This document shows, one piece after another, positions 1 through 64,000 of a DNA stretch of 64,000 nt. Origin of the DNA: Candidatus Gottesmanbacteria bacterium RIFCSPLOWO2_01_FULL_42_22 (GTDB lineage: Bacteria > Patescibacteriota > Microgenomatia > 2-02-FULL-39-11); contig MFJU01000006.1 in assembly GCA_001779315.1 (NCBI GenBank), positions 2,612 through 66,611 on the forward strand, given 5' to 3'. Numbering within the stretch: position 1 is the first letter of the stretch; every line of letters starts with the position of its first letter. A program made the translations under genes and the position numbers. Below the pieces are notes generated by a model. That model ran no database searches. It was not told where the DNA came from and saw only the letters and a list, made by a program, of their open reading frames with translations.

Positions 1-1093
1 TTAAGAATTTGGGGTTAGGCATGACCTCGTCCTGAGTCAATACCCGCATAATTTCCTCACTTTCCCCGTAGTCTTCCATTTTGGCTTTAGGGGAGCCTGT
101 ATGGAGCGAATCAACTCCTAAAAGCCGAAAAATTTTGGCCAGGGTCAGCATGGAAACGGAAAAACCGTTTAAAGCGCCGTGTCCTTCTATCCCCTCTCCC
201 GACTCACGGGTAATAAAAGCATGCATGGCCCGGTGGGCATGGATTACCAATTCCGGATTTTTCAGCCTCATGGTATGCACGGCGGCAAATCCGGTAGCGA
301 TGACGTCAATCATCATACACCGCCCGCCGGTTTCTTTAATAAGATCAGCCCTTTTTAGCATCACGTCCAGATTAGAATGGGAAAGATTGCAAAGATATAA
401 TTTTTTCTTGCCCGTTTTTTGCTCAATTTCAAGCTGGACTTGGTGGACGAGTCGCGCCCTGTCGTCAAATTTATTGAAAAACAGACTGGTCAGATTTTCA
501 TCGTCTTTGACAAAGTCATAACTGCCGTCTCCGGCTGTCCATAATCTGCGGGCTAAAACTGCCTGTTCCTCTGCTGTGCGGCCTACCTTCGGCTTGGGCA
601 CGGTACCTAAAATAGGCAATTTCCGCTGGTTATCATCATGCTCTAAAAGATCCCTGACACCTTCGATACCGTATCTTGGGCCCGGGAAAGCTTTGACCAT
701 TTTCTCCGGAAACCGGACATCAAACATCCTCAAGCCCTTGACCATCTTCATGCCGCCGATATTGCCGGCAGGCCCCGCCAGGAAACCCGACATGTTATCA
801 GCTTCAAAAAGATCGGTTTTATAGGCAACCTTGAACATGAAATTGGCTTCATCAACATCAAAAACAATGGCTTTCATGTCATCCGCCATCTTTATGCCTG
901 ACTGGGGACCTTCATCCACTTTGGTCCAGGTCCCGGTTGAGGATTCGGCGGCTACCGACGCGGCTGCATCGGCAAACTTTTTTTTGTCGACAAAATCCGC
1001 CAGTTCTATTTTGAATTGGATGACGAGGTAGTCCTGATCAGGGTTTTCAGGCTGCCAGCCGGGAGGAGCAATATAATTCAGTTGGACGGCCAT
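1..1093 (-). CDS. rbcL: Ribulose-1,5-bisphosphate carboxylase/oxygenase large subunit, form II/III (partial; C-terminus runs off the window start)
   Basis: Manual minus-strand translation from ATG (complement of 1091-1093) gives MAVQLNYIAPPGW... with the RuBisCO signature motifs GTVPKPKVG and GSYDFVKDDENLTS (carbamylated Lys) and VIHAHRAMHA..SLHTGS. The ORF has no stop inside the window, so it is absent from the ORF track. The plus-strand ORFs 81-1031 are shadow ORFs. Confidence 0.8.
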   Translation of the reverse strand, partial: MAVQLNYIAPPGWQPENPDQDYLVIQFKIELADFVDKKKFADAAASVAAESSTGTWTKVDEGPQSGIKMADDMKAIVFDVDEANFMFKVAYKTDLFEADNMSGFLAGPAGNIGGMKMVKGLRMFDVRFPEKMVKAFPGPRYGIEGVRDLLEHDDNQRKLPILGTVPKPKVGRTAEEQAVLARRLWTAGDGSYDFVKDDENLTSLFFNKFDDRARLVHQVQLEIEQKTGKKKLYLCNLSHSNLDVMLKRADLIKETGGRCMMIDVIATGFAAVHTMRLKNPELVIHAHRAMHAFITRESGEGIEGHGALNGFSVSMLTLAKIFRLLGVDSLHTGSPKAKMEDYGESEEIMRVLTQDEVMPNPKFL

Positions 1094-1100
1094 AAAATTA

Positions 1101-1889
1101 TTATACATTATTTCTGGATAGTATAAAGGGCAATCTATGTTTAAAGGAATTTTCCGACAGCCTGGCCAGCACTCTTTCGACTGTCTTTTGCTTAAAACCG
1201 GATTTCAGAATCTCTTTTTTCGTCTTTTTCAAATCAACATAAAGATAAAGGATGCAATCGGCTTCACTATAGCTGAAACCGAGTTCTCCTTCATCTGTCT
1301 GGCCTTCCCAGAGTCCGGCAGTCGGTTTTTGCTCAATAATCGTCTTGGGAATATCTAAATATTCAGCCAACTGCCTCACCTCTGTTTTATATAGATGCTG
1401 CAGAGGCTCGATATCCGAAGCGTCATCACCGAATCGGGTAAAATAGCCTAACAAAAATTCGGTCCGGTTTTCCGTGCCCAAAACCAATGCCCGGTATTTC
1501 TTGGAAAGATCGTAAAGATAAACCATGCGAATGCGCACCATGATGTTGCCTTTTCTTAATTTATCCATACCGCCCTCAGAATTGGCTATTGATTCCACGG
1601 TATTATTAATGTCAATTTTAATAACATTTTCCTCTTTTATGCCTGTCTTTTGCACCACGCTTTCAGCATTTTTGAAACTTTCGGAATATAAATCAGCAAA
1701 AGGCAAAAGCACGGGGTGAATAAAATCCGCTCCGTATGCTTTAACTGCCAAGAAGAGCGAAACGGCTGAATCGACACCGCCCGACACCCCGATTACCAGA
1801 TATTTGAATCCGGTTTTCTCCCTGGTTTTCTGAAGAAAAAGGATTATCTGGCCTTCGATTTTAGCCGGATCAATTGTTAAATTAACCAT
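1101..1889 (-). CDS. nadE: NH3-dependent NAD+ synthetase
   Basis: PP-loop SGGVDS motif and overall NadE-like sequence; 262 aa. Confidence 0.7.
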   Translation of the reverse strand: MVNLTIDPAKIEGQIILFLQKTREKTGFKYLVIGVSGGVDSAVSLFLAVKAYGADFIHPVLLPFADLYSESFKNAESVVQKTGIKEENVIKIDINNTVESIANSEGGMDKLRKGNIMVRIRMVYLYDLSKKYRALVLGTENRTEFLLGYFTRFGDDASDIEPLQHLYKTEVRQLAEYLDIPKTIIEQKPTAGLWEGQTDEGELGFSYSEADCILYLYVDLKKTKKEILKSGFKQKTVERVLARLSENSFKHRLPFILSRNNV

Positions 1890-1890
1890 A

Positions 1891-2451
1891 CTATCGGTAG
1901 AGGTTATGCTTACGGATATAATTTTCCACTTCCGGAAAGACTAGGCCGCTTACGGTTAATCCTTTATTAATCCTGCTTCTAATGATGGTTGATGAAACAT
2001 TGGACAACATGAGGTTTCCCTCTACCCGTTGAAAACCCTGCGGCAGATTTTTGATCGGATAGTCTTTCCTGGGCATAACCAGAAAGGTAATCATCCGTGA
2101 AAGCTTATGAAAATCCCTCCAGCGGGTAAACTCATAGGTTATATCCGAACCGACAATCCAGAAATAGCGGTTGGAGATATCCTTTATTAAATCTGAAACG
2201 ACCGAAACCGTATAGGTCACTGTTTCTTTTGCCAGGGCAATTGATGAAAGTTTGATTCTGCCTGTCTCCAGATAATGCAGCATTTCCACCCTCTGGTAAG
2301 GTGCCGCCACTATGGGCATGAAAGCGTTCTGGAAATCGGGCATATACCAAACCTGGTCGATGTCTTTGACATTTTCCAGGATTTGCTGGGCAGTCCAAAA
2401 GTGCCAGATGTGGGGCGGGTCGAAACGGCCTCCGAGTACGGCTATATTCAT
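1891..2451 (-). CDS. nadD: Nicotinate-nucleotide adenylyltransferase
   Basis: N-terminal GGRFDPPH (HxGH-type nucleotidyltransferase motif); 186 aa; immediately upstream of nadE on the same strand. Confidence 0.65.
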   Translation of the reverse strand: MNIAVLGGRFDPPHIWHFWTAQQILENVKDIDQVWYMPDFQNAFMPIVAAPYQRVEMLHYLETGRIKLSSIALAKETVTYTVSVVSDLIKDISNRYFWIVGSDITYEFTRWRDFHKLSRMITFLVMPRKDYPIKNLPQGFQRVEGNLMLSNVSSTIIRSRINKGLTVSGLVFPEVENYIRKHNLYR

Positions 2452-2744
2452 ATCTGATTCACCTGCGAGGACTCATGGCTTCCGCTTCGCTCCAGCCTGC
2501 CACCTCCCAGGTGTTTAACTTTTATTCCTGGATTGGATATAAGTTTCAAATCAATCAACAGGCGGTTGAACCAGTCTCCGAGGGTGACTATCAAAGGAAA
2601 TGACAAAGCGGCTTCGCTGGTAAGCCAAGCCTGGAAACTGCCGCAGGAAGCGCAATTACGGGACAGGGAAAAAATAATGAAATCAAGAAAAACGGTCAGG
2701 GGCAATACGAATAAAAATAACATTATTTTTTTAAGTTTGGACAT
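2448..2744 (-). CDS. Hypothetical small membrane protein
   Basis: 98-aa ORF with a hydrophobic N-terminus, overlapping the nadD start by 4 nt; no recognisable motif. Confidence 0.3.
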   Translation of the reverse strand: MSKLKKIMLFLFVLPLTVFLDFIIFSLSRNCASCGSFQAWLTSEAALSFPLIVTLGDWFNRLLIDLKLISNPGIKVKHLGGGRLERSGSHESSQVNQI

Positions 2745-2785
2745 AAAGCAAGTTTAATTATTCATTTTTAATTATACAAGTCTGT

Positions 2786-2878
2786 ACGAAATAGGACTCA
2801 CCCGAAATTTTTCGTGCTCGGATCCCTTCCCCTTCGGGGCGGGGTCCGCCTGCGCGCGAAAAATTTGGGTTCATCCTA
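2786..2878. repeat. GC-rich structured inverted-repeat element (long imperfect ~25-bp stem enclosing a CCCC-UUCG-GGG tetraloop hairpin)
   Basis: aataggactcacccgaaatttttcg ... cgaaaaatttgggttcatcctatt is an imperfect inverted repeat around tgctcggatcccttccccttcggggcggggtccgcctgcgcg; a strongly GC-rich island in an AT-rich genome, lying between two co-directional minus-strand genes. Confidence 0.5.
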
Positions 2879-4094
2879 TTAGTGCAAAAGCGCTGAATAT
2901 TACAAACAGGAGCTGTCCCTGCTGAAGGGTAAGAGGATAGTGGTCAAAAAACCCCAAAAGTAAAATCAGTGTAAATGGCAGAATTCTTTCATTTGGCTTT
3001 TTACGGTAAGCGTAAGCCAGATGGAAAAGCAGATATAAAAAGCCTGTCAATCCGAGGATGCCCAATTCTCCGGCCACAAATAAATAGATATTGTGAACCG
3101 GCTGCAGCAAATGTAAACCGTTTTTGACTGCTGTGCTTCCGTATTGGTAAATCAGGGAATTATTTAAACCTGTCCCGAAGGCGGGATGTTTTTGAAAATG
3201 GGACCAGAATGATTCCGCAAGCTCCCTTCTTTCTGTCAGGCTTTTTGAGGCAAAGGGCATAAACGGGATAAGGATGGAAAGCAGTAAAATCAGGAAAAAA
3301 ATAATTGCTGGCTGTTTAAGCGGTTTTATAAAAATAAATAGCAAACCGCTTAAAAAAACCAGCCAGGCCCCCAGGGAAAAAGTTAAGAATAATGCCGGCA
3401 AACCCGCTAAAATGCTTAAAAATAGAAAAGTCCGGAATTTATTAAAAACAGAAGACTTTATCAGTAAATAAATCATCAGGGATAAAATAACAGCCAAAAA
3501 ACCGCCAAGAACATTCGGGTGGGGGAAAGTGGCATAAGGCCGCAATAAAAGCCTGCCGGAAACTGATACGGCAGCAATGCCGAAAGTTGAGGCATAAAAT
3601 GTCCGTTCCCCCAGATACCACATTATCCCCCCGGCCGACCGCTGGATAATAAATTGAGCGATCGCTAAAAAGGAGGAATAAATGACCGGAATGCTAAAAA
3701 AAAGGACTGTTTTATTAAATGAGGGCTTAAGAGTGATGATCGACCAAAAAAGCAGTATAAATTCGCTAATTTTAAAAAGAGAATAAAAAGCCGCCGGTTT
3801 ATTGACGGAGACAAAAAGCGCTGAATGTAATAAATAGAGAAAGGCAAGAAAAATTAGGAAAAGATTTTTCCATCCGAGCCTGGAGAGAAATCTTAAGGGC
3901 TTAGCCAGGATGATAAGGGTCCAAATTAAAAGATCGGTTAAATATAAGGTCGGAGTTAAATAATCGCTCCCGATGCCGGCAATCTGAGTAAAAGAGGCGG
4001 GAAAATGAAAAGCCAACTGGACAGGCAGAAGAATAATTAAAAAATAATAAAAAAGGAGGGCGGGGTAATTTCGGTTCCGTGAGGGAACGGCCAT
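2871..4094 (-). CDS. Polytopic membrane protein, O-antigen ligase/polymerase (Wzy_C)-like
   Basis: 407 aa with about 10 predicted TM helices and a large periplasmic loop, the architecture of the WaaL/Wzy family; no motif-level proof. Confidence 0.4.
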   Translation of the reverse strand: MAVPSRNRNYPALLFYYFLIILLPVQLAFHFPASFTQIAGIGSDYLTPTLYLTDLLIWTLIILAKPLRFLSRLGWKNLFLIFLAFLYLLHSALFVSVNKPAAFYSLFKISEFILLFWSIITLKPSFNKTVLFFSIPVIYSSFLAIAQFIIQRSAGGIMWYLGERTFYASTFGIAAVSVSGRLLLRPYATFPHPNVLGGFLAVILSLMIYLLIKSSVFNKFRTFLFLSILAGLPALFLTFSLGAWLVFLSGLLFIFIKPLKQPAIIFFLILLLSILIPFMPFASKSLTERRELAESFWSHFQKHPAFGTGLNNSLIYQYGSTAVKNGLHLLQPVHNIYLFVAGELGILGLTGFLYLLFHLAYAYRKKPNERILPFTLILLLGFFDHYPLTLQQGQLLFVIFSAFALIG

Positions 4095-4108
4095 GATAAA
4101 CCTGAATT

Positions 4109-4582
4109 TCAGCGGGGTTTGACAGTTACCCGCCTGTCTCTTCCTTCACCATGAGATTGTGATGTTAATGTTTTATGCTCCGTCAGCATCATATGAACAA
4201 TTCTTCGCTCTAGAGGAGAAAGATACGGCATTTCGACCGGTTGTCCTGTCCTTTCCACCTCCAGGATGATGCGGTTGACCATTTCTTTGATTGATTCTTC
4301 CCTCATCTTGCGGTATTCCCCCACATCCATAATTACCCTGATCCATTTCCCCAGTTTTTTATATAAAATAACACCCAGAAGAAGCTGGAGACTGTTGATG
4401 GTTTCGCCGTGGTAGCCGATCAAAAGACCGGTTTCGGGAGATTCTATGTTTATCTGATAATGGATTTCTTCATCCGTGGTAACCTCCTCGACAGAAACCG
4501 TGCTTTCCACTTTCAGTTTTTTTAAAAGATCATCAACTGTTTCTTTGACTGTTTCAGTCTGGCTAACGCTTTTTTTCTTCAT
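4109..4582 (-). CDS. jag: Jag/SpoIIIJ-associated RNA-binding protein (KH + R3H domains)
   Basis: 157 aa; R3H-like C-terminus (HMMLTEHKTLTSQSHGEGRDRRVTVKP); 4-nt overlap with yidC upstream, the classic yidC-jag pairing. Confidence 0.6.
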   Translation of the reverse strand: MKKKSVSQTETVKETVDDLLKKLKVESTVSVEEVTTDEEIHYQINIESPETGLLIGYHGETINSLQLLLGVILYKKLGKWIRVIMDVGEYRKMREESIKEMVNRIILEVERTGQPVEMPYLSPLERRIVHMMLTEHKTLTSQSHGEGRDRRVTVKPR

Positions 4583-5400
4583 TTAATTTTTTCCGCTTTT
4601 TGTATTTGGTACTGCTGGATTATACCAAAAACAGTGAAGGTGTTCCAATAAAGAGACAGTCCCAACGGGAAGGAATAGGCAAAGAAACCGATCATTATAG
4701 GCATCATCAGCATCATTTGTTTTTGCATGGTTGAAGCCATATCATCCTTGCCTTGCGAAGCTTTGGCCGAAGAGGAATCGTCATTCTTATTACTGATCTG
4801 AGGGGGATGTGCTGCAGTCGGGGTCATCAATTTTGTCTGCCAATACTGCAATAAACCGGTGATTAGCGGAATCGTCAGTAGCCAAAAACCTTTTGATTGC
4901 CAGTCGGATGGTTTAACAGCTAAATTGGATCCGAAAAAGGCCAGATCGAGAGAGGAAATTTTAAGGAAAGGAAAATAGGCTACTTTATTTATTTCTGAAA
5001 CTACTTTGGCCCGGTCGGCATTCAGAAGCTGGAAGAAAAGATTATAAAGGGCAATCAAGATCGGCATCTGGACAAGCAAAGGCAGGCAGCCGCCGGCCGG
5101 ATTAATGCCGGCTTGCTGGTAGAGCTTCAGCTGTTCCTGCTGAAGGCGCACCTTATCACCTTTGAATTCCCGGTTTATCCTGTCAATTTCCGGTTTTAAT
5201 TTGGACAGTTTCCGGGCGCTCTTAAGTTGGCTGGCGGTCAAAGGATGCAGTATCAATCTGATAATGACGGTTAGGAGAATCAGGGCAAATCCTAACGGAT
5301 AAGGAATATGCAAAAAATTCAGGGAATTATAAACCCCTAAAAGTATGTTTAGGATGGGAATAATTAACAGCGAATGGAAAAAATTATCCGGATTAAACAT
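4579..5400 (-). CDS. yidC: Membrane protein insertase YidC (short form)
   Basis: 273 aa multi-TM protein in the rnpA-yidD-yidC-jag synteny. Confidence 0.7.
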   Translation of the reverse strand: MFNPDNFFHSLLIIPILNILLGVYNSLNFLHIPYPLGFALILLTVIIRLILHPLTASQLKSARKLSKLKPEIDRINREFKGDKVRLQQEQLKLYQQAGINPAGGCLPLLVQMPILIALYNLFFQLLNADRAKVVSEINKVAYFPFLKISSLDLAFFGSNLAVKPSDWQSKGFWLLTIPLITGLLQYWQTKLMTPTAAHPPQISNKNDDSSSAKASQGKDDMASTMQKQMMLMMPIMIGFFAYSFPLGLSLYWNTFTVFGIIQQYQIQKAEKIK

Positions 5401-5408
5401 TGTTAATT

Positions 5409-5633
5409 TTATTTTACGGGATCAAAGCCGCCTTTGGAAAAAGGATGGCAGCGGATAATCCGACTTACCCCTAAAAATAATCCTTTGATTGTACCATATC
5501 TCTCAATCGCCTGATAAGTGTAGGTTGAGCACGCCGGTTGGAAACGGCAGCTTCGTTCCATAAAAGGTATATATTTTTTTAATTTCTGATAGCTTCTTAT
5601 AAAGTTAAGGATTGTTTTCTGCAGGTATTTCAT
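5409..5633 (-). CDS. yidD: Membrane protein insertion efficiency factor YidD
   Basis: 74 aa with the CRFQPACSTYTYQAIERYG motif characteristic of YidD. Confidence 0.75.
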   Translation of the reverse strand: MKYLQKTILNFIRSYQKLKKYIPFMERSCRFQPACSTYTYQAIERYGTIKGLFLGVSRIIRCHPFSKGGFDPVK

Positions 5634-5952
5634 TCTTTAATATTTTAACTAATTCCGCTTCTGCCGCCCGTTGGTTTTCCTCTGTCAGAATTTTTTTCGG
5701 TTTTATCATGATAAAACCGCTAAGTTTAGCTTCAGCGCTAAAATCCAAAATTATCCTTTCAATTTTCCTTTTAGTTAAGTTTCTCCTTGTCGATCTTTTA
5801 TCTAAAATTTTAGGAACGGTGATAAAAAACCGTGCTTCTTCAATTTTTTTCTTTTTAATAAAAACCGTAAACAGGCTTGAAGATGTTTTTCTGTAGAAAT
5901 CCCGGTGATTTCTGAAATCGTTAAAAGTTATGCGGAGTTTCCGGGGCAACAT
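5605..5952 (-). CDS. rnpA: Ribonuclease P protein component
   Basis: 115 aa basic protein directly downstream of rpmH, in conserved synteny. Confidence 0.65.
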   Translation of the reverse strand: MLPRKLRITFNDFRNHRDFYRKTSSSLFTVFIKKKKIEEARFFITVPKILDKRSTRRNLTKRKIERIILDFSAEAKLSGFIMIKPKKILTEENQRAAEAELVKILKNEIPAENNP

Positions 5953-5956
5953 TTAA

Positions 5957-6094
5957 TTACACAGTCAGTTTTTTCCGTCCTTTAAGAGTCCTCTTCTTTA
6001 GGACGTTACGGCCGCCTTGGGTTTTTTGCCTGGCTCTGTAACCGTGCCGCTTAACTCTCCGGCTTTTTTTTGGTTGGTAAGTTCTTTTTGGCAT
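5957..6094 (-). CDS. rpmH: 50S ribosomal protein L34
   Basis: Hand translation of the minus strand gives [45 protein letters not shown] (45 aa), a clear L34 sequence. It is below the ORF-track length cutoff. Confidence 0.85.
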
Positions 6095-6139
6095 TTGGCA
6101 AATGATACCACAATTTATAGAAAATATCACTTCATCCGT

Positions 6140-6168
6140 GTTGACAGTTGTGGATAACTTTTCTACGA
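6140..6168 (+). promoter_or_regulatory. dnaA promoter (-35 TTGACA, 17-nt spacer, -10 TACGAT) with a perfect DnaA box (TGTGGATAA, 6149-6157) inside the spacer
   Basis: Read directly from the sequence. A DnaA box overlapping the dnaA promoter is the classic autoregulatory arrangement. Confidence 0.55.
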
Positions 6169-6179
6169 TGTGGAAATCT

Positions 6180-7521
6180 TATGGACTCTTCAAATCTTTG
6201 GCAAACTGTTCTGGCCGACCTCCAACTCCAAGTCAGTAAAGTTGTCTTTCAAACCCTGATCTCCCAAACCTCTTTGGAAGTCTTAAATGAAACAGAAGCC
6301 GTCATCAATTGCCATAATCCTATGCTGATCAATTTAATTGAAAAACGCTACCAGACCCTGATTAAAGAAACATTAAAACATTACACTCAAAAAGACCTGA
6401 ATCTGACATTCAGAGCTTTACGGAAAAAAAGCAACGGTGATCATATCGACGGTCCTTTATTCCGCGCAAAAACAGCTGTTTACGAAATACCTGTTAATAT
6501 AGAGAGATTAAACAAAGATTATACTTTTGCTAACTTTGCCGTTTCCTCGACCAACCAAATGGCTTATGCTGCCGCTACAGCTGTCTCTAAAACACCCGGT
6601 TTGTCCTATAATCCCCTTTTCCTCTACGGCAGCACCGGGGTGGGGAAAACCCATTTAATGCAGGCGATTGGCCATTCAGTCCAGGAAAATAATCCCAGGT
6701 TGAAAATGATTTTCTCGACCGGGGAGGAATTCACCAATGAAATCATAGAGGCAATTTCCAATAAAACCACCACCTCTTTTAAAAAAAAATACCGCCGGGT
6801 GGATCTTTTGATGATTGATGATGTCCAATTTATAGCCGGTAAATATTCTATCCAGGAAGAATTTTTCCATACTTTCAACGCTGTCTATCAGGCTAAAAAA
6901 CAAATAGTCATTACCAGCGACCGGCCGCCTGAGGAGATTGACAAGCTGGAAGCGAGACTCAGATCCCGTTTTGAAGGGGGCTTAACTATCGATATCGGCG
7001 CGCCTGATTTTGAACTGAGAACCGCCATCCTCCTTATTAAAGCTAAACAGCGCAGGGTTGACTTGCCGATTGAAGCAGCCAAACTCTTGTCTGCTAATAT
7101 TGAAAACCCCAGGAAATTAGAAGGTATCCTTATAAGAGTTATCAGTGAATCCCAAATTAAGGATATTCCGCTTGATAGTGAACTGGTCAAGTCTGTCCTG
7201 GGAAAAACTCTTAAAATACCGCCAAAAGAAAAAATCTTTGAGCCTGAGGAAGTTGTCAGGGCTGTCTCTTCCTTTTATAATTTAAAAGTCTCCGAGTTAA
7301 AAGGGGGTAAGAGAGACAAAATCTTCAGTCTCCCTAGGCAAATTCTTTACTATATATTAAGAACAGAAGTCGGCACGGGTTTAGCTGAAATCGGAGAACT
7401 CCTCGGGGGGAGGGATCACACGACTGTTCTTTATGGGGTAAGAAAAATCAGTGATCTTATCGGCAGTGATGAAAAAATCCGTGTTGATATCGTGGGGATA
7501 AAAAACCAGCTTTCTGGATAA
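6180..7521 (+). CDS. dnaA: Chromosomal replication initiator protein DnaA
   Basis: Walker A GSTGVGKTHL, AAA+ domain and C-terminal DNA-binding domain. Start set at ATG 6180 (MDSSNLW...) because the track start at 6148 lies inside the promoter/DnaA box. Confidence 0.9.
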
Positions 7522-7537
7522 AGATTTAGTTAACAAC

Positions 7538-7716
7538 TTATCCACTAAAAAACAAAATTTATCAACATAAGAATACACATTAATAAAAGGCTGTTATACA
7601 CAGGAAAAATTAACTATTTGGAGCTTGTTGACTGTTAGGGCTAAATTAACTACACTTATCAACACTTTCTAATACTACTAATACTATAAAAGATATAAGG
7701 ACTTAATAAAAAGAGC
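7538..7716. promoter_or_regulatory. Candidate oriC: cluster of DnaA-box-like 9-mers plus an AT-rich unwinding region in the dnaA-dnaN intergenic spacer
   Basis: ttatccact (7538-7546), ttatcaaca (7559-7567), ttatacaca (7594-7602), ttatcaaca (7657-7665), followed by the very AT-rich tract ctaatactactaatactataaaagatataagg. Confidence 0.6.
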
Positions 7717-8826
7717 ATGAAAATATTAATTTTAAAAGAGAATCTTGTAAGAGCTTTATCGATTGTAGGAAAAGGGATTTCCCTAAGACCTCAATTACCT
7801 ATTCTGTCTCACATTTTACTCAAGGCTGCCAAAAACCGTCTGGAGTTTTTATCTACTAATTTGGAATTGGGAATTATATACCAAACTTCAGCCAAAATCG
7901 AAAAAGAAGGAGAAGTAGCAGTACCGGGAAAACTCCTGACGGAATTTATTAATTCATTAGCAGCGGACAAATTGGAAATTACGGCAACTGATAAAAGCCT
8001 GGAAATAAAAACAGAGACAAGCCGCGCCTCCTTTGCTATCGGTAACCCGGCTGACTTCCCCATTTTTCCCCAAACTGTTGCTTTTGACCGGAAGTTGCCC
8101 TTTTCAAAAATCAAAGATTCAATTATCCGTATGGCTTTTGCCGCATCTACCGACGAAGGCCGCCCCGTACTGACAGGGGTCAGGACCAGAATCACAGATG
8201 GAAAACTGTCGATGTCGGCAACCGACGGCTACCGTTTATCCAAAGAAGAAGTCGTTGTCATGGGAAAAAACGAGACCCTGGAAGTTATCATTCCCGCCCA
8301 ATCACTTTTGGAAGTCGTCAGAATTGCCCAGGAACTTAAAACAGAAGAACTGGGTATTTCCATTATTGAAAATAAAAACCAGGTAGTCTTTTCCCTACCC
8401 GATACCAAAATATACAGCCGGCTTATAGACGGCGAATTTCCCAATGTGGAAAAAATTATCCCCGACAGTTTTAAGACCAGAGTCATTCTGGACAAAGAGT
8501 TGTTTTTCCAAGCCGTCAAAACAACTTCTATTTTTGCCCGGGGAGCGGCCAATATCATCAAAATAAAAATCGAGAAAGAAGGGGTCAGGCTTTCAGCCAA
8601 CACTCCTCAAGTCGGTGAAGAAACTGATTATATTGAAGCCAAAATTGAAGGGGAAGAAAGCGAAGTGGCTTTTAATTTCCGTTTTTTACTGGATCTTCTC
8701 AATAACTTTCCGGAAAAAGAACTGGTTTTTGAATCCTCGGGACCTCTCTCTCCGGGTGTTTTTAGACCGAAAACGGATGAAATTTCATTTCTTCACATCA
8801 TTATGCCGGTCCGCGTCCAGGGGTAG
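7717..8826 (+). CDS. dnaN: DNA polymerase III beta sliding clamp
   Basis: 369 aa, DnaN-like three-domain length, directly after dnaA. Confidence 0.85.
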   Translation: MKILILKENLVRALSIVGKGISLRPQLPILSHILLKAAKNRLEFLSTNLELGIIYQTSAKIEKEGEVAVPGKLLTEFINSLAADKLEITATDKSLEIKTETSRASFAIGNPADFPIFPQTVAFDRKLPFSKIKDSIIRMAFAASTDEGRPVLTGVRTRITDGKLSMSATDGYRLSKEEVVVMGKNETLEVIIPAQSLLEVVRIAQELKTEELGISIIENKNQVVFSLPDTKIYSRLIDGEFPNVEKIIPDSFKTRVILDKELFFQAVKTTSIFARGAANIIKIKIEKEGVRLSANTPQVGEETDYIEAKIEGEESEVAFNFRFLLDLLNNFPEKELVFESSGPLSPGVFRPKTDEISFLHIIMPVRVQG

Positions 8827-10449
8827 ATCAACTAAGCGGTAATTAATGTCCAGGCGTTCTTTTTCAAAGGCAACCCAGGAGGCAGAATTATTTATCAGAT
8901 TTAAATTTTTTTCCTCAAAATTCTTCCAGGCAATATAGCGGCTGTTTCGGTAAAAAGCCATATCAGCCGGCACCGGTTCCACACCGACAAGCTGTGTACT
9001 GCCTGAATTTTTAATAAACATAAAAACAACTATTCCAGCGACTACATATACTGCAAATTTAGCAGCTGATAAAGTTAGTTTTAAAGCTGCTTCGTCCAGA
9101 CCCAGAGCTTGAATGATAGCCAAAGCTCCATTCCCTAAAAAAGGGACGACAAAAGCTAATGCTTGTTCTGCCAGTTTAAGTCCTGCTTTAGTGATAGCTT
9201 TAGTCGCTAATTTCCTAACTGCAGCTTCCGCCATGGCTTTAATCCGGCTGATAATTTGATGCATTATTGCTGCAACTATCTGCTGCATGATATTTGCCGC
9301 CAGGTTTTGCATATCAGCCATGTTAGAAACAAACGAAGATAAGGTTTTCCTAATTTTCGGTTTGCCTTGGCCAGGCGGTGGACCCCCCGGAGGTCCTTTG
9401 TGCTGACTGGTTATCTTCTCGGGCACCTTTTCCGCTAAAGGTTGATCGAATTTTGGTTTGGCTCCTTCCAGGACATTTTCAAAATGGGCTCCTTCAGCAA
9501 GGCCCCCTGAAAGGGCTGATAAATCGAATTCAGGTTTTGCCGCTGGAGGTTTGGCGATTTCTTTTTCAGCTTCTTTTCTTTTTGCCGCTTGTCCTGCCTC
9601 TGACTGAATCAACTGTTCTTCCGTTATACCTTCTGCAAAACCGGCTGCCAGTTTCTCCTCGGGGATTTTTCCTTCATAAATATAATCCAGTCTCGACTTT
9701 AATTGTTCTTCGGTTAATCTGGTATTTTGCGGATCAAGGGTATCGTGTTTAAGAACGCCTTCTGCCTTTTCAAAAATGCCTGCTTCTGTTACCCTGGCGA
9801 TTGCTTCTTCCCGGGCGGTTAAGAGGTCGTTTTTTAGTGCCCGTTCGGCTTTACCGTCAGCTTTTTTACCCTCTTTATTGCACTGGTCATGGTATATTTT
9901 TTTTGCCTGGCGGGAAAGTTCATCATCGATTGAGGCACGGGGATTTTTCTCCCGCCATTCGGAAAGCCCCTTTTTCAGCTGTTGGGAATTCTCGTCACTT
10001 AAAGTGAAACGGTCAATCGCTTTCTCTGTCTTGATTGATTCTTCCAGCCGTGCGGTATGCTGGTGGACGTGTTGGGCAATTTTAATCGCTGTACCCACAC
10101 GATCGTATCTATCCCTGGTGACTTCCCCTTTAAATCTGAAAAAAGCAAATTTGGTAGAATCTTTCTTTTTATTTTTTAGTCGGCGGCCGATTAATGCATG
10201 ACTGTCGATGACTCTTTGAAGTTCATGCGGATTCCGAAGATTCAACAATCGCTGATGGATGTTTTCGTCACTGATAGTTTTAAACGCTTTCTTGGTATCA
10301 TCAGTATATTTATATCCTCCTGCGCCTCCGGCAATTGTTAGTTGTATAAGGGAAGCCCAGGTTGCGGAATCCCGCTGGTCGAGGTCAAATCCCTGTTTTT
10401 CTTCTTCCGCAGTTTCCGGAGTAGACTTACCGTGTCCGGCTGTGTTCAT
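8785..10449 (-). CDS. Hypothetical protein with C-terminal TM segments, part of a T4SS-like gene cluster
   Basis: 554 aa; charged/coiled N-terminal two-thirds, Gly/Pro-rich linker (GPPGGPPPGQGKP), hydrophobic C-terminal segments; co-directional with and directly downstream of the VirB4-like ATPase. Confidence 0.35.
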   Translation of the reverse strand: MNTAGHGKSTPETAEEEKQGFDLDQRDSATWASLIQLTIAGGAGGYKYTDDTKKAFKTISDENIHQRLLNLRNPHELQRVIDSHALIGRRLKNKKKDSTKFAFFRFKGEVTRDRYDRVGTAIKIAQHVHQHTARLEESIKTEKAIDRFTLSDENSQQLKKGLSEWREKNPRASIDDELSRQAKKIYHDQCNKEGKKADGKAERALKNDLLTAREEAIARVTEAGIFEKAEGVLKHDTLDPQNTRLTEEQLKSRLDYIYEGKIPEEKLAAGFAEGITEEQLIQSEAGQAAKRKEAEKEIAKPPAAKPEFDLSALSGGLAEGAHFENVLEGAKPKFDQPLAEKVPEKITSQHKGPPGGPPPGQGKPKIRKTLSSFVSNMADMQNLAANIMQQIVAAIMHQIISRIKAMAEAAVRKLATKAITKAGLKLAEQALAFVVPFLGNGALAIIQALGLDEAALKLTLSAAKFAVYVVAGIVVFMFIKNSGSTQLVGVEPVPADMAFYRNSRYIAWKNFEEKNLNLINNSASWVAFEKERLDINYRLVDLPLDADRHNDVKK

Positions 10450-10459
10450 ATGATTTTAA

Positions 10460-12415
10460 TTATACACTTTGGATTTGAGGCATATTGGCAGGCAATGGTT
10501 TTTCCTGCTTCATTTCACCGGGTTTGGAGGTTGCCAGTTGGTATTCCTGGGCGGAGGCGATAAATTGGACGGCAGCATGTGAAGCACCGGCAAAAAACAG
10601 GCCTTCCCCCACCCCGGCTGATAAGAGAAAGTGCTTTTCCCCGCTTGACAGATAAAAAACTTCAGCCAGTTTATCAATAGCTGCCGTTGACTGTTTAAGA
10701 AGCACCTGCAAACTGGAATTGGTGATGATGGCTTTGCCGTGGTCGGTCGACAGGAAATCTTCCACATCTTGCGTGATGGTGGTCACCCCTAAATAATATT
10801 TTCTGGCCCTTTTGGCAATGCTGTAAAGAAAAGTGGCAGAATCAGGATGCTTCATCAGGTACCAGGCCTCATCAACCACCAGGATTCTTTTTTTGACCTC
10901 CCTTTTGATTTTCGTCCAGATAAAGTCAAGAATGGAGAAAATGGCCATCGGCCTCAATTCCGCTTCCAGTTCTTTGATATTAAAAACCGTCAAGGCATTT
11001 TTTAAATGCAGATTGGACTGTTGGTTGAAAATACCTGCCAAAGATCCCTTAACAAATTTTTCGAGGCGTTCTGCCAATCTGCGGGCGTTCTCTTCTTCCA
11101 TGCCCAAAAGGACTTTATATAAATCTTCCATCAGGGGCGGTTCCCTTTTTTGGGTTTCTGGATCAGGTGTTATCCCCTTCTGTTTATAGGTGGATACCAA
11201 TGCTTTGTCCAAAAGGGCATCCTCGGTAGGGTTTAATTCTCCCATGATCACTCTCATTAGGCCGTGAAGCGAAAGGATTTTTAAGCCCAATTCGTTTTCC
11301 CCCTCAGATACAATCCCCGAAAGATCAAAAGGATTGATCTTAACGGGTGAATTGAAGGAAAAATCCAATTGGTCTCCTCCCAATGTTTTGGTGATATCCG
11401 TGTATTCGCCTTCAGGATCAATGACAAAGACGTCGGTGCCGAACATTAAAGTACGCATGACTTCCAGTTTGACCAGAAAGGATTTGCCTGAACCGGATTT
11501 GCCGAAGATGACGCTGTTGCTGTTTTCCAGAGAGAAGCGGTTGAAAATTACCAAAGAACCGTCATGCTCGTTGATCCCGTAAAGGATGCCTTCATTAGCG
11601 GTAAGGGAGGCTGTTGTGAATGGAAAAGTGGTAGCCAGTGATGTTGTGTCCATGTTTCTGGTTATATCCAGCTTGTCGAGAGACATAGGTAAGGTCGATT
11701 TGAAACCGTCTTCCTGGGAAAGGGTGGCGTGCTTGGGGACAATCAGTAAAGAGCCCAGGGTTGACTCAACTTCCTTTGATGATCTGTTCAGCTCTTCTAT
11801 AGTATCTGCCGGGATAGAAACATAGAGAGAAAACTGGTAAAATCTTTCAGCGCCTTTTGCCAGTTGGGATTGAAGGGCTAGAGCGTCATCGAGTGAGACC
11901 TGGACTGACGGATCAATAACTTTGCCTCTTTTCATATCGACCTGAATGGTGGCCTCCATTTCAGCGATTTTCCTTTTGAGGTCTTCTAATATCACTTTTG
12001 ATTCAGCGGGGTAAATATACATGGAAATAAAAAGCGATTTGTCAAAAGACAATAATGGGTGAAGCCAGTTGGAAGCTACATATCTGGGATAACCGGCTAC
12101 GAACAAGGTGCGGTAAAAAGTATTATTGACTCTGATGTTGTCAAAATCAACTTCGACGAGAGAAGGAGCGATAATATCGCGGATATTGACCAATCCTTTG
12201 GTCAATTTTTGTTTGGCCTCCAAGAGCTGATTGCTTTTAGCAGTATTGGCGGCCCGGTTATTGACAACCGCATGACTGATTACCGGCTGAACTGGCTGGC
12301 CTACTGTTTGCAGATTCGGTTTAACACCGGGTTGAACCGGCTGAAGTGGTTGGACTGCCGCCACCGGTTTAGGAAGGATTGAAACAGGCGCTTTTTTTTT
12401 AGAAAATAAGGACAT
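10460..12415 (-). CDS. virB4: VirB4/TrbE/CagE-family type IV secretion ATPase
   Basis: 651 aa; Walker A VIFGKSGSGKSFLV and Walker B RILVVDEAWYLM; overall VirB4 architecture. Confidence 0.7.
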   Translation of the reverse strand: MSLFSKKKAPVSILPKPVAAVQPLQPVQPGVKPNLQTVGQPVQPVISHAVVNNRAANTAKSNQLLEAKQKLTKGLVNIRDIIAPSLVEVDFDNIRVNNTFYRTLFVAGYPRYVASNWLHPLLSFDKSLFISMYIYPAESKVILEDLKRKIAEMEATIQVDMKRGKVIDPSVQVSLDDALALQSQLAKGAERFYQFSLYVSIPADTIEELNRSSKEVESTLGSLLIVPKHATLSQEDGFKSTLPMSLDKLDITRNMDTTSLATTFPFTTASLTANEGILYGINEHDGSLVIFNRFSLENSNSVIFGKSGSGKSFLVKLEVMRTLMFGTDVFVIDPEGEYTDITKTLGGDQLDFSFNSPVKINPFDLSGIVSEGENELGLKILSLHGLMRVIMGELNPTEDALLDKALVSTYKQKGITPDPETQKREPPLMEDLYKVLLGMEEENARRLAERLEKFVKGSLAGIFNQQSNLHLKNALTVFNIKELEAELRPMAIFSILDFIWTKIKREVKKRILVVDEAWYLMKHPDSATFLYSIAKRARKYYLGVTTITQDVEDFLSTDHGKAIITNSSLQVLLKQSTAAIDKLAEVFYLSSGEKHFLLSAGVGEGLFFAGASHAAVQFIASAQEYQLATSKPGEMKQEKPLPANMPQIQSV

Positions 12416-12421
12416 ATAAAA

Positions 12422-13090
12422 TTAGATACCTTCAACTAAAGGCTTGCTATAACCGATTGCTTCCCCCAATTTTTCACCGATTAAAGTCGGATTATAAATA
12501 TTATAAAAAAGCTCAACCAATTCCTGGGTCGGCAGCTGTCGGCCTTTAAGTCCGATCCTGCCTAATTGTCTTAAAATATGATCCCTTTTAGGATAAAGGG
12601 AGGTTTTGGCTCGGGAGAGGATATAATCCTTGGCAAAGGGGAGTTTTTTCTTTTTTCCGGATACAGAGAAAGCTTCTTTGATGCCTAATTCCAGGGGTGA
12701 AAAGGGCACAACCAGGTAGAATTTTTTTTCCAAAACCCTGTTTTCCTTAATAGTAGAAAGGATGAATTCACGGTAAGTACGAATTCTGTCCCTGATTACC
12801 GGATTCGGCTGCTTTGTTTCTTCCTGGACAATGTAGTCAATATAGGAGGAAATATCCATTCTTTTGGAAAGAATAACCACCTGCAGGGGAAAAGAGAGTG
12901 AATTTAAAAAAGAAGCATAAGCGTAAATAAGCGCATCCTGTTCATCTTCGGACAAAAGGCCGAAATTGACCGCTGTGGTTTCCAGAAGGACCGCCGCACC
13001 TGCCGTCCTTAAGATCAAAATATCATCAATAATATCCTCAATGTCCAGAAAATCCTGGGTGCTGGCTCTGATAGGCGCTGAATTTTGCAT
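12422..13090 (-). CDS. Hypothetical protein (T4SS-cluster associated)
   Basis: 222-aa ORF between the PrgI-like gene and virB4; no recognisable motif. Confidence 0.3.
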   Translation of the reverse strand: MQNSAPIRASTQDFLDIEDIIDDILILRTAGAAVLLETTAVNFGLLSEDEQDALIYAYASFLNSLSFPLQVVILSKRMDISSYIDYIVQEETKQPNPVIRDRIRTYREFILSTIKENRVLEKKFYLVVPFSPLELGIKEAFSVSGKKKKLPFAKDYILSRAKTSLYPKRDHILRQLGRIGLKGRQLPTQELVELFYNIYNPTLIGEKLGEAIGYSKPLVEGI

Positions 13091-13140
13091 TAAAAAAAGA
13101 CTTACCTATTATCCAATCAAGCGATAAACAAATCAACTGA

Positions 13141-14376
13141 TCAGATTCCGGGATTACTAAAAAGTTCTTTATTTAATTGTTCGCGGATTTGCTCTTTTTC
13201 TCCTTTGGCGCTGATTTCAATCGGGAGAAAAATTTTTCCCTCGAGATTGATTTCTGCGATATCAAAAGTATATCTTTTTAAAGGATCTTCAGCTTCCACA
13301 TAATATGTACCGTTTTGCAAGGGTGTGGCCGTCGAGAATTGTCCCAGGCGGTTGGTTTTTAAGGCGCGGTGAGGATTACCTTTGGTGTCTTTTATGGTCA
13401 GTATGATATTGGGCAACAATTTTTTACTGCTGTCTTTAATGATTCCCATAATAATATTGGGTGCTTGGGGCAATTTCGGGATACCGATTTCGTTTACAGC
13501 GCTTCTCGGGGTTACTGTTTTGATGGTTGGTTTGGCTGCCTCTTTTTCTTCTTTCGGTTTAATGATGGCCGCAGCAGATGTTTTAGCAAGCTCATCTTTC
13601 AGTTTTATTAATTCTTCTTCCAGTTTTTCTTTTTCCTCTCTCAAATTTATTATTTTATCTTCCTCTGCCGGTGGCCTACTTACAGGGAGGGAGACGGGTT
13701 TGACAGCGGGGATTGTTGTTTGAGCGGGAGGTGGAGAAGGAGTTTGTTGTAAGGACGCTACAGGAGGTTTAAGCGGTGCGACAGAAATAACAGGTTTTAT
13801 TTGAGGTTGAAAGGTGGCTGTCAATTTAGGCGGCTGGACAATGGTTGATTGAGGCATCGAAGGTTGAAAATTAGCCGCTAAGGTAGCGGCAGTTGTGGCA
13901 AAAAGCTGCATAGTTTGATCGACATAGTGTTTTTCCCTGATATTTATTTGCTGATAGGGTTGGGCGGGCAGGGACTGAAGATAATTTTCCAGTTTTTTTT
14001 TAGCATCGACATGAGCTTCCTGGTGATTTTGCGGCAGGACTTTTGTTTGGGCATTATAAGCATAGGCCAGAATATCCGGCATATCTTCGACCTTTTGCCA
14101 GAGGTATTGCGTCGGCGACAGAATGCTTTTGATAAAAGCGACAATCCATTTGTCCAGTGGCCTTTCTTGAATGGGCAGGAAAGCAAAGGCAAAGCCGGAT
14201 AAAACTGCGGCTCCGATAATCGGATATGACAAAAGAGGAGGCAAGGGTAAAGTCTTATAAAGGATAAAACCGATGATGAAACCGCTAATTAAATAGCCGA
14301 ATTGCCTTACCGTCATGTCCCCGATGAGATGGAATTGAAAACTGGAAATATTTCTGGGTATAGGGTGTTGCTCCAT
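13141..14376 (-). CDS. PrgI-like (VirB3-analogue) two-TM N-terminal domain fused to a long coiled-coil/Pro-rich extension and a C-terminal globular domain
   Basis: N-terminus DMTVRQFGYLISGFIIGFILYKTLPLPPLLSYPIIGAAVLSGFAFAFLPIQERPLDKW matches the PrgI-family pattern (T-RQ, two TM helices, G-PLD-W); 411 aa in total. Confidence 0.45.
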   Translation of the reverse strand: MEQHPIPRNISSFQFHLIGDMTVRQFGYLISGFIIGFILYKTLPLPPLLSYPIIGAAVLSGFAFAFLPIQERPLDKWIVAFIKSILSPTQYLWQKVEDMPDILAYAYNAQTKVLPQNHQEAHVDAKKKLENYLQSLPAQPYQQINIREKHYVDQTMQLFATTAATLAANFQPSMPQSTIVQPPKLTATFQPQIKPVISVAPLKPPVASLQQTPSPPPAQTTIPAVKPVSLPVSRPPAEEDKIINLREEKEKLEEELIKLKDELAKTSAAAIIKPKEEKEAAKPTIKTVTPRSAVNEIGIPKLPQAPNIIMGIIKDSSKKLLPNIILTIKDTKGNPHRALKTNRLGQFSTATPLQNGTYYVEAEDPLKRYTFDIAEINLEGKIFLPIEISAKGEKEQIREQLNKELFSNPGI

Positions 14377-14536
14377 AGGCCTTAATTAAGGGTATGATGT
14401 GAAAAATATGGTTTCAACTACTTCATTAGTGGTCAGATTACTACTTAACTGGATTATCTTTTGTGAAATGTAGACCTTCAGGGTCGCGAGAGTCGGGATT
14501 GACATAAACCTTTAAAAAATGTTTTACTAAGAGGTA

Positions 14537-17500
14537 ATGCCGGGTCAGCTTTTTAAGTTCACCAAATACTTTAAAAAAGATCAGATTAAGAATCAGCCTG
14601 ATGATACTACTAGTCAGGTTCAGGAAGGTTCAACTGCAGTTACTTATTCACAGGCAAGTCCAAGCCAATCACCGCCGCAAGCCCCGATCCAATCGGGGCA
14701 AGCATATTCCGGCATCGGCAAGCCGTCCGGTAGTCAACAGGCTTATTCCGGTATTGGCAATCCGCCGACCCCTCCTCCGCCTCCCACTGCTTCCGATCAG
14801 AATGCAGCGGGACAGGCAGGCAAGACCGGGCAAAATGCCGCTTCATCAATTGATATGGGTAAAAGAGTCGGCATGGACGTTCTCTCCCGGATGACTCAAA
14901 GGTCAAATGATATTCTGTTGAAAGCAGTCACCAAAGTCAAAGAGCTTAAGGGACAGCATATTGATACGGAACATGTTTTATGGGCCCTTCTTTCAGATTC
15001 GGCTATCTACCAGCTGATATCAGACTGTAAAGCTGTTCCTTCAGAAATCCAGGCAGAATTGGAGAAAAGTTTTAAAAAAGGCAATTTTTCAGGTAATCCC
15101 CAATTTTCTCCCAGGATCAAAAGAGTTTTGGAATTATCTTTATCAACGGCCAAATCATTAGGTTATGAATTTATTTCTCCCGAGCACATTCTTTTAGCCC
15201 TTTCCCATGAAGGCGAAGGCTTGGCCGCCCAAGTTTTGAATAAATTTCACCTGACACAACAAGTTTTAAATCAGAAAATAACCGGTAAGAAAGAACTGGA
15301 GAAGAAGGAAGATGCTAGGAAACAGACAACTTTAGAGCAGTTTACCGATGATCTGACAGCTAAAGCAGCGCGGGGCGAACTGGATCCGGTAGTTGGCCGG
15401 AGTTGGGAGATCGAAAGGGTGATTCATATACTTTCCCGCCGCACAAAGAACAATCCGGTTTTAATCGGTGATGCGGGAGTAGGTAAAACAGCCATAGTTG
15501 AGGGCATGGCCCAGAGAATTGCCACAGGTGATGTGCCGGAAACACTGCTGCATAAAAGGATTTTGCAGCTGGATTTGATGTCTTTGATAGCCGGGGCCAG
15601 ACATCGGGGCGAGTTTGAAGAAAGGCTCAAGAATTTAATCAAAGAAGTCAAGTCAGCTGCCGGTTCCATTATTTTATTTATTGATGAGCTTCATAACATG
15701 GTTGGTGCCGGTTCAGGCGGTGAAGGCACCATGGATGCTTCCAATATCCTTAAACCTTCACTCGCCCGCGGAGAGCTTCAGGTAGTCGGGACAACCACCG
15801 TCACCGAATACCGTAAATACATTGAAAAAGACCCGGCTTTGGAAAGAAGATTCCAGCCGATCATTGTGGCTGAACCCACGAAAGATATCGCGGTGGAGAT
15901 GCTTTTGGCCATCCGTGATAAATATGAAGCCTTCCACCGGGTCAAGATTCCGGATGAGACGGTTGAGGAAGCGGTCAGATTATCCCAAAGATATATTGCC
16001 GACCGCTTTCTGCCGGATAAAGCAGTCGACCTTATCGACGAAGCAGCGGCTGCCGTGAGATTACCGGCCATTTCGTTGCCTGAAGAAATCAAAAGCAGCG
16101 AAAACAAATTGAAAAAACTGGAGCACGAAAAAGGGGAAGCGGAAAAAGCAGGAGACACAGTCAGATTCGAAAGCCTGAAAAGGGAAATTGATGACATAGG
16201 TAAAAGCCTGACGGAACTGAAAGAGCAGTATCAAATCAAAAAGTCGACAACCACCAATTCCGTTAATAAAGAGGTCATTGCGGAAATTGTGGCTCGCTGG
16301 ACCAACATTCCGGTTTCCCGCCTGACGGAAAGCGAAGCGGTTAAACTTATGGAACTTGAGAAAACCATCCATAAAAGATTGATTGACCAGGAAGAAGCTG
16401 TCTCGGCTGTCTCTGAGGCGGTCAGGCGCGGACGCGCCGGTCTCAAATCCAACAAAAGGCCGATCGGCTCTTTTATTTTCATGGGTCCGACAGGAGTCGG
16501 TAAGACGGAACTGGCCAAATCATTAGCGGAAATCCTTTTCGGCAGCGAGGAAATGATGGTCAGGCTGGACATGACGGAATACATGGAAAAACATGAAGTG
16601 GCCAAACTTATCGGTGCTCCCCCGGGCTATGTCGGCTATGACGAGGGCGGGCAGTTGACAGAAGCGGTGCGCCGCAGACCTTATTCCGTAGTTTTATTGG
16701 ATGAAATCGAAAAAGCCCATCCGGACGTTTTTAATATATTGATCCAGCTTTTGGATGATGGCCGGCTGACCGATAACAAGGGACACACCGTTTCCTTTAA
16801 AAACTCCATCATAATCTGTACCTCAAATTTGGGAAGCTCCATCATTCAGGAAGAGATGCTCAGCTGGGAGCAGGGAAATCTGCCCGCAAGCATGCTTAAG
16901 GAAAAAACCAAAATGATCAGGACTTATGTTATCTCTCCTACCGGCCGCGAAATTATATCATTAGACGGAATCCTCTGGCAGAAAGACCCCGGGCAGACTC
17001 TATGGAAAAAATCGGACCTGAAAGAATATTTTGCCGGCAATCAGACAATCGGGGTAGCACCTCAAGAACCGACGACAGAACAATCTCCACAAACTGATAA
17101 GACGCAGCCGCAAAATCAAGCCCAAGCATCGGGCAATTTTCCCGGGAGTTTCGATACCCATGTAATCGGAGCTGACGGCAGTGAAACCATCACTTCTGAT
17201 GACACTCTCTGGTTCAGAACCTCAACCATATCCAAGGAATGGCATTCCTCAAAGCTTTTGGAGAATTTGAAAGACCATATTGTCATCAACGCCAAGCCGG
17301 ACAAGCCGGAAGAACAGCTGCCAACTGCTAAACTTGATAGCCATGCTGTCAATTTAAAAAATGAGGAGTTTATTTCACTCAATGACCGTTTCTGGATGCG
17401 GCCGAATTTACAGGTCAAAGACTGGACGACCGGCACCCTGGGGGAATATTTTGCCGATGCATCCGTTGAGGAGGAAGCTGTTGCTAACGAGGCAAAACCC

Positions 17501-18571
17501 GGATCCAAAGATGCCACCGCCAGCCTGATGCAGCAAAGACAGGCGAAAAAAGAGATTTTTCCGGTTGAGAAATGGGAGATGCATCTGTTTAAGCCCTCAG
17601 GTGAAGAAATTATTATTGCCGGGGGCAAATTCTGGCTTAAGAAAGATGCCGCGCAAAAAATTTGGCAGACAGGATCTTTGGAAAAATTATTTACCACTCT
17701 TAAGATCGAAGCTTCCGAAGAATTGCTGCCGGTGAAAGCGGAAAAGGAAACGAAAAGTCCCAAAGAAGAAGAGCAGTTTGAAAAGCTTTCCAAAAAACTG
17801 ATGGAGGAACTGCGGAAATTCTTCCGGCCGGAACTGCTTAACCGTTTCGATGAGGTAACCATTTTTCGCCCCTTGGGACCGGAGCACATGCTGGAGATCG
17901 TTGACCTGCAGATGACTACCTTGATTAAAATCCTCCAGGAACAGGGCATTGGTCTGGCTGTTTCCCCCAGCGCCAAACTTTACCTGGCCGAGATCGGTTT
18001 CGACCCGATCTTCGGCGCCCGGCCTTTGAGAAGGACAATCCAGAGAGTGATTGAAAATCCGGTTTCCTCCTTTCTTATTAAAGGGGAGTTGTCAGCCGGA
18101 GACACGATCAATGTCGACTACAACAACAAGGAACTCACTTTCGATATTAAAAAAATGGTTCCTCTGAAAACTGCTGATAAACAGGCAGATGAAAAAGCTG
18201 TCACACCTGAAGAACCTAAAGATAATTATCTCTGCCAGACGTGCGGTCATGCCTGGTCAGTTGAGAAAGGCCTAAAAACGGAAATTTGCCCTGCCTGCCA
18301 GGCTACAGCTATTGCCTTGGTTGTCCCTGCCAAGGAAGAAAAGGCGGTTGCTGAAGTTGCTCCGCCGCCGGTAGCAGCGGTTACAGAAACCCCGTCATCA
18401 CAAGTCCCGACGCCGCCGCCGGCAGCCAATCCGCCAGCCAGTCCTCCGGTTAATCCCCCGCCTTACCAAAATCCGTTGGAAAATTATTTTACTGCTACAG
18501 CCGACAGTGCCCAGGGACAAGCGGCGGCACCCTCGAGGGATCCAAACGCTCCCCCAGCAACTACTGTCTGA
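14537..18571 (+). CDS. Atypical ClpC/ClpB-family AAA+ chaperone (two AAA modules) with Q/P-rich N-terminal extension, a ~330-aa repeat insertion in D2, a C-terminal zinc ribbon and a Pro-rich tail
   Basis: Clp_N repeats, Walker [12 protein letters not shown] (D1) and [12 protein letters not shown] (D2), short UVR-like linker. Between the sensor-1 ICTSNLGS and ELLNRFDE there are four ~30-aa repeats of the form [IV]-[ST]-x-[DNG]-[DG]-x2-[LF]-W-x9-W-x3-G-[ST]-L-x2-[LY]-F; C-terminus [23 protein letters not shown]. 1344 aa against ~810-870 for canonical ClpC/ClpB. Confidence 0.7.
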
Positions 18572-19256
18572 CATCATTTTGCTGAAGTTTTTTCCCCAGA
18601 GACAGACATAAGAAAACCGATAAATCGATGGCAGCCGCAATTGACAGATAAATATTCAGTTTTGCTAAATATGAAGAGACGCTATCGATAAAGCGCTGAT
18701 TCGCTTCAATTGAGAGGCCGGACAAATGGCCGGCTAAGAGCAAAAGCAGTAAAATGGGTAAAACCATCACAAAACTTTTTAAATCCCTTTTGCTGGAAAA
18801 CATGCCTGAAGTAATTTGAAATAGGGCAATAAACCCCATTATTTTAAAGATAAAATTTTCGCTTTTTAAAAGCATTGACACGTCGCCGATCAGAAATATA
18901 CCGGCCAGCCAAACACAGGCAATTCCGGCAAACATGGGGGCAAGTCCGATCAGGCTTAATCTGAACGGATCGGCATGCCCGACCATGAGATGACCGGCTT
19001 TGACTTCCCCGTTTTTTTCAAATGTTGGAAAGATAGTCATCGAGCCGGTGGGAACGCGCAAAATAGTGGCCATCAGAAAGTGCGATAGCTCATGAACTAT
19101 TGTTCCCGGCAGAAAAGTCAGGGCAATAATCCAGACGGAAAGATGTTTCCGGCGGCTGATCTGAAATACAAACTGGAAAAAATACTTGACCGATTTTTTT
19201 ACAATGAGATATATCAGTATTATTAGTAAAAAGAAGAGAATCAGTTGCAGAAGCAT
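18561..19256 (-). CDS. Integral membrane HExxH metalloprotease-like protein (M50B/DUF3267-like)
   Basis: 231 aa, about 6 TM segments; HELSH motif in [15 protein letters not shown]. Confidence 0.35.
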
Positions 19257-19279
19257 GATTGGCTTTTTTTATACTTGTC

Positions 19280-21022
19280 TTATCCTTGACGATGATCCTC
19301 AAGAACCGTTCCGCTTTCCAAACCCTGTTGGATTTGCGAGGAAAACATAGCGGCCATCAGCATCATCAGCTTTAGTTTATCTGCTAAATGCATGTTTCTG
19401 ACCACTTCTATACCATCAAACTCATGGATTATTTTATTTGCTTCAAGACGTTTAAATAGAAGGTTATTCAACTCGGATTCAGGCAGATTTTTTTCGGTTT
19501 CGGTAAGAGTAGATCTGACTACCCTTTCATTATGATGTTCCAGCCAGGCAGCCGGATCACCAATTTCCATAAGATCGATGCCCATAGTTTCCATTCTTTC
19601 GTTAACTCCGTCAAAAAGAGTTTCATCTGTGCATAAACTCTTGATAAATGTTTTTTCACCTGGACTCAATTGCATTCCTGTTTCTTTAACTAATTGATCG
19701 TACGTTCCATCAAAGTCAAAAAAAATACTCCCCTTTTTCCTGGCAATATGCTGGAAGCGGGCTCCTAATACAAGAATCCCGACGCGTGATAATTGTCCAT
19801 TTATTATATCCTGGTATAATTGCTCAGGTTCTTTCGAGACTTGTTGAAGCAGAGGACGAATAATTTCATTATCGAATTTAAATAAGCCTACATCAAGAGT
19901 TTTTAATACATTCGGGTCTGAAAATTCTTTATTTATTTTTTCCAGGACAGGCTTAAGTATATTCTGCATATTTTCCGGCAATCCTTTTATATACTCTTCG
20001 CCGGACATCTCCTGGAAATGGCTGTAAAGAAGGCCTGCTACCATCTGTTTGTTTCTGGCCAGCGCTTTGGGGGCAAGTTTAATGTCGCCGTTATTTAACG
20101 AGGTATATCCCTCGTAGAGATATTCCAGCCAGGCGATCATCTGGTTTGGCGAAAAGACTTTTTTTAATGCTTCCGGATCATTGACATCAATCCCGTCAGC
20201 CAGCGCCAGTATGTCGTGAATGGTATTCTTAGTCTCGTTATAAACAATCTCTTCAGGGCCAAGATTTTCCATATCCTCAGGTTCTTGAGGCTGTTTTTGT
20301 TCCTGTTGCCCTTTCACCGTATCATCCCGGCCTATAAATCTTATTGTCACCCTGTCATTTAGCCGCTTATCCGGTTTTTCGGTTTTTAATATAGCTGTTT
20401 TTGCCTTAAGCCTGAAAGCATATTGAGTCAATGGGTCCAGTGCATCAAAACCACTGTCATTGGCAGCAGGATTTTTTGTATCAGCCTTCCAGATGGATCT
20501 GGCCCTGGAAGTTATTTCTTCATTCCATTGTGCCAATGTGACAGGTTCGTCCCTTCCTGTAATTGTAACTTCTGTACATTCGGCCAGATTTTCCAACGTT
20601 GCAGTAGCATCATCGTGAATTTGTTGTTGATCATCCGTTTCGGCCGGAGTCGCCTTCAGGCGTTCTAAATTATCAATTACCTCTGCAAATGATTCTTGTT
20701 GAAGTTTTACAATTTGTTCCGCAGTTCTCTCTTTGGCAGGAGTTTCAAAAAAACTGCTTAACCTTTTTCTCGCTTCCTCAATTTCTTCATCAGCGCGGGA
20801 AACAGTATCAGCCAATGAAGCCCTTATTTTTTCATCTTCAATTGAAGTTAGTTGTGTGGCAATTTCTCCCGGGGTGGATTCACGGACGGATTTACCTTTA
20901 TCCAGCAATTGATTAGCCCGCAAAGTAGCAGAATTCAACTTGCCTATCTCTAAAGGTTTAAGTTTTTCTCCTGCCATTATTTGTCGCGGAATTGCTTCGA
21001 CTGCAGGGAGTGCTATGGTCAT
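19280..21022 (-). CDS. Large hypothetical protein (580 aa), acidic, no recognisable domain
   Basis: Long clean ORF, no TM segments; co-directional with and directly upstream of the HExxH membrane protein. Confidence 0.5.
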   Translation of the reverse strand: MTIALPAVEAIPRQIMAGEKLKPLEIGKLNSATLRANQLLDKGKSVRESTPGEIATQLTSIEDEKIRASLADTVSRADEEIEEARKRLSSFFETPAKERTAEQIVKLQQESFAEVIDNLERLKATPAETDDQQQIHDDATATLENLAECTEVTITGRDEPVTLAQWNEEITSRARSIWKADTKNPAANDSGFDALDPLTQYAFRLKAKTAILKTEKPDKRLNDRVTIRFIGRDDTVKGQQEQKQPQEPEDMENLGPEEIVYNETKNTIHDILALADGIDVNDPEALKKVFSPNQMIAWLEYLYEGYTSLNNGDIKLAPKALARNKQMVAGLLYSHFQEMSGEEYIKGLPENMQNILKPVLEKINKEFSDPNVLKTLDVGLFKFDNEIIRPLLQQVSKEPEQLYQDIINGQLSRVGILVLGARFQHIARKKGSIFFDFDGTYDQLVKETGMQLSPGEKTFIKSLCTDETLFDGVNERMETMGIDLMEIGDPAAWLEHHNERVVRSTLTETEKNLPESELNNLLFKRLEANKIIHEFDGIEVVRNMHLADKLKLMMLMAAMFSSQIQQGLESGTVLEDHRQG

Positions 21023-21114
21023 ATATTGTTACTATTACATAACATACACCCAATATCAACGCAGATAGCAGATTGGTTGATAGGTGAAGGTGGGTGTGTT
21101 ATCTTTGATGTAAC

Positions 21115-24100
21115 ATGCCCGACGAACCCTTGCCGGCAAATATTCATCCTGCAGACACAAATGGTAACCTAGACAATCCACCACTTGCTGATGATGCTTC
21201 CGGCGGTTCAAACAGTGGCGTTTCAAGCGGACTTGATAATAGTTTCACTCCCAGAGCCGGCGGTTGGTCAAGAGGTGAGGCAGTCAGAGGTGAGTACCGG
21301 GGTAAAACCGAAATTTTGACACCGGAAAGTGAAATTGATTTCGGACCGGAAACGGAATACCGCCTATGGCGCAAAGTCAACGAATTGTCCAGCATCATGG
21401 GTGACAACCCGGGAGTGGGACTGACGGGTTTATATATAAAAGATAAAAATGCAGATTGGCGGACACAAGCGATATCAGCATCATGGCAGGAATTCGGAGG
21501 TATCCTAGACCAACTGGATATTATCAGCCAACAGCTGGCTGAAAAAGCCGTTGAGATAGCGGCAGCAACAGTCGGTCCTACAAAGACAAAGCTTGAAAAT
21601 GAGCGGGATGTGTTTATAAAAGAGAGGGATAAGCTTATAAAGGTGAAGGATGAAAGGTCACAAACCCTATCAGGACAGCACATATTTGGCGGGATTGTTG
21701 AAGCGATGCAGGCCAACTATTTTGTCGCCCAGCAGGAATTGGCAATTTCAGCTCAAGTCGGCTTAGCCCTCTCCAAAGACCAGGATAGAAATTTAGCTTT
21801 TGTTTTACCAACCCCCCAGGATATTGACATAATCTTACAGCAGGCGATTCCTGCTGCTGACAGAGGGAAATTAATCTACCTGAAAGAGAAGTTGGGCATA
21901 AAAGGATTATCGGATAAATTAAAAGCAAAACATCTCTATTTAATTTTGAGCGAGCTGGCTGTTGGAGGGGCTGCTGATTTGGCCGTGACACAGTTATTAA
22001 ATAATCCGTCACTGGGGAAAGCTGCCGGAATTGGCGGAGTTGCTTTGGCGGGTTTACACTCGGCAGCACTTATCTTCCGTTCTGTAGGAAAAGCAGTAGA
22101 GAGAGGGCATGCTGAATGGCAGCTGGCCCAGCCTGAAGGAAAACCTGAAGAAAAACTCACATTTAAATTGACTCTGACTGATACTGGCAGACGGCTGACC
22201 AGAGATCCTAATAATCCCATTTCCAGGCATTTCTCGGGGGTGGAGGGGACAAGGAATGCCGTCAGATTTCTGACAGAAAGCGAGACCGTCCGCGCGGAAA
22301 TCGCCCATTCTCTTAGGGTGGAGCCTTGGCAGATAGATCTGGCAGCTCCTAAAATGGCAATTGCCGAAGGCCGCGGCCAGGATACAATTTTGAACGGTTT
22401 AGCCCAGGATTATAAGGTCATAATTTTAGAGAGGCAGTTCAAACATGCGGATGGCTCTGTTATGCGTTTTGACGAATTGACGTTGGAACAGCAATCAGAT
22501 GTCTGGAGCCGGGCAATAGATATGGCCATGCAGCAATTCGGCGGAGATGATATCCGGAGAAAACTTGAGGAAGTAGCCAAGCGGGAAGCCAGAGGAGAGA
22601 GACCGGAAAGGTTTGAGGGAAGGAATGGAGAATTAATGGAACGGGCCCAGCAACTTCGAAGCGGTCAGTTCACCGAGGAAACTGCATCATCCCAAACAGC
22701 TGCCGAATTATCAAAGGAAAAACAAAAGAAACAGAATAGTATGGAACGGATGGCAGCGGCTAAAGAAAGACTGATAACTTTGGCAGTGGAAATTACTACT
22801 AAGGAAAATGAACGGGCTAGCGCTCAAGAAAATTTAGCTTCTGCCAAAGATGTCAGGGGTAGGCCGACCGTGATAAAGATTGATCCGACAGATTCTAACA
22901 AAATTATTGTCGTCAGTAAGGGGACGGGAGAGATCGGGCAACTGGAGGAACAAAAAAAGCGTGCAGAGGCGCAATATCAAACAGCTTTTGAAGCTAATGG
23001 AAGTTACGTTTTAAACGCATCAGGAGTATACGTATCCCAAGGCCTGACAAATAATATTGTTCAAGCTGATTATCAGCTATCTAGGGCAACGGACAGAAGG
23101 ATGCAGGCAGAAAGGACTTTAAAAGAGAGAACAGAAAAACTTAAGCGTTTAAAACAAGAGTTTGCCCGAAATGAAACAGCAACTAAAAAACTATCCCCAG
23201 ATACTGTTACACAAAAGAAAAATGAAATTGAACAGCTTGAAAAAGATGATATTACAGCTGAAGGCAGTATTGCCCAATCTGATGAAGAATTTAAAAAAAC
23301 TACTGAAGAGGAAGCGGGCAAAAAAGCGCTAAGTAAAAACCTTCATGATATCTACGATAAAAATGATAGACTGATTCAAAAACTTGACGGAGAAGCTACC
23401 CAGGTGGGTTCATTAGCCTGGTTTGATGCTCAAATTATTGCCGCTGTCGAGGATGTCGCTAATAAGGAAAAGGTCGTTAAGCAGAAAAAGCGTGAATTAC
23501 AAAGACTGCTGAAAGATCGAAATCAGCTTCTGACCGATGCTTTTGGGAAAGGCATCGCCGGTCAAAATCCTTCCGTTGCCGCAATTGCAGATATCATCTC
23601 CTCAGCCAACTCCGACCTGACAAAGACAGAAGAGGAAATTGCTAATCTTCAGACATTGGAAGCGGCCGGAGGCAGGAAACCGACTGAGGAGGAATTAGAA
23701 AGGGCTGACGCCATTGAACTGGCAGCCGGCTTGGAAACACCTGAAAAAATCAACGAATTGGAAATGATACTCCTCCGCGGTGGATTAACGAAAGAACTTG
23801 TGGTGACACATGGTGATAAAGGTATCCGTTTGCTCTATGAAGCTATGTTCGGAAGCACTGCCGTCCTGGAAGGGAAGGGCGGTAAATATCGTTTAGCCAG
23901 GAGACTGCTTTCCAAAGGCATGATCGTGGATAAGGCTATTGTCTCTTCAGGACTTTGGGGAATCGCTGAAAACCTGGATGCTTTTTTCGGAGGCAGGAGC
24001 GATTTAAAAGCAGAATATCATAAGGCACAAACCAATATTGCCTTAATTGAAACTTACAGGAGGGAAATCGCTGAACTTCGCATAAGGGGAGAAAATGATA

Positions 24101-25191
24101 AGGCAAACGGAAGGCTGGTGGACATAAGGCGATTGCAGCAGGAAAACGACCTGAAGCTGGGCCTGGTCTACGATGAGCTGGTGACTCCCCTATTATGTTT
24201 GGATGAAGTTAAGACAGCCGGTCTGATGATATCCCTTGCCGATGATATTTACGAAAGATGTAAGCAATACAATCCCTTTGGTGAAATAATCGGCCACCCG
24301 CAGCAATTTCAGGACAGGGAAATACGATCGACAGCCAATGGGGAGGTTACGGTCTATTATCCGGAGAGGAATGACAATGGCAGTCTTAAAAAAAGATCAA
24401 CCGTTATTGTGGAAAACCCAGGAGGAAATAACGGTATCCGCTATGAGGTTGGTATTGACAATACTGCTCCTGAAGGAAAATTACAGTTGACTGCCGCTGT
24501 TCCCAAATCAGACCAAATCCTTGACAAATTACCGGATACAGTTGTTTCCACAATGCCGGAAGAACTCAAATTTTTCTTTTACGATCCGCTAACGTTAAAT
24601 AAACGGGCAGATATTTCCCGGATCAATGCTTTTATTGACGGATTGACCGATGTTGCAGCCGTACAGGCTCTAACTGGAAATAAGGCGATCATCAGAATGC
24701 TGTTTAAGGTTACCAGTGAAGGCCCGCCGATAACCTACGGGGATAAAATAGCATCATCAGAAATAGCCCAGTTTGTCATTAGAAGAGATGCGGTTACTAT
24801 TTCAGATTTAACCGCGCTGGAATCGGAAATAGATGCAATACTGACAGGTACACAAGCTGACTTTATGCATTCGCTGGGTAATGCCTTAATTTATAACTCT
24901 TCAGAAGAAAACCGGCAACTTTATCAGGAGCACTTTCGCAGAGTTGGTATAGTCCCTTCACCCCAGACTTTTGCCGGGTGTGACTATTTTGTGATTCAGA
25001 ATGAATCAGGCAGACTGATTGCATATTATCAAAATCCATCTAATAATCGAGATGAGTCGTTAGAGTTGTATCAGATAATTGAGCAAAGGAGAATCCCTTC
25101 CTTAAATTATAATCTAAGCCAGGATGAGATTAATGCCTTGCTTCAGAGGGCAGCTGCTGAAGGATTTACAGCAATGCGGAAAGTCAGTTAA
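21115..25191 (+). CDS. Giant hypothetical protein (1358 aa) with Ser/Gly-rich N-terminus, long central coiled-coil and a distinct C-terminal globular domain
   Basis: Long clean ORF divergent from the 580-aa gene; extensive E/K/Q-rich heptad-like stretches between residues ~480-900; no catalytic motif recognised. Confidence 0.5.
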   Translation: MPDEPLPANIHPADTNGNLDNPPLADDASGGSNSGVSSGLDNSFTPRAGGWSRGEAVRGEYRGKTEILTPESEIDFGPETEYRLWRKVNELSSIMGDNPGVGLTGLYIKDKNADWRTQAISASWQEFGGILDQLDIISQQLAEKAVEIAAATVGPTKTKLENERDVFIKERDKLIKVKDERSQTLSGQHIFGGIVEAMQANYFVAQQELAISAQVGLALSKDQDRNLAFVLPTPQDIDIILQQAIPAADRGKLIYLKEKLGIKGLSDKLKAKHLYLILSELAVGGAADLAVTQLLNNPSLGKAAGIGGVALAGLHSAALIFRSVGKAVERGHAEWQLAQPEGKPEEKLTFKLTLTDTGRRLTRDPNNPISRHFSGVEGTRNAVRFLTESETVRAEIAHSLRVEPWQIDLAAPKMAIAEGRGQDTILNGLAQDYKVIILERQFKHADGSVMRFDELTLEQQSDVWSRAIDMAMQQFGGDDIRRKLEEVAKREARGERPERFEGRNGELMERAQQLRSGQFTEETASSQTAAELSKEKQKKQNSMERMAAAKERLITLAVEITTKENERASAQENLASAKDVRGRPTVIKIDPTDSNKIIVVSKGTGEIGQLEEQKKRAEAQYQTAFEANGSYVLNASGVYVSQGLTNNIVQADYQLSRATDRRMQAERTLKERTEKLKRLKQEFARNETATKKLSPDTVTQKKNEIEQLEKDDITAEGSIAQSDEEFKKTTEEEAGKKALSKNLHDIYDKNDRLIQKLDGEATQVGSLAWFDAQIIAAVEDVANKEKVVKQKKRELQRLLKDRNQLLTDAFGKGIAGQNPSVAAIADIISSANSDLTKTEEEIANLQTLEAAGGRKPTEEELERADAIELAAGLETPEKINELEMILLRGGLTKELVVTHGDKGIRLLYEAMFGSTAVLEGKGGKYRLARRLLSKGMIVDKAIVSSGLWGIAENLDAFFGGRSDLKAEYHKAQTNIALIETYRREIAELRIRGENDKANGRLVDIRRLQQENDLKLGLVYDELVTPLLCLDEVKTAGLMISLADDIYERCKQYNPFGEIIGHPQQFQDREIRSTANGEVTVYYPERNDNGSLKKRSTVIVENPGGNNGIRYEVGIDNTAPEGKLQLTAAVPKSDQILDKLPDTVVSTMPEELKFFFYDPLTLNKRADISRINAFIDGLTDVAAVQALTGNKAIIRMLFKVTSEGPPITYGDKIASSEIAQFVIRRDAVTISDLTALESEIDAILTGTQADFMHSLGNALIYNSSEENRQLYQEHFRRVGIVPSPQTFAGCDYFVIQNESGRLIAYYQNPSNNRDESLELYQIIEQRRIPSLNYNLSQDEINALLQRAAAEGFTAMRKVS

Positions 25192-25209
25192 TATAAATAA
25201 AATGTAAAT

Positions 25210-25563
25210 ATGCAGATATCCTTAAAATCACTTTTGCTGGCAGCCAATTATCCCGAGGAGGAAGTAGGGCTACTCCTGTCAAAAGAAGAATTTTTAACTG
25301 ATGAGGAAAAATTTAAGCTGACTGAAACCGCCTGGTATTTGATCTCCCAAAAATATATTTCAATGCAGAATTTACATAATACTCAGGTTTGGAGGGAGAT
25401 TGGTGAAGGTAAGAGAAAATATAATAAGAATGATTTCGAAGAAATTAAGGCAAGATTAATTCACGAAATAATCGAAAAACTGGAAATCACAAATGAACAA
25501 ACACTAATTGATGAAGTCCGGCAAAAGCTGGAGAAATTTAAAACTGAAAAAGCTAATTCCTGA
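25210..25563 (+). CDS. Hypothetical small protein (117 aa) immediately downstream of the giant ORF
   Basis: 18-nt spacing from the preceding stop; acidic and helical; no motif. Confidence 0.35.
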   Translation: MQISLKSLLLAANYPEEEVGLLLSKEEFLTDEEKFKLTETAWYLISQKYISMQNLHNTQVWREIGEGKRKYNKNDFEEIKARLIHEIIEKLEITNEQTLIDEVRQKLEKFKTEKANS

Positions 25564-25673
25564 AATTTTAAAAATCCAATTTTAATTAGGAAATGTTCTC
25601 CGTTTCCTTTCCCGTAAAAATTAAGTATCATTTAGGATAGAAGCAGATAATGCGTTCGTATTAGTTTCAATCT

Positions 25674-26096
25674 ATGGATTCCGTAAATGTCTTTACTGAT
25701 GGGGGAGCCAGGGGCAATCCGGGGCCGGCGGCTATCGGTGCGGTAATAATAGCCGAACCTGGAATAAAGACCTATAGGATTTCGCGAAAAATTGGCTCAA
25801 CTACCAATAACGATGCCGAGTACCAGGCGGTTTTGGCCGCCCTAGTTTTTTTGAAGGATTCTAAAAATATATTGGGAATTTACGAAAAAACTGTTATTAA
25901 TTTCTATTCCGATTCGACTTTGATCGTCAATCAGATTAACGGGCTGTTTAAAATTAAGCAGCCCCTTTTTAAGGAATATTTTTTGAAAATCAGATACCTG
26001 GAGCAGGAAATAAAAGCTAATATATATTACCGGACAATACCCAGGGAAAAAAATACGGAAGCTGATAAACTGGTTAATCAGGCTTTAGATGAATAA
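25674..26096 (+). CDS. rnhA: Ribonuclease HI
   Basis: VFTDGGARGNPGPAAIGAVI (catalytic Asp/Glu region of RNase H type 1); 140 aa. Confidence 0.8.
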   Translation: MDSVNVFTDGGARGNPGPAAIGAVIIAEPGIKTYRISRKIGSTTNNDAEYQAVLAALVFLKDSKNILGIYEKTVINFYSDSTLIVNQINGLFKIKQPLFKEYFLKIRYLEQEIKANIYYRTIPREKNTEADKLVNQALDE

Positions 26097-28380
26097 CATA
26101 ATTGAAAACACCTCGTCGCTTTTAGCCCTGGTCACCGGACGCTGGGACGGGGTTCATATTTTGGCGGAAAAATTAAGAAAGGGCAACTGCCAGGTTATCG
26201 CCACAGACAAATTACCAACCAGCGGTAAATTTGACTATATATTCCTTTTCGGTTCGGTAGAGGATGCCTATCAGGCATTTTTGAAATTACTGAAGGAAAA
26301 CAGCCGGATGCTGCTTATAACCGGCCACAGGGATGAGGATTTAAGTAAACTCGAAAATTTGGATAACATCAAAATTGTTAAAGTAAGGGATTTATCAGAC
26401 TGGAATCAGGAGGAACTCTCTGAAATTTTACTAAAAATAATTTTTACACCGTCAGTCAAAAAAATCTTTACTCTTAAAAGCAAAAATGGGTCGAGTAGTA
26501 AAAAACCGGATAAAATCCGCCGCATAACAGAATATCCTGTTTCGGCGATTACCACCAGGAAAATCAGAGGTTACCTGCCTGTTTTACTTTCTTTGTTTGT
26601 CTTTGCAGTTTTAATCGGGGCCAGCACATTCGTCTGGTATTTTTATTCAGTAAAAAATATTTTTACCGATTTAAAAAATAATTTAACTGTAGGGAATATG
26701 GAGGAGGTGCGCCTGAATTTAGCCAGCGCCGAAGATAAAATAAAAATTGCCAAGGGACTGTTTAATACGACCTCCGTAGTTTTCTTCCCGCTTAAAAACT
26801 CCACGTCTTTGCTTAATCTGGGACAGATGATTGATTCAACCGACCGCATGCTGACAGTTGTCCATGGATCAATAAATTTAATTGATGAAATAAAAGCCGG
26901 TAATCAAAATTACCCCCTGGTCAATTTTAACTTTTCCAAAAGCAATTTTAACTCGCTGGTGGAGACGGTGTCAGCCCTTGACTTTGCGGCAGGAGATCTG
27001 CAGGAAAAAATCGTATCGACCCAATTACCGTATTTTCCGAAAGAGAACCTTTTGCCGATGATAGTAGAAGCCAGACAAAATCTGGCCTCAGTTAAAGAAA
27101 CTGTGCCGGTATTGGAAACGGTATTTTCCTCTCCTTCCCCTAAGACATATCTTTTACTTTTCCAAAATAACATGGAATTGCGGGCAACCGGCGGTTTTAT
27201 CGGTTCTGTCGGATTATTGACTATCACCAGCGGCTTAATAGAGGATTTCAGGATAATGGATGTTTATAGTTTGGACGGGCAGTTAAAAGGACATGTCGAA
27301 CCGCCTCTGCCCATACGATTGTATTTAAACCAACCGAACTGGTTTCTCAGAGACAGCAATTTTGATCCTGATTTTGCCAAAGCCTCCATTCAGGCCGAAT
27401 GGTTTATCAGAAAAATATTGAATAAGGAAATTGACGGGGTGATCGGTATAAACCTTTTTTTTGTCCAGGATTTATTGGCAGCTGTCGGGCCGGTAACTTT
27501 GGCTGATTTTGGCAACGAAGTTATAACTGCAGATAATTTATTCGTCAAAAGCCAGCTGCACATCCAATCCGGTTTTTTCGAAGGTTCATCCACCAAAAAA
27601 GATTTTCTGACCGCACTCTCCCAAAGTCTACAGACGAAAGTTTCCGCGGAAAAAACTTCAATTTTCAAATTAGCCCAAGTAGTTAAAAAATCATTGGACG
27701 AGAAAAATATCCTTATTTACCTCAATGACGGGACCGGCCAGAATAAAATCGAACATCTGGGATGGGGCGGCAGAATCTTCAGCGTCAATTGCTTAAGCCG
27801 CGAAGAAAATTGCCTTGCCGATTATCTGTATCTGGTTGACAGCAATTTAGGTGTTAACAAAGCCAACTTTTTTATCAAAAAATCAGCCAATATCAGAAAA
27901 AAAATCAATAAGGAAGGACAAATAGAAACCGAGCTGGAAATAAGTATGGAAAATCAGGGATCTTCAGCCTATTTACAGGGCGGGGTTTATACCGATTATT
28001 TAAGAATAATCGTACCGCGCGGCAGCCGTTTGGTTTCTGCCAATCTTTCAGGCAGGGAAATAGAAAAATCTTCCATTGAAAGCAGCGATTACCAGACTGA
28101 TAAAACATCTTTTGGGATGCTTCTCAAGATTCCTGAATTGAAATTAAGCCGACTTTTTCTTACATTCCTCCAGATGAACCCTGTAAAAAATAATATCCGC
28201 GAGTATCAGTTTTATATGCAAAAGCAACCCGGGGACAAGTCATACAGTTTCAATCTGGCAGTTGAATCAGCCAAAATTAATTTTCAGCCCAAGAATTTCT
28301 CTTCAGTTACCAAAGAAGGCATCAATATTGCTTCGGATACTTCAGTTGACCGTATATTTACTTTCAATGTCAGCCCTTAG
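26089..28380 (+). CDS. DUF4012 domain membrane protein (cytoplasmic N-terminal domain, single TM, large extracytoplasmic DUF4012 region)
   Basis: Motif NMELRATGGFIGSVGLL typical of DUF4012; TM helix LPVLLSLFVFAVLIGASTFVWYF; 763 aa. DUF4012 proteins commonly pair with LCP enzymes. Confidence 0.55.
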   Translation: MNNIIENTSSLLALVTGRWDGVHILAEKLRKGNCQVIATDKLPTSGKFDYIFLFGSVEDAYQAFLKLLKENSRMLLITGHRDEDLSKLENLDNIKIVKVRDLSDWNQEELSEILLKIIFTPSVKKIFTLKSKNGSSSKKPDKIRRITEYPVSAITTRKIRGYLPVLLSLFVFAVLIGASTFVWYFYSVKNIFTDLKNNLTVGNMEEVRLNLASAEDKIKIAKGLFNTTSVVFFPLKNSTSLLNLGQMIDSTDRMLTVVHGSINLIDEIKAGNQNYPLVNFNFSKSNFNSLVETVSALDFAAGDLQEKIVSTQLPYFPKENLLPMIVEARQNLASVKETVPVLETVFSSPSPKTYLLLFQNNMELRATGGFIGSVGLLTITSGLIEDFRIMDVYSLDGQLKGHVEPPLPIRLYLNQPNWFLRDSNFDPDFAKASIQAEWFIRKILNKEIDGVIGINLFFVQDLLAAVGPVTLADFGNEVITADNLFVKSQLHIQSGFFEGSSTKKDFLTALSQSLQTKVSAEKTSIFKLAQVVKKSLDEKNILIYLNDGTGQNKIEHLGWGGRIFSVNCLSREENCLADYLYLVDSNLGVNKANFFIKKSANIRKKINKEGQIETELEISMENQGSSAYLQGGVYTDYLRIIVPRGSRLVSANLSGREIEKSSIESSDYQTDKTSFGMLLKIPELKLSRLFLTFLQMNPVKNNIREYQFYMQKQPGDKSYSFNLAVESAKINFQPKNFSSVTKEGINIASDTSVDRIFTFNVSP

Positions 28381-29523
28381 GTCAGGTAAATAGGCTGACA
28401 GAAGCGATTCGGCTTTTGCCATATATTGCCCGTTTTGAAAAGCAGTCATTTCCTGAAGATAGTTGTTTAAGACCTCATTTAGCTCTGATTTCTCGATTAT
28501 TGACCGGCTATAAACTTCCAAAAGGCGGTAATGCAGGTCCTGCCTTTCAGCTTCATTTTCCAGCTGAAGCCAAAGTTTTTGAGAGAACGGAGTCTCGATA
28601 ATTTTCCTGGCTGATTCTGTTTTGCCGGATTTAAGCAGATTAGAAGCGCGCAAGATTAAATTTTCCTGATAATCAACTAAATTCTGCTGGTATTGCCAAA
28701 ATGACTGGTCTTTGTCCTCCGGCTGGTATTCAACTTCCGGCAGATGAAGATCCCTGACATATGGCGACTGTTTGGGCAGAGTTTCCAATAAGATATTATC
28801 GGGATTTTTATAGACCCCGTTTTGATAAAAAGATTGAAGCAGATACTCCGCCTGATGATAAGTCAAATCAGTATCAACCGTATTTAAAAGCCATGATTTT
28901 ATACTTTGAGGCATATTATAAAATTCTTCAAAATGGGTAGTGATCATATCTTTAATAAAAAGAGCCTGATTGTGACTCCGCTGATTGTCACCGATAGCGT
29001 ATTGGCGTGACCTTAGAAACTGTAAAGTTGAGGTGGTCGGCATTTTTAAAGTCCTGAAGATTCCCAACGTTTCGGAAAAACCGATTTTAACTACCGCATC
29101 TATTTTTATTTGGGACATTTTCTCAATTTGCCCTATGGTATATTCAATACCGTTCCGGCTGCAGCTGTTAGCCAGATAGGTGGAATCGGTTTCAGGGGAG
29201 AGAAAAGTCCCGCGGGGGATGGAGGAAATAAGCAAATAATTGAATTTGGGAGAAAAACTGAAGATATGTACGGCATCGCAGCGGGGTTTATTATCACCCT
29301 TTCTGCTGTCCAGCCCCAGAAGCAGGATATGATATTCCCTTTCAGGGATAGAATCTTCATCATCTGCCGAGAGCGAAATATTTGATTTTGTTTCAGCTGA
29401 TTCTTTGACTGATACAGGGTTAAGCAGTATTTTAGGTCCGGAATTTACGGCAAACAAGGCAGTCAGGAACAGCAAATTGACAAACAAAATGGCTGACCAG
29501 GAAAAATAATAAAATTTACCCAT
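28342..29523 (-). CDS. LytR-CpsA-Psr (LCP) family cell-envelope phosphotransferase
   Basis: Signal/TM N-terminus, then ILLLGLDSRKGDNKPRCDAVHIFSFSP (LCP N-terminal signature LLLG-DSR...R-D-I); 393 aa; convergent with and overlapping the DUF4012 gene. Confidence 0.6.
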   Translation of the reverse strand: MGKFYYFSWSAILFVNLLFLTALFAVNSGPKILLNPVSVKESAETKSNISLSADDEDSIPEREYHILLLGLDSRKGDNKPRCDAVHIFSFSPKFNYLLISSIPRGTFLSPETDSTYLANSCSRNGIEYTIGQIEKMSQIKIDAVVKIGFSETLGIFRTLKMPTTSTLQFLRSRQYAIGDNQRSHNQALFIKDMITTHFEEFYNMPQSIKSWLLNTVDTDLTYHQAEYLLQSFYQNGVYKNPDNILLETLPKQSPYVRDLHLPEVEYQPEDKDQSFWQYQQNLVDYQENLILRASNLLKSGKTESARKIIETPFSQKLWLQLENEAERQDLHYRLLEVYSRSIIEKSELNEVLNNYLQEMTAFQNGQYMAKAESLLSAYLPDLRADIESKYTVN

Positions 29524-29582
29524 CTATCTCATTATAGGCAGGTAGTTTTTTTATTTTCAACAAGCCTGTGCCAAAATTTCAG

Positions 29583-29611
29583 TTGACTTATGGTAATTGA
29601 ATCTTTACAAT
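29583..29611 (+). promoter_or_regulatory. Sigma-70-type promoter for rplY (-35 TTGACT 29583-29588, 17-nt spacer, -10 TACAAT 29606-29611)
   Basis: Near-consensus hexamers with ideal spacing; the predicted TSS (~29618) falls 2-3 nt before the ATG at 29621, implying a leaderless or near-leaderless mRNA. Confidence 0.6.
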
Positions 29612-29620
29612 ACTAGGATT

Positions 29621-30319
29621 ATGAATAAGACTTCCTTACCTGCCAAGCTCAGGACTGTTTTAGGCAGAAAAATCAAACAGCTGAGAAAACAGGGATTATT
29701 GCCTGCCAATATTTACGGCAAGAAAGTCAAGTCCCAGGCTGTTTCTGTTGACGCCAAAAAATTTGCAGAAGTTTTCTCCAAAGCCGGAGAGACAGGTTTA
29801 TTGGAATTGGAGCTTGATGGCAAAAAACTGCCGGTTCTCATACATAACGTTTCCTATCATCCGGTCACAAATCAGACATTACATGCCGATTTCTACGCGG
29901 TTGATCTGAAAGAAAAGGTAGAAGCCAACGTGCCTTTGCTGATTATTGGCGAATCACCTGCTGTCAAGGATAAAACCGGGGTGCTGTTGATAAATTTGGA
30001 TGAACTGCATGTGGAAGCCTTGCCCCAGGATTTACCAGAGAAAATAGAAGTGGATATTGCCAATTTAGTCAAGCTGGATGATGCAATTAAAGTAGCAGAT
30101 TTGCCGGTTTCCGACAAAATCAAAATCCTGACTGATCTTGAACTGGAAGTAGCTAAAATCGCCCCATTAGTAGTCAAAGAGAAAGTTGAAGAAGCCCCCA
30201 TAACTGTTGCTGTGGAAGGAGAAGAGGGAGAAGCAGCTGAAGCGGTTCCAGGTGAGGAAGCTAGTGTACCTGAAAAAGGAGATAAGAGTGAAAAACCGGA
30301 AAATCAGGCCAAGCAGTAA
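29621..30319 (+). CDS. rplY: 50S ribosomal protein L25 / general stress protein Ctc
   Basis: LRTVLGRKIKQLRKQGLLPANIYGK N-terminus typical of L25; acidic C-terminal extension. Start moved to 29621 because the track start at 29597 would include the promoter. Confidence 0.75.
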   Translation: MNKTSLPAKLRTVLGRKIKQLRKQGLLPANIYGKKVKSQAVSVDAKKFAEVFSKAGETGLLELELDGKKLPVLIHNVSYHPVTNQTLHADFYAVDLKEKVEANVPLLIIGESPAVKDKTGVLLINLDELHVEALPQDLPEKIEVDIANLVKLDDAIKVADLPVSDKIKILTDLELEVAKIAPLVVKEKVEEAPITVAVEGEEGEAAEAVPGEEASVPEKGDKSEKPENQAKQ

Positions 30320-30322
30320 TTA

Positions 30323-30730
30323 TTAATCTCTAAACCCGTTGTTTTCCTTCGGAATCAATCCCAAATAATAATCTCCCTGTTCTTTATTTCCAACCGAAAA
30401 TAGAAGCGATGATAATTTGTGATAGGCAAAAGTATAACCCTGGTAATTATTAATTAAATCGTACCAGTATGACATCTCTTTTTCTACCTCTTGCCGAAAA
30501 TTTTCATTGATCGTTTGCGCGCCCAGGTAATTTTCTTCCGGTTTTCTCTCCGTAGATTTTTTTGCCGGATCCTTATTTTCAGATACGGGATTTGAATAAA
30601 AATTCATCACATTTAAAAAAAACGTTAAAGTGACTATCAGCCAAAGAAATGACTTTAGTAAGGAAAGGCCTACCCATGAGGGAATTATTCGGGAAATCTG
30701 CGGGAAAATTAAGATTTCTTTGTTGAACAT
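30323..30730 (-). CDS. Hypothetical membrane-anchored protein
   Basis: 135 aa with an N-terminal TM helix; no motif. Confidence 0.3.
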   Translation of the reverse strand: MFNKEILIFPQISRIIPSWVGLSLLKSFLWLIVTLTFFLNVMNFYSNPVSENKDPAKKSTERKPEENYLGAQTINENFRQEVEKEMSYWYDLINNYQGYTFAYHKLSSLLFSVGNKEQGDYYLGLIPKENNGFRD

Positions 30731-30800
30731 CTTTATTAATTAAGATTAGCCAATAAATTCTAAATTAGCAATAAGTTCAAGTCTTGACTCTCCGTTTAAT

Positions 30801-31358
30801 TTGCTTCACAATATGATCAGAAACATGTTCTGCCGCATGCCTAAAATATTAATTGCCTTATTATTAATTCAGATTTTAATTCAGCCCGTCCAGGCCCAGA
30901 GGGTCAGGCAATTAAACGAGGCAACCTCTCCCGGAGTAAAACGCAACCAACTGCAGCTCTTATCTCCCGAATCCAAAGCCAATCTGATTTTCCGGATTCT
31001 GGAGAAAAGATTAGTTTCGCTCGCCAAAAGGGTAAAGAAACTCAATGCTAGGGTACAACGCTCAATTGACAGACTTGAAGCATCTGAGGCAAATGTAACT
31101 AAATTTAACAATGATCTGAAGACTCTCAATGCCCAATTGACGGAGATAGAAGCGGATATTGATCAGGTTAAAACTGATTGGGAGGCTTATTTAAACTCGC
31201 CAGATAAGGTTAAATACAGTGCGGTAAGAACGCAGCTTAACAAAATGGTAGAAAAAATGAAAAATATCATTGCCGCTGAAAAAAAATTACTGCAGCAGCT
31301 GAAAAGATATGCCCTTAAGGAGGCTAAGGAAAATACAGCCAGCCCATCGGCTTTATAA
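30801..31358 (+). CDS. Hypothetical secreted coiled-coil protein
   Basis: Signal-peptide-like N-terminus (ILIALLLIQILIQPVQA), then a heptad-rich helical region; 185 aa. Confidence 0.35.
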   Translation: MLHNMIRNMFCRMPKILIALLLIQILIQPVQAQRVRQLNEATSPGVKRNQLQLLSPESKANLIFRILEKRLVSLAKRVKKLNARVQRSIDRLEASEANVTKFNNDLKTLNAQLTEIEADIDQVKTDWEAYLNSPDKVKYSAVRTQLNKMVEKMKNIIAAEKKLLQQLKRYALKEAKENTASPSAL

Positions 31359-31370
31359 TTTATAAGATAT

Positions 31371-31901
31371 ATGGACAATCAAAATAAAAATTTACCGAAT
31401 AATCAGCCGGGACCGGTGCCAGCAGCTTCGGAAGGGCCATCTCCGACGCCGGTAATTCCTTCCGTACAGTCTGCTAGTGCAATACCGTCAACTTCGCCTG
31501 TACAGCCACCGCCCGTACAACCGTCTCCAGCAGAGAATAAAGTCAATGTAGTCATGCCGGAAAAACCAAATTCCGTACCGAAATGGTTCTACCTGTTTTT
31601 TATCCTGGTTATCCTGATTTTTCTTGGTGTAAGCGGTTTATTGATTTCTACCATAATCAAAAAAAACCAATCGGATAAAATATTACCGGAAGTTCAGATT
31701 TCTCCCGAAGTTTCGCTTAATCAAAGTCAAACAGCGACCGTGACTGCCATTCCCACCGAGTCTGATGCCGGCGCACTATTTTATGAGAAACAATCTGATT
31801 CAGATTTACCAGCGGAAATTGAAGCGGATCTTAATCAAACCGATACCGTTTATGTTGAAGAAGCCATAAGTGAATTGGATACAGAAGTTAATCCCCCCTG
31901 A
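31371..31901 (+). CDS. Hypothetical Pro-rich single-pass membrane protein
   Basis: P/S/Q-rich N-terminus, one TM helix (WFYLFFILVILIFLGVSGLLI), acidic C-terminus; 176 aa. Confidence 0.35.
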   Translation: MDNQNKNLPNNQPGPVPAASEGPSPTPVIPSVQSASAIPSTSPVQPPPVQPSPAENKVNVVMPEKPNSVPKWFYLFFILVILIFLGVSGLLISTIIKKNQSDKILPEVQISPEVSLNQSQTATVTAIPTESDAGALFYEKQSDSDLPAEIEADLNQTDTVYVEEAISELDTEVNPP

Positions 31902-31903
31902 AA

Positions 31904-32227
31904 TTATTTTTGCTTTCCTTTTCCAATTAAAAATAATCCGCCGGAAAGACCTAGGAAACTCAACAGATAAACAGCATTACCCGGTCCCGTGGATGGGATT
32001 TCACCTTTTTGAGTACTGGAACCTACGTTTTTTTCTATTGGTAGGTCAGTCGGTTTAATTTTAGCTGCTATAGGTGTCAGTGTCGGTTTGGCTTGAGCTA
32101 TTTTTGTGCTGACCCTGTTTTTTAGGGAATCAAAAAGCCTGCCTCTGTTCAGGATGACCGTAATTACCAGTATTATTACCAAAAAAGCTAAAATTAATCT
32201 TGTCGAGGTCATTCTAGAGCGGCCCAT
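31904..32227 (-). CDS. Small secreted protein with a C-terminal cell-wall-sorting-signal-like tail
   Basis: N-terminal TM/signal peptide; C-terminus IPSTGPGN + hydrophobic stretch (AVYLLSFLGLSGGLFLI) + basic tail GKGKQK, resembling an LPxTG-type tripartite sorting signal; 107 aa. Confidence 0.3.
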   Translation of the reverse strand: MGRSRMTSTRLILAFLVIILVITVILNRGRLFDSLKNRVSTKIAQAKPTLTPIAAKIKPTDLPIEKNVGSSTQKGEIPSTGPGNAVYLLSFLGLSGGLFLIGKGKQK

Positions 32228-32305
32228 AATATCGCATCTTTAATGCGGTTTGTCAAGTGAGTTAACTTATAAAATGAGTATTTCTGTGGTACAATCCATG
32301 GGCAG

Positions 32306-32812
32306 TTGAAAATGACAGGTAACGGCATATATCAGCAAAACAATTTTTACAGTCCGACATACGGATCCATGACTTTAACGCATTTACGCCGGAAAGCCTT
32401 GGATTTTATGGAACAGGAACCCGGCTATAGGTATAATCTCATCATTGGGACCGACTCCCAACCGAAAAACGGTCATGGTGTTGATTTTGTGACGGCGGTG
32501 GTGATTCACCGGGTAGGTTTCGGCGGCATTTATTTTTGGAAAAGAATTATTGATGGAAAAAAATATGTCTTAAAAACCAGGATCTACCAGGAAGCAGCCT
32601 TATCTTTAACCTGTGCCCAGGAAATTTTGGAGGTACTTAAAAATGACGGCTATACAAAGTATGACATTGAGATTCATGTGGATATCGGCAGTAACGGCGA
32701 GACTAAAGAAATGATCAATGAAGTTGTAGGGATGATCCGGGGGAGCGGTTTTCCGGTCAAAACAAAACCCCTTTCCTATGGAGCGTCCAAAGTTGCCGAC
32801 AGACATACATAA
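32306..32812 (+). CDS. RNase H-like YkuK/DUF458 family protein
   Basis: YNLIIGTDSQ...DFVTAVVIHRVGFGG and C-terminal SYGASKVADRHT mirror B. subtilis YkuK (GTDSQ...FVTAVVLHR...ADRYTK). Confidence 0.55.
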   Translation: MKMTGNGIYQQNNFYSPTYGSMTLTHLRRKALDFMEQEPGYRYNLIIGTDSQPKNGHGVDFVTAVVIHRVGFGGIYFWKRIIDGKKYVLKTRIYQEAALSLTCAQEILEVLKNDGYTKYDIEIHVDIGSNGETKEMINEVVGMIRGSGFPVKTKPLSYGASKVADRHT

Positions 32813-33657
32813 TGGACAGGGAACGCTTAACCATTACTCTTAAAAAATCAATTCTTGAAAAAGTCGATCATATTATTGACGGCAGTCAGATCCGCAACCG
32901 CTCTCACGCCATTGAAACCCTGATTAGTAGAAGCCTCAATCCGACTATTGACAAGGCTGTCATTTTAGCCGGAGGCAGAGGCATTAATATGAGGCCTTTT
33001 ACTTTTGAGATGCCCAAAGGCCTTTTCCCGGTAGGCGGTAAACCCATTCTGGAACAGTTGATTGAACTTTTGAGAAAGTATGAAATCAGAAATATTCTTT
33101 TTTCCATAGGCCACCTGGGAGAAAAAATAGAGGAGTATTTCGGCGACGGCCGGAAATTCGGGGTCAATATTGAATATATTAAAGAGAAAGAAGAGGCGGG
33201 AACAGGCGGAGCTTTGGTGCTGGCTAAAAAATACTTAAACAACGATTCATTCCTGGTAGTTCACGGCGATATTCTGATCGATATCAACCTCAACGACATG
33301 ATAGCTTTCCATAAAAATAATGAAGCATTAGGCACAATAGCAGTGACGACTGTTCTTGACCCTTCTTCATACGGAGAGATAATCATGAATGGCACCAAAA
33401 TCACCCAATTTATCGAAAAACCGCAAAAAGGCAAGCAGAAATCCCAATTGATAAGCTGCGGTTTATATATTCTGGAAAAGGGCATTTTTTCTTATCTGCC
33501 GAAAAAAGGCCCCTCTCAGCTGGAAGATATTTTTGCCAAACTGGCTTCAACCGCCCAATTATCCGCTTTTCCTTTCAGCGGCCGCTTCTTGGATATCGGT
33601 ACGCCTAAATCCTATGAAAAAGCCATTAAAGAGTGGGGAAGTGTTAAAGCAGCGTAG
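32812..33657 (+). CDS. Ribbon-helix-helix (CopG-like) domain fused to a sugar-phosphate nucleotidyltransferase domain
   Basis: N-terminus RLTITLKKSILEKVDHII... (RHH beta-strand and helices), then ILAGGRGINMRPFTFEMPKGLFPVGGKPIL (NTP_transferase G-x-G-x-R motif); 281 aa. Confidence 0.5.
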   Translation: MDRERLTITLKKSILEKVDHIIDGSQIRNRSHAIETLISRSLNPTIDKAVILAGGRGINMRPFTFEMPKGLFPVGGKPILEQLIELLRKYEIRNILFSIGHLGEKIEEYFGDGRKFGVNIEYIKEKEEAGTGGALVLAKKYLNNDSFLVVHGDILIDINLNDMIAFHKNNEALGTIAVTTVLDPSSYGEIIMNGTKITQFIEKPQKGKQKSQLISCGLYILEKGIFSYLPKKGPSQLEDIFAKLASTAQLSAFPFSGRFLDIGTPKSYEKAIKEWGSVKAA

Positions 33658-33994
33658 GCAGTATTAATTTTATCGCCCCGCCAAAGCCGTCCGACATACC
33701 TAAAAACTGCAGAAGAACAATAAAGATAGCCCAGGAGGCAAAGACGATGACCAAACCCATAACGGCATGCAGTATTTTCTGCTGTGCTGTCTCCAGCTTG
33801 CCCTTGTCTCCTCCTGAGGAGATCCAGTTGAAAGCTCCCAAAAGCAGATTGACAAAAGCCCAGATAGTCGCTGCCACCAACAGAAGACCGATGAAGCCGG
33901 AAACAAATTTGCCGAGAATTTGCGGAGCTTTTTCCGGATCTTTTAATGAAGGAACGGCCGGATTGACGATTTGAGCTAGAAGTTCCCTTTTCAT
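33644..33994 (-). CDS. T4SS-pilin-like small two-TM protein (paralog 1 of 4)
   Basis: 116 aa; TM1-AGFNWISSGGDKGK-loop-TM2 architecture shared with the next three ORFs. Confidence 0.5.
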   Translation of the reverse strand: MKRELLAQIVNPAVPSLKDPEKAPQILGKFVSGFIGLLLVAATIWAFVNLLLGAFNWISSGGDKGKLETAQQKILHAVMGLVIVFASWAIFIVLLQFLGMSDGFGGAIKLILPTLL

Positions 33995-33997
33995 GTT

Positions 33998-34393
33998 TTA
34001 TTTTATTTTTAAATTCTGCAGCATGGCTCCCGGATCAAGAATATTTATGCCCAGCACTTTTCCGATTAAGGCTACAAAAACCCAGGCAAAGATGACAATA
34101 ACCAACCCGATTACGGCATTAGTCATTTTCTGCCTGGCGGCTTGAGTGTTATTTTTGTCACCTCCGGCGCTGATCCAGTTGAAGCCGGCAATTATAAATT
34201 GGATCATGAACCAGATAGCAGCTACAATGGTCAGAAAGCCCAATACTGTACTGAGGATTTTATTAAGTATGTTGCCGGTTTCCTGAGCGGTATCTGCCTG
34301 TCCGCTGCAGAGAAGTTTGGCAATCGGTCCCAGACCTTCGCCGCCGCCGATACAATCGTCAGCCCGGACAACTTCAGGAAAAAAAAAATTCAT
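33998..34393 (-). CDS. T4SS-pilin-like small two-TM protein (paralog 2 of 4)
   Basis: 131 aa; IIAGFNWISAGGDKNNTQAARQKMTNAVIGLVIV, conserved with paralog 1. Confidence 0.5.
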   Translation of the reverse strand: MNFFFPEVVRADDCIGGGEGLGPIAKLLCSGQADTAQETGNILNKILSTVLGFLTIVAAIWFMIQFIIAGFNWISAGGDKNNTQAARQKMTNAVIGLVIVIFAWVFVALIGKVLGINILDPGAMLQNLKIK

Positions 34394-34743
34394 GGTGCGA
34401 TTTTTAACTGCGGTTTCAGTAATGCTGTCGGGCCGTCAAAAAAGATGATGCCGATAATGGCAGCGATGAGGAATGAGGCCACCATGATTAAAAGTCCGAT
34501 AAATGACCAGTAAATTTTCGCCCAGGCAGAAGAGACTTTTTTGGGATCGCCGCCGGCTGCGATGAAGCCTATGCCGGCAATGACGATATTAAACAAAGCC
34601 CAGATGCCTCCGACAATCAGCAAAAGACGCAGAAAGGTATTCAAAAGGACTGTAATTCCGACAAATTTGCCCGTCGGATCGATGGCCTGAGGCAAGCCTT
34701 CCGGTGGTGTCACTTTACCGATAATATCTAACGGGTCAGCCAT
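34390..34743 (-). CDS. T4SS-pilin-like small two-TM protein (paralog 3 of 4)
   Basis: 117 aa; IAGIGFIAAGGDPKKVSSAWAKIYWSFIGLLIMV, conserved with paralogs 1 and 2. Confidence 0.45.
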   Translation of the reverse strand: MADPLDIIGKVTPPEGLPQAIDPTGKFVGITVLLNTFLRLLLIVGGIWALFNIVIAGIGFIAAGGDPKKVSSAWAKIYWSFIGLLIMVASFLIAAIIGIIFFDGPTALLKPQLKIAP

Positions 34744-35051
34744 TAAAATAATCCTTTCATGGAATTAAAGGAAACATAATTAATGATCTGCAGTATCCAG
34801 TATGAGGCAAAAATCAGGATAAGGCCGATCACAGAATAGGTTAAAAATGATTTTGCCCTTTCCGCTCCCTGGGGATCTCCCGAATTGCCCGAAGACACCA
34901 CGGCAAAACCGGCGATAAAAACTAAAATAAAAAAAATGACACCGGCGATAAGCAGGATGTTCGGTAAAAACGAGGATACCAATGAGGCTAATGTGGGAAA
35001 GTTTAAAGCAGGAGCATATTTATCTTCTATTCTGACCTGGGCAAGCTGCAT
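34743..35051 (-). CDS. T4SS-pilin-like small two-TM protein (paralog 4 of 4, more divergent)
   Basis: 102 aa; FIAGFAVVSSGNSGDPQGAERAKSFLTYSVIGLILI, same architecture. Confidence 0.4.
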   Translation of the reverse strand: MQLAQVRIEDKYAPALNFPTLASLVSSFLPNILLIAGVIFFILVFIAGFAVVSSGNSGDPQGAERAKSFLTYSVIGLILIFASYWILQIINYVSFNSMKGLF

Positions 35052-35080
35052 AATTTAAGTTTAAGAGCATGAATTGTCTT

Positions 35081-35109
35081 TTGTCAAATGGGGAAACAGG
35101 AATTATAAT
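35081..35109 (+). promoter_or_regulatory. Sigma-70-type promoter (-35 TTGTCA 35081-35086, 17-nt spacer, -10 TATAAT 35104-35109) upstream of the ECF sigma gene
   Basis: Consensus -10 with 5/6 -35 at ideal spacing, about 45 nt upstream of ATG 35156. Confidence 0.5.
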
Positions 35110-35155
35110 AAGCGGATACAAAGGATTTGCGACAATTTTGCCGACTAACTTGGTA

Positions 35156-35719
35156 ATGAAAAAGAAGACAGACAGACAGGCTGAAAAAGTGCTGGTTAAC
35201 CGTATCCTGACAGGGGATGAGGCTGCCCTGAACAGTTTTTATAAGAAATACTATCCGTCCCTTTATACTTTTATCAGTAAAAAAATAAACAGCCGGGAAG
35301 ATATTGAAGAAATCCTGCATGATTCTTTCCTGGCGACGATTGAGGCTTTGAGGGATTTTTCCTTTAAATGCTCACTTTTTACTTTTATTTGCTCAATTGC
35401 CAATCATAAAGTCATTGATTTCTACCGCCGTAAAAAAATCAAAAAGATTGTTTTTTCCAAATTTGAAAGCATTGAGCCTTTATTATCATCCATTTTCGGT
35501 CCGGAAGAAATTTTGGATGAGGAAATCCTCAAGGAAAATATTAAAACTACTTTTAAAAAACTGGCCCCGTCGTATGAAAAAATTCTGAAACTAAAGTACG
35601 TTCACGGCTTTTCCGTTTCGGAAATAGCCGGGAAACTGAATATTACTTTCAAAAGTGCTGAAAGCCAGTTATTCCGTGCCAGAAAAGCTTTTGTTTCCGT
35701 TTATTCTTATGGATCATGA
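35156..35719 (+). CDS. ECF-type RNA polymerase sigma-70 family factor
   Basis: Region-2-like FYKKYYPSLYTFI...DSFLATIEAL and region-4 HTH VHGFSVSEIAGKLNITFKSAESQLFRARKAF. Start moved downstream of the promoter (track start 35069). Confidence 0.6.
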   Translation: MKKKTDRQAEKVLVNRILTGDEAALNSFYKKYYPSLYTFISKKINSREDIEEILHDSFLATIEALRDFSFKCSLFTFICSIANHKVIDFYRRKKIKKIVFSKFESIEPLLSSIFGPEEILDEEILKENIKTTFKKLAPSYEKILKLKYVHGFSVSEIAGKLNITFKSAESQLFRARKAFVSVYSYGS

Positions 35720-35951
35720 CAGAATTTACCGGTCGTTGGTGGCTAAAATGCAGGAGATGGCGGTGGTACCGCCGCAAAGGCTGGGATTGCTTACCCCTTT
35801 CTATAAAAAAGTCGTGCCCGTTTTTAAAACCTCTCCCTTAAAAAGCCTTTTGTTTTTATCAGTGGCCGCTACATTTAGCGCTTTTATACTGTTCGGCTCA
35901 AGGTTGGTCAAACTGGCTTCTATTTTGCAGGCCGGAGCCTTCCATCCATGA
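35709..35951 (+). CDS. Putative anti-sigma factor (short, single TM)
   Basis: ATG 35709 overlaps the sigma stop by 11 nt; 80 aa with a C-terminal TM helix (SLLFLSVAATFSAFILFG). Position and architecture fit an ECF anti-sigma; no sequence motif. Confidence 0.35.
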   Translation: MDHDRIYRSLVAKMQEMAVVPPQRLGLLTPFYKKVVPVFKTSPLKSLLFLSVAATFSAFILFGSRLVKLASILQAGAFHP

Positions 35952-36568
35952 ACTATTTGTACGGCTTGGTCATTTTTATCCGCAATACAATCGGCATAAT
36001 CCGTAATCCGTATTCAACATACAGAAAAATTGCCACTTCGGAAAACTCAAATTTAAACCAGACTTTCTGTCTTTATCTTTTGGTGGTTGCCTATTTTCTG
36101 TTAACCTCCTTAATCAGGATAGGACTGAAAAACCCGTATCTTCTAACCGTCAAATTTAATCTTCTGACAATCGGTAGCGCTTCAGGTTTTTTGCTGATGA
36201 TATTTTTGTTTTATGCTTTGGGCAAGCTTTGGCAGGTACCCTCATTCAAGCTCGACAGGGTAATTGTTCTTTGGACATATTCACTCTGGCCGACTTTATT
36301 ATGGTTTACGGTAACTGCGCTTTTGTACCGTTTAGTACCCCCGCCCAGAACATGGACACTTTCCGGCGGCTCTTTAAGCATAGTTTTTATAACCTATTCG
36401 CTGACATTGCTTTTTTGGAAGCTGATACTGTTTTATTTAACATTGCGTTTTGCCCTCAAGCTGGATTTATTTAAAGGCATTATTTCCGTCTTTCTGATTG
36501 TACCGCCGGTGGCAATTTACAGCCTCATCTGTTATAAAATGGGGATTTTCAGGATACCCTTTATATAA
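35948..36568 (+). CDS. Hypothetical polytopic membrane protein
   Basis: 206 aa, about 5 TM segments; 4-nt overlap with the preceding ORF. Confidence 0.35.
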   Translation: MNYLYGLVIFIRNTIGIIRNPYSTYRKIATSENSNLNQTFCLYLLVVAYFLLTSLIRIGLKNPYLLTVKFNLLTIGSASGFLLMIFLFYALGKLWQVPSFKLDRVIVLWTYSLWPTLLWFTVTALLYRLVPPPRTWTLSGGSLSIVFITYSLTLLFWKLILFYLTLRFALKLDLFKGIISVFLIVPPVAIYSLICYKMGIFRIPFI

Positions 36569-36574
36569 TTAATA

Positions 36575-37723
36575 ATGTTTCGCCGATTTAAAAATATTGA
36601 AAGCCGCAGGGGATTTTTTGAGAAAAAAATTAAGCAGCCTCTGTCTGTCTTCAGTTTTTATCCTCCGGGCCTTTCAGAAGCCGAAAAAAGAAACTGCGAG
36701 AATATGATTGGCGCTGTCCAGGTTCCCCTGGGTGTGGCCGGGCCGTTACGGATTAAACGGGCCAAATCCTTTCATGATTATTATCTGCCGCTGGCGACCA
36801 CCGAAGGCGCACTTGTCGCATCTGTGGCGCGCGGCTGTAAAATTATCACGGCTTGCGGAGGTGCTTCTGTATTGACGGAAAATAAAGGCATAACCCGCGG
36901 CAGCGTTTTTATAACCGGCGGTATTTTAGAGAGCCGAAAACTCTCCGATTGGCTGGAAAGACATCTTGAAGAATTTAAATCAGTTGCTTCAGAAACCTCA
37001 GCCCACCTGGAATTGAGCCAAATCTTTAAACGCTATTTCGGTAACAGGCTATTTATCCGCTTTACCTTTGACAGCCAGGACGCCATGGGTATGAATATGG
37101 CGACAATTGCCTCAGAAAAAATCGCCGCAGTGATAACAGCTAAAACCGGTTTTAAATGTCTGGCTATTGCCGCCAATTTTGATACGGACAAGAAGCCTTC
37201 CTATTTGAATTTTATTTTAGGACGGGGAAGGGCAGTTTGGGCGGAGATTGAGCTTGAAGAAAAACTGGTAATGCAAATTCTTAAAACAACGCCTGCCCTT
37301 ATTCATGAAGTAAATATTGAGAAAAACCTTCACGGCAGCATATTGAGTGGTTCTTTGGGATTCAATGCACACTTTGCCAATATCTTAGCTGCCATTTTTT
37401 TGGCCACCGGCCAGGATATTGCCCATGTCAGCGAAGGAAATCTGGGTATAACTTCGACCAAAATCATTAATAAAAGCCTGACGGTCAGTGTCTATCTGCC
37501 GGATTTGCCCATCGGTACCGTCGGCGGAGGGACTTATCTTCCCTCCCAGAGGGCGGCGTTACAAATAATGGGTGTAAATGGCGGAGGGAGAGGTAAAAAA
37601 GCGGCAGAATTAGCTGAAATTATCGGCGGCGCCGTTCTTGCCGGGGAAATATCTTTGTTGGCAGCCATTGCTTCCGGTACCTTAGGTTCGTCGCACCAAC
37701 GTCTGGCCAGAAGCGGCAGGTAA
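36575..37723 (+). CDS. hmgA: 3-hydroxy-3-methylglutaryl-CoA reductase (class I-like)
   Basis: ENMIGAVQVPLG, TTEGALVAS, DAMGMNM, GTVGGG motifs; 382 aa. Confidence 0.8.
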   Translation: MFRRFKNIESRRGFFEKKIKQPLSVFSFYPPGLSEAEKRNCENMIGAVQVPLGVAGPLRIKRAKSFHDYYLPLATTEGALVASVARGCKIITACGGASVLTENKGITRGSVFITGGILESRKLSDWLERHLEEFKSVASETSAHLELSQIFKRYFGNRLFIRFTFDSQDAMGMNMATIASEKIAAVITAKTGFKCLAIAANFDTDKKPSYLNFILGRGRAVWAEIELEEKLVMQILKTTPALIHEVNIEKNLHGSILSGSLGFNAHFANILAAIFLATGQDIAHVSEGNLGITSTKIINKSLTVSVYLPDLPIGTVGGGTYLPSQRAALQIMGVNGGGRGKKAAELAEIIGGAVLAGEISLLAAIASGTLGSSHQRLARSGR

Positions 37724-37741
37724 AAAAGTTAAGGAATTACG

Positions 37742-38776
37742 ATGGATGCAGGAATATTAGGCTACGGACTTTATTTACCGTACTACCGTATAAAAATTAG
37801 TGAAATTGCCCTGATTTGGGGTAAAAATCCCGGGGATATAGAAAGATCATTAGGAATATCGGAAAAGACAGTGGCTTCTTTTGATGAAGATGCCGTTACT
37901 ATGGCCTACCAGGCATCTTTGATGGCTTTAGCTAGGGCAGATATATCCGCAAATTCCATTGAGGCAGTCATGGTCGGTTCGGAAAGCCACCCTTATGCCG
38001 TAAATCCGACATCTACTATTTTGGGAGAATTTTTAGGGGTAAAAAATGCCTACCTGGCCACTGATTTGGAATTTGCCTGTAAAGCCGGGACAACTGCCAT
38101 GATATCCCTCTCAGGGCTTATTTCCGGCAGGATGATTTCGACAGCTTTAGCGGTAGGCTCGGATTGCGCCCAGGCCAAACCCCACGATATTTTGGAATAT
38201 ACAGCTTCCTCAGGCGCCGCAGCCTTTATTCTGGGGAGAAAAGAAAAATCAATTGCGGAAATTCTTGCTGTTACTTCGTATTCTTCCGATACCCCTGATT
38301 TTTGGCGCAGAGACGGAGTCAGGTTTCCTACCCATGGCGGTCGGTTTACGGGAGAACCGGCTTATTTTTCCCATGTGGAGAGTTGCGGAAAGATGCTTTT
38401 GGAAAAGTCCGGTTTTAAGCCTGCCGATTTCCGCTTTTGTGTTTTACATATGCCTAACGGTAAATTTCCCAGAGAGGCAGCTAAAAGATTGGGATTTACC
38501 AAAGAACAATATCGTACCTCAATGATTGTTGAAGAAATAGGTAATCCTTATACAGCTTCCTCGCTCATCGGTTTAGCTGCTGTTTTGGACAAGGCAAAAT
38601 CAGGTGATTTGATATTCCTGGTTTCCTACGGCTCAGGAGCAGGATCTGACGGCTTGATTTTGAGAGTAACTGCCAAAATCAATAAGAAGTCCCGGGAATC
38701 TTCGTTTCAACAGCAAAAATCCGGAAAAAAATATATAAGTTATACGGATTATCTTAAATTCAGGGGAAAAATTTAA
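37742..38776 (+). CDS. HMG-CoA synthase, archaeal type
   Basis: N-terminus ILGYGLYLPYYRIKISEIALIWGKNP...DEDAVTMA matches archaeal HMGCS; 344 aa. Confidence 0.7.
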   Translation: MDAGILGYGLYLPYYRIKISEIALIWGKNPGDIERSLGISEKTVASFDEDAVTMAYQASLMALARADISANSIEAVMVGSESHPYAVNPTSTILGEFLGVKNAYLATDLEFACKAGTTAMISLSGLISGRMISTALAVGSDCAQAKPHDILEYTASSGAAAFILGRKEKSIAEILAVTSYSSDTPDFWRRDGVRFPTHGGRFTGEPAYFSHVESCGKMLLEKSGFKPADFRFCVLHMPNGKFPREAAKRLGFTKEQYRTSMIVEEIGNPYTASSLIGLAAVLDKAKSGDLIFLVSYGSGAGSDGLILRVTAKINKKSRESSFQQQKSGKKYISYTDYLKFRGKI

Positions 38777-39919
38777 ATGAAAGACATAAATATCCTGGCC
38801 GGGGCAACCTCAAGTTTCGGTGAATTATGGGGGGTATCTCCGAGAAAATTGGTAAGCGATGTCACCGCTGAAGCTTTGAAGGAGTCTGGGATTAAACGGC
38901 ATGAAATCGAGGCAATATTCGTGGGCAATATGCTTTCTTCCTCATTAGGCAGCCAGGACCATTTGGGAGCTTTTTTCAGCGAAGAATTAGGATTAGATGT
39001 GCCGGCGGTCAAAATTGAAGCAGCTTGCGCTTCAGGCGGCATGGCTGTCCATACGGCCTGTTTGGCTGTTTTATCCGGTCAATATGAAACAGTTTTAGTA
39101 GTCGGTGTCGAGAAGATGACTGATCATAAGCCTGAGGAGGTCGCCTCAGCCCTGATGGCAGCCGGGACGGACGGGGAAAGGGAAGCCGGAGCCACCTTTC
39201 CGACACTTTACGCTTTAATAGCCCGGGCTCATATGGCAAAATACGCTACCACAGAATTACAAATGGCGGCAGTTTCGGTAAAAAATCATTTTCATGCCTC
39301 TTTAAATTCCCACGCCCAATTCAAAAACCCGATAACTGAAGAGATGGTTTTGAAAAGTCCGGTGGTAGCTTCTCCCTTAAAAATCCTGGATTGCTCTCCG
39401 ATTACTGACGGTGCAGCCTCACTTATATTATCCCGCAGGAAATCCGGCGGCAAAAACATAGCCATTACGGCTTCGGAAGCAGCCACGGATTCATTAGGCT
39501 TGGCCCAGCGGGAAAGTTTAACTTCACTGAAAGCAGCTGCCGAGGCAGCCAAAAAAGCCTACCGCTCAGCCGGTATTTTGCCGAATGATATCAATGTAGC
39601 AGAAGTGCATGACTGTTTTTCCATAGCTGAAATCATAGCCATGGAAGATCTGAGTTTTTTCACCAAAGGCACGGCTGCCAAAAATATAGCTAGTGGGATG
39701 ACCAGACTGGGAGGCAAGGGAATCATAGTTAATACCTCAGGCGGGCTCAAAGCAGCAGGACACCCTGTCGGCGCCACAGGAGTGAAACAGGTCGTAGAAA
39801 TTTTACAGCAGCTTAAAGGCATATCCGGCGCCAAACAAGTCTCAGGGGCAAAGATAGGTTTGACTCATAATGTCGGGGGCAGCGGAGCAACCGCGGTAGT
39901 CCATATTTTAAAAAAATAA
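38777..39919 (+). CDS. Acetyl-CoA C-acetyltransferase (thiolase), archaeal type
   Basis: Thiolase-like fold with active-site Cys region EAACASGG; 380 aa; adjacent to HMGCS and DUF35 as in archaeal thiolase/HMGCS complexes. Confidence 0.7.
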   Translation: MKDINILAGATSSFGELWGVSPRKLVSDVTAEALKESGIKRHEIEAIFVGNMLSSSLGSQDHLGAFFSEELGLDVPAVKIEAACASGGMAVHTACLAVLSGQYETVLVVGVEKMTDHKPEEVASALMAAGTDGEREAGATFPTLYALIARAHMAKYATTELQMAAVSVKNHFHASLNSHAQFKNPITEEMVLKSPVVASPLKILDCSPITDGAASLILSRRKSGGKNIAITASEAATDSLGLAQRESLTSLKAAAEAAKKAYRSAGILPNDINVAEVHDCFSIAEIIAMEDLSFFTKGTAAKNIASGMTRLGGKGIIVNTSGGLKAAGHPVGATGVKQVVEILQQLKGISGAKQVSGAKIGLTHNVGGSGATAVVHILKK

Positions 39920-39923
39920 ATAT

Positions 39924-40223
39924 ATGATTTCACCGGTAAAAATCTGGCGCAATCAGAAAAAAATCAGGGAAGTATTGAATCAAAGCGGTAAAATTATCAG
40001 TTTTACCCGTGTATTTATGCCGCCGGCCGGTTTTGAAAATCAGGCACCTTATGCAGTTGTTTTAGTCAAACTGGCCTCGGGCCGAAATTATATCGCCCAA
40101 CTGGTTGACTTTGAAGAAAAACATTTGAAAATAGGGCAAAAAGTAATAACGGTTTTAAGAAGGACCAGAAGCCCGAGCGAGGAAGGCATTATACCCTACG
40201 GCGTTAAATTCAAGCCGCTATGA
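39924..40223 (+). CDS. DUF35 OB-fold scaffold protein of the thiolase/HMGCS complex
   Basis: 99 aa; position immediately after thiolase/HMGCS and OB-fold-like sequence (AVVLVKLASGRNYIAQLVDFEEKHLKIGQKV). Confidence 0.5.
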   Translation: MISPVKIWRNQKKIREVLNQSGKIISFTRVFMPPAGFENQAPYAVVLVKLASGRNYIAQLVDFEEKHLKIGQKVITVLRRTRSPSEEGIIPYGVKFKPL

Positions 40224-41179
40224 ATTTCTCCACTGTATCAGTCCCCGGTAAAATTTTTCTTATGGGCGAGCATAGTGTTGTTTACGGAAAGCCGGCTATT
40301 CTGTCGGCAATCAACAGGCGGGTTTACGTGCGTGTTGCCATAGCGGATAATGGCAAGCATGAAATTGAGTCCGGGGATAACCAGTTTATCGGCAATGTTC
40401 TTGAACTGACAGCTCTACATCTTAAAATAAAAACTTTGCCTTATTTAAAGGTGATAATTACTTCCCAGCTGAAAAAGGGATACCATTTGGGATCATCGGC
40501 GGCTGTAGCGGCAGCAACCATTGCCGCTGTCTTATATCACCTTAAAAAAATCTGGAATCCGGAACTGGTCAATCAATTAGCCTATTCGGCGGAAAAAGCC
40601 AAACATGGTTTACCATCAGGCGCCGATAATACTGCTTGTGTCTTCGGAGGATTAATCTGGTACCGCAATGAACTGTCATATCTTAAAAGTATCTGGCAGC
40701 TGTCACTCAAATCCGAACTTTTAAATAATTTTTATCTGGTTGATAGCGGAAAAGGGGAAGAATCAACCAAGGACATGGTTGCCATGGTCAAAAAAAGGTA
40801 TTTAGATAACAAGCAATTGTACCAGAGGCTGTTTATATCAAATGAAGAAGCGGTCAGAAATATTGCTGAAAGTTTAAAAAACGGCAATGAAAACGCTCTC
40901 ATTCAGGCCATAAGAAAAGGAAGCTTTACCTTAAAAAAAATGGGAGTTGTCAGCCCCATGGCAGCAGATTTAATTGATACTTTCGAATCTTCAGGAGGCG
41001 CGGCTAAAATCCTGGGAGGAGGGGGCCGGAAAAAATCAGTCGGATATCTCCTTATATATCATAAAGATAAAAAAATCTTAAAGGACATTTCCGCCTCATG
41101 CGGGTTTTCTATTGAAGCAGTTAGGTTAGGTGAAGAAGGTATGAGGCTGGAGAAAGGGACGGGTGATACGAATCAATAA
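40220..41179 (+). CDS. mvk: Mevalonate kinase (GHMP family)
   Basis: PGKIFLMGEHSVVYGKPAI and GYHLGSSAAVAAA GHMP motifs; 319 aa. Confidence 0.7.
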   Translation: MNFSTVSVPGKIFLMGEHSVVYGKPAILSAINRRVYVRVAIADNGKHEIESGDNQFIGNVLELTALHLKIKTLPYLKVIITSQLKKGYHLGSSAAVAAATIAAVLYHLKKIWNPELVNQLAYSAEKAKHGLPSGADNTACVFGGLIWYRNELSYLKSIWQLSLKSELLNNFYLVDSGKGEESTKDMVAMVKKRYLDNKQLYQRLFISNEEAVRNIAESLKNGNENALIQAIRKGSFTLKKMGVVSPMAADLIDTFESSGGAAKILGGGGRKKSVGYLLIYHKDKKILKDISASCGFSIEAVRLGEEGMRLEKGTGDTNQ

Positions 41180-42137
41180 TCAAAGCGTCACTGCCACCCT
41201 ACCTGGAAAACTGATGCTGATAGGTGAACATGCTGCTGTCTACGGTTTTCCGTGTTTGGCAGCTGCTGTTGATAAAAAATTGACAGTTAAATTAAACAAA
41301 AGGACTGATGGCAATATCATTATACGGAGTGATTCTTTTAAAGAAACGCTTCAATCTGATTGGCAAAAAATAACCGGGAAAATAGAACCGGCAGGGCAAT
41401 ATTTAACAGCAGCCTTAAGAACAGTTTCAGCGTTAATATCTGACAAAACCGGAATGGACATGGAAATTAAATCTGGTTTTTCAGGCCGTTACGGTTTAGG
41501 TTCTTCGGCGGCGGTGACGGCAGGCACGATTGCCGGCGTAGCTGCCCTTTTCGGTTTGAATCTGTCAAAAGAAGAGTTATTTAAGCTGGCTTACCGGTCT
41601 ATTTTAACTGTGGCGGAAGACGCCTCAGGCTATGATGCGGCTTCCGTCATTTTTGGCGGAGTGATTTATTATAAAAAAGGGGATAGCAAGCCGGAAAAAA
41701 TAGATGCAAACCCAAATCTTCTAGTCTGTTATTCCGGCAGTAAAGCTGATACGGTAGAAATGGTCAGAATAGTTGCCGGAAAAATGAACAGTCACAGAAA
41801 GGCTGTTTTAAAGATCTTTGAATCAACGGCTGAACTCGTCGAACAGGCACGCCAATCTCTTATCAGTCATCAATATGATATTTTCGGAAAATTAATGAAT
41901 TTCTCCCAGGATTATCTGGAAGATTTGGGTGTGGCAACTCCCAAGCTTAATGAGCTGATTTTAAAAGCCAGAAAAGCCGGAGCCTTGGGAGCCAAAATTT
42001 CCGGTGCCGGAGGCGGGGATTGCCTGATTGCTTTGGTAGATGGCAGAAATAGCCCGAAAGTAGTCCAAGCCTTGATTGAGGCCGGAGGAGAAATCGTTGA
42101 TACTGCTATAACCTCAAAAGGAGTTTCTATAAGTTGA
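41163..42137 (+). CDS. GHMP kinase, putative phosphomevalonate kinase
   Basis: PGKLMLIGEHAAVYG and GLGSSAAVTAG motifs; second GHMP kinase in the mevalonate cluster; 324 aa. Confidence 0.55.
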   Translation: MIRINNQSVTATLPGKLMLIGEHAAVYGFPCLAAAVDKKLTVKLNKRTDGNIIIRSDSFKETLQSDWQKITGKIEPAGQYLTAALRTVSALISDKTGMDMEIKSGFSGRYGLGSSAAVTAGTIAGVAALFGLNLSKEELFKLAYRSILTVAEDASGYDAASVIFGGVIYYKKGDSKPEKIDANPNLLVCYSGSKADTVEMVRIVAGKMNSHRKAVLKIFESTAELVEQARQSLISHQYDIFGKLMNFSQDYLEDLGVATPKLNELILKARKAGALGAKISGAGGGDCLIALVDGRNSPKVVQALIEAGGEIVDTAITSKGVSIS

Positions 42138-42138
42138 T

Positions 42139-43116
42139 ATGAAAAAAACAGCTGTCGCCTGTTCCAATTTAGCCCTGATAAAATATTGGGGTAAAGTTGA
42201 TTTTGAGAAGCGGTTGCCTACCAATGACAGTCTGTCAGTTAATTTGGATAATTTGACAACCACAACTACAGTCGATTTTTCTGCCAGTTATAAAAAAGAT
42301 TTGCTTGAAATAGACGGTATTAGGGCTGCCGGTAGAAAATTTGATCGTGTCAGGCAGCATCTTGACCGGATAAGAAGTTTGGCCGGCAGACAATTATCAG
42401 CCCGGGTTGTCTCCAGGAATAATTTCCCGTCAGCGACCGGTTTATCATCGTCAGCTTCAGGATTTGCCGCTTTAACAAAAGCTGCGGTAGCCGCCCTTGA
42501 ATTAAAATTAACTGAAAAAGAAATGTCGATTATGGCCAGACAGGCTTCCGGTTCTGCCTGCCGCTCAATACCAACGGGTTTTAGCCATTGGCACAAAGGC
42601 CGCAACAGTCAATCTTCATATGCCGAATCGATTTTCCCTGCTTCATATTGGCAGTTAACGGATTTAGTGGCAATTATAAGCCATCAAATAAAATCAGTGC
42701 CGACAAGCATCGCCCAGCAATCAGCATTTACAAGCCCTTTTTTCCGGGAGAGATTGAAAAGAATACCGGATAAAATTAAAGCTCTTTCAATTTATATTAA
42801 AAAAAGGGATTTCCAGTCATTTGGCGAGCTCGTTGAAGCCGAAAGCTTGGAACTTCACTCCATAATGCTAACTTCAAGCCCTTCATATATATATATATAT
42901 CCCGAAACTCTTGAATTGATGCATCAGGTCAAAAGCTGGCGTAAAAAAGGTTTAGATGTTTACTTCAGCCTGAACACAGGACATAATCTCCATGTACTTT
43001 GTCTAAATAAGGACAGGGAAAAAATTTTGGCTTTATTAAAAAAAGCCGGTATCAAAGACATCATCATTAATGGCCCGGGCCAGGGAACTAGACTGACAGA
43101 TAAGCATTTATTCTAA
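42139..43116 (+). CDS. mvaD: Diphosphomevalonate decarboxylase
   Basis: NLALIKYWGK motif and GHMP-like fold; 325 aa. Contains a (TA)8 microsatellite at 42888-42903. Confidence 0.7.
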   Translation: MKKTAVACSNLALIKYWGKVDFEKRLPTNDSLSVNLDNLTTTTTVDFSASYKKDLLEIDGIRAAGRKFDRVRQHLDRIRSLAGRQLSARVVSRNNFPSATGLSSSASGFAALTKAAVAALELKLTEKEMSIMARQASGSACRSIPTGFSHWHKGRNSQSSYAESIFPASYWQLTDLVAIISHQIKSVPTSIAQQSAFTSPFFRERLKRIPDKIKALSIYIKKRDFQSFGELVEAESLELHSIMLTSSPSYIYIYPETLELMHQVKSWRKKGLDVYFSLNTGHNLHVLCLNKDREKILALLKKAGIKDIIINGPGQGTRLTDKHLF

Positions 43117-43117
43117 T

Positions 43118-43804
43118 ATGGAGAACAATTTAAAACATATAGCCCTGATCATGGACGGCAACCGCCGCTGGGCGAAAAAACACAATCTTCCTACCCTCGA
43201 AGGCCACAGGCTTGGAGAGGAACGGATTGAACCGCTTGTCGATTGCGCCATTGAGATGGGAATTTCTTATCTGACATTTTGGGCTTTTTCAACGGAAAAC
43301 TGGCATCGGGAAAAAAGGGAAGTCAAATTTTTAATGAAACTCTACCGTACTCTACTGGACCGCAAAGCCGACAGCTTTCATAAAAAAAACGTCAGAATCA
43401 ACTGTATCGGCAACCTGAGTTTATTTTCATCTGATCTTCAGGCAAAAACTAAGCGCTGGATGGAACAAACTAAAAATAATAAATTAATTACCGTCAACCT
43501 GGCATTAAATTACGGTGGCAAAGATGAAATAATCAGGGCAGTCAATAAATGGCAAAAGGAAAATAAGAAGAATCAAGAATTGACAAAGGATATTCTAGCT
43601 GATTATCTTGATTCTGCCGGACAACCTGATCCTGATTTAATAATCAGAACCGGAGGAGAAAAGAGACTGTCCGGATTTTTGATGTGGCAATCGGAATACA
43701 GCGAGTTGTATTTTACCAGGACCTATTGGCCGGATTTTACCCCGCTAAAATTCCGACTGGCCATCGCAGAATATAAAAGAAGGCAAAGACGATTCGGAAA
43801 ATAA
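43118..43804 (+). CDS. uppS: Undecaprenyl diphosphate synthase (cis-isoprenyl transferase)
   Basis: HIALIMDGNRRWAKKH and RTGGEKRLSGFLMWQSEYSELYF motifs; 228 aa. Confidence 0.85.
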   Translation: MENNLKHIALIMDGNRRWAKKHNLPTLEGHRLGEERIEPLVDCAIEMGISYLTFWAFSTENWHREKREVKFLMKLYRTLLDRKADSFHKKNVRINCIGNLSLFSSDLQAKTKRWMEQTKNNKLITVNLALNYGGKDEIIRAVNKWQKENKKNQELTKDILADYLDSAGQPDPDLIIRTGGEKRLSGFLMWQSEYSELYFTRTYWPDFTPLKFRLAIAEYKRRQRRFGK

Positions 43805-44043
43805 GTGGTATTCTTAATTCAGGGAGGTGATTTCCAATTAAAAAAAAATATTTATTAATAGCTGTGGTGGGAATAGCACTGATGATTCTGGCGATTATCT
43901 CTTTTACCGCTAAAAAGCCGGCAGAATTGAAACTGCCGGAAAATAACCTGAATCAAAGTCAAACAGATGATCAATCACAAATCCCCAAGGAATATCTGGA
44001 CGCCGTAGCCGGTGAGGGCATGACCGCTGAATGACGGTATTTG

Positions 44044-46272
44044 TCAGGGTGCTGATTCCGGTGTCGGAGATGTTTCTTTTAAACAGGGACTGGACGGAAC
44101 CGTGCCTTTAATAAAATATTCATTGCGCCCTGAACAGGAAACAACGGTAATATTTTCCGGAACGGTAAAAAGGCTGGACGCTTGATATTTAGAGGTTAAA
44201 AGTCTCATTATCTTTTGCCATACGGGTGCAGCACCGGTAACGCCGGAAGTAAGTTGCGGATTCATCGGTGAATTGTCATTATTGCCCACCCAAACAGTCA
44301 CGGTATAGTCAGGTGTATAACCAATTGTCCAATTGTCCCTTTTATTATCACTGGTACCGGTTTTGACCGCGATTTTATACCCAGGTAAATAAAGAGCTGA
44401 TGAGAGTCCGAAAGCAGGTGAACGGGCCAGATTATCGGAAAGGATATCAGTCAGAATAAATGCAATTTCAGGCGAGGTAGCTTCCCCGGTAGCATTACTT
44501 TTAGGCAGGGTAAGACTGTTGCCGTTCTGGTCTGTAATTCTGATAAAAGGAGTCAGATCTTCCATTTTGCCTGAATTGGCTAAAGTACCGTAAACTCTGG
44601 CCATATCAAGCATAGTGACGTCACCTCCTCCCAAAGTTAAAGATAAACCGAATCTGTCAGGTTTTGTCCAGCTTTTTATCCCCATTTTCTTGCCCTGCTC
44701 AACCATACGCTCAACACCGATTGAGGAGAGAACCTTGACAGCCGGAACGTTATAAGAAGAGGCAAGAGCTGTCCGCAAACTGACCGTACCATGGAAGCGT
44801 CCGTCATAATTTACCGGGCTGTAATTTTGGCCGGCAAAATAATAAGTAATGGGCGTATCGGCAAGAAGGGAGGCGGCCGTATATCCTTCTTTTAAAGCGG
44901 CAGCATAATTTACCACTTTGATTGAAGAACCCGGCTGGCGAAGCGATAGGGCCAGATTCACATTACCGTCATTCTCAGTATCAAAATAATCTTTTGAACC
45001 GACCATGGCCAAAATCTCTCCGTTTTTAGGATCGGTAACCACGGCAGCCCCGTTGGTTACATTTAAGTTTTCCAAAGCGACAACTTCATCAAATACGATA
45101 GCCTGAATTTCATTGTTAAGATCCAAGTCTAAAGTAGTAGTTATCCTTAGTCCTCCTGTCTCCGTCAGTCTGGGACCATAATACTTTTCCAAAAGCTCCT
45201 TGACATACATGACGAAATGCGGGGCGGCAATCGGCAGGCGCGGGGATTTAAAATTTAAAGCTTCTTCTTTGGCTGTTTCAAGTTGATCTTGATTGATATA
45301 ACCCTCCTTAAACATGCTTAAAAGAACAGACAACTGCCTTTTTTTATAATCAAAAGGCTGCGCGCCAAAAGGACTATAGCGGGAAGGAGCTGCGGGTAAT
45401 CCGGCTAAAAAGGCACTTTCCGCCAGATTAATTTCCTTGACTGATTTACCGAAATATGTTTGAGAAGCTGCTTCAATTCCCCAGGCGGTTCCTCCATACG
45501 GTACCTGGTTCAGATACATTTCAAGTATCTGATTTTTTGAATAGATCTGTTCCGCCCAGACGGAAACGATGACCTCTCTTATTTTGCGGTAAAGGCTTTT
45601 CTCGGGACTAAGATAAGCGCTTCTGATTAATTGTTGGGTGATGGTTGAACCGCCTTCAAGGGTGTCAGAAGTCAAATTTTTATAGACAGCCCGCATGATT
45701 CCTTTTAAAGAAAAACCGTTATGCAGGAAAAATTCATTATCCTCGATGGCAATGGTTGCCTCAATTATTGAGGCAGGAATCTCTTTCAGCTTTACCGGTG
45801 TCCTGTTTTCATCACCGTATATTTCATAAAGCAGTTTGCCCTTGCGGTCAAATATTTTAGTCGTTGCTTTGAAAGGAGCAGTTGTCAAAAGTTCAGGATT
45901 GGGCAAACTCTGAATAAAAGAATTCAGTTGAAAAAAAATTAACAGTAACGCGAAAGTCAAAAGTCCCAGGAGAAAGAATTTCGATTTGAGAAGAAGCAGC
46001 CTTATTCTTCTGTTCAAATGTATGCGGGGTACAGGCAGCCTGAATTTTTTCGGACGCCCCCTTTTTTTCATGCTTGCCGCCTTCGGAAGTGATTTCGGCA
46101 ATACCGGTTTTGTCAGCGGTTTCAGAAAAAAAATAAGGGAATTTATTACATATAAAATTATTTTATAGGTTGAGAAGAAAACAGAAAATATTAGTCTGAC
46201 GGTCAGAATGACCAGGTCTCCGATTTCTTTAAAGACAAGTACAATCAGCAACAGAAATTTATTTAGGCTCAC
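44044..46272 (-). CDS. Class A penicillin-binding protein (PBP1a: GT51 transglycosylase + transpeptidase), copy 1
   Basis: N-terminal TM; GT51 motifs IEDNEFFLHNGFS, EGGSTITQQL; transpeptidase SxxK/SxN/KTG context; 742 aa. Confidence 0.8.
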   Translation of the reverse strand: MSLNKFLLLIVLVFKEIGDLVILTVRLIFSVFFSTYKIILYVINSLIFFLKPLTKPVLPKSLPKAASMKKRGRPKKFRLPVPRIHLNRRIRLLLLKSKFFLLGLLTFALLLIFFQLNSFIQSLPNPELLTTAPFKATTKIFDRKGKLLYEIYGDENRTPVKLKEIPASIIEATIAIEDNEFFLHNGFSLKGIMRAVYKNLTSDTLEGGSTITQQLIRSAYLSPEKSLYRKIREVIVSVWAEQIYSKNQILEMYLNQVPYGGTAWGIEAASQTYFGKSVKEINLAESAFLAGLPAAPSRYSPFGAQPFDYKKRQLSVLLSMFKEGYINQDQLETAKEEALNFKSPRLPIAAPHFVMYVKELLEKYYGPRLTETGGLRITTTLDLDLNNEIQAIVFDEVVALENLNVTNGAAVVTDPKNGEILAMVGSKDYFDTENDGNVNLALSLRQPGSSIKVVNYAAALKEGYTAASLLADTPITYYFAGQNYSPVNYDGRFHGTVSLRTALASSYNVPAVKVLSSIGVERMVEQGKKMGIKSWTKPDRFGLSLTLGGGDVTMLDMARVYGTLANSGKMEDLTPFIRITDQNGNSLTLPKSNATGEATSPEIAFILTDILSDNLARSPAFGLSSALYLPGYKIAVKTGTSDNKRDNWTIGYTPDYTVTVWVGNNDNSPMNPQLTSGVTGAAPVWQKIMRLLTSKYQASSLFTVPENITVVSCSGRNEYFIKGTVPSSPCLKETSPTPESAP

Positions 46273-46324
46273 AGCTGGAGGGAATATAGCATAATTATAA
46301 GGATGATGTAAAGATGTTGGGGCG

Positions 46325-48562
46325 TTACAATCGGACGTTAGTCATGGGGTCCCCGCCGTCATGGGAACAGTCGATGCAATACTTGCCGAACATATCACTG
46401 ACAATTTGTTGATCGCGGTTTTCCACATTCTCGGTTTGGTCAGGTCCGGCCATTTTATTGGTAGTTTTATCTATAGCGATATTTTGTTTAAGAATCTCCG
46501 GAGTATTGGGAATAGTCCCTTTAATAAAATATTCATATCTGGTAGCGCAACCTTTATCAGGGGCATTCGGATCAGAATTGGGGAAAGCCAGTCCGCTCAA
46601 TTGGCAGATTTGGGCACCAATAATGCCGGGCGGTTGTTTTGGCCAAAGATCCGGTTGGGAAGAGAGAATTTCTGCCATGATTTTATTCCAAATGGGAGCA
46701 GCGCCGGTCACCCCTGAAGTTAAATAGGGGTGCATCGGGGAATTATCATTATTGCCGACCCAGACAACAGCAAGAAAATTCGGAGTAAAACCGATAGTCC
46801 AATTATCGCGTTTATCGTCTGTGGTGCCGGTTTTGACGGAGACTGCTTTTCCGGGAATGACCAGAAATGAAGAGGGGCCAAATGCCTGCGAGCGGGCATT
46901 GTTATCCAGAAGTATGTGTGATATCAGGAAGGCGGTTTCGCTGGAAAGAACTCTTTCACCGGCTATTAAAAGCGATGAAGGATAATTTATACCTTCATTT
47001 ATTTTTTTAACCAGATTAGGGTCTTTATACTCTTCTAAAATATTGCCGTTTCTGTCTTCGACTTTTAATATCGGTACCAGTTCTTTTTTGATACCGCTAT
47101 TGGCAAAAACACCGAAGGCTTTAGCCATATCAAGCATAGTTACCTCACCGCCTCCCAAAGTCAGTGATAAACCGTAGCGGGAAGGGTCTTTGAATGAAGA
47201 GATGCCGTAGGCTGAGGCTGAAGCAATTACCGTTTCTACCCCATTTAAAGCCATCATTTTTACCGCCGGTATATTAAAGGAATTACCCAAAGCGAATCGG
47301 AGTTGAACCGGACCATGGAACTGGCCGTCATAATTGACCGGACAATAGGATTTTTGGCCCGGCACCTGAAAACAGGTCGGTGTATCCAGAAAAACCGTAG
47401 CAGCGCTGACTTTCCTGGTTTCTATTCCGACAGCATAATTGAGAGGTTTGATTGAAGAACCGGGTTGCCTTAAAGATGTAGTGACGTTGAAATTGCCCGA
47501 GGGTGTGGCGAAATAATCCTTGGATCCTACCATAGCCAGAATTTCTCCGGTTGGAGGACGGGTCAAAAGGACTGCCCCATTTGAAACTTTGAGATTGGCG
47601 AGTTTTCCGACTTCACTGGCGACGGTTTTTTCCGCCATATCCTGAAGCGAAAGATCCAGAGAAGTGGTAACTTTAAGACCGGCTGACGCCACCATTTTTT
47701 CACCAAAGGTGTTCACCAGTCTTTCCCTGACAAACATCACAAAATGAGGCGCCTTAATATTCGTTTTTAAAGGGATAAGACTGATTTTTTCCTTTTCCGC
47801 TTTTTCCCGTTGTTCTTCTGAAATGAAACCGTCCTCCAGCATTCTCTTTAAAACCAGCGACTGTCTTTGTTTGGTTAGTTCCGGATGGGCACCATAGGGC
47901 GAATAGGTGGTAGGTGCTGCCGGCAAACCCGCTAAATAAGCTGATTCCGCCAGTGTTAAATTGCCGGTTTTTTTACCGAAATACATTTCCGAGGCTGCTT
48001 CTATTCCCCAGGCAGTTCCTCCAAACGGCACCTGGTTTAAATACATTTCCAATATTTGGTTTTTGTCATAGATACTCTCAGTCCAAAAAGCTAAGATGAT
48101 TTCTTTTATTTTCCGGCTCAAAGTCTTTTCACTTGACAGCAGGGCATTTTTAACCAGCTGCTGGGTGATAGTTGAACCTCCCTGCAGTTCCTGTTTAAAA
48201 ATATTTTCCTTGATCGCCCGTAAAACTCCGCCGATCAGACTGACCCCTTTGTGCCGATAAAAATCTTTATCTTCGACCGCCACCGTAGCTTGCCTTAAAA
48301 AGTCGGGTACCTCCTCAAGTTTAATCAAGGTGCGGTTCTGGTCTGTATAAATTTCATAGAGAAGTTGGCCGTTTCTGTCCAGAATTTTGGTGGTTTGCGG
48401 TATTTCGTATGAAGCCAGTTTTTTTGGTGAGGGTAGGTCTTTGATGATGATCAGGAAAAATAAAAGAAAAATAAACAATATGAAAAATGCGGCTATAATA
48501 TATTTATTCCGGAAAAATTTCTGATAACGGGAAAAGAAGTAACTGGCCAAATTGCCTGCCAT
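46325..48562 (-). CDS. Class A penicillin-binding protein (PBP1a), copy 2, tandem paralog
   Basis: VEDKDFYRHKGVS, QGGSTITQQL, KTGTTDD; 745 aa; clear protein-level paralogy with copy 1. Confidence 0.8.
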   Translation of the reverse strand: MAGNLASYFFSRYQKFFRNKYIIAAFFILFIFLLFFLIIIKDLPSPKKLASYEIPQTTKILDRNGQLLYEIYTDQNRTLIKLEEVPDFLRQATVAVEDKDFYRHKGVSLIGGVLRAIKENIFKQELQGGSTITQQLVKNALLSSEKTLSRKIKEIILAFWTESIYDKNQILEMYLNQVPFGGTAWGIEAASEMYFGKKTGNLTLAESAYLAGLPAAPTTYSPYGAHPELTKQRQSLVLKRMLEDGFISEEQREKAEKEKISLIPLKTNIKAPHFVMFVRERLVNTFGEKMVASAGLKVTTSLDLSLQDMAEKTVASEVGKLANLKVSNGAVLLTRPPTGEILAMVGSKDYFATPSGNFNVTTSLRQPGSSIKPLNYAVGIETRKVSAATVFLDTPTCFQVPGQKSYCPVNYDGQFHGPVQLRFALGNSFNIPAVKMMALNGVETVIASASAYGISSFKDPSRYGLSLTLGGGEVTMLDMAKAFGVFANSGIKKELVPILKVEDRNGNILEEYKDPNLVKKINEGINYPSSLLIAGERVLSSETAFLISHILLDNNARSQAFGPSSFLVIPGKAVSVKTGTTDDKRDNWTIGFTPNFLAVVWVGNNDNSPMHPYLTSGVTGAAPIWNKIMAEILSSQPDLWPKQPPGIIGAQICQLSGLAFPNSDPNAPDKGCATRYEYFIKGTIPNTPEILKQNIAIDKTTNKMAGPDQTENVENRDQQIVSDMFGKYCIDCSHDGGDPMTNVRL

Positions 48563-48601
48563 TATATCATTTTATGATAAAATAAAATTCCTGATTTTCC
48601 T

Positions 48602-49615
48602 ATGATGAATGATATCAATACCAATATAATTGATCTTTTGGTGGCAGCCACCATGCTCTTTTATCTGGCAACCGGCTGGACAAGGGGATTTTTATTGGGA
48701 ATTTTCGATCTGGCGGGTTTTATTTTATCGTTTATGGCAGCTTTAAAATATAACGCCGCTGCTGGTATCCTTCTCTTGAATTATTTTTCCGTTTCCCGGG
48801 GTATTGCCAATGCCCTTGGTTTTTTTATTGCCGGAATCTCCAGCGAAATATCCTTTTCTTTTTTTTCCGGATTTATAATCAAAAAATTTTACTCAAAAGC
48901 AAAATTAACGGTTAATCATAAAAGAAAAGTAATTTTGCTTTTCAAATTGGATAAATGGTTGGGTTTTATTCCGGCTTTGGGAGAAGCAGTGGTTTTTGCC
49001 GCTTTTATATTAACCCTTTTGGTTTCCTTACCCATAAACGGCCGGATTAAAAAGGAAATTATAACTTCCCGGATAGGCGGTCAATTGGTTAAATCCACAC
49101 AGGGTATAGAACGACAGCTGAAAGTGGTCTTCGGCGATGCCGTTAATGAGACTTTAACTTTTCTGACCATTAATCCCAAAGCGGATGCGGATGAATCAAT
49201 AGATTTGGGTTTTACCTATAATGAAGGACTTGCCGACCCGTCAGCCGAAAAAAGCATGTTGACCCTAATCAATTTAGAAAGACAAAAATATAACTTGGTA
49301 CTTTTACAGGAATCGGATGCGCTCAGACAGTTAGCCCGGTCTCATGCTTCAAATATGTTTCAAAGGGGCTATTTTTCTCATTATAACAAAGAGGGTGAAT
49401 CACCCTTTGACAGAATGGTGAAAGCCGGTATTGAATTTTTGTCTGCCGGTGAAAATCTGGCCCTGGCGCCCAACGTAGCCTTGGCCCATCAGGGATTGAT
49501 GAATTCCCCGGGGCACAGGGCGAATATTTTAGGGGCTGATTTTAACCGGGTCGGTATCGGAGTTATCGACGGAGGAATTTACGGCATGCTTTTTGTACAG
49601 GAGTTTACGGATTAG
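48602..49615 (+). CDS. CvpA-family membrane domain fused to a CAP/SCP (YkwD-like) extracellular domain
   Basis: Four N-terminal TM helices (CvpA-like), then NSPGHRANILGADFNRVGIGV and GENLA CAP-domain motifs; 337 aa. Confidence 0.55.
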   Translation: MMNDINTNIIDLLVAATMLFYLATGWTRGFLLGIFDLAGFILSFMAALKYNAAAGILLLNYFSVSRGIANALGFFIAGISSEISFSFFSGFIIKKFYSKAKLTVNHKRKVILLFKLDKWLGFIPALGEAVVFAAFILTLLVSLPINGRIKKEIITSRIGGQLVKSTQGIERQLKVVFGDAVNETLTFLTINPKADADESIDLGFTYNEGLADPSAEKSMLTLINLERQKYNLVLLQESDALRQLARSHASNMFQRGYFSHYNKEGESPFDRMVKAGIEFLSAGENLALAPNVALAHQGLMNSPGHRANILGADFNRVGIGVIDGGIYGMLFVQEFTD

Positions 49616-49617
49616 AC

Positions 49618-50535
49618 ATGCCCCTTTTTAAAATTTCCAGGAATCAGTTCCTTGCCGTTTATTCTACTTTTTCAATCGGCGGAAAGGCAAAATCAATTTA
49701 CCATGCAGAAAACAGGCAGGAACTGATCGGGATTCTGGATTTTTTACATAAAAAAAGAAGCCGCTTCGGTATATTTGCCTGCGGCAGTAATATTGTTTTT
49801 CCCGATAAAGGCGTTACCTACCCTATGATTCAGGTAACTGGCGGGAAAATCCGTGTGCATAAATCAAAAGTCTTAGCCGATGCCGGTGTCAGACTGTCTG
49901 ATTTGGTTGATTTTTATCTAAATAAAAACTTGGCAGGCCTGGAAAAGTTTTCCGGTATACCCGGTTCGGTCGGCGGAGCAGTGGTGGGGAATGCCGGTGC
50001 TTACGGCGAATCAATCGGGGATTATATTATAAAAGTGGAAGTCTGGCAGAACGGTCAAGTCAAATTTTTAGAGCGGCAGATGTGTAAATTCAGTTACCGC
50101 CACAGTATTTTCAAGGAGAAGCCCTTTATAGTTTTAAGAGTTGAGTTAAAAGCAGTTTCCGCAGAGGGGATGAAACTGAAGAAAATTTCCGCAGAAATAA
50201 TCCGATTGAGAGAACTTAAATATAAATCAGGTTTAAAATGCCCGGGCAGTTTTTTTAAAAATATTCCAATTGCCGATGCGTCTGACTCTCTGCTTTCAAA
50301 AATCAACCAAAATGTTATTAAGGGCGGAAAAATCCCAGCCGGTTACCTTTTGGAATCTGTCGGAGCCAAAGGTGTAAGAGTCGGCGGCATCAAAGTTGCC
50401 GATTACCACGGCAATTTGTTTATCAATGACGGGCAGGGGACATTTGCCGATGTTAAAAAACTGGCCAAAATACTCAAAGAGCGGGTAAAAAGGAAATACG
50501 GCATTACCCTCGAAGAAGAAATCAGATATTTCTGA
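49618..50535 (+). CDS. murB: UDP-N-acetylenolpyruvoylglucosamine reductase
   Basis: FAD-binding N-terminal domain and MurB C-terminal domain; 305 aa. Confidence 0.7.
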   Translation: MPLFKISRNQFLAVYSTFSIGGKAKSIYHAENRQELIGILDFLHKKRSRFGIFACGSNIVFPDKGVTYPMIQVTGGKIRVHKSKVLADAGVRLSDLVDFYLNKNLAGLEKFSGIPGSVGGAVVGNAGAYGESIGDYIIKVEVWQNGQVKFLERQMCKFSYRHSIFKEKPFIVLRVELKAVSAEGMKLKKISAEIIRLRELKYKSGLKCPGSFFKNIPIADASDSLLSKINQNVIKGGKIPAGYLLESVGAKGVRVGGIKVADYHGNLFINDGQGTFADVKKLAKILKERVKRKYGITLEEEIRYF

Positions 50536-50540
50536 CGAGA

Positions 50541-51446
50541 TTAAAGCTCGTCGAGTTTGATATTGTCATTCATTTTGTCTCTGACCAAATCCAGGTATTT
50601 TTCAGTGGTTGACAGTCTTTTATGTCCCACCAGCTTGCTGATAACCGTTAAAGGTGTCCCGGAAGCCAAATGATGGGCAATAAAAGTATGCCTGAGATCA
50701 TTGACTTTAGCCGCTTCAATGCCGGCCAGTTTAAAGTAACGGTCAATAGTCGTGCGGATATTTCTGACTAAAAGAGGTTTGCCTGTTTTGGTGATAAAAA
50801 GCGATTGGTCTTCTGATTTAGGCCTAACCTCCCGCCATTTGTCCAAAGCTTCTTTAGAAGCTCTGTTTAAGGGCACACTTCTTTCCGGATGCCCCTCCTG
50901 CGCGTCAATAATAATTTCCTTCTCCTTGATATTATTAATCTTTAAGTTGGCCAATTCACCTATCCGGACTCCGGTTTGCAGAAACAGTTCAACAATGGTA
51001 TAGGTTCGTATGTCTGAACGGCAAGCATCCCGCAAAGCCCTGTATTCCATTTTAGAAAGAATTCTGGGAGGCTTGATATTGTATTTAGGATGGGCAATAT
51101 CCGCAGCCGGATTAATGCTGACAAAGTTTTTATATTTAAGGAAACGGTAGAAAGTTTTAATGGAATTGATTTTTCGGGAGAGAGATTTAAGTGTGTATCC
51201 GTCCGTTGAAAGCTTTTTTAGGAAAGCTTCCAAATCATCACGCTCAATTTGCATAACGCTTTTTTTGCCCATGTCAGATAGAAAAGCTACAAGCTGTTCG
51301 ATATCTTTGCTGTAGGCGATAATGGTGGCTTTCGCTTTTTGCTGGGATATCAGGTAATCCGAAAATTGCCGATGAGCAGTAAGCAGCTGGAGATTATCCT
51401 CAGAATTCATAGGGCCTATAATACAATTTGTGAGGTTTTTTGTCAA
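50541..51446 (-). CDS. xerC: Tyrosine recombinase, XerC/XerD family
   Basis: C-terminal catalytic region RHTFIAHHLASG...LVGHKRLSTTEKYLDL (R...H-x-x-R...Y); 301 aa. Confidence 0.7.
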   Translation of the reverse strand: MTKNLTNCIIGPMNSEDNLQLLTAHRQFSDYLISQQKAKATIIAYSKDIEQLVAFLSDMGKKSVMQIERDDLEAFLKKLSTDGYTLKSLSRKINSIKTFYRFLKYKNFVSINPAADIAHPKYNIKPPRILSKMEYRALRDACRSDIRTYTIVELFLQTGVRIGELANLKINNIKEKEIIIDAQEGHPERSVPLNRASKEALDKWREVRPKSEDQSLFITKTGKPLLVRNIRTTIDRYFKLAGIEAAKVNDLRHTFIAHHLASGTPLTVISKLVGHKRLSTTEKYLDLVRDKMNDNIKLDEL

Positions 51447-51518
51447 ATATGGTTATCTGATCCTATCGCACCTTCCGCTTGTACGTTTGATTGCATATAG
51501 TAGAATATATAAATATTA

Positions 51519-52052
51519 ATGAAGATTTACCGCTATATTATTTTTTGCTTAATAGCCGTCTTTCTCTCCTTTACCCTATCAAAGGTACAGGCAGCCATCA
51601 TTTCACCCACACCCATAGATTATCATTTGCCATATCCGGGCTTAATCCCTGATCATCCGCTTTACCGAATTAAAAAAATACGGGATTGGTTGCTGGTTAA
51701 TCTGACCCGGAATGAGTTGAGAAAAATAGAACTTCATCTTATTTTCGCTGATAAGAAACTGGTTATGGGAGATGTACTCTTTAAAAAGAGGAATACCAAA
51801 TTATCAATCGAAACTTTTTTTGAGGCTGAAACGGAATTATCTTCAGCCGTATCACAACTCTCGCTCTTTAGTGAATCCCAAATACCGCCAACCGGTTTAG
51901 CGGATAAATTGGAGTTGTCAGTTCAAAAACATGAGGAAGTCATAAACAGCGTACTTTCAGAAGTGACTGATCTGCAGCAGCTGGATAAGCTGAAACAGTC
52001 CTTATCCATAAATCATAAGGCATATTCACAAATACAGCTGATAAAGAAATAA
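51519..52052 (+). CDS. Hypothetical secreted protein
   Basis: Signal peptide (IIFCLIAVFLSFTLSKVQA); 177 aa; no motif. Confidence 0.35.
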   Translation: MKIYRYIIFCLIAVFLSFTLSKVQAAIISPTPIDYHLPYPGLIPDHPLYRIKKIRDWLLVNLTRNELRKIELHLIFADKKLVMGDVLFKKRNTKLSIETFFEAETELSSAVSQLSLFSESQIPPTGLADKLELSVQKHEEVINSVLSEVTDLQQLDKLKQSLSINHKAYSQIQLIKK

Positions 52053-52190
52053 TCTTTCACTATTGCATACTTTTTATATTCACACAATTTTAATAATTCT
52101 TTTTCAATATTTTTTTTCTGAACAATTCCCGCAGTAAGGTAATCTCAAGGCTAGGAAAAGATTTGATATAGATAGATATATTTAGTAGTC

Positions 52191-52245
52191 TTGACAATAG
52201 GCTATATAGCGTCTTACCATAATCGAGAACACTATAGCTGGGGTT
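52191..52245 (+). promoter_or_regulatory. Candidate promoter plus two NrdR-box-like palindromes upstream of nrdR-nrdJ
   Basis: TTGACA (52191-52196); palindromes GGCTATATAGC (52200-52210) and CACTATAGCTG (52230-52240) about 3 helical turns apart, resembling the A/T-centred 16-bp NrdR boxes that occur as tandem pairs. Confidence 0.3.
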
Positions 52246-52332
52246 AGAGACAATTACGAGCGGCCTGTCAAAATTCTATTTATTATAGAATTTTTTTTCG
52301 GCTAAAAAAACATTTAAAATCAGACAAAACTT

Positions 52333-52779
52333 ATGAAATGCCCATTTTGCAATAACAATGATACGGAAGTAGTCGAAACCCGGGATAATGAAGATATGCA
52401 GATAATCAGGCGCCGTCGTGAATGCCCTAAATGTGCTAAGAGATTTACCACATATGAAAGAATTGAACGGGTACCTTTAATTGTAATGAAGAAAGACGGC
52501 CGAAAAGAACAATTTGACAGGGATAAACTTAAAAACGGCATTTTAAAATCATGTGAAAAAACAGTAGTTGGCATTTCGGAAATTGATTCAATAGCTGAAG
52601 AAGTTGAAAAAGAATTACGGAATCAGGATGGAGTTGAAATCGACAGTAAAAAAATAGGACAGCTGGTAGCCCAAAAATTAAAAAAAATTGATAAGATAGC
52701 CTATATCAGATTTGCCTCGGTTTTCCGCAGATTCGTCGATGTTGAGGATTTCGAAAAAGAGTTGCAGAAACTGTTATAA
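52333..52779 (+). CDS. nrdR: Transcriptional repressor NrdR
   Basis: MKCPFCNNNDTEVVETR...CPKC zinc ribbon and ATP-cone; 148 aa. Confidence 0.85.
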   Translation: MKCPFCNNNDTEVVETRDNEDMQIIRRRRECPKCAKRFTTYERIERVPLIVMKKDGRKEQFDRDKLKNGILKSCEKTVVGISEIDSIAEEVEKELRNQDGVEIDSKKIGQLVAQKLKKIDKIAYIRFASVFRRFVDVEDFEKELQKLL

Positions 52780-52818
52780 AAATTTAGCCCCGAAGCTATC
52801 GGGGGATGAAAGGGTGCT

Positions 52819-55173
52819 TTGAACATGAAATTAACCGGCATTCGCGAACAGGTTTTTCTGGATAGATATTCTCTCAAAGATGAGAAAGGAAAGCCGGTCG
52901 AAAAAACACCCGAGGCTATGTGGAAAAGAGTGGCGGCAGGTGTAGCCGCGGTTGAAAAAAAGGCAGACAGAAAGTATTGGGAGAAAAAATTCAGCGAAGC
53001 CATGAATGACTTTAAACTGGTACCGGGAGGCCGCATTTTATCAGGAGCAGGCACCGGCTACAAGGTCACTTTTTACAACTGTTTTGTCATACCTTCGCCA
53101 AAAGATTCCCGTGACGGTATTTTGGATACATTGAAACAAATGGTGGAGATAATGGCACGGGGCGGCGGAGTCGGCATCAATCTCTCTTCTCTTAGGCCCA
53201 GGGGAGCCCGTGTCAGAAAAGTCAACGGATTTTCTTCCGGTCCCTGTAATTGGGCGGAACTGTTTTCGGTGGCTACCAAAGACATTATCCAGCAGGGCGG
53301 CACCCGCAGGGGAGCTTTAATGCTCATGTTGTGGGACTGGCATCCTGATATCGAGGAATTCATAACCGTCAAACGGGATCTTTCACGAATCAACGGAGCT
53401 AATCTGTCTGTTTGCGTTTCCGATAAATTTATGGAAGCGGTTAAAAAAGACGCTGACTGGGATCTGGTTTTTCCCGATATCGCAGACCGTGAATACGATA
53501 CGAAATGGGACGGCTATCTGGATAATTGGCTAAAGTTAGGTAAAAAAGTCAAAGTCCATAAAACCGTCAAGGCCAGAAAAATCTGGGACCTGATTTCTGA
53601 AGCAGCCTGGGCTTCGGCTGAACCGGGATTGGTTTTCATGGAACGCTATAACAAGTGGAACAACAACTGGTATTTCAACAACATAAATTGTGTAAATCCA
53701 TGCGGAGAGGAAGGATTACCGGCCTGGGGGGTCTGCAATCTGACATCGATCAATCTGTCGGCTTTAGTGCGGGACGGCAAGATCGATTATCAGGAATTAG
53801 CCGAAATTGCCCAGGTGGGCGTTAGATTCCAGGATGACATTATCGATGCGGATTCCTACGTTTTTCCCCAAATTGAAGAAACGCAAAAAAACGGTGAAAG
53901 GCGGATCGGATTGGGTACGATGGGGTTGGGTGATGCTCTCATCAAGATGAAAATCCGCTACGGATCCCCTCTGTCGATCAGGGTCATCGATAAGATTTAT
54001 TCGACCATCAGAAATGCTGCCTACGAAGCATCAACTGAGATAGCTAAAGAAAAAGGTGCTTTTCCCAAGTTTGAGGCCAAAAAATATTTAAAAGGCTATT
54101 TTATCAAACAATTGCCTGAAGCCATTAAGGCTAAGATTAAAAAATGGGGCATCCGTAACTCTGTTTTGTTACAGCAAGCCCCAACAGGCTCAACTTCCCT
54201 TCTGGCCGGTGTCACCTCAGGGATAGAACCCGTTTACGAGTTTTCCTTCATCAGGCGTGACCGCTTGGGTGAGCACCGCCTGTTTCACCCCCTTTTTGAT
54301 CAATGGAAAAAGGAACATCCCAATGATCCCATCCCTGATTATTTCGTCTCGGCCAATGATCTGATTCCGGACGATCACGTCAAGGTGCAGGCAGCCATCC
54401 AAAAATACGTTGATGCTTCCATTTCCAAAACGGTCAATGCACCCAATAGCCACACAGTTGAAGATGTCCGGAAATTGTACCGGATGGCTTATGAATTAGG
54501 CTGCAAGGGCATAACTTACATGAGGGATGGCAGCCGCCCCGGAGTGTTGGAAAGAGTTACGGATAAAAAAGCGGAAACCTCTGTCACTGCCCCCGACAGC
54601 AATTCTATAATCGGGAACGGCAAACATACGCCGGAAATTACCCCCAGGCCGATGGTGGTCAAAGGAGCTACCTACCAGATTGATACACCGGTCGGGGCTG
54701 CTTTTGTGACCATTAATACCGATATGGCTAATGAACCATTGGAGATATTTATCAATGTCGGTAAAGCCGGTTCAGATGTGACGGCTATGGCTGAAGCTGT
54801 CGGCCGCTTGGCTTCGCTCACATTAAGAATACAGTCAAGTGTACCTGCCTCGGAAAGAGCCAAACAAATATTTAACCAGCTGATCGGTATCGGGGGTTCG
54901 AAATCATTGGGATTTGGGGATAAAAGGGTCAGATCTTTGCCGGATGCGGTGGCCAAAATTCTGGCCATGCATTTTGATTATAAAATTAAAAACGGCAACG
55001 GCCTAACTCATAAAGAAGTAATTGCAGAACAGCAGCCTTTGGCGGTATTAACACAGCAAGCTTTGCCTGTCGAAAAATCAGAATTTGATTTATGTCCTTC
55101 CTGCGGAGAAGCTGCTCTGGCCTATGAAGAAGGCTGTAAAAAATGCTACAGCTGTGGCTATTCCGAATGTTGA
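52819..55173 (+). CDS. nrdJ: Ribonucleotide reductase, class II (adenosylcobalamin-dependent), with C-terminal Zn ribbon
   Basis: Active-site VNPCGEEGLPAWGVCNLTSINL (NPCGE is class II; class I has NLCxE); C-terminus CPSCGEAALAYEEGCKKCYSCG; 784 aa; flanked by nrdR and a cobalamin adenosyltransferase. Confidence 0.75.
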   Translation: MNMKLTGIREQVFLDRYSLKDEKGKPVEKTPEAMWKRVAAGVAAVEKKADRKYWEKKFSEAMNDFKLVPGGRILSGAGTGYKVTFYNCFVIPSPKDSRDGILDTLKQMVEIMARGGGVGINLSSLRPRGARVRKVNGFSSGPCNWAELFSVATKDIIQQGGTRRGALMLMLWDWHPDIEEFITVKRDLSRINGANLSVCVSDKFMEAVKKDADWDLVFPDIADREYDTKWDGYLDNWLKLGKKVKVHKTVKARKIWDLISEAAWASAEPGLVFMERYNKWNNNWYFNNINCVNPCGEEGLPAWGVCNLTSINLSALVRDGKIDYQELAEIAQVGVRFQDDIIDADSYVFPQIEETQKNGERRIGLGTMGLGDALIKMKIRYGSPLSIRVIDKIYSTIRNAAYEASTEIAKEKGAFPKFEAKKYLKGYFIKQLPEAIKAKIKKWGIRNSVLLQQAPTGSTSLLAGVTSGIEPVYEFSFIRRDRLGEHRLFHPLFDQWKKEHPNDPIPDYFVSANDLIPDDHVKVQAAIQKYVDASISKTVNAPNSHTVEDVRKLYRMAYELGCKGITYMRDGSRPGVLERVTDKKAETSVTAPDSNSIIGNGKHTPEITPRPMVVKGATYQIDTPVGAAFVTINTDMANEPLEIFINVGKAGSDVTAMAEAVGRLASLTLRIQSSVPASERAKQIFNQLIGIGGSKSLGFGDKRVRSLPDAVAKILAMHFDYKIKNGNGLTHKEVIAEQQPLAVLTQQALPVEKSEFDLCPSCGEAALAYEEGCKKCYSCGYSEC

Positions 55174-55177
55174 TAAC

Positions 55178-55717
55178 ATGCCTTCAAAAGTCAAAGTCTA
55201 CACCAGAACAGGTGATGCCGGTAAAACATCTCTATACGGCGGAAAAAGAGTCCCTAAAAGCTATTTGAGAGTGGAGGTATACGGAACTATCGATGAACTT
55301 AATTCCGTCATCGGCATTTTATTGTCGGATATGGGCAAAGAAGATAATCTGGCTAATTTTTTTAAGGAAGTCCAATCGGATCTGTTTTCTATAGGAGCCA
55401 ATTTAGCCGGAGATAAAACCGATTTAAATTTATTAACCGGTAGAACTGCCGAAATGGAGAAATTAATTGACGTGATGGATAAAGAGTTGCCTGAACTTAA
55501 AAATTTTATTCTGCCCGGAGGGACACATTTGGCCTCTTTGGCTCATCTGGCCCGTTCCGTCTGCCGCCGGGCTGAAAGAAAAGTCGTTTCATTAACTAAA
55601 ACGGACAGCCGCCTGTTTGCCTACCTGAACAGATTGTCCGATCTTCTTTTTATAACTGCACGCTATTTAAATTGGAAAAATGGTCTGAAAGATACGCTTT
55701 GGCTTAAAAAAAAGTAA
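55178..55717 (+). CDS. PduO-type ATP:cob(I)alamin adenosyltransferase
   Basis: MPSKVKVYTRTGDAGKTSLYGGKRVPKSYLRVEVYGTIDELNS is the PduO/MMAB N-terminal signature. Start set at ATG 55178; the track ORF start at 55085 overlaps nrdJ. Confidence 0.75.
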   Translation: MPSKVKVYTRTGDAGKTSLYGGKRVPKSYLRVEVYGTIDELNSVIGILLSDMGKEDNLANFFKEVQSDLFSIGANLAGDKTDLNLLTGRTAEMEKLIDVMDKELPELKNFILPGGTHLASLAHLARSVCRRAERKVVSLTKTDSRLFAYLNRLSDLLFITARYLNWKNGLKDTLWLKKK

Positions 55718-55724
55718 TAACTTG

Positions 55725-55873
55725 GGAATTTAAGAGGAATTCCGTGTAATTCGGAAACTGTGCCGCAACGGTAAAGTCCGGAACTCTTTTCCAAAGATCA
55801 TCATCCCGAGCAGGAGAATACGGTCAAATTTAGGGGTTAGTATTCCTCTCGGGTTTAACGGGAGGATTTTTTT
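55725..55873 (+). ncRNA. Candidate cobalamin riboswitch with terminator / RBS-sequestering expression platform
   Basis: GAGGAATTCCGTGTAATTCGGAAACTGTGCCGCAACGGTAAAG resembles the Cbl-riboswitch core (E. coli btuB: AGGGAATCCAGTGCGAATCTGGAGCTGACGCGCAGCGGTAAGG). A partial B12-box-like CCCGAGCAGGAGAATACGG follows. The 3' hairpin CCTCTCGGG-TTTAA-CGGGAGG (55845-55865) is followed by ATTTTTTT and contains the GGAGGA Shine-Dalgarno for the ATG at 55874. Confidence 0.5.
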
Positions 55874-55940
55874 ATGAAAGAGTTGCCAAATGTATTTGGC
55901 TTACTCTTTCAAATAGTGAGGAGCGAAGCGACGTACTATT

Positions 55941-58574
55941 ATGGTTGAGCTGGCCATGTCGGTCATGACGGCGCCCGGAATTGCGGGCAGTCCTAATAGT
56001 GTGCCCGACTGTAATTCATATAGCTGTTCCTTAGCCATTAACGCAATTATGGGCATGGAAACAGGACAAGCGGTCAAAGCAGTTAAATCTGATGTTGTTT
56101 CGCAACTCATCGAACATGAATTAAACCGGCCGATAAGCATCGTCGATTTTGGAATCAAAAAAAAAGCCATTACATTCCCTAACGGTCAGGTAATAGAAAA
56201 AGACACACTTTATAATGAAGAATTCGGCAAAACCATACAGGGCGTAACTAATCCGCTAGAAGGGGCAGGTCAAGTCTGGTATAAGACTGACCGTCTTTCC
56301 GACAAAATTGTGGCTGCTGCCGATAATACCTGGCATATTACCGTCAGCCAAGGCAATAGTGAAACTCACCGTTTGGCTGTCTTTCATAAAAAAGAAGATC
56401 AGATCAGGGAATATTTCATTTCAATAGAGGCTTCAGCGGAAACTGTTTTCAGGATAGCCTCGCTATTTCCACCGGAAAGGCAGATAGAGGAATCATCGGA
56501 TACTTTTTTGCCGAATCTATTCAATGGAATCGAAGCCTCATATTCAGGCTGGGAAAAGTCGGAGAGGCGGGAGTTTTTAAAGGACCTGAAAGAAGAATTT
56601 AATTTGGGTGATCAGAAACTTGAAGAAAGAAAAGAGAAAATTAGCCAATTAATCAACAGATTTGTCAGGGAAACATTATCGTCCAACGAAACGGTTGAGG
56701 CAATCGGAGTGATCGGGCAGGCTATAGCGCAATTGGCCGGAGAAGCGAAGTCAATACTCAGACAAATCCCCTACGCTTCTTTACCCCCCCTTACCCGGTT
56801 ACCGCTCGACACCAAACAGACCGAACAATCAGCAGAAAGAAGGTTGGTGCGGGAAAAGGAAAATCCGGGCTTAACCGGCATTATTCTGAATGAGGCCCCG
56901 ATAGTTAAACCGATTTTCCAGAAAATAGCTGCTTTTGAAAATGATGAAATACCCAAGACAGAACCAGTTATAAGTAAAATTGAATTGATGACAGTTAATG
57001 AAGAAACTTCCGAAGGAGAGGAATATTCAGCTGAGGATTCATTTATTGCCGTTATGATTTTGCAGCATATAATGTCGGCGTCTGTTGCTGAAAGTCAAAC
57101 AGAAATTTCAAATGCAGAAATAAGCGATCACTTTGAAGTAATCATTCCTCTCATTCCATCCCTGATCGGTCTGTTGGAAGAAGTGGAAAAAATATCTGAT
57201 GTAAATATTAATACAGATGTAACCGCGGAAAAATCAATAATTGAGTTTCCGGAAAAATCTATAGCCGTATCAGAAGAATCATTACTCGCTGGTTTAATAC
57301 TTCAGCTATTTACTACAGAAGATAATTTTGAACCTGTAACTTCTGAGGATAATAAACAATTATATTTATCTGCTAAACCGGAGAACTGGGAAGCTATGCT
57401 TGATCCGGAAGACACACTAACTGAAAAAAAGTTGGAAATTGTCTCTTTACCCGATGAATTTACGGATAATGCTTATATGGTTAGCCCGGAAGTAGAAGGA
57501 GATTATCTTTCAGATGGTGAAATTTCAGAAATGTCTGTTGATAACATTGAGGTGCCCTTAATTGCCGTTTGGATAATTCATCAGATCGTCTCTATTCCTG
57601 AAGCTGGTTTAAAAGGTAATGCTGCTGAATTATCCGACATTCCACAAGACATCGACTCTAATGGGAATCATCCGGATGATGTCAAGCAGGAAATTGTTTT
57701 ACCTTTAATTCATTCTCTGACAGGCCTGCTGGAAATAACCCATTCAATTCCTGATGCCGTAAATCAGGTATTGGAAGAAATATCTAAAAGGTTCTCAGTC
57801 GGCGAAGTGCTTTTTGCAACCACCGAAGAGCAGGATTTTGTCGAACAAGTTGCCGTTCCCGCAGCAATTATCTTTTTAGGAATAATAGAGAAATTTGTTG
57901 AAATAAATAATGGAAAAACCGTCCAAAATTCAGATTTAGAAACAGTAGAAAAGATCGAAAATCAAAAAGAAAAAATATCAGCTCAATCTGAAAAATTAAT
58001 TGAGGAATTAATATTATTTACAGTGATGAAGCAATTTTTAACTTTTGAAAGTCAGGACTATATGAATTTAAATAAGGAGCATAAAATTAATGAATCCGGT
58101 GAAGAAAAAGTAACTAAAAAAAAAGAAACTGTTTCGAAAGAGATTTCTTTGATTGTGCCTGCTCTGGTTTCTTTTCTGGATAAAATTACCAGTAAAAAAT
58201 TTGAGAATGAATCAGTTGAAGAAATGTCTATTGAGCAGGAAATTGCAGATATTACTGAGAAGAAAGTTAATGATAAATTATTACTGGGAATAATCCGATT
58301 AATTTCAATGGTACTCAGGATTGAAAAAAGAATTGAAATAGTTAAACCTTTCGCACAGCTGATTCAGGAAAAATTACCCAAAGAAATAGAATCACTTCAA
58401 CGCTTAATATTTTTAAAATTAGCCTTAAATTTATTAATTTTAGAGAGGAAAGATCTGCTTACCAGGCAGCAAGGGCATGGTAATGGTAAGCAGAAAAAAA
58501 AGCAGGTTAAATTACCACTGTATGCCTTGATATTTAGTTTTGAGACCCATCTTGAACCTTTGCCAGTTGTGTGA
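55941..58574 (+). CDS. Large acidic hypothetical protein (877 aa) with three ~120-aa internal repeats; first gene after the candidate Cbl riboswitch
   Basis: Repeated segments IIPLIPSLIGLLEEVEKISDV / IVLPLIHSLTGLLEITHSIPDAV / LIVPALVSFLDKITSKKFENES, each preceded by an amphipathic hydrophobic helix (AVMILQHIMSASVAESQ / IAVWIIHQIVSIPEAG / LIEELILFTVMKQFL). No signal peptide or known domain recognised. The exact start is uncertain: a 24-aa uORF at 55874-55948 overlaps the ATG at 55941 (ATGGTTGA). Confidence 0.5.
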   Translation: MVELAMSVMTAPGIAGSPNSVPDCNSYSCSLAINAIMGMETGQAVKAVKSDVVSQLIEHELNRPISIVDFGIKKKAITFPNGQVIEKDTLYNEEFGKTIQGVTNPLEGAGQVWYKTDRLSDKIVAAADNTWHITVSQGNSETHRLAVFHKKEDQIREYFISIEASAETVFRIASLFPPERQIEESSDTFLPNLFNGIEASYSGWEKSERREFLKDLKEEFNLGDQKLEERKEKISQLINRFVRETLSSNETVEAIGVIGQAIAQLAGEAKSILRQIPYASLPPLTRLPLDTKQTEQSAERRLVREKENPGLTGIILNEAPIVKPIFQKIAAFENDEIPKTEPVISKIELMTVNEETSEGEEYSAEDSFIAVMILQHIMSASVAESQTEISNAEISDHFEVIIPLIPSLIGLLEEVEKISDVNINTDVTAEKSIIEFPEKSIAVSEESLLAGLILQLFTTEDNFEPVTSEDNKQLYLSAKPENWEAMLDPEDTLTEKKLEIVSLPDEFTDNAYMVSPEVEGDYLSDGEISEMSVDNIEVPLIAVWIIHQIVSIPEAGLKGNAAELSDIPQDIDSNGNHPDDVKQEIVLPLIHSLTGLLEITHSIPDAVNQVLEEISKRFSVGEVLFATTEEQDFVEQVAVPAAIIFLGIIEKFVEINNGKTVQNSDLETVEKIENQKEKISAQSEKLIEELILFTVMKQFLTFESQDYMNLNKEHKINESGEEKVTKKKETVSKEISLIVPALVSFLDKITSKKFENESVEEMSIEQEIADITEKKVNDKLLLGIIRLISMVLRIEKRIEIVKPFAQLIQEKLPKEIESLQRLIFLKLALNLLILERKDLLTRQQGHGNGKQKKKQVKLPLYALIFSFETHLEPLPVV

Positions 58575-58600
58575 CAGAATAAGATAAAGGAGGCTTAAAT

Positions 58601-59071
58601 ATGCCAGTTTCAAAACGAAAAAACAACCGGAATCTTATTATTCTGGTAATACTTTTACTCTTAGGCTCGGTTTTTTTCGGACAGACTGTTTTTCTGAAAG
58701 AAGATAAAAAAACAGAGGAAAAAGAGACGATTAGCCGCAGCGAAAATACAGTCGATGAACTGATTCAGGAGAGAGAAGCGACAGGAAATAAAATAACGGT
58801 AAATTTCGGCGCAGGCAAAACTTTTGTTAAAGATTTGCAGGCAGCCACACCCTACGAAGCTTTGAAAACTATGGCATCCCAAGAGGGATGGGAAATAAAG
58901 ACAAAGGAATACAAATACGGCTTAATGGTTGAAGGGGTAGGCAATTTGATTAATTCAGATAAGGGTTACTGGACGTATAAAACAAACGGCCAACCTGGTA
59001 AAATAGCTTCTGACAGATATACTCTTAAAAAAGGTGAAACCGTTGAATGGGAGTATGTCCAAGTCGATTAA
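58601..59071 (+). CDS. DUF4430 (transcobalamin-like beta-domain) secreted/membrane-anchored protein, putative cobalamin-binding protein
   Basis: N-terminal signal anchor (LIILVILLLLGSVFFG). The C-terminus YGLMVEGVGNLINSDKGYWTYKTNGQPGKIASDRYTLKKGETVEWEY follows the DUF4430 pattern (G-x-V-x-x-I-x-G...g-YW-x-Y-x-V-N-G...G-x-x-x-Y-x-L-K-x-GD-x-I-x-W-x-Y), which I recall is classified with the C-terminal domain of transcobalamin/intrinsic factor. Confidence 0.5.
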   Translation: MPVSKRKNNRNLIILVILLLLGSVFFGQTVFLKEDKKTEEKETISRSENTVDELIQEREATGNKITVNFGAGKTFVKDLQAATPYEALKTMASQEGWEIKTKEYKYGLMVEGVGNLINSDKGYWTYKTNGQPGKIASDRYTLKKGETVEWEYVQVD

Positions 59072-59076
59072 AAAAA

Positions 59077-59619
59077 ATGTATTCAAAAATTTCCGCGGCC
59101 TTTGGGCTTGTGGCTGCCGGTATTCTTTTCAGAACTGTTTTCCATATCGGCGATAATATTGAAACAATTACCTCCGGCACTTTAGTAGCCGCCGCATATC
59201 TCGGACCGTTTTGGGCGCTGGCTGTTCCTTTGACTTCAATGGCTGTTTCCGACCTGATTTTGGGTAACAGCCTGATTTTTATATTTACCTGGACTGCTTA
59301 TATGATTATTGGTGCAACTGCCTTTCTTTTTTTCAGGAAAAAGAAAAAAGACCGCTTGATTATTCCTTCTATACTGGCAGCCGGAGGAGCTTCCATATTT
59401 TTCTATCTGTGGACAAATTTCGGAGTCTGGTTTTTAGACTTTTACGGCATGTATCCTAAAACTTTGCCTGGATTGGCCGAAGCCTATATCCTGGGCTTGC
59501 CGTTTCTGAAAATGAATCTGTTAGGAAATCTTATTTTTGTGCCTTTGTTTTTCTTTATTGCGCAGATTGTGAGAGCAGAAGCAAAAGAAGAAAATAAAAA
59601 TAAAATTTTTTCCGGGTAA
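59077..59619 (+). CDS. ECF-transporter S-component-like small polytopic membrane protein (CbrT-like candidate)
   Basis: About 180 aa with roughly 6 TM helices and short loops, the size and topology of ECF substrate-capture (S) components; directly downstream of the DUF4430 gene in the riboswitch-led operon. Start set at ATG 59077. Confidence 0.4.
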   Translation: MYSKISAAFGLVAAGILFRTVFHIGDNIETITSGTLVAAAYLGPFWALAVPLTSMAVSDLILGNSLIFIFTWTAYMIIGATAFLFFRKKKKDRLIIPSILAAGGASIFFYLWTNFGVWFLDFYGMYPKTLPGLAEAYILGLPFLKMNLLGNLIFVPLFFFIAQIVRAEAKEENKNKIFSG

Positions 59620-59626
59620 GCCAATC

Positions 59627-60085
59627 ATGCCTGCCGTAAATAACCAGCATCATAATGGCCAGACTTCCTCAACCGGGAATAAGCCAAAAAAAACTCCACC
59701 GGCGGTAAGTATTACTGCCATAGGAGGTAAAGAAGCTGAAAAAGTCACTCAGGAAGCGAGTCTAAAAATAGAGGAAATTTCCTCGGAGACAGTTTTGGCT
59801 CCTGAAGTGGAAACGGCCGGTGTTACTAAAATCGGGGATACGATCGAATTTCCGCCTGATATTACTGATTTAACCGGCGGTCAAAGTGTAAGTACTTTAC
59901 CTTCACAGACGTCATCCCAAACAGCCGTACCTATGCCCATTAGTGACGACTTGATATATTCCGGAAGTCAGAAATCAATTACCAATACCATCAAATGGCT
60001 GGCAGAGTGGTGCATCAGAAAACTTAAAATGGCCCATCTGGTCCTGAAAAATATTCACGGCAAAATTATCCGGGTCAAAATATAA
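59627..60085 (+). CDS. Hypothetical protein (152 aa), S/T-rich, last gene of the putative B12 operon
   Basis: Clean ORF 8 nt after the preceding stop; no motif. Confidence 0.3.
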   Translation: MPAVNNQHHNGQTSSTGNKPKKTPPAVSITAIGGKEAEKVTQEASLKIEEISSETVLAPEVETAGVTKIGDTIEFPPDITDLTGGQSVSTLPSQTSSQTAVPMPISDDLIYSGSQKSITNTIKWLAEWCIRKLKMAHLVLKNIHGKIIRVKI

Positions 60086-60100
60086 GGAATTAATTTCTAT

Positions 60101-62449
60101 ATGGATATGTATGAGCCAACATTATTATACGATTCTCTCCTGAATCTTGGTTTCACTTTTACTATTCTGATTTTAGTATTATTCGGGCTCGCTCTTTTTA
60201 CCTATTTCATTTTTCTATGGTGGAAGTACCGAAACCGCGAGAAACAGAGTTTGGAATTTGTGCTTTTGCAGATATGCGTACCAAAGGATAATGAGGTAAA
60301 AATTGATGCTGCAGAACAATTTTATTCCTCACTTTCCTCCCTGTCCCACGGCGGCTTTCTCTCTTTCATGAAAGATAAGGACCATATTTCTTTTGAAATC
60401 GTCGGCCGTCCCGGAGATATCCGCTTTTATGTCTCCGTCCATCACCATTTGCGGGATCTTATCGAAAAACAGATTTACGGTATGTACCCGGGAGCGGAGA
60501 TTAAAGAAGTGGATGAATATAATATTTTTGATGAAAAGGGCAAAGTGGCTTTTGCTTCATTTATTTTAAAAGGCTCGGATTATTTGCCGATGAAGACATT
60601 TAAAGATCTGCCGGTTGATCCGATGTCAGCCATCACCTCAAATTTAGGCAAAATGCAGGCCGGTGAGGGAGCGGCAATTCAAATTTTGGTGACTCCTGCC
60701 GCAGGCAAGTGGAAGAGTTCCGGAAAAAGTTATCTTTCAGGAGTGAAAAAAAACGAGGCTAACCCGGAAAAAGCGCATTATAACGTCGACCATAAAATCC
60801 TGGAAACCATAGAAAACAAATTAGCCAAACCGGGTTTCTTAACGACGATCAGAGTAGTTGTTTCCTCAACCACGTTGGAATCCGCCAAGATGCATCTTCA
60901 TAATATCGAATCGGTTTTTGCTCAATTTTCCTCAGACCAAAACCATTTAGGGGGAGCCAAACTCATGTTCAAAAGTTCATTCGTCATCGATTTCATTTAC
61001 CGTTATTTTCCCATCCTTAATTGGCCTTATAAACAGTACAGTGTTTTAACCAGCGAGGAATTGGCGACCCTTTTCCATTTTCCCAATAAAAGTGTGGAAA
61101 CCCCCCACATTCAATGGGTAACTTCCAAAAGGGCACCGGCACCGCCGGAAATTCCCACCTCCGGGCTTTATCTGGGTAAAAGCACTTACCGGGGCATTTC
61201 CAGACCGATCCATATGGATTTGGATGACAGACGCCGCCATGTATATATTATCGGTAAAACGGGGGTAGGCAAATCGGTCCTTTTGAAAGACATGATCCTT
61301 CAGGATATTAAAGAGGGCAAAGGTGTAGCGGCTATCGATCCCCACGGGGATTTAGTTGAGGGAATTTTACCGATGATACCGCCTGAAAGGGCTGAAGATG
61401 TTATCTATTTTGACCCTTCAGATACCGACAGGCCGATGGGGTTGAATATGCTTGAAGCCAAGACTGAAGAGCAAAAACACTATATCGTCTCATCAATCAT
61501 CGGCTTGATGTATAAACTTTACGACCCCCAGAAAACCGGTATTATCGGACCCAGATTTGAACATGCCATCAGAAATGCCATGCTGACAATTATGGTTGAA
61601 CCGGGCGCTTCTTTCGTCGAGGTGGTCAGAGTTTTAACCGATTCAGCTTACGTACAGGAACTGCTGCCGAAAGTCCAGGATCCGATTGTCAGAAGGTATT
61701 GGACAGACCAGATCGCCCAGACATCCGATTTCCATAAATCTGAAGTATTGGATTATATCGTTTCCAAATTCGGCCGTTTCGTCACCAACAAACTGATGCG
61801 TAATATCATCGGACAAAGTAAAAGCGCCTTTGATTTCCGCAAAGTTATGGATGAAGGTAAGATTCTTCTGGTTAATCTGGCCAAAGGAAAATTAGGCGAG
61901 GAGAATTCATCCTTTTTGGGATTGATAATGGTGCCGAAGATATTGGTTGCGGCCATGAGCCGGGTGGATACACCGGAAGAGCAGCGCCGGGATTTTTTCC
62001 TTTATGTTGACGAATTTCAGAATTTCGCCACACCCGATTTCGCCCAGATTCTGTCCGAAGCCAGGAAATTCCGCCTTAATCTTTGCGTGGCCAACCAGTT
62101 TATCGGCCAGATGGAAGAAGAAGTAAAGAATGCTGTTTTCGGCAATGTCGGCACACTGGTGACCTTCCGGGTGGGAGTGACTGATGCCAATTATCTCCAG
62201 CATTGGTTTACACCTGTTTTCAATGAGAACGACCTGATCAACGTCGACGTCTATAATGCCTATATCAATACCATTATCAGCAATAAACCGGTACCGCCTT
62301 TCTCGGTTGATTTGCGCAAAGATATGGCTGAGTTTAAAAAGCTGGAAAACAAGCAGGTAGCCAAAGCCATTCTGCAACTTTCGCGTCTCAAATACGGCCG
62401 ACCCCGGGAACTGGTCGAAGCCGAAATCTCCCAACGGGCTAAACTCTAA
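60101..62449 (+). CDS. VirD4/TraG-like type IV coupling protein (HerA/FtsK-superfamily ATPase with N-terminal TM anchor)
   Basis: N-terminal TM helices (ILILVLFGLALFTYFIFLWW); Walker A YIIGKTGVGKSVLLKDM; Walker B DFFLYVDEFQNFA; 782 aa. Confidence 0.55.
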   Translation: MDMYEPTLLYDSLLNLGFTFTILILVLFGLALFTYFIFLWWKYRNREKQSLEFVLLQICVPKDNEVKIDAAEQFYSSLSSLSHGGFLSFMKDKDHISFEIVGRPGDIRFYVSVHHHLRDLIEKQIYGMYPGAEIKEVDEYNIFDEKGKVAFASFILKGSDYLPMKTFKDLPVDPMSAITSNLGKMQAGEGAAIQILVTPAAGKWKSSGKSYLSGVKKNEANPEKAHYNVDHKILETIENKLAKPGFLTTIRVVVSSTTLESAKMHLHNIESVFAQFSSDQNHLGGAKLMFKSSFVIDFIYRYFPILNWPYKQYSVLTSEELATLFHFPNKSVETPHIQWVTSKRAPAPPEIPTSGLYLGKSTYRGISRPIHMDLDDRRRHVYIIGKTGVGKSVLLKDMILQDIKEGKGVAAIDPHGDLVEGILPMIPPERAEDVIYFDPSDTDRPMGLNMLEAKTEEQKHYIVSSIIGLMYKLYDPQKTGIIGPRFEHAIRNAMLTIMVEPGASFVEVVRVLTDSAYVQELLPKVQDPIVRRYWTDQIAQTSDFHKSEVLDYIVSKFGRFVTNKLMRNIIGQSKSAFDFRKVMDEGKILLVNLAKGKLGEENSSFLGLIMVPKILVAAMSRVDTPEEQRRDFFLYVDEFQNFATPDFAQILSEARKFRLNLCVANQFIGQMEEEVKNAVFGNVGTLVTFRVGVTDANYLQHWFTPVFNENDLINVDVYNAYINTIISNKPVPPFSVDLRKDMAEFKKLENKQVAKAILQLSRLKYGRPRELVEAEISQRAKL

Positions 62450-62499
62450 TCATCTTCTCTTTTATAATTAAATCAGCCTTGATATAATTGCACGTTGAG

Positions 62500-62572
62500 G
62501 GGCCAGTAGCTCAGTGGTTAGAGCACTACTCTTATAAAGTAGGAGTCGATGGTTCGATCCCATCCTGGCCCA
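62500..62572 (+). tRNA. tRNA-Ile (anticodon UAU)
   Basis: Hand-folded cloverleaf: acceptor GGGCCAG/CTGGCCC, U8, D-arm GCTC-AGTGGTTA-GAGC, anticodon stem CTACT/AGTAG with loop CTTATAA (U33, anticodon TAT, A37), T-arm GATGG-TTCGATC-CCATC, discriminator A73; 3' CC partly encoded. Confidence 0.75.
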
Positions 62573-62743
62573 CCCTTCTTCGCTAAAGCTTCGCAGGGCA
62601 GGCGGAAATGGATTTTCCGGCGAATCGGGAATGGTGCTACTTCTTTGATTTTTTGGAAGCGAGATACATAAAAGCAATTATCACACCTATAAGTGATAAT
62701 CCAATTAAAAACAGAGCCCAAAAGATCGTAACATTATCAACAG

Positions 62744-62983
62744 TCATACTACCTCCTTAAATAATCTCATTCCAAGCGAAAAAAATAAAGCAGCAATTAC
62801 TAATCCCCAAACCGCCACAATTAATTTTGACAAATTTAGTTCCGAAGAAAACAATCCTAAGACTAATGATGCTAATGATAATTTGGATATATCAAGCGAG
62901 AATTTGGCCATCTCTTCAACCTGACGTTTTGTTAAAACCATAATGTTGTTAATCTGAATTATTTTATCATAATTACCTGACAC
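62744..62983 (-). CDS. Hypothetical small membrane protein
   Basis: 79 aa with a C-terminal TM helix; 11-nt overlap with the upstream gene. Confidence 0.25.
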   Translation of the reverse strand: MSGNYDKIIQINNIMVLTKRQVEEMAKFSLDISKLSLASLVLGLFSSELNLSKLIVAVWGLVIAALFFSLGMRLFKEVV

Positions 62984-63773
62984 AGATCAGGCTGCCGACT
63001 TCTGTTATTGAAGGCAAAATCAATTCAGCATCTTCTCCCTTATCATAAAAAAAAGATGCGCTGCCGCCGTCCAGGTTAAGAATTTCAGTAAATTCCCAGC
63101 GTTTTTGAACATCCGGCTGGAAAAATATGGAAGGCAAATCTACCAAATTAGGGCCGGAGTAGTGATTACCTTTTTCAATAATTGAAATCAGAAATAAGTT
63201 ATTATTTTTGTCTTTTCCGATCACAGAGCGCCTGGCCTGTTCATCCTGAACCAGTTTAAGCTGATAATCCCCGACAATCATAAAAGGCCCTGTTTGAAGA
63301 ATGAAATCTGCTTCTTCAGGAGCTAGCGCCAAATTTCTGCTGAAATTTCTATTACTATCCTTATCCTGCCAGAGAAAACCGGTGATCAGCTGACTTTGAA
63401 TTTGTTTCCCTGCAATTTCACCATGGCTGTAAAAAAGCCCGAGGGGATTCCCGTCTTCCCGGTAAAATCCTCCGTTAATCGCGCTCCGGCAATTATTTTC
63501 CGTAACCAGCTCCTCCGCATTTTTTCCGTTGGTAAAGTTAGGGATTAATAAAATATTATTTTCTGTTTTTATCGGGATAACCAGCAGTTGATAGTCAGTA
63601 TTGTTGAAAATGGTTTCAATTACTTCTCCATTGGGAACAGTCAGCGGGGTCGGGGAAGGCTCTTCTTTAACCGGAATTTCAATTGGAGTAATCGGAACCG
63701 CTTCCTTAACTTTATTTACTAACAGTCCTATAGTTGCTGCCAGAAGAAAAATTACAAAAAGCCATTTTGTCAT
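62973..63773 (-). CDS. Phosphodiester glycosidase family (DUF2233/NAGPA-like) secreted protein
   Basis: Signal peptide; motifs AINGGFY, GPFMIVGD, LNLDGGSASF typical of the family; 266 aa. Confidence 0.5.
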   Translation of the reverse strand: MTKWLFVIFLLAATIGLLVNKVKEAVPITPIEIPVKEEPSPTPLTVPNGEVIETIFNNTDYQLLVIPIKTENNILLIPNFTNGKNAEELVTENNCRSAINGGFYREDGNPLGLFYSHGEIAGKQIQSQLITGFLWQDKDSNRNFSRNLALAPEEADFILQTGPFMIVGDYQLKLVQDEQARRSVIGKDKNNNLFLISIIEKGNHYSGPNLVDLPSIFFQPDVQKRWEFTEILNLDGGSASFFYDKGEDAELILPSITEVGSLICVR

Positions 63774-63809
63774 CCACTAATTATACCTCCGAGAGTATAA
63801 TGAGAATAA

Positions 63810-64000
63810 ATGCTTGATCGGAAGAAACGCTATCTGCAGATTGCCTTAAATAGTACTCTAGAGGAAGGTTATGACATCATTGACAGTTTACCACCCAGCG
63901 ACCGGATCCTGATTGAAGCCGGAACCCCCCTTATTAAAAGATACGGGTTGGAAGCGATCCGTTCTTTACGTGCCCGTTGGGCCTGGAAAAATACAGCCGA
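63810..64000 (+). CDS. hxlA: 3-hexulose-6-phosphate synthase (partial, N-terminal fragment; continues beyond the window)
   Basis: MLDRKKRYLQIALNSTLEEGYDIIDSLPPSDRILIEAGTPLIKRYGLEAIRSLR matches the HPS N-terminus (LQVAIDL...VDIIEVGTPLIK-EG). Confidence 0.5.
   Translation, partial: MLDRKKRYLQIALNSTLEEGYDIIDSLPPSDRILIEAGTPLIKRYGLEAIRSLRARWAWKNTA

What the first reader, a model, noticed from the sequence alone, without database searches (positions are those of the whole stretch)
8785..14376. Minimal T4SS-like module abutting dnaN/oriC: PrgI-like fusion protein, 222-aa unknown, VirB4 ATPase, 554-aa unknown
Four co-directional minus-strand genes start 0.1 kb from the origin region and their 3' end overlaps the end of dnaN by 42 nt. 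VirB4 is clear (Walker A/B). The first gene has a PrgI/VirB3-like two-TM N-terminus, but this is fused to a ~300-aa coiled-coil/Pro-rich/globular extension, which is unusual for PrgI (~120 aa). The other two proteins have no recognisable homology. Elsewhere in the window there are four pilin-like paralogs (33.6-35.1 kb) and a VirD4-like ATPase (60.1-62.4 kb), so the parts of a conjugation/competence-like apparatus are dispersed rather than clustered. In CPR such systems are suspected to mediate DNA uptake or host attachment rather than conjugation.
Basis: partly seen in the sequence, partly recalled or inferred. Interest (0 to 1): 0.6.

Follow-up and report, generated by a model that had tools for sequence, protein, structure and literature searches.

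The report
Known CPR type IV secretion core
This is the chromosomal type IV secretion ATPase/membrane core that Patescibacteria keep next to dnaN and dnaA, a system already described in 2025; one "unknown" gene is the split-off N-terminal part of VirB4, and the other is a fast-evolving, clade-specific membrane protein.

Summary
Four tightly packed minus-strand genes (13141-14376, 12422-13090, 10460-12415, 8785-10449) end 42 nt inside dnaN. The window comes from Ca. Gottesmanbacteria RIFCSPLOWO2_02_FULL_42_29.

- **Gene 1** is a PrgI/VirB3 protein with a ~320-aa extension. The extension is a Pro-rich linker, a long helix and a confident transthyretin/CnaB-like beta-sandwich.
- **Gene 2** is not an orphan. 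It is TrsD, the N-terminal part of VirB4 encoded separately. Together with gene 3 it is colinear with one 754-aa Firmicutes VirB4.
- **Gene 3** is a CD1110-family VirB4.
- **Gene 4** has no known family or fold. It belongs to a small family confined to one Gottesmanbacteria subclade. It sits where sister lineages carry a membrane-anchored M23/CHAP cell-wall hydrolase, or nothing at all.

Four VirB2-like pilin genes and a VirD4-like gene lie elsewhere in the window. No relaxase was found.

The system, its TrsD component, the dispersed coupling protein, the pilin arrays, the missing relaxase and the dnaA/dnaN proximity were all published (PMC12102498), and this genome is in that dataset. What I did not find described is the Microgenomatia-wide long PrgI and the variable slot after virB4. 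Verdict: already known, with modest residual interest.

The parts
13141..14376 (-). Long PrgI/VirB3 homologue, 411 aa (gene 1)
   Evidence: Pfam PrgI 4.3e-9, above the gathering score. At least 449 mostly full-length homologues, which NCBI names 'PrgI family protein'. 410 species-level genomes across Microgenomatia.
14104..14364 (-). PrgI domain (residues 5-91), including the TM hairpin (residues 23-66, nt 14179-14310) and the conserved post-TM helix 73-86
   Evidence: Pfam match. AF2 helices 23-42 and 47-66 have pLDDT above 90. K+R counts in flanks versus loop fit an N-in/C-in topology.
13669..13884 (-). Pro-rich disordered linker (residues 165-236). The wider inter-domain region (window residues 161-284) spans 80-210 aa across the family.
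   Evidence: AF2 pLDDT below 50. Length range and 15% Pro.
13573..13665 (-). Long charged helix (residues 238-268), possible coiled coil
   Evidence: AF2 helix 238-268; sequence EEDKIINLREEKEKLEEELIKLKDELAK.
13159..13524 (-). C-terminal beta-sandwich, transthyretin / CarboxypepD_reg / CnaB-like (residues 285-406)
   Evidence: AF2 pLDDT 91-97. Foldseek against PDB gives E 2e-5 to 1e-4 to carboxypeptidase D transthyretin-like domains, CnaB2 and SdrD B. Weak Pfam PF13620 hit. Mean net charge +4.5.
12422..13090 (-). TrsD / TraC-like protein, 222 aa: the N-terminal part of VirB4 as a separate polypeptide (gene 2)
   Evidence: NCBIfam TrsD 1e-5, plus matches to N-terminal positions of VirB4 models. 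A 99%-identical cluster carries PF26593, and there are 1780 homologues. Residues 28-199 align to residues 28-175 of a 754-aa Carboxydocella VirB4, E 1e-13.
10460..12415 (-). VirB4 ATPase, CD1110 family, lacking the extreme N-terminal part (gene 3). Walker A at nt 11480-11503, Walker B at nt 10868-10885. Residues 1-63 are a P/Q/V-rich low-complexity stretch.
   Evidence: NCBIfam 1.4e-120, matching model positions 129-730. PDB 4AG5 at 2.6e-43. Residues 64-637 align to residues 171-749 of the 754-aa VirB4, E 8e-78. Motifs located.
8785..10449 (-). Gene 4 ('X'), 554 aa: orphan membrane protein with an acidic N-terminus, a helical ~270-aa domain, a Pro-rich linker, a Gly/Ala/Lys-rich amphipathic stretch, a TM (nt 9001-9078) and a twin W..FE...L tail (nt 8851-8928)
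   Evidence: No Pfam or NCBIfam hit and no PDB sequence hit. AF2 mean pLDDT 46, and Foldseek found nothing. The family has 73 cluster representatives. Architecture is conserved. It lies between virB4 and dnaN only in about 16 close Gottesmanbacteria loci.
8785..8826 (.). 42-nt convergent overlap of gene 4 with dnaN
   Evidence: Overlaps of 30-45 nt occur in L003, L005, L009, L012, L013, L016, L019 and L051.
14377..14536 (.). 160-nt divergent intergenic region shared with the ClpC-like gene; presumed promoter region of the operon
   Evidence: Position only. The consensus promoter scan was not above chance.
33644..35051 (-). Array of four VirB2-like T4SS pilin paralogues (116, 131, 117 and 102 aa)
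   Evidence: PF18895 hits for three of them. All four hit NF045849, the Mbov_0395 pilin-like family, at 3e-10 to 4.5e-4. Three of the four are detectably similar to each other at about 38% identity; the fourth was not included in that comparison. ORFs listed.
60101..62449 (+). VirD4-like coupling protein, 782 aa, with an N-terminal TM and Walker A GKTGVGKS at residue 385
   Evidence: PF10412 scores 28.6 bits (cutoff 20.5). NCBIfam TraD and CD1115 partial matches. Motif and TM.
7493..7664 (.). Context: DnaA-box cluster in the AT-rich dnaA-dnaN spacer (oriC candidate)
   Evidence: 6 boxes with at most 1 mismatch within 172 nt. Window-wide there are 36 matches against 14.9 expected. Sequence shown.

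Best explanation
The locus is the vertically inherited chromosomal core of the Patescibacteria-type (MPF-FATA-derived) type IV secretion system of a Gottesmanbacterium. Its parts and likely mechanism are as follows.

- **Membrane anchor (shown by homology).** Gene 1 is the VirB3/PrgI hairpin that tethers the VirB4 motor to the membrane.
- **Split motor (shown by homology and colinearity).** Genes 2 and 3 together make up one VirB4 ATPase split into two polypeptides. TrsD supplies the extreme N-terminal part. In solved diderm systems the VirB4 N-terminal domain contacts VirB3. The 651-aa protein supplies the rest of the N-terminal domain and the P-loop motor.
- **Assembly (inferred).** PrgI binds TrsD and VirB4 at the cytoplasmic face. 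The hexameric motor energises assembly of the VirB2-like pilins encoded 20 kb away and/or substrate passage. The distant VirD4-like protein may or may not feed it.
- **PrgI extension (inferred).** The extra ~320 aa of PrgI follow the cytoplasmic post-TM helix with no further hydrophobic segment. The basic beta-sandwich on its long Pro-rich tether is therefore most likely cytoplasmic, acting as a docking or recruitment module at the base of the machine.
- **Gene 4 (inferred).** It is a clade-specific membrane protein with a single strongly hydrophobic segment near its C-terminus (one or two TM helices). It occupies the slot where sister lineages and Firmicutes relatives encode a membrane-anchored VirB1-like peptidoglycan hydrolase. 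It lacks any hydrolase domain, so it is probably an accessory or scaffold subunit, and less likely a substrate.
- **Role (inferred).** The machine serves the host-dependent lifestyle rather than conjugation.
For: - **Family assignments.** PrgI scores above the Pfam gathering score and VirB4 above the NCBIfam cutoff. TrsD hits the TrsD model and the N-terminal positions of VirB4 models.
- **Split VirB4.** One 754-aa Carboxydocella VirB4 aligns by residues 28-175 to the 222-aa protein (1e-13) and by residues 171-749 to the 651-aa protein (8e-78). The same split, with a short 116-aa PrgI, two pilins, a TrbL/VirB6-like protein and an M23+NlpC/P60 hydrolase, occurs in a Pontibacillus plasmid cluster.
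- **Conserved order.** PrgI-long, TrsD and VirB4 are contiguous in nearly all of the 80 Microgenomatia loci that extend far enough, usually followed by dnaN-dnaA.
- **Purifying selection.** Across four Gottesmanbacteria, TrsD is 71-89% and VirB4 71-85% identical. DnaN is 58-87% and DnaA 58-78%.
- **Not conjugative.** No relaxase or other mobile-element gene is in the 64 kb; the rest is housekeeping.
- **PrgI topology.** K+R counts are 2.1 (N flank) and 4.1 (C flank) against 1.0 (loop), and there is no third hydrophobic helix. The reviews state that VirB3 termini are cytoplasmic and that PrgI binds VirB4 1:1 (PMC12857230).
- **Slot 4.** It holds M23- or CHAP-bearing proteins with one or a few TM segments in other Microgenomatia, and nothing in Chisholm-, Beckwith-, Woese- and Collierbacteria.
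- **Literature.** The same system, TrsD, dnaA/dnaN proximity, pilin arrays, distant T4CP and absent relaxase are reported in PMC12102498. This genome is in their table. PrgI, TrsD, VirB4 and the pilins are essential in Southlakia (as cited there).
Against: - No VirB6-like or VirB8-like protein was found in the window, so the membrane channel is unaccounted for here. It may lie elsewhere in the genome.
- Gene 4 has no detectable homology to any T4SS component or to the hydrolase-type slot-4 proteins. Its link to the T4SS rests only on operon position and a 10-nt gap.
- The cytoplasmic location of the PrgI extension is a topological inference. Pro-rich linker plus CnaB-like domain is also the classic layout of wall-spanning surface proteins.
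- Nothing here tests function. The role of the system is unknown even in cultured Saccharibacteria.
Confidence: 0.85

Rival explanations
1. The four genes are a remnant or active part of an integrative conjugative element (a mobile conjugation module) that happened to insert beside dnaN.
For: VirB4 is closest to the CD1110 conjugative family of Firmicutes, and TrsD homologues sit on Firmicutes plasmids. A tyrosine recombinase lies at 50541-51446.
Against: - The same order next to dnaN-dnaA holds across a whole class, in 80 loci and several candidate phyla.
- TrsD and VirB4 are at least as conserved as DnaA and DnaN.
- There is no relaxase in the 64 kb.
- GC content is like the surroundings.
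- The recombinase is 36 kb away and has an XerC/D-like domain layout.
- PMC12102498 reaches the same conclusion.
Confidence: 0.03
2. The machine works inwards: it is a DNA or nutrient import apparatus (ComB-like or Ced-like) rather than an exporter of effectors or pili.
For: - VirB4 gives a weak hit to the archaeal DNA importer CedB (3.6e-17), and the VirD4-like protein to CedD (7.7e-7).
- There is no relaxase.
- The organism has to scavenge nucleotides.
- The idea is raised in PMC11665869.
Against: - The CedB and CedD hits are generic P-loop similarity, far below their cutoffs (62 against 700 bits).
- In Southlakia, competence (ComEC) is dispensable while the T4SS is essential, so the T4SS does not act through ComEC-dependent transformation (PMC12857230).
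- No sequence feature here indicates direction of transport.
Confidence: 0.15
3. Gene 4 (554 aa) is not a T4SS part at all, but an unrelated, fast-evolving lineage-specific membrane protein that merely occupies the variable gap between virB4 and dnaN.
For: - It has no homology to any T4SS component.
- It is only 20-44% identical among genomes whose VirB4 is 71-85% identical.
- The slot is empty in several Microgenomatia lineages.
- Another conserved-position orphan nearby (unk580) evolves just as fast.
Against: - A 10-nt gap and the same strand as virB4 suggest co-transcription.
- Wherever the slot is filled, it holds a membrane protein, often a VirB1-type hydrolase, with a similar overall layout: a large N-terminal region, a Gly/Ala-rich juxtamembrane stretch and a TM.
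Confidence: 0.25
4. Gene 4 is the missing, extremely diverged VirB6 (or VirB8) of Microgenomatia.
For: PMC12102498 notes that VirB6 homologues are scarce in Microgenomatia and suggests extreme divergence. Gene 4 is a membrane protein adjacent to virB4.
Against: - VirB6 proteins have four to six or more TM helices. The X family has a single strongly hydrophobic segment 35-85 residues from the C-terminus.
- It shows no similarity to the TrbL-like 779-aa protein of the Pontibacillus cluster.
- Neither the AF2 model (all helices, low confidence) nor the Foldseek search points to an NTF2-like VirB8 fold.
Confidence: 0.05

Closest known systems
Patescibacteria-clade T4SS (Quinonero-Coronel et al. 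2025, PMC12102498; essential in Ca. Southlakia epibionticum per Wang et al. 2023, as cited there)
   Same: PrgI/VirB3 + TrsD + VirB4 next to each other. VirB2-like pilin array. T4CP encoded far away. No relaxase. Location beside dnaN/dnaA/rnpA/rpmH, reported for Microgenomatia. This very genome is in their dataset.
   Different: That paper does not describe the ~320-aa PrgI extension. It reports VirB3 as poorly associated with virB4 in Microgenomatia (22.6%), whereas it was adjacent in essentially all 80 loci surveyed here. It does not describe the 554-aa family. In Southlakia, peptidase and lysozyme homologues follow virB4.
Firmicutes MPF-FATA clusters with split VirB4 (pGO1/pSK41 trsC-trsD-trsE type; Pontibacillus sp. 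ALD_SL1 plasmid NZ_CP062975 cluster)
   Same: Order VirB3-like, TrsD-like, then CD1110-family VirB4 lacking its N-terminal part. PF18895 pilin-like genes present. A membrane protein follows virB4.
   Different: There PrgI is 116 aa. A TrbL/VirB6-like protein and the pilins are in the same cluster. The gene after virB4 is an M23+NlpC/P60 hydrolase. Many such clusters are on plasmids, though most of the matched records, including this one, are typed non-mobilizable.
Unsplit VirB4 (Carboxydocella pCCELLA01, 754 aa; solved VirB4 C-terminal domain 4AG5)
   Same: Colinear over its whole length with the 222-aa plus 651-aa pair. The ATPase domain matches at 2.6e-43.
   Different: It is a single polypeptide. 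The window's VirB4 also has a 63-aa P/Q/V-rich N-terminal stretch at the split point.
VirB1-like T4SS cell-wall hydrolases of monoderms (PrgK, TraG; M23/CHAP proteins after virB4 in other Microgenomatia)
   Same: The same gene slot directly after virB4. A large N-terminal region, a Gly/Ala-rich juxtamembrane stretch and a TM.
   Different: The 554-aa protein has only a ~70-aa tail after the TM and no hydrolase domain. No sequence homology was demonstrable.

Membership tests
VirB4 T4SS ATPase (CD1110 / MPF-FATA type) | Curated family model matched above its cutoff | tested here: met
   NF045971 scores 403.8 bits against a cutoff of 325, E 1.4e-120.
VirB4 T4SS ATPase (CD1110 / MPF-FATA type) | Walker A and Walker B motifs, and a C-terminal domain like solved VirB4 | tested here: met
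   GKSGSGKS at 305-312 and ILVVDE at 511-516. PDB 4AG5 at 2.6e-43.
VirB4 T4SS ATPase (CD1110 / MPF-FATA type) | Complete N-terminal domain in the same polypeptide | tested here: not met
   The 651-aa protein matches model positions 129-730 only. The missing part is supplied by the upstream 222-aa protein. This is a split, not a loss.
TrsD / TraC-like (PF26593), the VirB4 N-terminal part as a separate protein | Homology to the N-terminus of full-length VirB4 and to TrsD models | tested here: met
   E 1e-13 to residues 28-175 of a 754-aa VirB4. NF041427 TrsD at 1e-5, below its curated cutoff. VirB4 model positions 129-233 and 27-119 matched. A 99%-identical cluster carries PF26593.
TrsD / TraC-like (PF26593), the VirB4 N-terminal part as a separate protein | Encoded immediately upstream of a VirB4 that lacks its N-terminal part | tested here: met
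   6-nt gap to virB4. The same arrangement occurs in nearly all of the 80 loci that extend far enough.
VirB3 / PrgI | PrgI family model above the gathering score, and a two-TM hairpin followed by a helix | tested here: met
   PF12666 scores 37.2 bits against 27. AF2 helices 23-42, 47-66 and 73-86.
VirB3 / PrgI | Small protein (10-15 kDa) with short cytoplasmic extensions | tested here: not met
   411 aa, with about 320 aa after the PrgI domain. The criterion is from PMC12857230. It is a long variant of the family.
VirB3 / PrgI | Gene adjacent to virB4 | tested here: met
   Separated from virB4 only by trsD; conserved in 80 loci.
VirB3 / PrgI | Physical 1:1 binding to the VirB4 N-terminal domain | not testable with these tools
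   Needs multimer modelling or biochemistry.
VirB6 | Polytopic membrane protein with 4-6 or more TM helices; TrbL/VirB6 or PrgH model | tested here: not met
   No such protein in the operon or window by Pfam. The 554-aa family has one strongly hydrophobic segment and no similarity to a TrbL-like protein.
VirB1-like hydrolase | Peptidoglycan hydrolase domain (SLT, CHAP, M23 or NlpC/P60) | tested here: not met
   None in the 554-aa protein or in 63 family members. Present in positional counterparts of other lineages.
VirB2-like T4SS pilin | PF18895 or TrbC model, and two hydrophobic helices in a protein of about 100-130 aa | tested here: met
   PF18895 scores 34.1 and 27.3 bits (cutoff 26.6), with 25.9 just below. 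All four hit NF045849. Two hydrophobic helices were detected in the three proteins scanned; the fourth shows the same layout by eye.
Type IV coupling protein (VirD4) | N-terminal TM, P-loop NTPase and TrwB/TraG-D domains | tested here: met
   PF10412 scores 28.6 against 20.5, and TraG-D_C 20.5 against 22, just below. TM at 8-43. GKTGVGKS at residue 385.
Conjugative system (MPF + relaxase + oriT) | Relaxase gene and oriT associated with the T4SS | tested here: not met
   No relaxase family in any window ORF. The rest of the genome is not available here. PMC12102498 finds relaxases in only 103 Patescibacteria genomes.

The most novel reading that the evidence does not exclude
In Microgenomatia the VirB3 subunit has acquired a new cytoplasmic module: a basic transthyretin-like beta-sandwich on an 80-210-aa Pro-rich tether with a coiled helix. 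The tether is long enough to reach around the VirB4 barrel. The module could act as a substrate or partner receptor at the base of the machine, perhaps taking over part of the coupling-protein role. The T4CP is unlinked here and was non-essential in Southlakia. The slot after virB4 would then be a fast-turnover position where a VirB1-type hydrolase has been replaced in one Gottesmanbacteria subclade by a hydrolase-less protein with a very acidic N-terminus, which could be that module's partner or a substrate.
Probability: 0.12. Interest if true: 0.6.

Novelty: already known. Interest (0 to 1): 0.3.

Why it matters
The system matters because a T4SS of this type is essential for epibiotic growth in the only genetically tractable Patescibacterium, and its function is still unknown. 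This locus adds nothing to the published catalogue at the level of 'a T4SS sits next to dnaN'.

Three details could guide structural or biochemical work:
- The motor here is demonstrably a two-piece VirB4.
- Its VirB3 anchor carries a conserved extra domain throughout Microgenomatia.
- The gene after virB4 is a variable slot: a hydrolase, a hydrolase-less orphan, or nothing. This bears on how these wall-bearing ultrasmall cells get a secretion machine through their envelope.

Tried and rejected
- **Identifying the 554-aa protein.** Pfam and NCBIfam on the protein gave nothing. Pfam on 63 family members gave only scattered single-member hits, none shared by two members. A family profile against PDB sequences returned only low-complexity noise. 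AF2 with a 5-sequence alignment gave mean pLDDT 46. Foldseek against PDB had no hit below E 0.5.
- **Profile comparisons for the 554-aa family.** No relation to a Firmicutes TrbL-like protein or an M23 hydrolase. Against the M23-type slot-4 family, hhalign gave probability 17%. N-terminal and C-terminal sub-profiles matched only the Gly/Ala-rich juxtamembrane stretch and TM, which is compositional. No paralogue exists among the window proteins.
- **Apparent VirB4 fusions.** Three relatives have VirB4 ORFs of 1223-1276 aa that looked like fusions with the downstream gene. They are inteins in the Walker A motif, not fusions.
- **Expression signals.** The promoter and terminator consensus scan of 8.4-14.7 kb was not above shuffled expectation.
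- **GC skew.** It is too noisy at this scale to place the origin. DnaA boxes were used instead.
- **Genome search with the 554-aa alignment.** It failed because no conserved stretch was long enough.
- **TrsD against PDB by sequence.** No meaningful hit.
- **ICE hypothesis.** Rejected on synteny, conservation and the absence of a relaxase.

Full report
**1. What is there**

The four minus-strand ORFs exist exactly as described: 13141-14376 (411 aa), 12422-13090 (222 aa), 10460-12415 (651 aa) and 8785-10449 (554 aa). Gaps between them are 50, 6 and 10 nt, so they are very probably one operon.

The last gene overlaps the convergent dnaN (7717-8826) by 42 nt. dnaA is at 6148-7521.

[quoted passage not shown] The window is therefore a CPR (Microgenomatia) chromosome.

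- The only oriC-like feature is a cluster of six DnaA boxes at 7493-7664, in the AT-rich dnaA-dnaN spacer. The whole window has 36 boxes with at most one mismatch against 14.9 expected.
- That cluster lies about 1.1 kb beyond the 3' end of the operon.
- The 5' end (14376) faces a divergent ClpC-like gene across 160 nt.

**2. The four proteins**

*Gene 3 is a VirB4.*
- NCBIfam CD1110 family: 403.8 bits against a cutoff of 325.
- Walker A at 305-312 and Walker B at 511-516.
- 2.6e-43 to the solved VirB4 C-terminal domain 4AG5.
- It matches VirB4 models only from about position 129 onwards.

*Gene 2 is the missing N-terminal part of VirB4.*
- It hits the TrsD/TraD model and the N-terminal positions of two VirB4 models.
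- It has 1780 homologues, and those listed carry PF26593 'TraC-like'.
- The decisive test used a single 754-aa VirB4 on the Carboxydocella plasmid pCCELLA01. Its residues 28-175 align to the 222-aa protein (E 1e-13), and its residues 171-749 align to residues 64-637 of the 651-aa protein (E 8e-78).
- Genes 2 and 3 are therefore one VirB4 in two pieces.

*Gene 1 is a long PrgI/VirB3.*
- It carries a bona fide PrgI domain: PF12666 at 37.2 bits against 27, residues 5-91.
- An AF2 model built on 113 homologues shows these elements:

| Residues | Feature | Confidence |
|---|---|---|
| 23-66 | TM hairpin | pLDDT above 90 |
| 73-86 | Conserved helix | pLDDT about 70-80 |
| 116-160 | Two further helices | mostly pLDDT above 80 |
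| 165-236 | Disordered Pro-rich linker | pLDDT below 50 |
| 238-268 | Long charged helix | pLDDT about 85-90 |
| 285-406 | Beta-sandwich | pLDDT 91-97 |

- Foldseek places the sandwich with transthyretin-like / carboxypeptidase-regulatory, CnaB and SdrD-B domains, at E 2e-5 to 1e-4.

*Gene 4 stays an orphan.*
- No Pfam or NCBIfam hit for the protein. Among 63 relatives there were only scattered single-member Pfam hits, none shared.
- No PDB sequence hit.
- The AF2 model is poor, with mean pLDDT 46. Foldseek found nothing.
- A profile search of 1.84 billion representatives found only 73 relatives, nearly all full-length ones 440-630 aa.
- They share a layout: a very acidic N-terminus, a helical domain of about 270 aa, a Pro-rich linker, a Gly/Ala/Lys-rich amphipathic stretch and one strongly hydrophobic segment 35-85 residues from the C-terminus. 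One or two W..FE...L motifs follow.

**3. Context in the window**

- Four VirB2-like pilin paralogues lie at 33644-35051.
- A VirD4-like coupling protein lies at 60101-62449.
- The other ORFs scanned are mostly housekeeping, with a few orphans: mevalonate pathway, penicillin-binding proteins, ribonucleotide reductase, MurB, UppS and others.
- No relaxase, VirB6, VirB8 or VirB1 family hit was found.

**4. Comparative evidence**

*Synteny.* Six loci from other Gottesmanbacteria show the same order. It runs large orphan, orphan, HExxH membrane protein, ClpC-like, then PrgI-long, TrsD, VirB4 and an orphan of 477-500 aa, followed by dnaN, dnaA, rpmH, rnpA, yidD, yidC and jag.

*Conservation.* Identity to the window proteins across four of these genomes:

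| Protein | Identity |
|---|---|
| TrsD | 71-89% |
| VirB4 | 71-85% |
| DnaN | 58-87% |
| DnaA | 58-78% |
| PrgI-long | 44-68% |
| Gene 4 | 20-44% |

The motor is thus under at least as strong constraint as the replication proteins. Gene 4 evolves very fast.

*Spread of the long PrgI.* A scan of one genome per species with the PrgI-long alignment found 410 genomes. The best 80 include Gottesman-, Chisholm-, Beckwith-, Woese-, Levy-, Collier- and Daviesbacteria. Nearly all matches run from residue 1 to at least residue 380, well into the C-terminal sandwich. The long PrgI is therefore a class-wide feature, not a local fusion.

*The slot after virB4.* In those 80 loci, PrgI-long, TrsD and VirB4 are contiguous in nearly all that extend far enough, and dnaN-dnaA usually follows. 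The slot between virB4 and dnaN varies:
- The gene-4 family appears only in about 16 close Gottesmanbacteria loci.
- Other Gottesmanbacteria have a 630-810-aa protein, mostly with one central TM and often a C-terminal Peptidase_M23 domain, usually plus a second protein with an N-terminal TM.
- Other lineages have ~900-aa M23 or CHAP proteins.
- In Chisholm-, Beckwith-, Woese- and Collierbacteria, virB4 abuts or overlaps dnaN directly.

*Firmicutes prototype.* A Pontibacillus plasmid carries two PF18895 pilins, a TrbL/VirB6-like protein, a 116-aa PrgI, a TrsD-like protein and a CD1110 VirB4. An M23+NlpC/P60 hydrolase follows.

The slot after virB4 is therefore the VirB1-hydrolase slot. Gene 4 fills it without a hydrolase domain. 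I could not show homology between gene 4 and the hydrolase-type proteins. hhalign gave probability 17%. Sub-profile searches matched only the compositionally biased juxtamembrane stretch and TM.

**5. How it most likely works**

*Shown by homology.* There is a VirB3-type membrane anchor and a two-piece VirB4 motor. Pilin and coupling-protein genes lie elsewhere.

*Inferred from solved diderm systems and reviews (PMC12857230).*
- The VirB4 N-terminal domain contacts VirB3, and PrgI is predicted to bind VirB4 1:1.
- I therefore infer that TrsD is the adaptor between PrgI and the ATPase body.

*Topology of the PrgI extension.*
- The PrgI flanks carry 2.1 and 4.1 K+R against 1.0 in the loop.
- There is no third hydrophobic helix.
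- The conserved post-TM helix must meet the cytoplasmic TrsD and VirB4.
- The extension, including the basic (+4.5) sandwich, is therefore most likely cytoplasmic. I put this at about 70%.
- The alternative is a wall-spanning, adhesin-like layout. It is suggested by the Pro-rich linker and CnaB-like fold, and it cannot be excluded without experiments.

*Gene 4.* It is most simply a clade-specific accessory membrane subunit. It could also be unrelated to the T4SS; I give that rival 0.25.

*Overall role.* Conjugation is unlikely. There is no relaxase, the module is vertically inherited, and it has a fixed chromosomal position. The true substrate and direction of transport are unknown.

**6. Comparison with the literature**

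Quinonero-Coronel et al. 2025 (PMC12102498) describe this system in detail:
- A Patescibacteria VirB4 clade derived from MPF-FATA.
- PrgI-type VirB3.
- T4CP mostly far from virB4.
- VirB2 arrays, especially in Microgenomatia.
- Almost no relaxases.
- Proximity to dnaN, dnaA, rnpA and rpmH in Microgenomatia and Paceibacteria.

Their genome table lists Gottesmanbacteria RIFCSPLOWO2_02_FULL_42_29 with 'Yes' in its last column, which I take to mean VirB4 detected. Reviews add that the Southlakia T4SS is essential for growth and that its role is unknown.

The finding is therefore already known.

I did not find three things described in the searchable literature:
- The conserved long PrgI with its beta-sandwich.
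- The variable slot after virB4, including the hydrolase-less family.
- Walker-A inteins in some VirB4 genes.

One discrepancy is worth noting. The paper reports that only 22.6% of Microgenomatia VirB3 homologues are near virB4. In the 80 loci surveyed here, the long PrgI sits next to trsD-virB4 in nearly every locus that extends far enough. The 80 loci were selected through PrgI itself, so this is not a contradiction of their count, only a different sample.

**7. Verdict**

The system is already known. Interest is 0.3, resting on the PrgI extension and the variable slot.

Noticed in passing
L028:8787-12617, L030:8838-12509, L033:9023-12727: Three Gottesmanbacteria relatives have VirB4 ORFs of 1223-1276 aa. 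The extra ~580 aa is an intein-like insertion inside Walker A (FGK|S(I/V)A...VFVHN|SG(S/G)GKS). The window's VirB4 has no such insertion.
   Followed up: partly
window 55721-55795 (+), with 55941-60085 and 60101-62449 downstream: An AdoCbl-II (B12) riboswitch scores 45.5 bits (gathering score 36.5). It precedes an 877-aa orphan, a DUF4430 protein, a DUF6580 (ECF-S-like) protein and a 152-aa orphan. That gene string runs to within 15 nt of the VirD4-like gene, so virD4 may be co-transcribed with a B12-regulated uptake operon. A B12-type ribonucleotide reductase and a cobalamin adenosyltransferase lie just upstream.
   Followed up: no
window about 16900-17760 (+), inside the ClpC-like gene 14537-18571: The 1344-aa ClpC/ClpB-like protein carries an insertion of about 300 aa within its second AAA module. 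By eye the insertion is four repeats of a ~40-aa motif (G.E.I...D..W......W....L.EYF). There is also a C-terminal CxxC...CxxC stretch and Pro-rich tails. Length varies from 963 to 1443 aa in relatives.
   Followed up: no
window 18561-25191; L001, L003, L005, L006 equivalents: A conserved-position trio lies upstream of ClpC in Gottesmanbacteria. It comprises a 1358-aa acidic coiled-coil orphan, a 580-aa orphan (18-24% identity between genomes) and a 231-aa polytopic membrane protein with an HExxH motif. None has a Pfam or NCBIfam hit.
   Followed up: partly
80 loci L009-L088, region between virB4 and dnaN: The gene slot after virB4 is highly variable across Microgenomatia. It holds the X family, M23- or CHAP-bearing membrane-anchored proteins, proteins with several TM segments of 416-911 aa (possible VirB6 analogues, for example L053 and L056), an ALK/LTK glycine-rich-domain protein (L081), or nothing.
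   Followed up: partly
window 6149-6157 and 6148-6181: The only perfect DnaA box (TTATCCACA, minus strand) overlaps the TTG taken as the dnaA start. The true start is probably the ATG at 6181 (MDSSNLWQ...), which would put the box in the dnaA promoter/leader.
   Followed up: no
window 62500-62574 (+): The only tRNA in the window is tRNA-Ile with anticodon UAU, an uncommon way for bacteria to read AUA.
   Followed up: no
L007 (Pontibacillus plasmid NZ_CP062975) 5195-14748: A Firmicutes cluster carries two PF18895/Mbov_0395 pilin-like genes in the same operon-like string as a VirB6-like protein, PrgI, a TrsD-like protein, VirB4 and a hydrolase. VirB2-like pilins therefore accompany split-VirB4 MPF-FATA systems outside Patescibacteria too. 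This bears on the published suggestion that the pilins were co-opted from diderm systems.
   Followed up: partly
Record titles of L013, L017, L019, L021-L028 and others: Many third-party-assembled MAG records that carry this Microgenomatia-type locus are titled 'uncultured Gammaproteobacteria' or 'Pseudomonadales', and one 'Bathyarchaeia'. These look like mislabelled taxonomy in the public records.
   Followed up: no

Follow-up and report, generated by a model that had tools for sequence, protein, structure and literature searches.

In ClpC, ClpA and ClpX, a flexible helix-loop-helix of D2, the P-loop, bears an [ILV]-G-[FL] tip that inserts into ClpP, and it is this loop that defines how Clp unfoldases and ClpP meet. 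The ClpC proteins of B. subtilis and S. aureus, as well as M. tuberculosis ClpC1, carry such a loop with a VGF or LGF tip, within a domain order comprising a double Clp_N, D1, a short M-domain with a single coiled coil, D2 and D2-small. ClpB/Hsp104, ClpV and ClpG/ClpK are also Hsp100 proteins with a double AAA+ ring; they have no ClpP-docking tripeptide, the loop being simply absent and its position free of any folded domain. Among these, ClpG/ClpK have an M-domain that is short, as in ClpC, together with additional terminal domains, one of which is Zn-binding, and ClpV offers a precedent for an Hsp100 dedicated to a secretion machine. The M-domain of ClpB and ClpC shows that a surface loop of the Hsp100 ring can house a domain with a regulatory or partner-binding role. 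Hemopexin-like domains (PF00045), which occur in hemopexin, in the PEX domains of MMPs, in vitronectin and in the plant PA2/CP4/LS24 albumins, are four-bladed folds made of four antiparallel strands and a short helix per blade, and are typically protein-binding modules. The role of the D2 P-loop in ClpP docking is documented elsewhere (bioRxiv 10.1101/2022.09.15.508104; PMC13125188).

Here, a stretch of 64,000 nucleotides (the window) from a Candidatus Gottesmanbacteria bacterium, an uncultured organism with a small genome, was found to contain a single unbroken ORF for a ClpC-type protein in which a large domain with a predicted fold of its own takes the place of this loop. The gene and the parts of its product are as follows, with positions in the window and the supporting evidence in parentheses:

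14537..18571, + strand: whole gene including the stop codon, a ClpC-type double AAA+ unfoldase of 1344 aa (ORF; Pfam/NCBIfam; ClpC alignment)
14537..14851, + strand: N-terminal extension, a conserved 14-residue start followed by a Q/P/S-rich disordered region, aa ~20-105 (sequence; alignment)
14705..14767, + strand: two Y-S-G-I-G-x-P-(P) motifs, aa 57-63 and 70-77 (alignments)
14882..16849, + strand: Clp_N, the D1 AAA+ ring, a short M-domain of ClpC type and the portion of the D2 large subdomain that ends with the helix following sensor-1 (Pfam; alignment with ClpC 59-666, free of large gaps)
15602..15604, + strand: His356, replacing the Tyr of the D1 pore loop, ClpC KYR to RHR (ClpC alignment)
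16850..17767, + strand: insert, aa 772-1077, in place of ClpC 667-678 with its VGF ClpP-docking tip (phmmer, AlphaFold2, Foldseek)
16922..17053, + strand: blade 1, aa 796-839, four strands and a short helix, W814 and W823 (AlphaFold2; blade HMM)
17054..17137, + strand: disordered linker, rich in Q, P and T, that joins blade 1 to blade 2 and is variable in length among homologues (pLDDT <50; alignment)
17138..17284, + strand: blade 2, aa 868-916, FP start, DTH, W892 and W902 (blade HMM; AlphaFold2)
17318..17470, + strand: blade 3, aa 928-978, LPT start, W953 and W963 (alignment; blade HMM; AlphaFold2)
17558..17707, + strand: blade 4, aa 1008-1057, FP start, invariant H1016, W1033 and W1043 (blade HMM; alignment; AlphaFold2)
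17726..17734, + strand: invariant Phi-P-Phi motif, L1064-P1065-V1066, ~25 aa before the invariant ELRKFFRPE helix (alignment)
17768..18181, + strand: remainder of D2, with the Arg-finger helix NRFDE (aa 1102-1106), D2-small and sensor-2 GARPLRR (aa 1160-1166) (Pfam; aligns with ClpC 679-801; AlphaFold2)
18233..18298, + strand: zinc-ribbon-like CxxC-x14-CxxC, C1233/C1236/C1251/C1254 (sequence)
18470..18490, + strand: N-P-L-E-x-Y-F motif inside a Pro-rich tail (alignment: QNPLE.YF in homologues of the Gottesmanbacteria clade)

The core of the protein is an intact two-ring AAA+ motor in which all ATPase motifs are kept, as they are in ClpC. Pfam matches follow the ClpC order (Clp_N, AAA, AAA_lid_9, AAA_2 and ClpB_D2-small), with Clp_N matching two stretches and thus forming a double domain, and with the AAA_2 match interrupted at aa 781. 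Both modules display Walker A (GDAGVGKT, aa 311-318; GPTGVGKT, aa 650-657) and the DE of Walker B (aa 383-384 and 722-723), and D2 further contains the pore-loop GYVGY and a sensor-1 TSN at aa 762-764, in addition to the Arg finger and sensor-2. The best sequence match in the PDB is ClpC (phmmer, E 6.7e-236). Residues 170-771 align with ClpC 59-666 without a gap of ClpB size, and the M-domain is accordingly of ClpC length, shorter than that of ClpB. Every NCBIfam score against other Hsp100 equivalogs falls under its curated cut-off, including ClpB (959.9 vs 1232.1 bits), ClpK (806 vs 1900), ClpG (786 vs 1900), ClpA (731 vs 993) and ClpV1 (720 vs 885). One departure from ClpC within the motor is the His at the D1 pore-loop position, which occurs in 106 of 110 family members. 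The gene product is an Hsp100 unfoldase of the ClpC type that is peculiar to a lineage of CPR bacteria, the Microgenomates.

The extent of the insert was defined by the phmmer alignment with B. subtilis ClpC, which is split into two pieces (query 170-771 with ClpC 59-666, query 1078-1200 with ClpC 679-801), leaving 306 query residues where ClpC has 12. The VGF tip of ClpC (residues 671-673) lies inside this replaced stretch, and no conserved [ILVM]G[FLMY] was detected in the insert region across 120 homologues. A large D2 insert in a ClpC-like chaperone had been noticed in a first-pass annotation of the window, and is here confirmed as real and conserved by the ORF, Pfam, phmmer and the homologues. 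Its length had been put at about 327-330 aa, against a canonical spacing of 15-20 residues after sensor-1; in fact, ClpC has ~39 residues from TSN to the EFINRIDE segment, so that the net insertion amounts to ~295-306 aa. That the insert replaces the P-loop is a positional fact absent from the earlier annotation. In close relatives, the same site ranges from 48 to ~560 residues, making it an evolutionary hot spot.

The insert is composed of four homologous repeats of ~45 aa, each marked by a pair of tryptophans (aa 814/823, 892/902, 953/963 and 1033/1043). The W-x9-W signature initially attributed to all four applies to three of them, the first pair being separated by eight residues, and the repeat boundaries first proposed left out the N-terminal third of each unit. 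When any single blade, aligned across 14 homologues, was turned into an HMM, it retrieved the other three in the 1344-aa protein and nothing else, with independent E-values of 5e-4 to 2e-11, indicating that the repeats are homologous rather than fortuitous. Across 90 sequences sharing ~50-68% identity, the insert has 16 invariant residues, including P869, G881, E883 and W902 in blade 2, and many positions conserved at more than 90%. A conserved 12-residue connector precedes blade 3; the inter-blade linkers are of low complexity and variable in the alignment.

Structure prediction and remote-homology searches lead us to identify the insert as a predicted four-bladed hemopexin-like beta-propeller, a known fold that is here too divergent for Pfam. 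AlphaFold2 modelled the insert alone with a pTM of 0.69; with the 90-sequence alignment, the blades reached a pLDDT of 93-98, and the model of D2 with the propeller a pTM of 0.64. The predicted secondary structure reads E-E-E-E-H four times, and the predicted structure is a closed propeller of four blades, each with four antiparallel strands and a short helix. The top Foldseek matches were all four-bladed hemopexin-fold proteins, comprising hemopexin (1qhu/1hxn, E 1.5e-7 and 2e-7), MMP PEX domains, plant CP4/LS24 and vitronectin, with target-normalised TM-scores of up to 0.76. A direct Pfam scan of the insert returned no family at E<=1, and hence no PF00045 match reaching the gathering score. 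A transitive profile link was nevertheless established: the insert profile matched that of non-Clp relatives (hhalign probability 98.5%, E 2.5e-15), one of which, P0041, scores above the gathering cut-off of Pfam Hemopexin (24.0 vs 21.3 bits), and the profile of these relatives matched nothing in the PDB except hemopexin and the hemopexin domain of MMP14 (E 0.004, 0.006 and 0.23). The repeats thus belong, by prediction, to a known fold, which goes part of the way towards an outcome that the first-pass annotation had named as a refutation, a match to a common known domain; Pfam does not recognise this fold in the insert directly. Matches of the insert HMM to a NEAT domain and a sialidase among PDB sequences were insignificant (E>=0.036) and set aside, and WD40 membership, suggested for P0040, P0042 and P0043 (E 1e-5 to 3e-4), was rejected as repeat-summed similarity of the 'FSPDGR.VVT' type. 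In these searches, hemopexin-type propellers were otherwise found on predicted glycoside-hydrolase-like proteins.

The blade motif, [D]-[TA]-[HA]...G.E/T.I...(R/Y)xW.R...W...L, resembles the hemopexin pattern IDAA..G..Y.F.G..YW. Unlike animal hemopexin domains, in which a disulfide typically joins blades 1 and 4, the insert has no Cys in aa 772-1077 and therefore lacks this bond, as expected of a cytoplasmic protein. Long disordered linkers between blades are a further difference, as is the context: hemopexin domains are terminal and extracellular, whereas the propeller described here would be cytoplasmic and lies within an AAA+ domain. It also differs from the M-domain: the latter is a coiled coil that is inserted in the small subdomain of D1 and lies outside the ring, whereas the former is a predicted beta-propeller that is inserted in the large subdomain of D2 and would lie on the exit face.

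Unusual length was the only feature that might have suggested an error of assembly or sequencing, two fused genes, a mobile element or an intein. Independently assembled contigs, at least 24 in number (ENA and two NCBI MAGs), encode the identical 1344-aa protein, and the same in-frame insert architecture recurs in the genomes of 13 species and in over 100 protein clusters, which answers the concern, raised when the insert was first noticed, that it might reflect a sequencing or assembly error or a fusion. D2 resumes correctly after the insert in the ClpC alignment, and the insert has no intein, transposase or other Pfam match. Intein, mobile element and gene fusion were thus ruled out, and the probability of any such origin is negligible. 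The insert was present in 111 of the best-scoring 120 protein clusters (102 with four blades, 9 with more), mostly named Microgenomates (Gottesman-, Roizman- and Woesebacteria). This family was seen with the full-length query; in a word-index search, no more than 2-6 fragments were retrieved with the insert alone or its profile. The 102 four-blade clusters share the blade order 1-2-3-4, and some homologues possess 8-9 blades, the whole propeller being duplicated as a unit. Eight homologues have lost the propeller. Two of these, P0103 and P0107, occupy the same synteny and have propeller-bearing proteins as nearest core relatives; propeller-less orthologues display only a disordered linker at the site, the P-loop not being restored. 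With no fewer than two losses among positional orthologues, the propeller is best regarded as accessory to the motor and not as a part of it.

Several shorter elements accompany the propeller, which is attached on its N-terminal side through a disordered linker and on its C-terminal side through a segment containing the Phi-P-Phi motif. The Pro of this motif is found in 90/90 sequences, flanked by L/F/I and L/V, and AlphaFold2 places it in an ordered region (pLDDT ~80) with an adjoining beta-bridge. The motif is kept in 94 of 99 propeller-bearing homologues and in 2 of 8 propeller-less ones, where it has decayed to VPV, APL, VPA or LPS or is absent. Its distance to the Arg-finger helix is about that of VGF in ClpC, and it could be a derived docking tip, which would speak against ClpP independence. 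The Q/P/S-rich N-terminal extension reported earlier was recovered; its N-terminus is conserved in 13 genome homologues and has no Pfam match. One to four copies of the YSGIG motif occur in most propeller-bearing homologues (25/33 full-length N-termini, against 1/7 in propeller-less ones; Fisher p 0.004, phylogeny ignored). At the other end, the four cysteines and the Pro-rich tail are present as first described, and the zinc-ribbon Pfam matches are sub-threshold (E about 4e-3); the ribbon occurs in 60/99 propeller-bearing and 0/8 propeller-less homologues, phylogeny again being ignored. The ribbon, Phi-P-Phi and YSGIG thus co-vary with the propeller, in statistics that ignore phylogeny.

Compared with ClpC, the protein has a ~300-aa propeller instead of the P-loop, a His instead of the D1 pore-loop Tyr, a ~105-aa disordered N-terminal extension with YSGIGxPP motifs, and a C-terminal Zn ribbon with a Pro-rich tail; these differences make a partnership with ClpP doubtful. 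No ClpP was found by tblastn in the window, as already noted, or in ~250 kb of loci. The reading that we favour, with a probability of roughly 0.55, is that of an unfoldase that works independently of ClpP, or is coupled to it in a non-canonical way, and whose six tethered propellers would make up a crown for protein docking at the face where substrates exit. The D2 loop bearing the docking tip is replaced by ~300 aa, and from the known position of the P-loop, six propellers in the hexamer (twelve in the variants with 8-9 blades) would hang from the substrate-exit rim, the surface usually occupied by ClpP. Because the canonical docking tripeptide is lost, as in ClpB/Hsp104, ClpV and ClpG/ClpK, the enzyme would function without canonical ClpP docking, acting alone to unfold or disaggregate proteins, as ClpB, ClpG and ClpV do. 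The crown may serve as a platform for protein-protein docking, with a partner or the protein's own tail motifs YSGIGxPP and NPLExYF as candidate ligands. The substrate- or adaptor-binding role proposed earlier is still plausible; the deduced location on the ClpP-docking exit face argues for partner docking over entry-side substrate capture.

Continued partnership with ClpP, in which L-P-V would be a derived P-loop tip and the propellers would splay around the ClpC-ClpP interface as adaptor, substrate or gating modules, appears unlikely. It would account for the invariance of Phi-P-Phi within an otherwise variable, charged linker and for its fixed spacing of ~25 residues to ELRKFFRPE, close to the 19-21 residues that separate VGF from the equivalent helix in ClpC, and long flexible linkers would let the propellers swing aside. 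However, we know of no ClpP partner with Pro for Gly in [ILV]-G-[FL], and Phi-P also precedes blades 2-4, so that the motif may be a mere blade element. Its decay after propeller loss suggests a link with the propeller and not with ClpP, and its predicted order is not that of a free loop. A self-association or regulatory module binding the protein's own tail motifs, leading to auto-inhibition or head-to-tail higher-order assemblies, is a proposal of similarly low probability. The resting state mediated by the ClpC M-domain is an analogue, the tail motifs are short conserved islands in variable low-complexity tails, and the skewed distribution of YSGIG and the Zn ribbon, together with the usual protein-binding role of hemopexin domains, is in its favour; yet the motif association ignores phylogeny and rests on few loss events, and about a quarter of the propeller-bearing proteins have no YSGIG motif. 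Such a role overlaps with a docking crown and does not exclude it.

Lineage-specific loop expansions are common in CPR proteins, and a tolerated, essentially functionless expansion at a permissive surface loop would fit the size range of the site, the loss of the propeller in several lineages without P-loop restoration and the variable, low-complexity linkers. Clear purifying selection on the blades (the 16 invariant positions), constant blade order, duplication of the propeller as a whole, the high-confidence predicted fold and retention across Gottesman-, Roizman- and Woesebacteria render this explanation highly improbable. A more specific version of exit-face docking, in which the propeller ring would couple the Clp motor to a non-ClpP partner and hand unfolded polypeptides to another protease or translocon, is doubtful as well. 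Candidate partners are the adjacent membrane HExxH protein (231 aa, with no Pfam or NCBIfam family) and the neighbouring type-IV-secretion-like apparatus. The former adjoins the gene in the Gottesmanbacteria clade and L014 only, the latter in the Gottesmanbacteria clade only, and no neighbour was conserved across all clades among the loci compared. If true, this coupling would represent an AAA+ pairing of a new kind, confined to CPR bacteria.

Our literature search found no description of a ClpC-propeller architecture, in agreement with the first-pass annotation, which knew of no Clp ATPase with such an insert; nor did it yield anything relevant on ClpC insertions in CPR bacteria, on hemopexin domains joined to AAA+ or Clp proteins, or on ClpP in Microgenomates and Patescibacteria. 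The architecture, a hemopexin-type propeller inserted in an AAA+ core, is thus new to the literature searched, the hemopexin-like fold and the ClpC motor type being already known. The exchange of the P-loop for a folded interaction domain across a bacterial lineage points to a different use of the Hsp100 motor, either as a ClpP-free machine with an exit-side docking platform or through non-canonical coupling to ClpP. This protein may be the main Hsp100 of these CPR bacteria, and the identity of its partner would inform how proteins are maintained in organisms with reduced genomes.

The clp gene of the window (14537-18571, + strand) is a single unbroken ORF encoding a protein of 1344 aa, in which Pfam matches corresponded to Clp_N (two stretches), AAA, AAA_lid_9, AAA_2 and ClpB_D2-small, the AAA_2 match ending at residue 781. 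By NCBIfam, the product is ClpB/ClpK/ClpG/ClpA/ClpV-like, with every score below the curated cut-off, and a phmmer search against all PDB sequences returned Bacillus subtilis ClpC as the best match (E 6.7e-236). This alignment is split into two pieces, query residues 170-771 matching ClpC 59-666 and residues 1078-1200 matching ClpC 679-801, so that 306 residues of the query (aa 772-1077, nt 16850-17767) stand opposite 12 residues of ClpC (667-678). By its architecture, the protein is a ClpC-type Hsp100 with an intact, ClpC-like motor, yet it is devoid of two usual hallmarks of this type, the P-loop tripeptide and the tyrosine of the D1 pore loop. At the latter site (aa 356, window 15602-15604), the KYR of ClpB/ClpC is replaced by RHR. 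The residue is histidine in 106 of 110 members of the family and glutamine or alanine in the remainder, a family-wide change affecting the loop with which the first ring grips its substrate.

Direct examination of B. subtilis ClpC 657-707 (TSNVGASELKRNKYVGFNVQDETQNHKD...) located VGF at residues 671-673, and about 39 residues between TSN and EFINRIDE, rather than the 15-20 that the first-pass annotation had placed between sensor-1 and the downstream segment. VGF forms the tip of the P-loop, which projects from the bottom of the hexamer into hydrophobic pockets of ClpP, and its mutation to GGR abolishes ClpP binding (bioRxiv 10.1101/2022.09.15.508104; PMC13125188). Since the VGF segment is displaced and family members share no conserved [ILVM]-G-[FLMY] tripeptide in this region, the insert replaces the ClpP-docking element. 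By analogy with known ClpC/ClpE-ClpP structures, it would protrude from the D2 ring on the side where the substrate exits.

The four tryptophan repeats described in the first-pass annotation were recovered as four W..W pairs (aa 814/823, 892/902, 953/963 and 1033/1043). HMMs built from single repeats (14 homologues each) detected the other three repeats and nothing else in the protein, with independent E-values of 5e-4 to 2e-11; the repeats are therefore truly homologous. A Pfam scan of the insert gave no match at E<=1, and its profile retrieved nothing significant among PDB sequences. AlphaFold2 modelling of the insert with a 7-sequence alignment (mean pLDDT 73, pTM 0.69) predicted four modules, each composed of four strands and a short helix, with disordered linkers between them; with the D2 context and a 90-sequence alignment, pLDDT reached 93-98 in these blades. 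The top Foldseek matches in the PDB were four-bladed proteins of the hemopexin fold, including hemopexin itself (1qhu/1hxn, E 1.5e-7 and 2e-7), the PEX domains of MMP-14, -13, -12, -9, -2 and -1, the plant albumins CP4 and LS24, and vitronectin, with target-normalised TM-scores up to 0.76; six-bladed propellers ranked only below this group.

When 1.84 billion representatives were searched exhaustively with HMMER, only 41 proteins were retrieved at E<=1e-3. Besides Clp fragments, these included GH39-like/dockerin proteins (P0025, P0030 and P0044), DUF2961 proteins (P0026, P0033 and P0038) and P0041; P0034 resembles the DUF2961 proteins but matched no Pfam family. The repeats of all these non-Clp relatives are of the type 'IDAAY..G.YTVIKG.RYWYR....W..NTL', and P0041 scored above the Pfam Hemopexin gathering score (24.0 versus 21.3 bits). 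Against the whole PDB, the sole matches of their profile were hemopexin (E 0.004 and 0.006) and the hemopexin domain of MMP-14 (E 0.23), and hhalign aligned this profile with all four blades of the Clp insert (probability 98.5%, E 2.5e-15). This sequence bridge supports homology with hemopexin rather than mere analogy. Although it failed the direct Pfam threshold, the modelled insert belongs structurally to the hemopexin fold and, together with the bridge, this leads us to conclude that it is a divergent hemopexin-like four-bladed beta-propeller. The presence of the same repeats in non-Clp proteins suggests a possible source pool for the insert. In these relatives, the repeats lie upstream of the DUF2961 match (P0026, P0033 and P0038, with a similar layout in P0034) or C-terminally (GH39-like/dockerin proteins), and several have a hydrophobic, signal-like N-terminal segment.

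Sixteen positions of the insert are invariant across 90 homologues (ca. 50-68% identity), including the second tryptophan of each blade (W823, W902, W963 and W1043), G881/E883, R951, H1016 and E1024. In the first strand, blade 1 has T-Y and blades 2-4 have [TS]-H/x-H; the conserved first-strand residues Y797, H876, H936 and H1016 may line the central channel of the propeller. The linkers are of low complexity, variable in length and predicted to be disordered, as is the N-terminal tether (aa 781-791). On its C-terminal side, the propeller is joined to D2 by a segment with an invariant Phi-P-Phi motif, [LFI]-P-[LV] (L1064-P1065-V1066), at a fixed spacing of about 25 residues ahead of an invariant ELRKFFRPE helix, and this segment is ordered in the AlphaFold2 model (pLDDT ca. 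80, beta-bridge at aa 1063).

An artefactual origin of the insert, either by sequencing or assembly error or by gene fusion, which the first-pass annotation had considered, is refuted by the identical 1344-aa product, which independent assemblies encode on at least 24 contigs (GCA_001779415.1, GCA_001779425.1 and ENA assemblies among them), and by the insert being in frame within full-length Clp genes (1237-1579 aa) in 13 genomes, one genome being scanned per species. These belong to Candidatus Gottesmanbacteria and Roizmanbacteria, plus MAGs under other labels. The gene is also carried by the 1.1-Mb scaffold JACPKY010000002.1. The best-scoring 120 clusters (90% identity) for the full-length query come from sources labelled, among others, as Gottesman-, Roizman- and Woesebacteria, Microgenomates, Patescibacteria and, once, Parcubacteria. 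Of these clusters, 102 carry four blades arranged 1-2-3-4 and nine carry 5-9 blades (8 or 9 in eight of them); the remainder are eight bladeless clusters and one truncated fragment. The 8-9-blade variants (L015 86-4825 and L016 3454-8193; P0097-P0099, P0101, P0104, P0106, P0124 and P0155) have an insert of ca. 530-560 aa with the blade order 1,1,2,3,4,(1),2,3,4, suggesting a whole-propeller duplication, and look like two propellers in tandem. A further protein, P0019 (352 aa), a divergent fragment resembling D2, has a compact insert of four blades with short linkers and a degenerate Walker B (FANIEN for LDEIEK); it may be an inactive paralogue.

The eight propeller-less relatives have a disordered linker of 48-112 aa at the insert site and fall into several separate groups, their nearest relatives by AAA+ core (78-85% identity) being propeller-bearing. 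Two of them, P0103 and P0107, have exactly the neighbourhood of the window gene, with VirB4/TraG-like, TraC-like and PrgI-like genes divergently upstream and a membrane protein of ca. 235 aa convergently downstream:

L019 5001-7991 and L020 5001-7922, propeller-less orthologues P0103 and P0107, P-loop site occupied by a disordered linker of 70-86 aa
10460-12415, - strand, VirB4/TraG-like ATPase, type-IV-secretion-like, divergently upstream of clp
12422-13090, - strand, TraC-like protein, type-IV-secretion-like, divergently upstream of clp
13141-14376, - strand, PrgI-like membrane protein, divergently upstream of clp, weak sub-threshold CarboxypepD_reg-type match near its C-terminus
18561-19256, - strand, multi-pass membrane protein (231 aa) with HELSH (HExxH), convergent to clp and overlapping its end by 11 nt

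Core kinship and shared synteny thus identify P0103 and P0107 as positional orthologues, and the propeller was lost at least twice. An [ILV]-G-[FL] (VGF-type) loop was regained in none of the eight. Uncorrected for phylogeny, the Zn ribbon was found in 0/8 propeller-less versus 60/99 propeller-bearing proteins, Phi-P-Phi in 2/8 versus 94/99, and the N-terminal YSGIG motif in 1/7 versus 25/33 (Fisher p 0.004). This co-loss suggests a single functional module, comprising the propeller, Phi-P-Phi, the Zn ribbon and the tail motifs, on a motor able to work without it.

The terminal regions were as initially annotated, with a low-complexity N-terminal extension, a CxxC-x14-CxxC element (nt 18233-18298) and a Pro-rich tail. 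The disordered extension has two copies of Y-S-G-I-G-x-P-P (aa 57-77, window 14705-14767), a motif present in 1-4 copies in homologues and mostly missing from propeller-less orthologues. It is unlike the ClpP-docking tip, its third residue being polar, and to our knowledge resembles no known motif. In the otherwise variable C-terminal tail, N-P-L-E-x-Y-F (aa 1312-1318, window 18470-18490) is a conserved island common to homologues of the Gottesmanbacteria clade and some propeller-less ones.

Type-IV-secretion-like genes are adjacent to clp only in the Gottesmanbacteria clade. The 231-aa membrane protein adjoins clp in L006-L012, L019 and L020, and lies downstream on the same strand in L014; it matched no Pfam or NCBIfam family and may be a membrane metallopeptidase. 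The chromosomal origin region spans 4109-8826, with dnaN about 6 kb from clp. An AdoCbl-II riboswitch match separates a gene for a ribonucleotide reductase that includes a TSCPD domain (52819-55173) from an ORF of 877 aa (55941-58574) that matched neither Pfam nor NCBIfam families. Other features of the window are:

4109-4582, - strand, jag/khpB-like gene, origin region
4579-5400, - strand, yidC, origin region
6148-7521, + strand, dnaA, origin region
7717-8826, + strand, dnaN, origin region
8785-10449, - strand, 554-aa ORF, no significant family match
19280-21022, - strand, 580-aa ORF, no significant family, weak GrpE-like coiled-coil match only (E 0.005)
21115-25191, + strand, 1358-aa ORF, no significant family match
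36575-41179, + strand, mevalonate-pathway cluster (HMG-CoA reductase, HMG-CoA-synthase-like protein, thiolase, GHMP kinase)
55721-55795, + strand, AdoCbl-II riboswitch match (45.5 bits versus a gathering score of 36.5)
60101-62449, + strand, coupling-protein-like ATPase, type-IV-secretion-like

Each subunit lacks the canonical tip for docking ClpP and has in its stead a predicted folded domain of about 200 residues. Most economically, the enzyme would be an unfoldase or disaggregase operating without canonical ClpP docking, in the way of ClpB, ClpG and ClpV. Phi-P-Phi could instead be a derived ClpP-docking tip, but this is weakened by its decay upon propeller loss and by its predicted order. 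The insert could also be neutral, a reading weakened by its strong conservation. In the most economical reading, the hexamer would also display six tethered propellers as a crown on the exit face, serving as a docking platform. Hemopexin-type domains, such as the PEX domains of MMPs, typically bind protein or ligand; candidate ligands here would be conserved motifs in the protein's own tails or a separate partner. Neighbourhood comparison pointed to no universal syntenic partner, and no ClpP was found in the homologue loci examined or in the window, the latter in agreement with the first-pass annotation.

That annotation knew of no described Clp ATPase with such an insert, and our literature search likewise found no paper on a Clp/Hsp100 protein with a beta-propeller at the P-loop site. 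The domain architecture of the propeller-bearing Clp, whose mechanism is put forward here as a proposal, is conserved lineage-wide and is of relevance for AAA+ and CPR specialists.

Follow-up and report, generated by a model that had tools for sequence, protein, structure and literature searches.

The locus described here exists, as far as its alignments reach, as deeply divergent alleles, each of them stable within a population, and the replacement of one allele by another speaks for a role in contact with another organism and against a classic toxin-immunity pair. It lies in a 64,000-nt stretch of DNA (hereafter, the window) and encodes a giant protein of 1358 aa, a small protein directly downstream of it and a divergently transcribed protein of 580 aa. 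The large divergent pair and the small ORF had been described in an earlier note on this DNA. These ORFs are real, and all four genes of the region (231, 580, 1358 and 117 aa) are identically called in public assemblies, with the alignment of the giant to its homologues beginning at residue 1. The features, with their strands, are as follows:

8785-14376, minus strand: T4SS-like genes, given as context (554-aa protein, VirB4-like, TraC-like and PrgI(VirB3)-family), adjoining dnaA/dnaN
18561-19256, minus strand: HExxH polytopic membrane protein of 231 aa, outside the swapped cassette (ORF with hydrophobic segments)
19280-21022, minus strand: ORF of 580 aa (ORF call)
19280-20309, minus strand: C-terminal module of the 580-aa protein, about aa 239-580, in the conserved flank
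20310-21022, minus strand: N-terminal module of the 580-aa protein, about aa 1-238, inside the swapped cassette
20310-25587: allelic cassette of 5.28 kb, holding the N-terminal module of the 580-aa protein, the promoter region, the giant and the 117-aa gene (blastn against L002)
21023-21114, no strand: divergent intergenic gap of 92 bp, inside the swapped cassette (gap between ORF calls)
21115-25191, plus strand: the giant, an acidic orphan protein of 1358 aa (ORF call)
25210-25563, plus strand: soluble partner protein of 117 aa, directly 3' of the giant (ORF call)

The coordinates reported earlier for the two large ORFs and for the 92-bp region between them hold, as does the start of the 117-aa ORF 18 nt past the stop codon of the giant. 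The intergenic region carries promoter-like hexamers on both strands, as consensus matches only, and has no nucleotide similarity to L002 by blastn. The large proteins had been said to belong to no recognisable family, and this also stands, with no match in Pfam, NCBIfam, PADLOC, PHROG or PDB for the 580-, 1358- and 117-aa ORFs or for the HExxH ORF.

The swap between close relatives was observed in one contig pair, formed by the window and L002. A blastn comparison aligned 15439-20309 (91.7%) and 25588-30243 (95.5%) with nothing between them, which places sharp breakpoints at 20309 and 25588; L013 has its right junction at the same base. Identity is 92-96% for flanking proteins and about 94% for the flanking DNA; within the cassette it drops to 19-23% for the giant and 39% for the small ORF, and no alignment at all is possible for the N-terminus of the 580-aa protein. 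The window's giant and small ORF have closer counterparts in more remote organisms than in L002; for L003 the identities are 31% and 60%, with flanks just 53-73% identical. Copies of a single allele from many samples are >99.7% identical, and cluster members differ by 1-3 of 1358 residues, which leaves no sign of hypermutation at the locus. Repeats flanking the cassette, long repeats and DGR-like repeats were all looked for, and none were found. With alleles about 80% different inside flanks of such high identity, the locus looks like a determinant of host or enemy interaction, a conclusion supported by the alignments and in keeping with the earlier proposal of a host-interaction candidate. 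A diversity-generating retroelement target was also considered and rejected, given the lack of long repeats, the differences of only 1-3 residues, and the neighbouring RVT_3/RNase_H gene being an RNase H.

The left boundary of the cassette cuts through the middle of the 580-aa gene and produces mosaic proteins. On the conserved side, the C-terminal module aligns with L002 at 87-94% nucleotide identity as far as 20309 and at 81-83% protein identity; its dN/dS of 0.50, against 0.09-0.24 in neighbouring genes with similar dS, indicates that the module evolves fast although it sits in the conserved flank. The N-terminal module has no similarity to its L002 counterpart. The L004 and L010 proteins share 28-29% identity with it at their N-termini and carry C-termini unrelated to that of the window's protein. 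No profile-profile similarity was found between module types. Judging from these comparisons, the 580-aa protein (about 530-620 aa across loci) is a mosaic pieced together from unrelated N-terminal and C-terminal modules, and domain shuffling, unexpectedly, affects this protein and not the giant.

The giant itself is an acidic, largely helical, elongated protein. Its disordered N-terminus (aa ~1-55) is followed by a conserved RGxAVxGE...DFGPExEYxLW motif and a helical region. At aa 273-324 (nt 21931-22086) lies a conserved Gly/Ala-rich hydrophobic hairpin, absent from the earlier note, whose position is kept in 9 of 10 homologues; it is only moderately hydrophobic (Kyte-Doolittle 19-residue mean of 1.3-1.75), and the region has a pLDDT <50 in the predicted model. 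After a conserved region (aa 330-480) comes a charged helical/coiled-coil region (aa 480-865) that had been taken for one coiled coil of about 400 aa. It is in fact interrupted: significant heptad periodicity is confined to ~505-560 and 729-812, with a Gly/beta-rich insert at ~580-650 breaking it. The C-terminal globular domain, previously estimated at about 250 aa, is likewise a multi-domain region of about 490 aa (aa 865-1358) with several sub-domains (AF2 pLDDT 84). A repeat of about 47 aa in this region ranges from undetectable to 10 copies across homologues, which end in a conserved A-M-R-[KR]. The last 25 residues carry a net charge of -3 to +4, weakly positive at best, while the whole proteins have net charges of -20 to -53; as a C-terminal translocation signal of a T4SS substrate, which is often positively charged, this end is no more than suggestive.

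Sequence and structure searches with the giant returned no match in Pfam, NCBIfam, PDB or BFVD. The Foldseek search of the C-terminal segment that the earlier note had suggested was run with the AF2 model against PDB and BFVD; best E-values were 0.3-0.4, with no match at E<0.3. Colicin E3 was the top match of the C-terminal region and is not significant (E 0.44). Nor is there a significant fold match to the alpha-pore-forming toxins (AhlC, SmhB and XaxB at E 0.3-1.6 and TM ~0.12, with a probability of 0.16 for AhlC at E 0.3), and SipB, at E 0.83 in a PDB sequence search, is not significant either. No N-terminal signal, Walker A, HExxH or LPxTG was found in the giant and its homologues, and a motif scan of the giant detected no nuclease, ATPase or other catalytic motif.

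A small ORF is present in all 12 of the 12 loci examined, always directly downstream of the giant at a spacing of 3-30 nt from its stop codon, and encodes 114-135 aa. The motifs LLK.ANFP, AWY.ISQKY and GKRKYNPNDFEE are conserved in this family and invariant across all alleles. Its description as acidic applies to the window's copy, which is mildly so (pI 5.3), and not to the family, in which pI ranges from 4.8 to 9.2. Identity among alleles is 37-82% for the small ORF versus 18-56% for the giant, and the two co-vary (Spearman 0.78), a correlation that tight linkage alone could give. Since no locus lacks the small ORF, which diverges in step with the giant, the suggested conservation of the two genes together is borne out, and the small ORF would be a cognate partner of some kind, a view the data support though linkage could explain them.

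The window comes from Candidatus Gottesmanbacteria, a tiny groundwater bacterium. HMMER was run exhaustively against 1.84 billion representative proteins and returned only 10 matches, eight of them long (1041-1739 aa) and two short fragments. In GTDB, 2 of 185,579 species carry the module, both Gottesmanbacteria; three loci were found in JGI metagenomes and none in IMG/VR. All contigs that could be placed belong to Gottesmanbacteria and keep the same divergent arrangement. The trio of mosaic protein, giant (about 1350-1740 aa across loci) and partner is present in every locus, with some copies cut by contig ends. These searches agree with the lineage-specific unit anticipated earlier and indicate a module that is found only in Candidatus Gottesmanbacteria.

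In both the window and L004, the trio lies between VirB4/TraC-like/PrgI/ClpC and RNaseH/DUF4012/LytR/L25, and the block is near dnaA and oriC where the contig is long enough (these same two loci have enough sequence). The T4SS-like cluster consists of a 554-aa protein with two TM segments, a VirB4-like ATPase, a TraC-like protein of 222 aa and a PrgI(VirB3)-family protein of 411 aa, in an order that is identical in L004, and the start of the giant is 6.7 kb from PrgI/TraC-like/VirB4 in the window. All such cases fall within one narrow clade, where adjacency is what links the module to the T4SS, and this shared gene order may be no more than inheritance. The trio of L015 has other neighbours, on a 10-kb contig that carries no T4SS gene, and no coupling protein (VirD4) was found near the locus. 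The T4SS of Patescibacteria is chromosomal and often near dnaA; it is without a relaxase and without any recognised adhesin or effector, and Saccharibacteria require it for epibiotic growth (PMC12102498; PMC10633639). Its VirB2-like pilin arrays are highly variable (~25% identity), which has been suggested to reflect adaptation to different host strains (PMC12102498). The locus shares with this MPF-FATA-like system a neighbourhood near dnaA and variable components, yet the module is not among the components catalogued (PMC12102498). Because it is confined to a small Gottesmanbacteria clade, the module is accessory and not a core T4SS part.

Tentatively, we favour a specificity module that is lineage-specific, swapped by recombination and linked to the T4SS, in which an elongated, hairpin-bearing protein acts with its dedicated partner and with an accessory protein that is a mosaic. 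Homologous recombination within the conserved flanks would exchange the alleles, and diversifying or frequency-dependent selection would keep them, as expected of a determinant that physically meets another organism, be it a phage or the host cell of what is presumably an episymbiont. As the most likely mechanism, the giant would be exported by, or work at, the neighbouring T4SS; its hairpin would insert into a membrane, and its variable C-terminal and repeat region could give target specificity in the manner of a translocator or adhesin. The 117-aa protein would then be its dedicated binding partner, chaperone or adaptor, and the 580-aa mosaic protein a second specificity or accessory factor. 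We infer this function from sequence, and both secretion and membrane insertion of the giant are putative.

Translocators and effectors with dedicated small chaperones include IpaB/SipB with IpgC/SicA in T3SS and VirE2 with VirE1 in the Agrobacterium T4SS, while AhlC, XaxB and YaxB are alpha-pore-forming toxins of the ClyA family. With these proteins the giant shares an elongated helical/coiled-coil build, a single hydrophobic helical hairpin, the lack of a Sec signal, an adjacent small partner gene and a site beside a secretion-system cluster. It differs from them in having no significant match to either group (the SipB and AhlC values above), in being 3-5 times larger, and in a 117-aa partner with no identified TPR or known chaperone fold. 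We know of no substrate for the monoderm-type CPR T4SS.

We consider it unlikely that the giant is instead an envelope or surface structural protein (S-layer-like or phage-receptor-like), antigenically variable under phage pressure and independent of the T4SS. The slpA alleles of Clostridioides difficile are swapped as cassettes, and such allelic surface loci (C. difficile slpA/cwp; pilin and O-antigen loci) resemble the present one in their deeply divergent alleles at a fixed site, sharp breakpoints, conserved flanks and an allele that is stable within a population. Cassette-type replacement with sharp junctions, an acidic and elongated giant without enzymatic motifs and with a variable repeat number, and the L015 trio away from its usual neighbourhood would all suit a surface protein. 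However, the homologues all lack Sec and lipoprotein signals, SLH, cell-wall-binding or other known anchoring domains, and sortase motifs, so a surface protein would still require a dedicated export route. This reading also gives no role to the always-linked small soluble partner, and the cassette differs from surface-protein cassettes in a boundary that splits the 580-aa gene into mosaics.

We regard as quite improbable the layout proposed in the earlier note, in which the giant is a polymorphic toxin with a C-terminal toxin for competitors or hosts and the 117-aa protein neutralises it in the producer. The locus does share with Rhs/CdiA/LXG-type systems a large protein followed by a small cognate ORF, polymorphism between close strains and recombination at the locus, and the close downstream position of the small ORF, its parallel divergence and the non-significant colicin E3 match fit a toxin as well. 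Yet the 10-sequence alignment is collinear to the conserved AMR end with no C-terminal swapping: the C-terminal domain is homologous in 9 of the 10 (P0007 ends at about residue 980), and divergence is spread over the full length, not concentrated in a swapped C-terminus behind a conserved N-terminus. Such a lack of C-terminal shuffling among homologues is an outcome that the note itself had named as speaking against its proposal; shuffling is seen in the divergent 580-aa protein instead. Because the C-terminal domain is kept in all homologues, polymorphic-toxin logic fails for the giant. The note had recognised no toxin domain, and Pfam, NCBIfam, PDB, Foldseek (PDB and BFVD) and motif scans agree, yielding no toxin family, catalytic motif or fold; no trafficking domain is recognisable either. 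The partner, with motifs shared by every allele, is more conserved than the giant, and an immunity protein more conserved than its toxin is unusual. A classic polymorphic toxin-immunity pair is thus not supported by these alignments.

We also give little credence to an anti-phage or anti-MGE defence system at a variable hot spot, made up of a coiled-coil sensor or scaffold, accessory proteins and a membrane protease effector. Large coiled-coil proteins and membrane effectors are known in defence systems, and defence hot spots typically show blocks of several genes replaced between near-identical genomes. Against this, PADLOC matches are marginal (best E 0.005-0.04 on short stretches), the catalytic motifs sought are lacking, and one gene family, not different systems, always occupies the site. 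The module is absent from all other lineages, while defence systems usually spread horizontally. Finally, a fast-evolving CPR housekeeping protein of cytoskeletal or chromosome/division type (SMC-, EzrA-, DivIVA-like) near oriC is highly improbable and largely refuted by the allele pattern: its long charged helical regions, the nearby dnaA/dnaN and weak PDB matches to coiled-coil segments including SMC arms are set against the lack of ATPase heads, Walker motifs or any Pfam match, PDB matches that amount to generic coiled-coil noise (E>0.1), an unexpected ~20% identity between strains with neighbours 92-96% identical and restriction to one small clade, and no homology to SMC or other housekeeping proteins, which the earlier note had named as a contrary outcome, was found.

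The HExxH membrane protease-like gene reported to follow the 580-aa gene is confirmed as the 231-aa ORF on the minus strand, with five hydrophobic segments and an HELSH motif. It is the usual companion of the trio, is absent beside it in L015, and encodes a protein 92% identical to the L002 copy. The family motifs LPGTxxHExSHF, DPFR and MFSSKKD are conserved in 5-6 homologues. Three of six members match Peptidase_M50 (PF02163) weakly, with a best E of 0.025 that is below the curated cut-off, and the protein is possibly an M50-like intramembrane metalloprotease.

Contig L002 shares the window's gene order around a divergent pair of large genes, a small ORF downstream of the larger one and a membrane protein gene, and the two sequences differ wholly in a block that takes in most of these genes. 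The ORFs, their sizes, the 92-bp gap and the 18-nt spacing are exactly as the earlier note had described. One source assigns the organism to Candidatus Gottesmanbacteria, within Microgenomates/CPR.

Genes of interest and the block replaced relative to L002 (window coordinates)
18561-19256, minus strand: 231-aa ORF downstream of the 580-aa gene, with five hydrophobic segments and an HELSH motif (the HExxH protein; from ORF and sequence; same call in public assemblies)
19280-21022, minus strand: 580-aa ORF (same call in public assemblies)
21023-21114: divergent promoter region, the 92-bp gap between the two start codons (from ORF positions)
21115-25191, plus strand: 1358-aa ORF, the giant (same call in public assemblies)
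25210-25563, plus strand: 117-aa ORF, the small ORF, 18 nt past the giant's stop (same call in public assemblies)
20310-25587: replaced block, or cassette, which runs from the part of the 580-aa gene coding for its N-terminal module through the divergent promoter region and the giant to the small ORF (from the window-L002 alignment)

Proteins outside the cassette are nearly identical in L002 (HExxH protein, 92%; ClpC-like ATPase, 94%; RNase H, 95%; DUF4012 protein, 96%), whereas the giant is 19-23% and the small ORF 39% identical. In the 580-aa protein the first ~240 residues are unalignable and the last 337 are 81% identical. The DNA alignment covers 15439-20309 (91.7%) and 25588-30243 (95.5%) with nothing between, identity stays at ~90-96% right up to both junctions, and contig L013, though more distant, has its right junction at the identical base. 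This contrast of close flanks and different cassettes comes from a single contig pair, in which an orphan block adjacent to a T4SS has been swapped wholesale between otherwise near-identical strains; the sharp breakpoints provide a ready population-genetic assay. In comparison with contig L003, the giant is 31% and the small ORF 60% identical, yet the flanks are only 53-73% identical, and the history of the cassette is therefore incongruent with that of its flanks. The giant and small ORF of the window resemble their counterparts in more distant organisms more strongly than those in L002.

We consider it unlikely, with some doubt, that L002 is a chimeric assembly, because relative to the window both of its flanks show a consistent divergence of 4-8%, the 569-aa ORF at the left junction is intact, and its cassette matches no other contig from the same sample. 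No direct or inverted repeats flanking the block and no DGR-like repeat were found, and DGR, shufflon and flanking-repeat mechanisms were rejected on these grounds. Ongoing hypermutation was also rejected, given the near-identity within one allele cluster: at least 24 contigs and several MAGs carry the window's allele with differences of 1-3 residues in 1358. The cassette alleles are old, discrete and stable. It appears that homologous recombination within the conserved flanks exchanges them, and that they do not arise by local hypermutation. An allelic, recombination-swapped interaction cassette adjoining a secretion system is an already known pattern; the literature searched holds no description of this module of giant, small ORF and 580-aa protein.

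The proteins themselves are orphans without a family or fold match. Scans of all four proteins and their family members against Pfam, NCBIfam, PADLOC and PHROGs gave no usable match, in agreement with the earlier note, which had recognised no family for the two large proteins. Sequence and profile searches of the PDB returned coiled-coil noise only (gp26 needle, tropomyosin, SipB). The giant homologues, all acidic, are collinear over their whole length and share a disordered N-terminus, an RGxAVxGE...DFGPExEYxLW motif and a helical region, followed by a hydrophobic segment, a conserved region (330-480), a charged helical region and a C-terminal region whose last residues are A-M-R-[KR]. None of them carries a Sec signal or a Walker A, HExxH or LPxTG motif. 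The sole hydrophobic stretch, Gly/Ala-rich and bipartite, keeps its position in nine of the ten members (Kyte-Doolittle 19-residue mean 1.3-1.75); in the window's giant it is a hairpin at residues 273-324 that was missing from the first account. The ~400-aa central coiled coil proposed there stands as a charged helical region, but it is interrupted by a Gly/beta-rich insert at ~580-650, and heptads are significant only at ~505-560 and 729-812.

AF2 models, built with 8-9 homologues, are confident for residues 865-1358 (pLDDT 84), with a helical bundle, a beta unit and two alpha/beta units, and mediocre for residues 52-505 (pLDDT 66), which are mostly helical with the hairpin below 50. The structured C-terminal part is thus ~490 aa, not the ~250-aa globular domain first suggested. 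Foldseek searches of both models against the PDB, and of the C-terminal model against BFVD, found no significant match. The top matches to the N-terminal model, not significant at E 0.3-1.6, were AhlC, SmhB and XaxB, the soluble forms of tripartite alpha-pore-forming toxins, and this resemblance is a lead only.

The earlier note had read the giant and small ORF as a possible toxin-immunity arrangement. Our analysis corrects this: the modular, shuffled protein is the 580-aa neighbour, not the giant. Unlike the giant, the 580-aa protein is a mosaic, with an N-module in the window that resembles those of L004 and L010 (28-29%) and a C-module that resembles only that of L002, while the C-module of L010 resembles that of L003. 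Small profile-profile comparisons, of low sensitivity with such thin profiles, found no similarity between module types. The C-module shared by the window and L002 has a dN/dS of 0.50, against 0.09-0.24 in five flanking genes with similar dS. Paralogy between the 580-aa and 1358-aa proteins was checked and rejected. Within the C-terminal region of the giants, a ~47-aa repeat (LPxDR...G.P....D..Y.....KR) occurs in 10 copies in L004 and 2-4 copies in L002, L009, L010 and L013, whereas the same repeat model detects none in the window. Pairwise identities of giant and small ORF are strongly correlated (Spearman 0.78, 45 pairs), and the small ORF is more conserved than the giant throughout, with invariant motifs in every allele. 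These sequence patterns fit a dedicated binding partner, although tight linkage could also yield the correlation. The acidity noted for the small ORF does not hold as a family trait (homologue pI 4.8 to 9.2).

An exhaustive HMMER search with giant residues 159-1358 found 10 matches among 1.84 billion representative proteins, making this a very rare family; eight are long relatives (1041-1739 aa, 25-34% identity to the query) and two are fragments. Word-indexed searches with the full giant or the family alignment recovered the query alone, the candidates probably being swamped by charged coiled-coil words. Of 185,579 GTDB representative species the small-ORF profile matched just two, each of them in Gottesmanbacteria; JGI metagenomes yielded three loci and IMG/VR none. 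The family is limited to a small, uncultivated Gottesmanbacteria clade. Every contig recovered has the same arrangement, a divergent 486-619-aa gene and a 114-135-aa gene directly downstream of the giant, with some copies cut by contig ends. In the 1.1-Mb contig L004, the entire VirB4-to-L25 neighbourhood is collinear with the window.

Contig L015 carries the mosaic gene, giant and small ORF among other flanking genes and has no HExxH protein, so these three genes form the core unit. A nucleoside 2-deoxyribosyltransferase-like gene precedes the trio in place of the HExxH protein, and three paralogous ~120-aa membrane proteins (8364-9690, plus strand) follow it in place of RNase H and the DUF4012 protein; since the neighbours differ on both sides, the module can occur in another neighbourhood. 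The mosaic-gene side of the locus also accepts insertions: between that gene and its downstream neighbour, L003 has a DUF5678 protein gene and a 65-aa ORF (4451-4842, minus strand) and L011 an aspartyl-protease-like ORF (279-871, minus strand). In L013 (Gottesmanbacteria GW2011_GWA2_43_14; 5749-10354, plus strand), the 1443-aa giant ORF runs 80 nt into the small ORF, and the family's conserved C-terminus is not matched by its final ~25 residues, which may reflect a frameshift or assembly error close to the 3' end.

The replication origin region falls within the window, dnaA occupying 6148-7521 and dnaN 7717-8826 (both plus strand), and T4SS-like genes lie on both sides of the cassette.

T4SS-like and associated genes (gene annotation, window coordinates)
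8785-14376, minus strand: T4SS-like cluster of four genes, directly beside dnaA/dnaN
within 8785-14376, minus strand: 554-aa protein with two TM segments
10460-12415, minus strand: VirB4-like ATPase
within 8785-14376, minus strand: TraC-like 222-aa protein
13141-14376, minus strand: PrgI (VirB3)-family protein
33998-35051, minus strand: three T4SS_pilin/VirB2-like genes (131, 117 and 102 aa), ~9 kb beyond the L25 side
35069-35719: ECF sigma factor gene, with the pilin array upstream of it

After the four-gene cluster come a 1344-aa ClpC-like ATPase and the four genes of interest, and then RNase H, DUF4012 protein, LytR-like protein and L25 genes. The scanned part of the window contained no recognisable VirD4, VirB6 or relaxase. 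The cluster matches the T4SS described in Patescibacteria, which is chromosomal, dnaA-proximal, relaxase-less and widespread, with no adhesin and no known substrate catalogued (PMC12102498). Epibiotic growth of a Saccharibacterium, the one tractable lineage, requires the system (PMC10633639), and no effector or adhesin has been recognised for the Patescibacteria system (PMC12102498, PMC10633639). As the T4SS is widespread in CPR and the module is not, the latter is a lineage-specific accessory, not a core T4SS component. Variable pilin arrays like the one at 33998-35051 are reported as typical of Microgenomatia.

The ClpC/ClpB-like ATPase (14537-18571, plus strand) is unusually long, with a Q/P/S-rich N-terminal extension, a ~330-aa insertion after residue ~780 containing four ~70-aa repeats identified by eye (...LW.K......W....L.EYFA...), a CxxC...CxxC zinc-ribbon-like motif at the C-terminus and a Pro-rich tail. 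The insertion is variable, because the L003 homologue has 1068 aa and is alignable only over residues 1-783. This ATPase keeps its place between the T4SS cluster and the cassette, and one may ask whether it works as a secretion-associated unfoldase.

What remains appears from its sequence to be an elongated protein that is not an enzyme, bears a hairpin, has its own small partner and a mosaic neighbour, and is encoded beside a secretion system. The allele replacement at the locus resembles that at loci involved in contact with other organisms. An envelope or phage-receptor protein that works independently of the T4SS is the main rival and in our view an unlikely one; the functional link of the module to the T4SS is circumstantial. 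A polymorphic toxin lacks its defining architecture here, as the giant shows no C-terminal domain swapping and no toxin fold and has a partner more conserved than the supposed toxin. A housekeeping protein of the SMC or cytoskeletal type fails on the absent ATPase heads and the allele pattern, and a defence system has no support from PADLOC, motifs or distribution. We therefore tentatively favour a T4SS-associated specificity module, in which the giant would be a putative translocator- or adhesin-like protein at the T4SS, the small ORF its putative chaperone or adaptor, and the 580-aa protein a putative accessory factor.

For the Patescibacteria T4SS, the cassette offers a concrete candidate specificity or effector module that lends itself to testing. 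A bolder form of the favoured reading, which we regard as rather improbable, is that giant and partner are the first identifiable substrate/translocator pair of this relaxase-less T4SS and that the cassette sets the host-range specificity of an episymbiotic CPR bacterium, with a balanced polymorphism maintained via recombination among co-existing strains. Specificity would in that case lie in the repeats that vary in the giant's C-terminal region and in the mosaic 580-aa protein.

Several features elsewhere in the window were also recorded. Genes for HMG-CoA reductase (E 1.6e-110) and then an HMG-CoA synthase/KAS III-like protein (36575-38776, plus strand) represent the mevalonate pathway in a reduced CPR genome. 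An AdoCbl-II (cobalamin) riboswitch at 55721-55795 (plus strand) scores 45.5 bits, above the gathering score of 36.5, and precedes an 877-aa ORF (55941-58574). A tRNA-Ile gene with anticodon TAT at 62500-62574 (plus strand) would decode AUA directly instead of through a lysidine-modified CAT tRNA.
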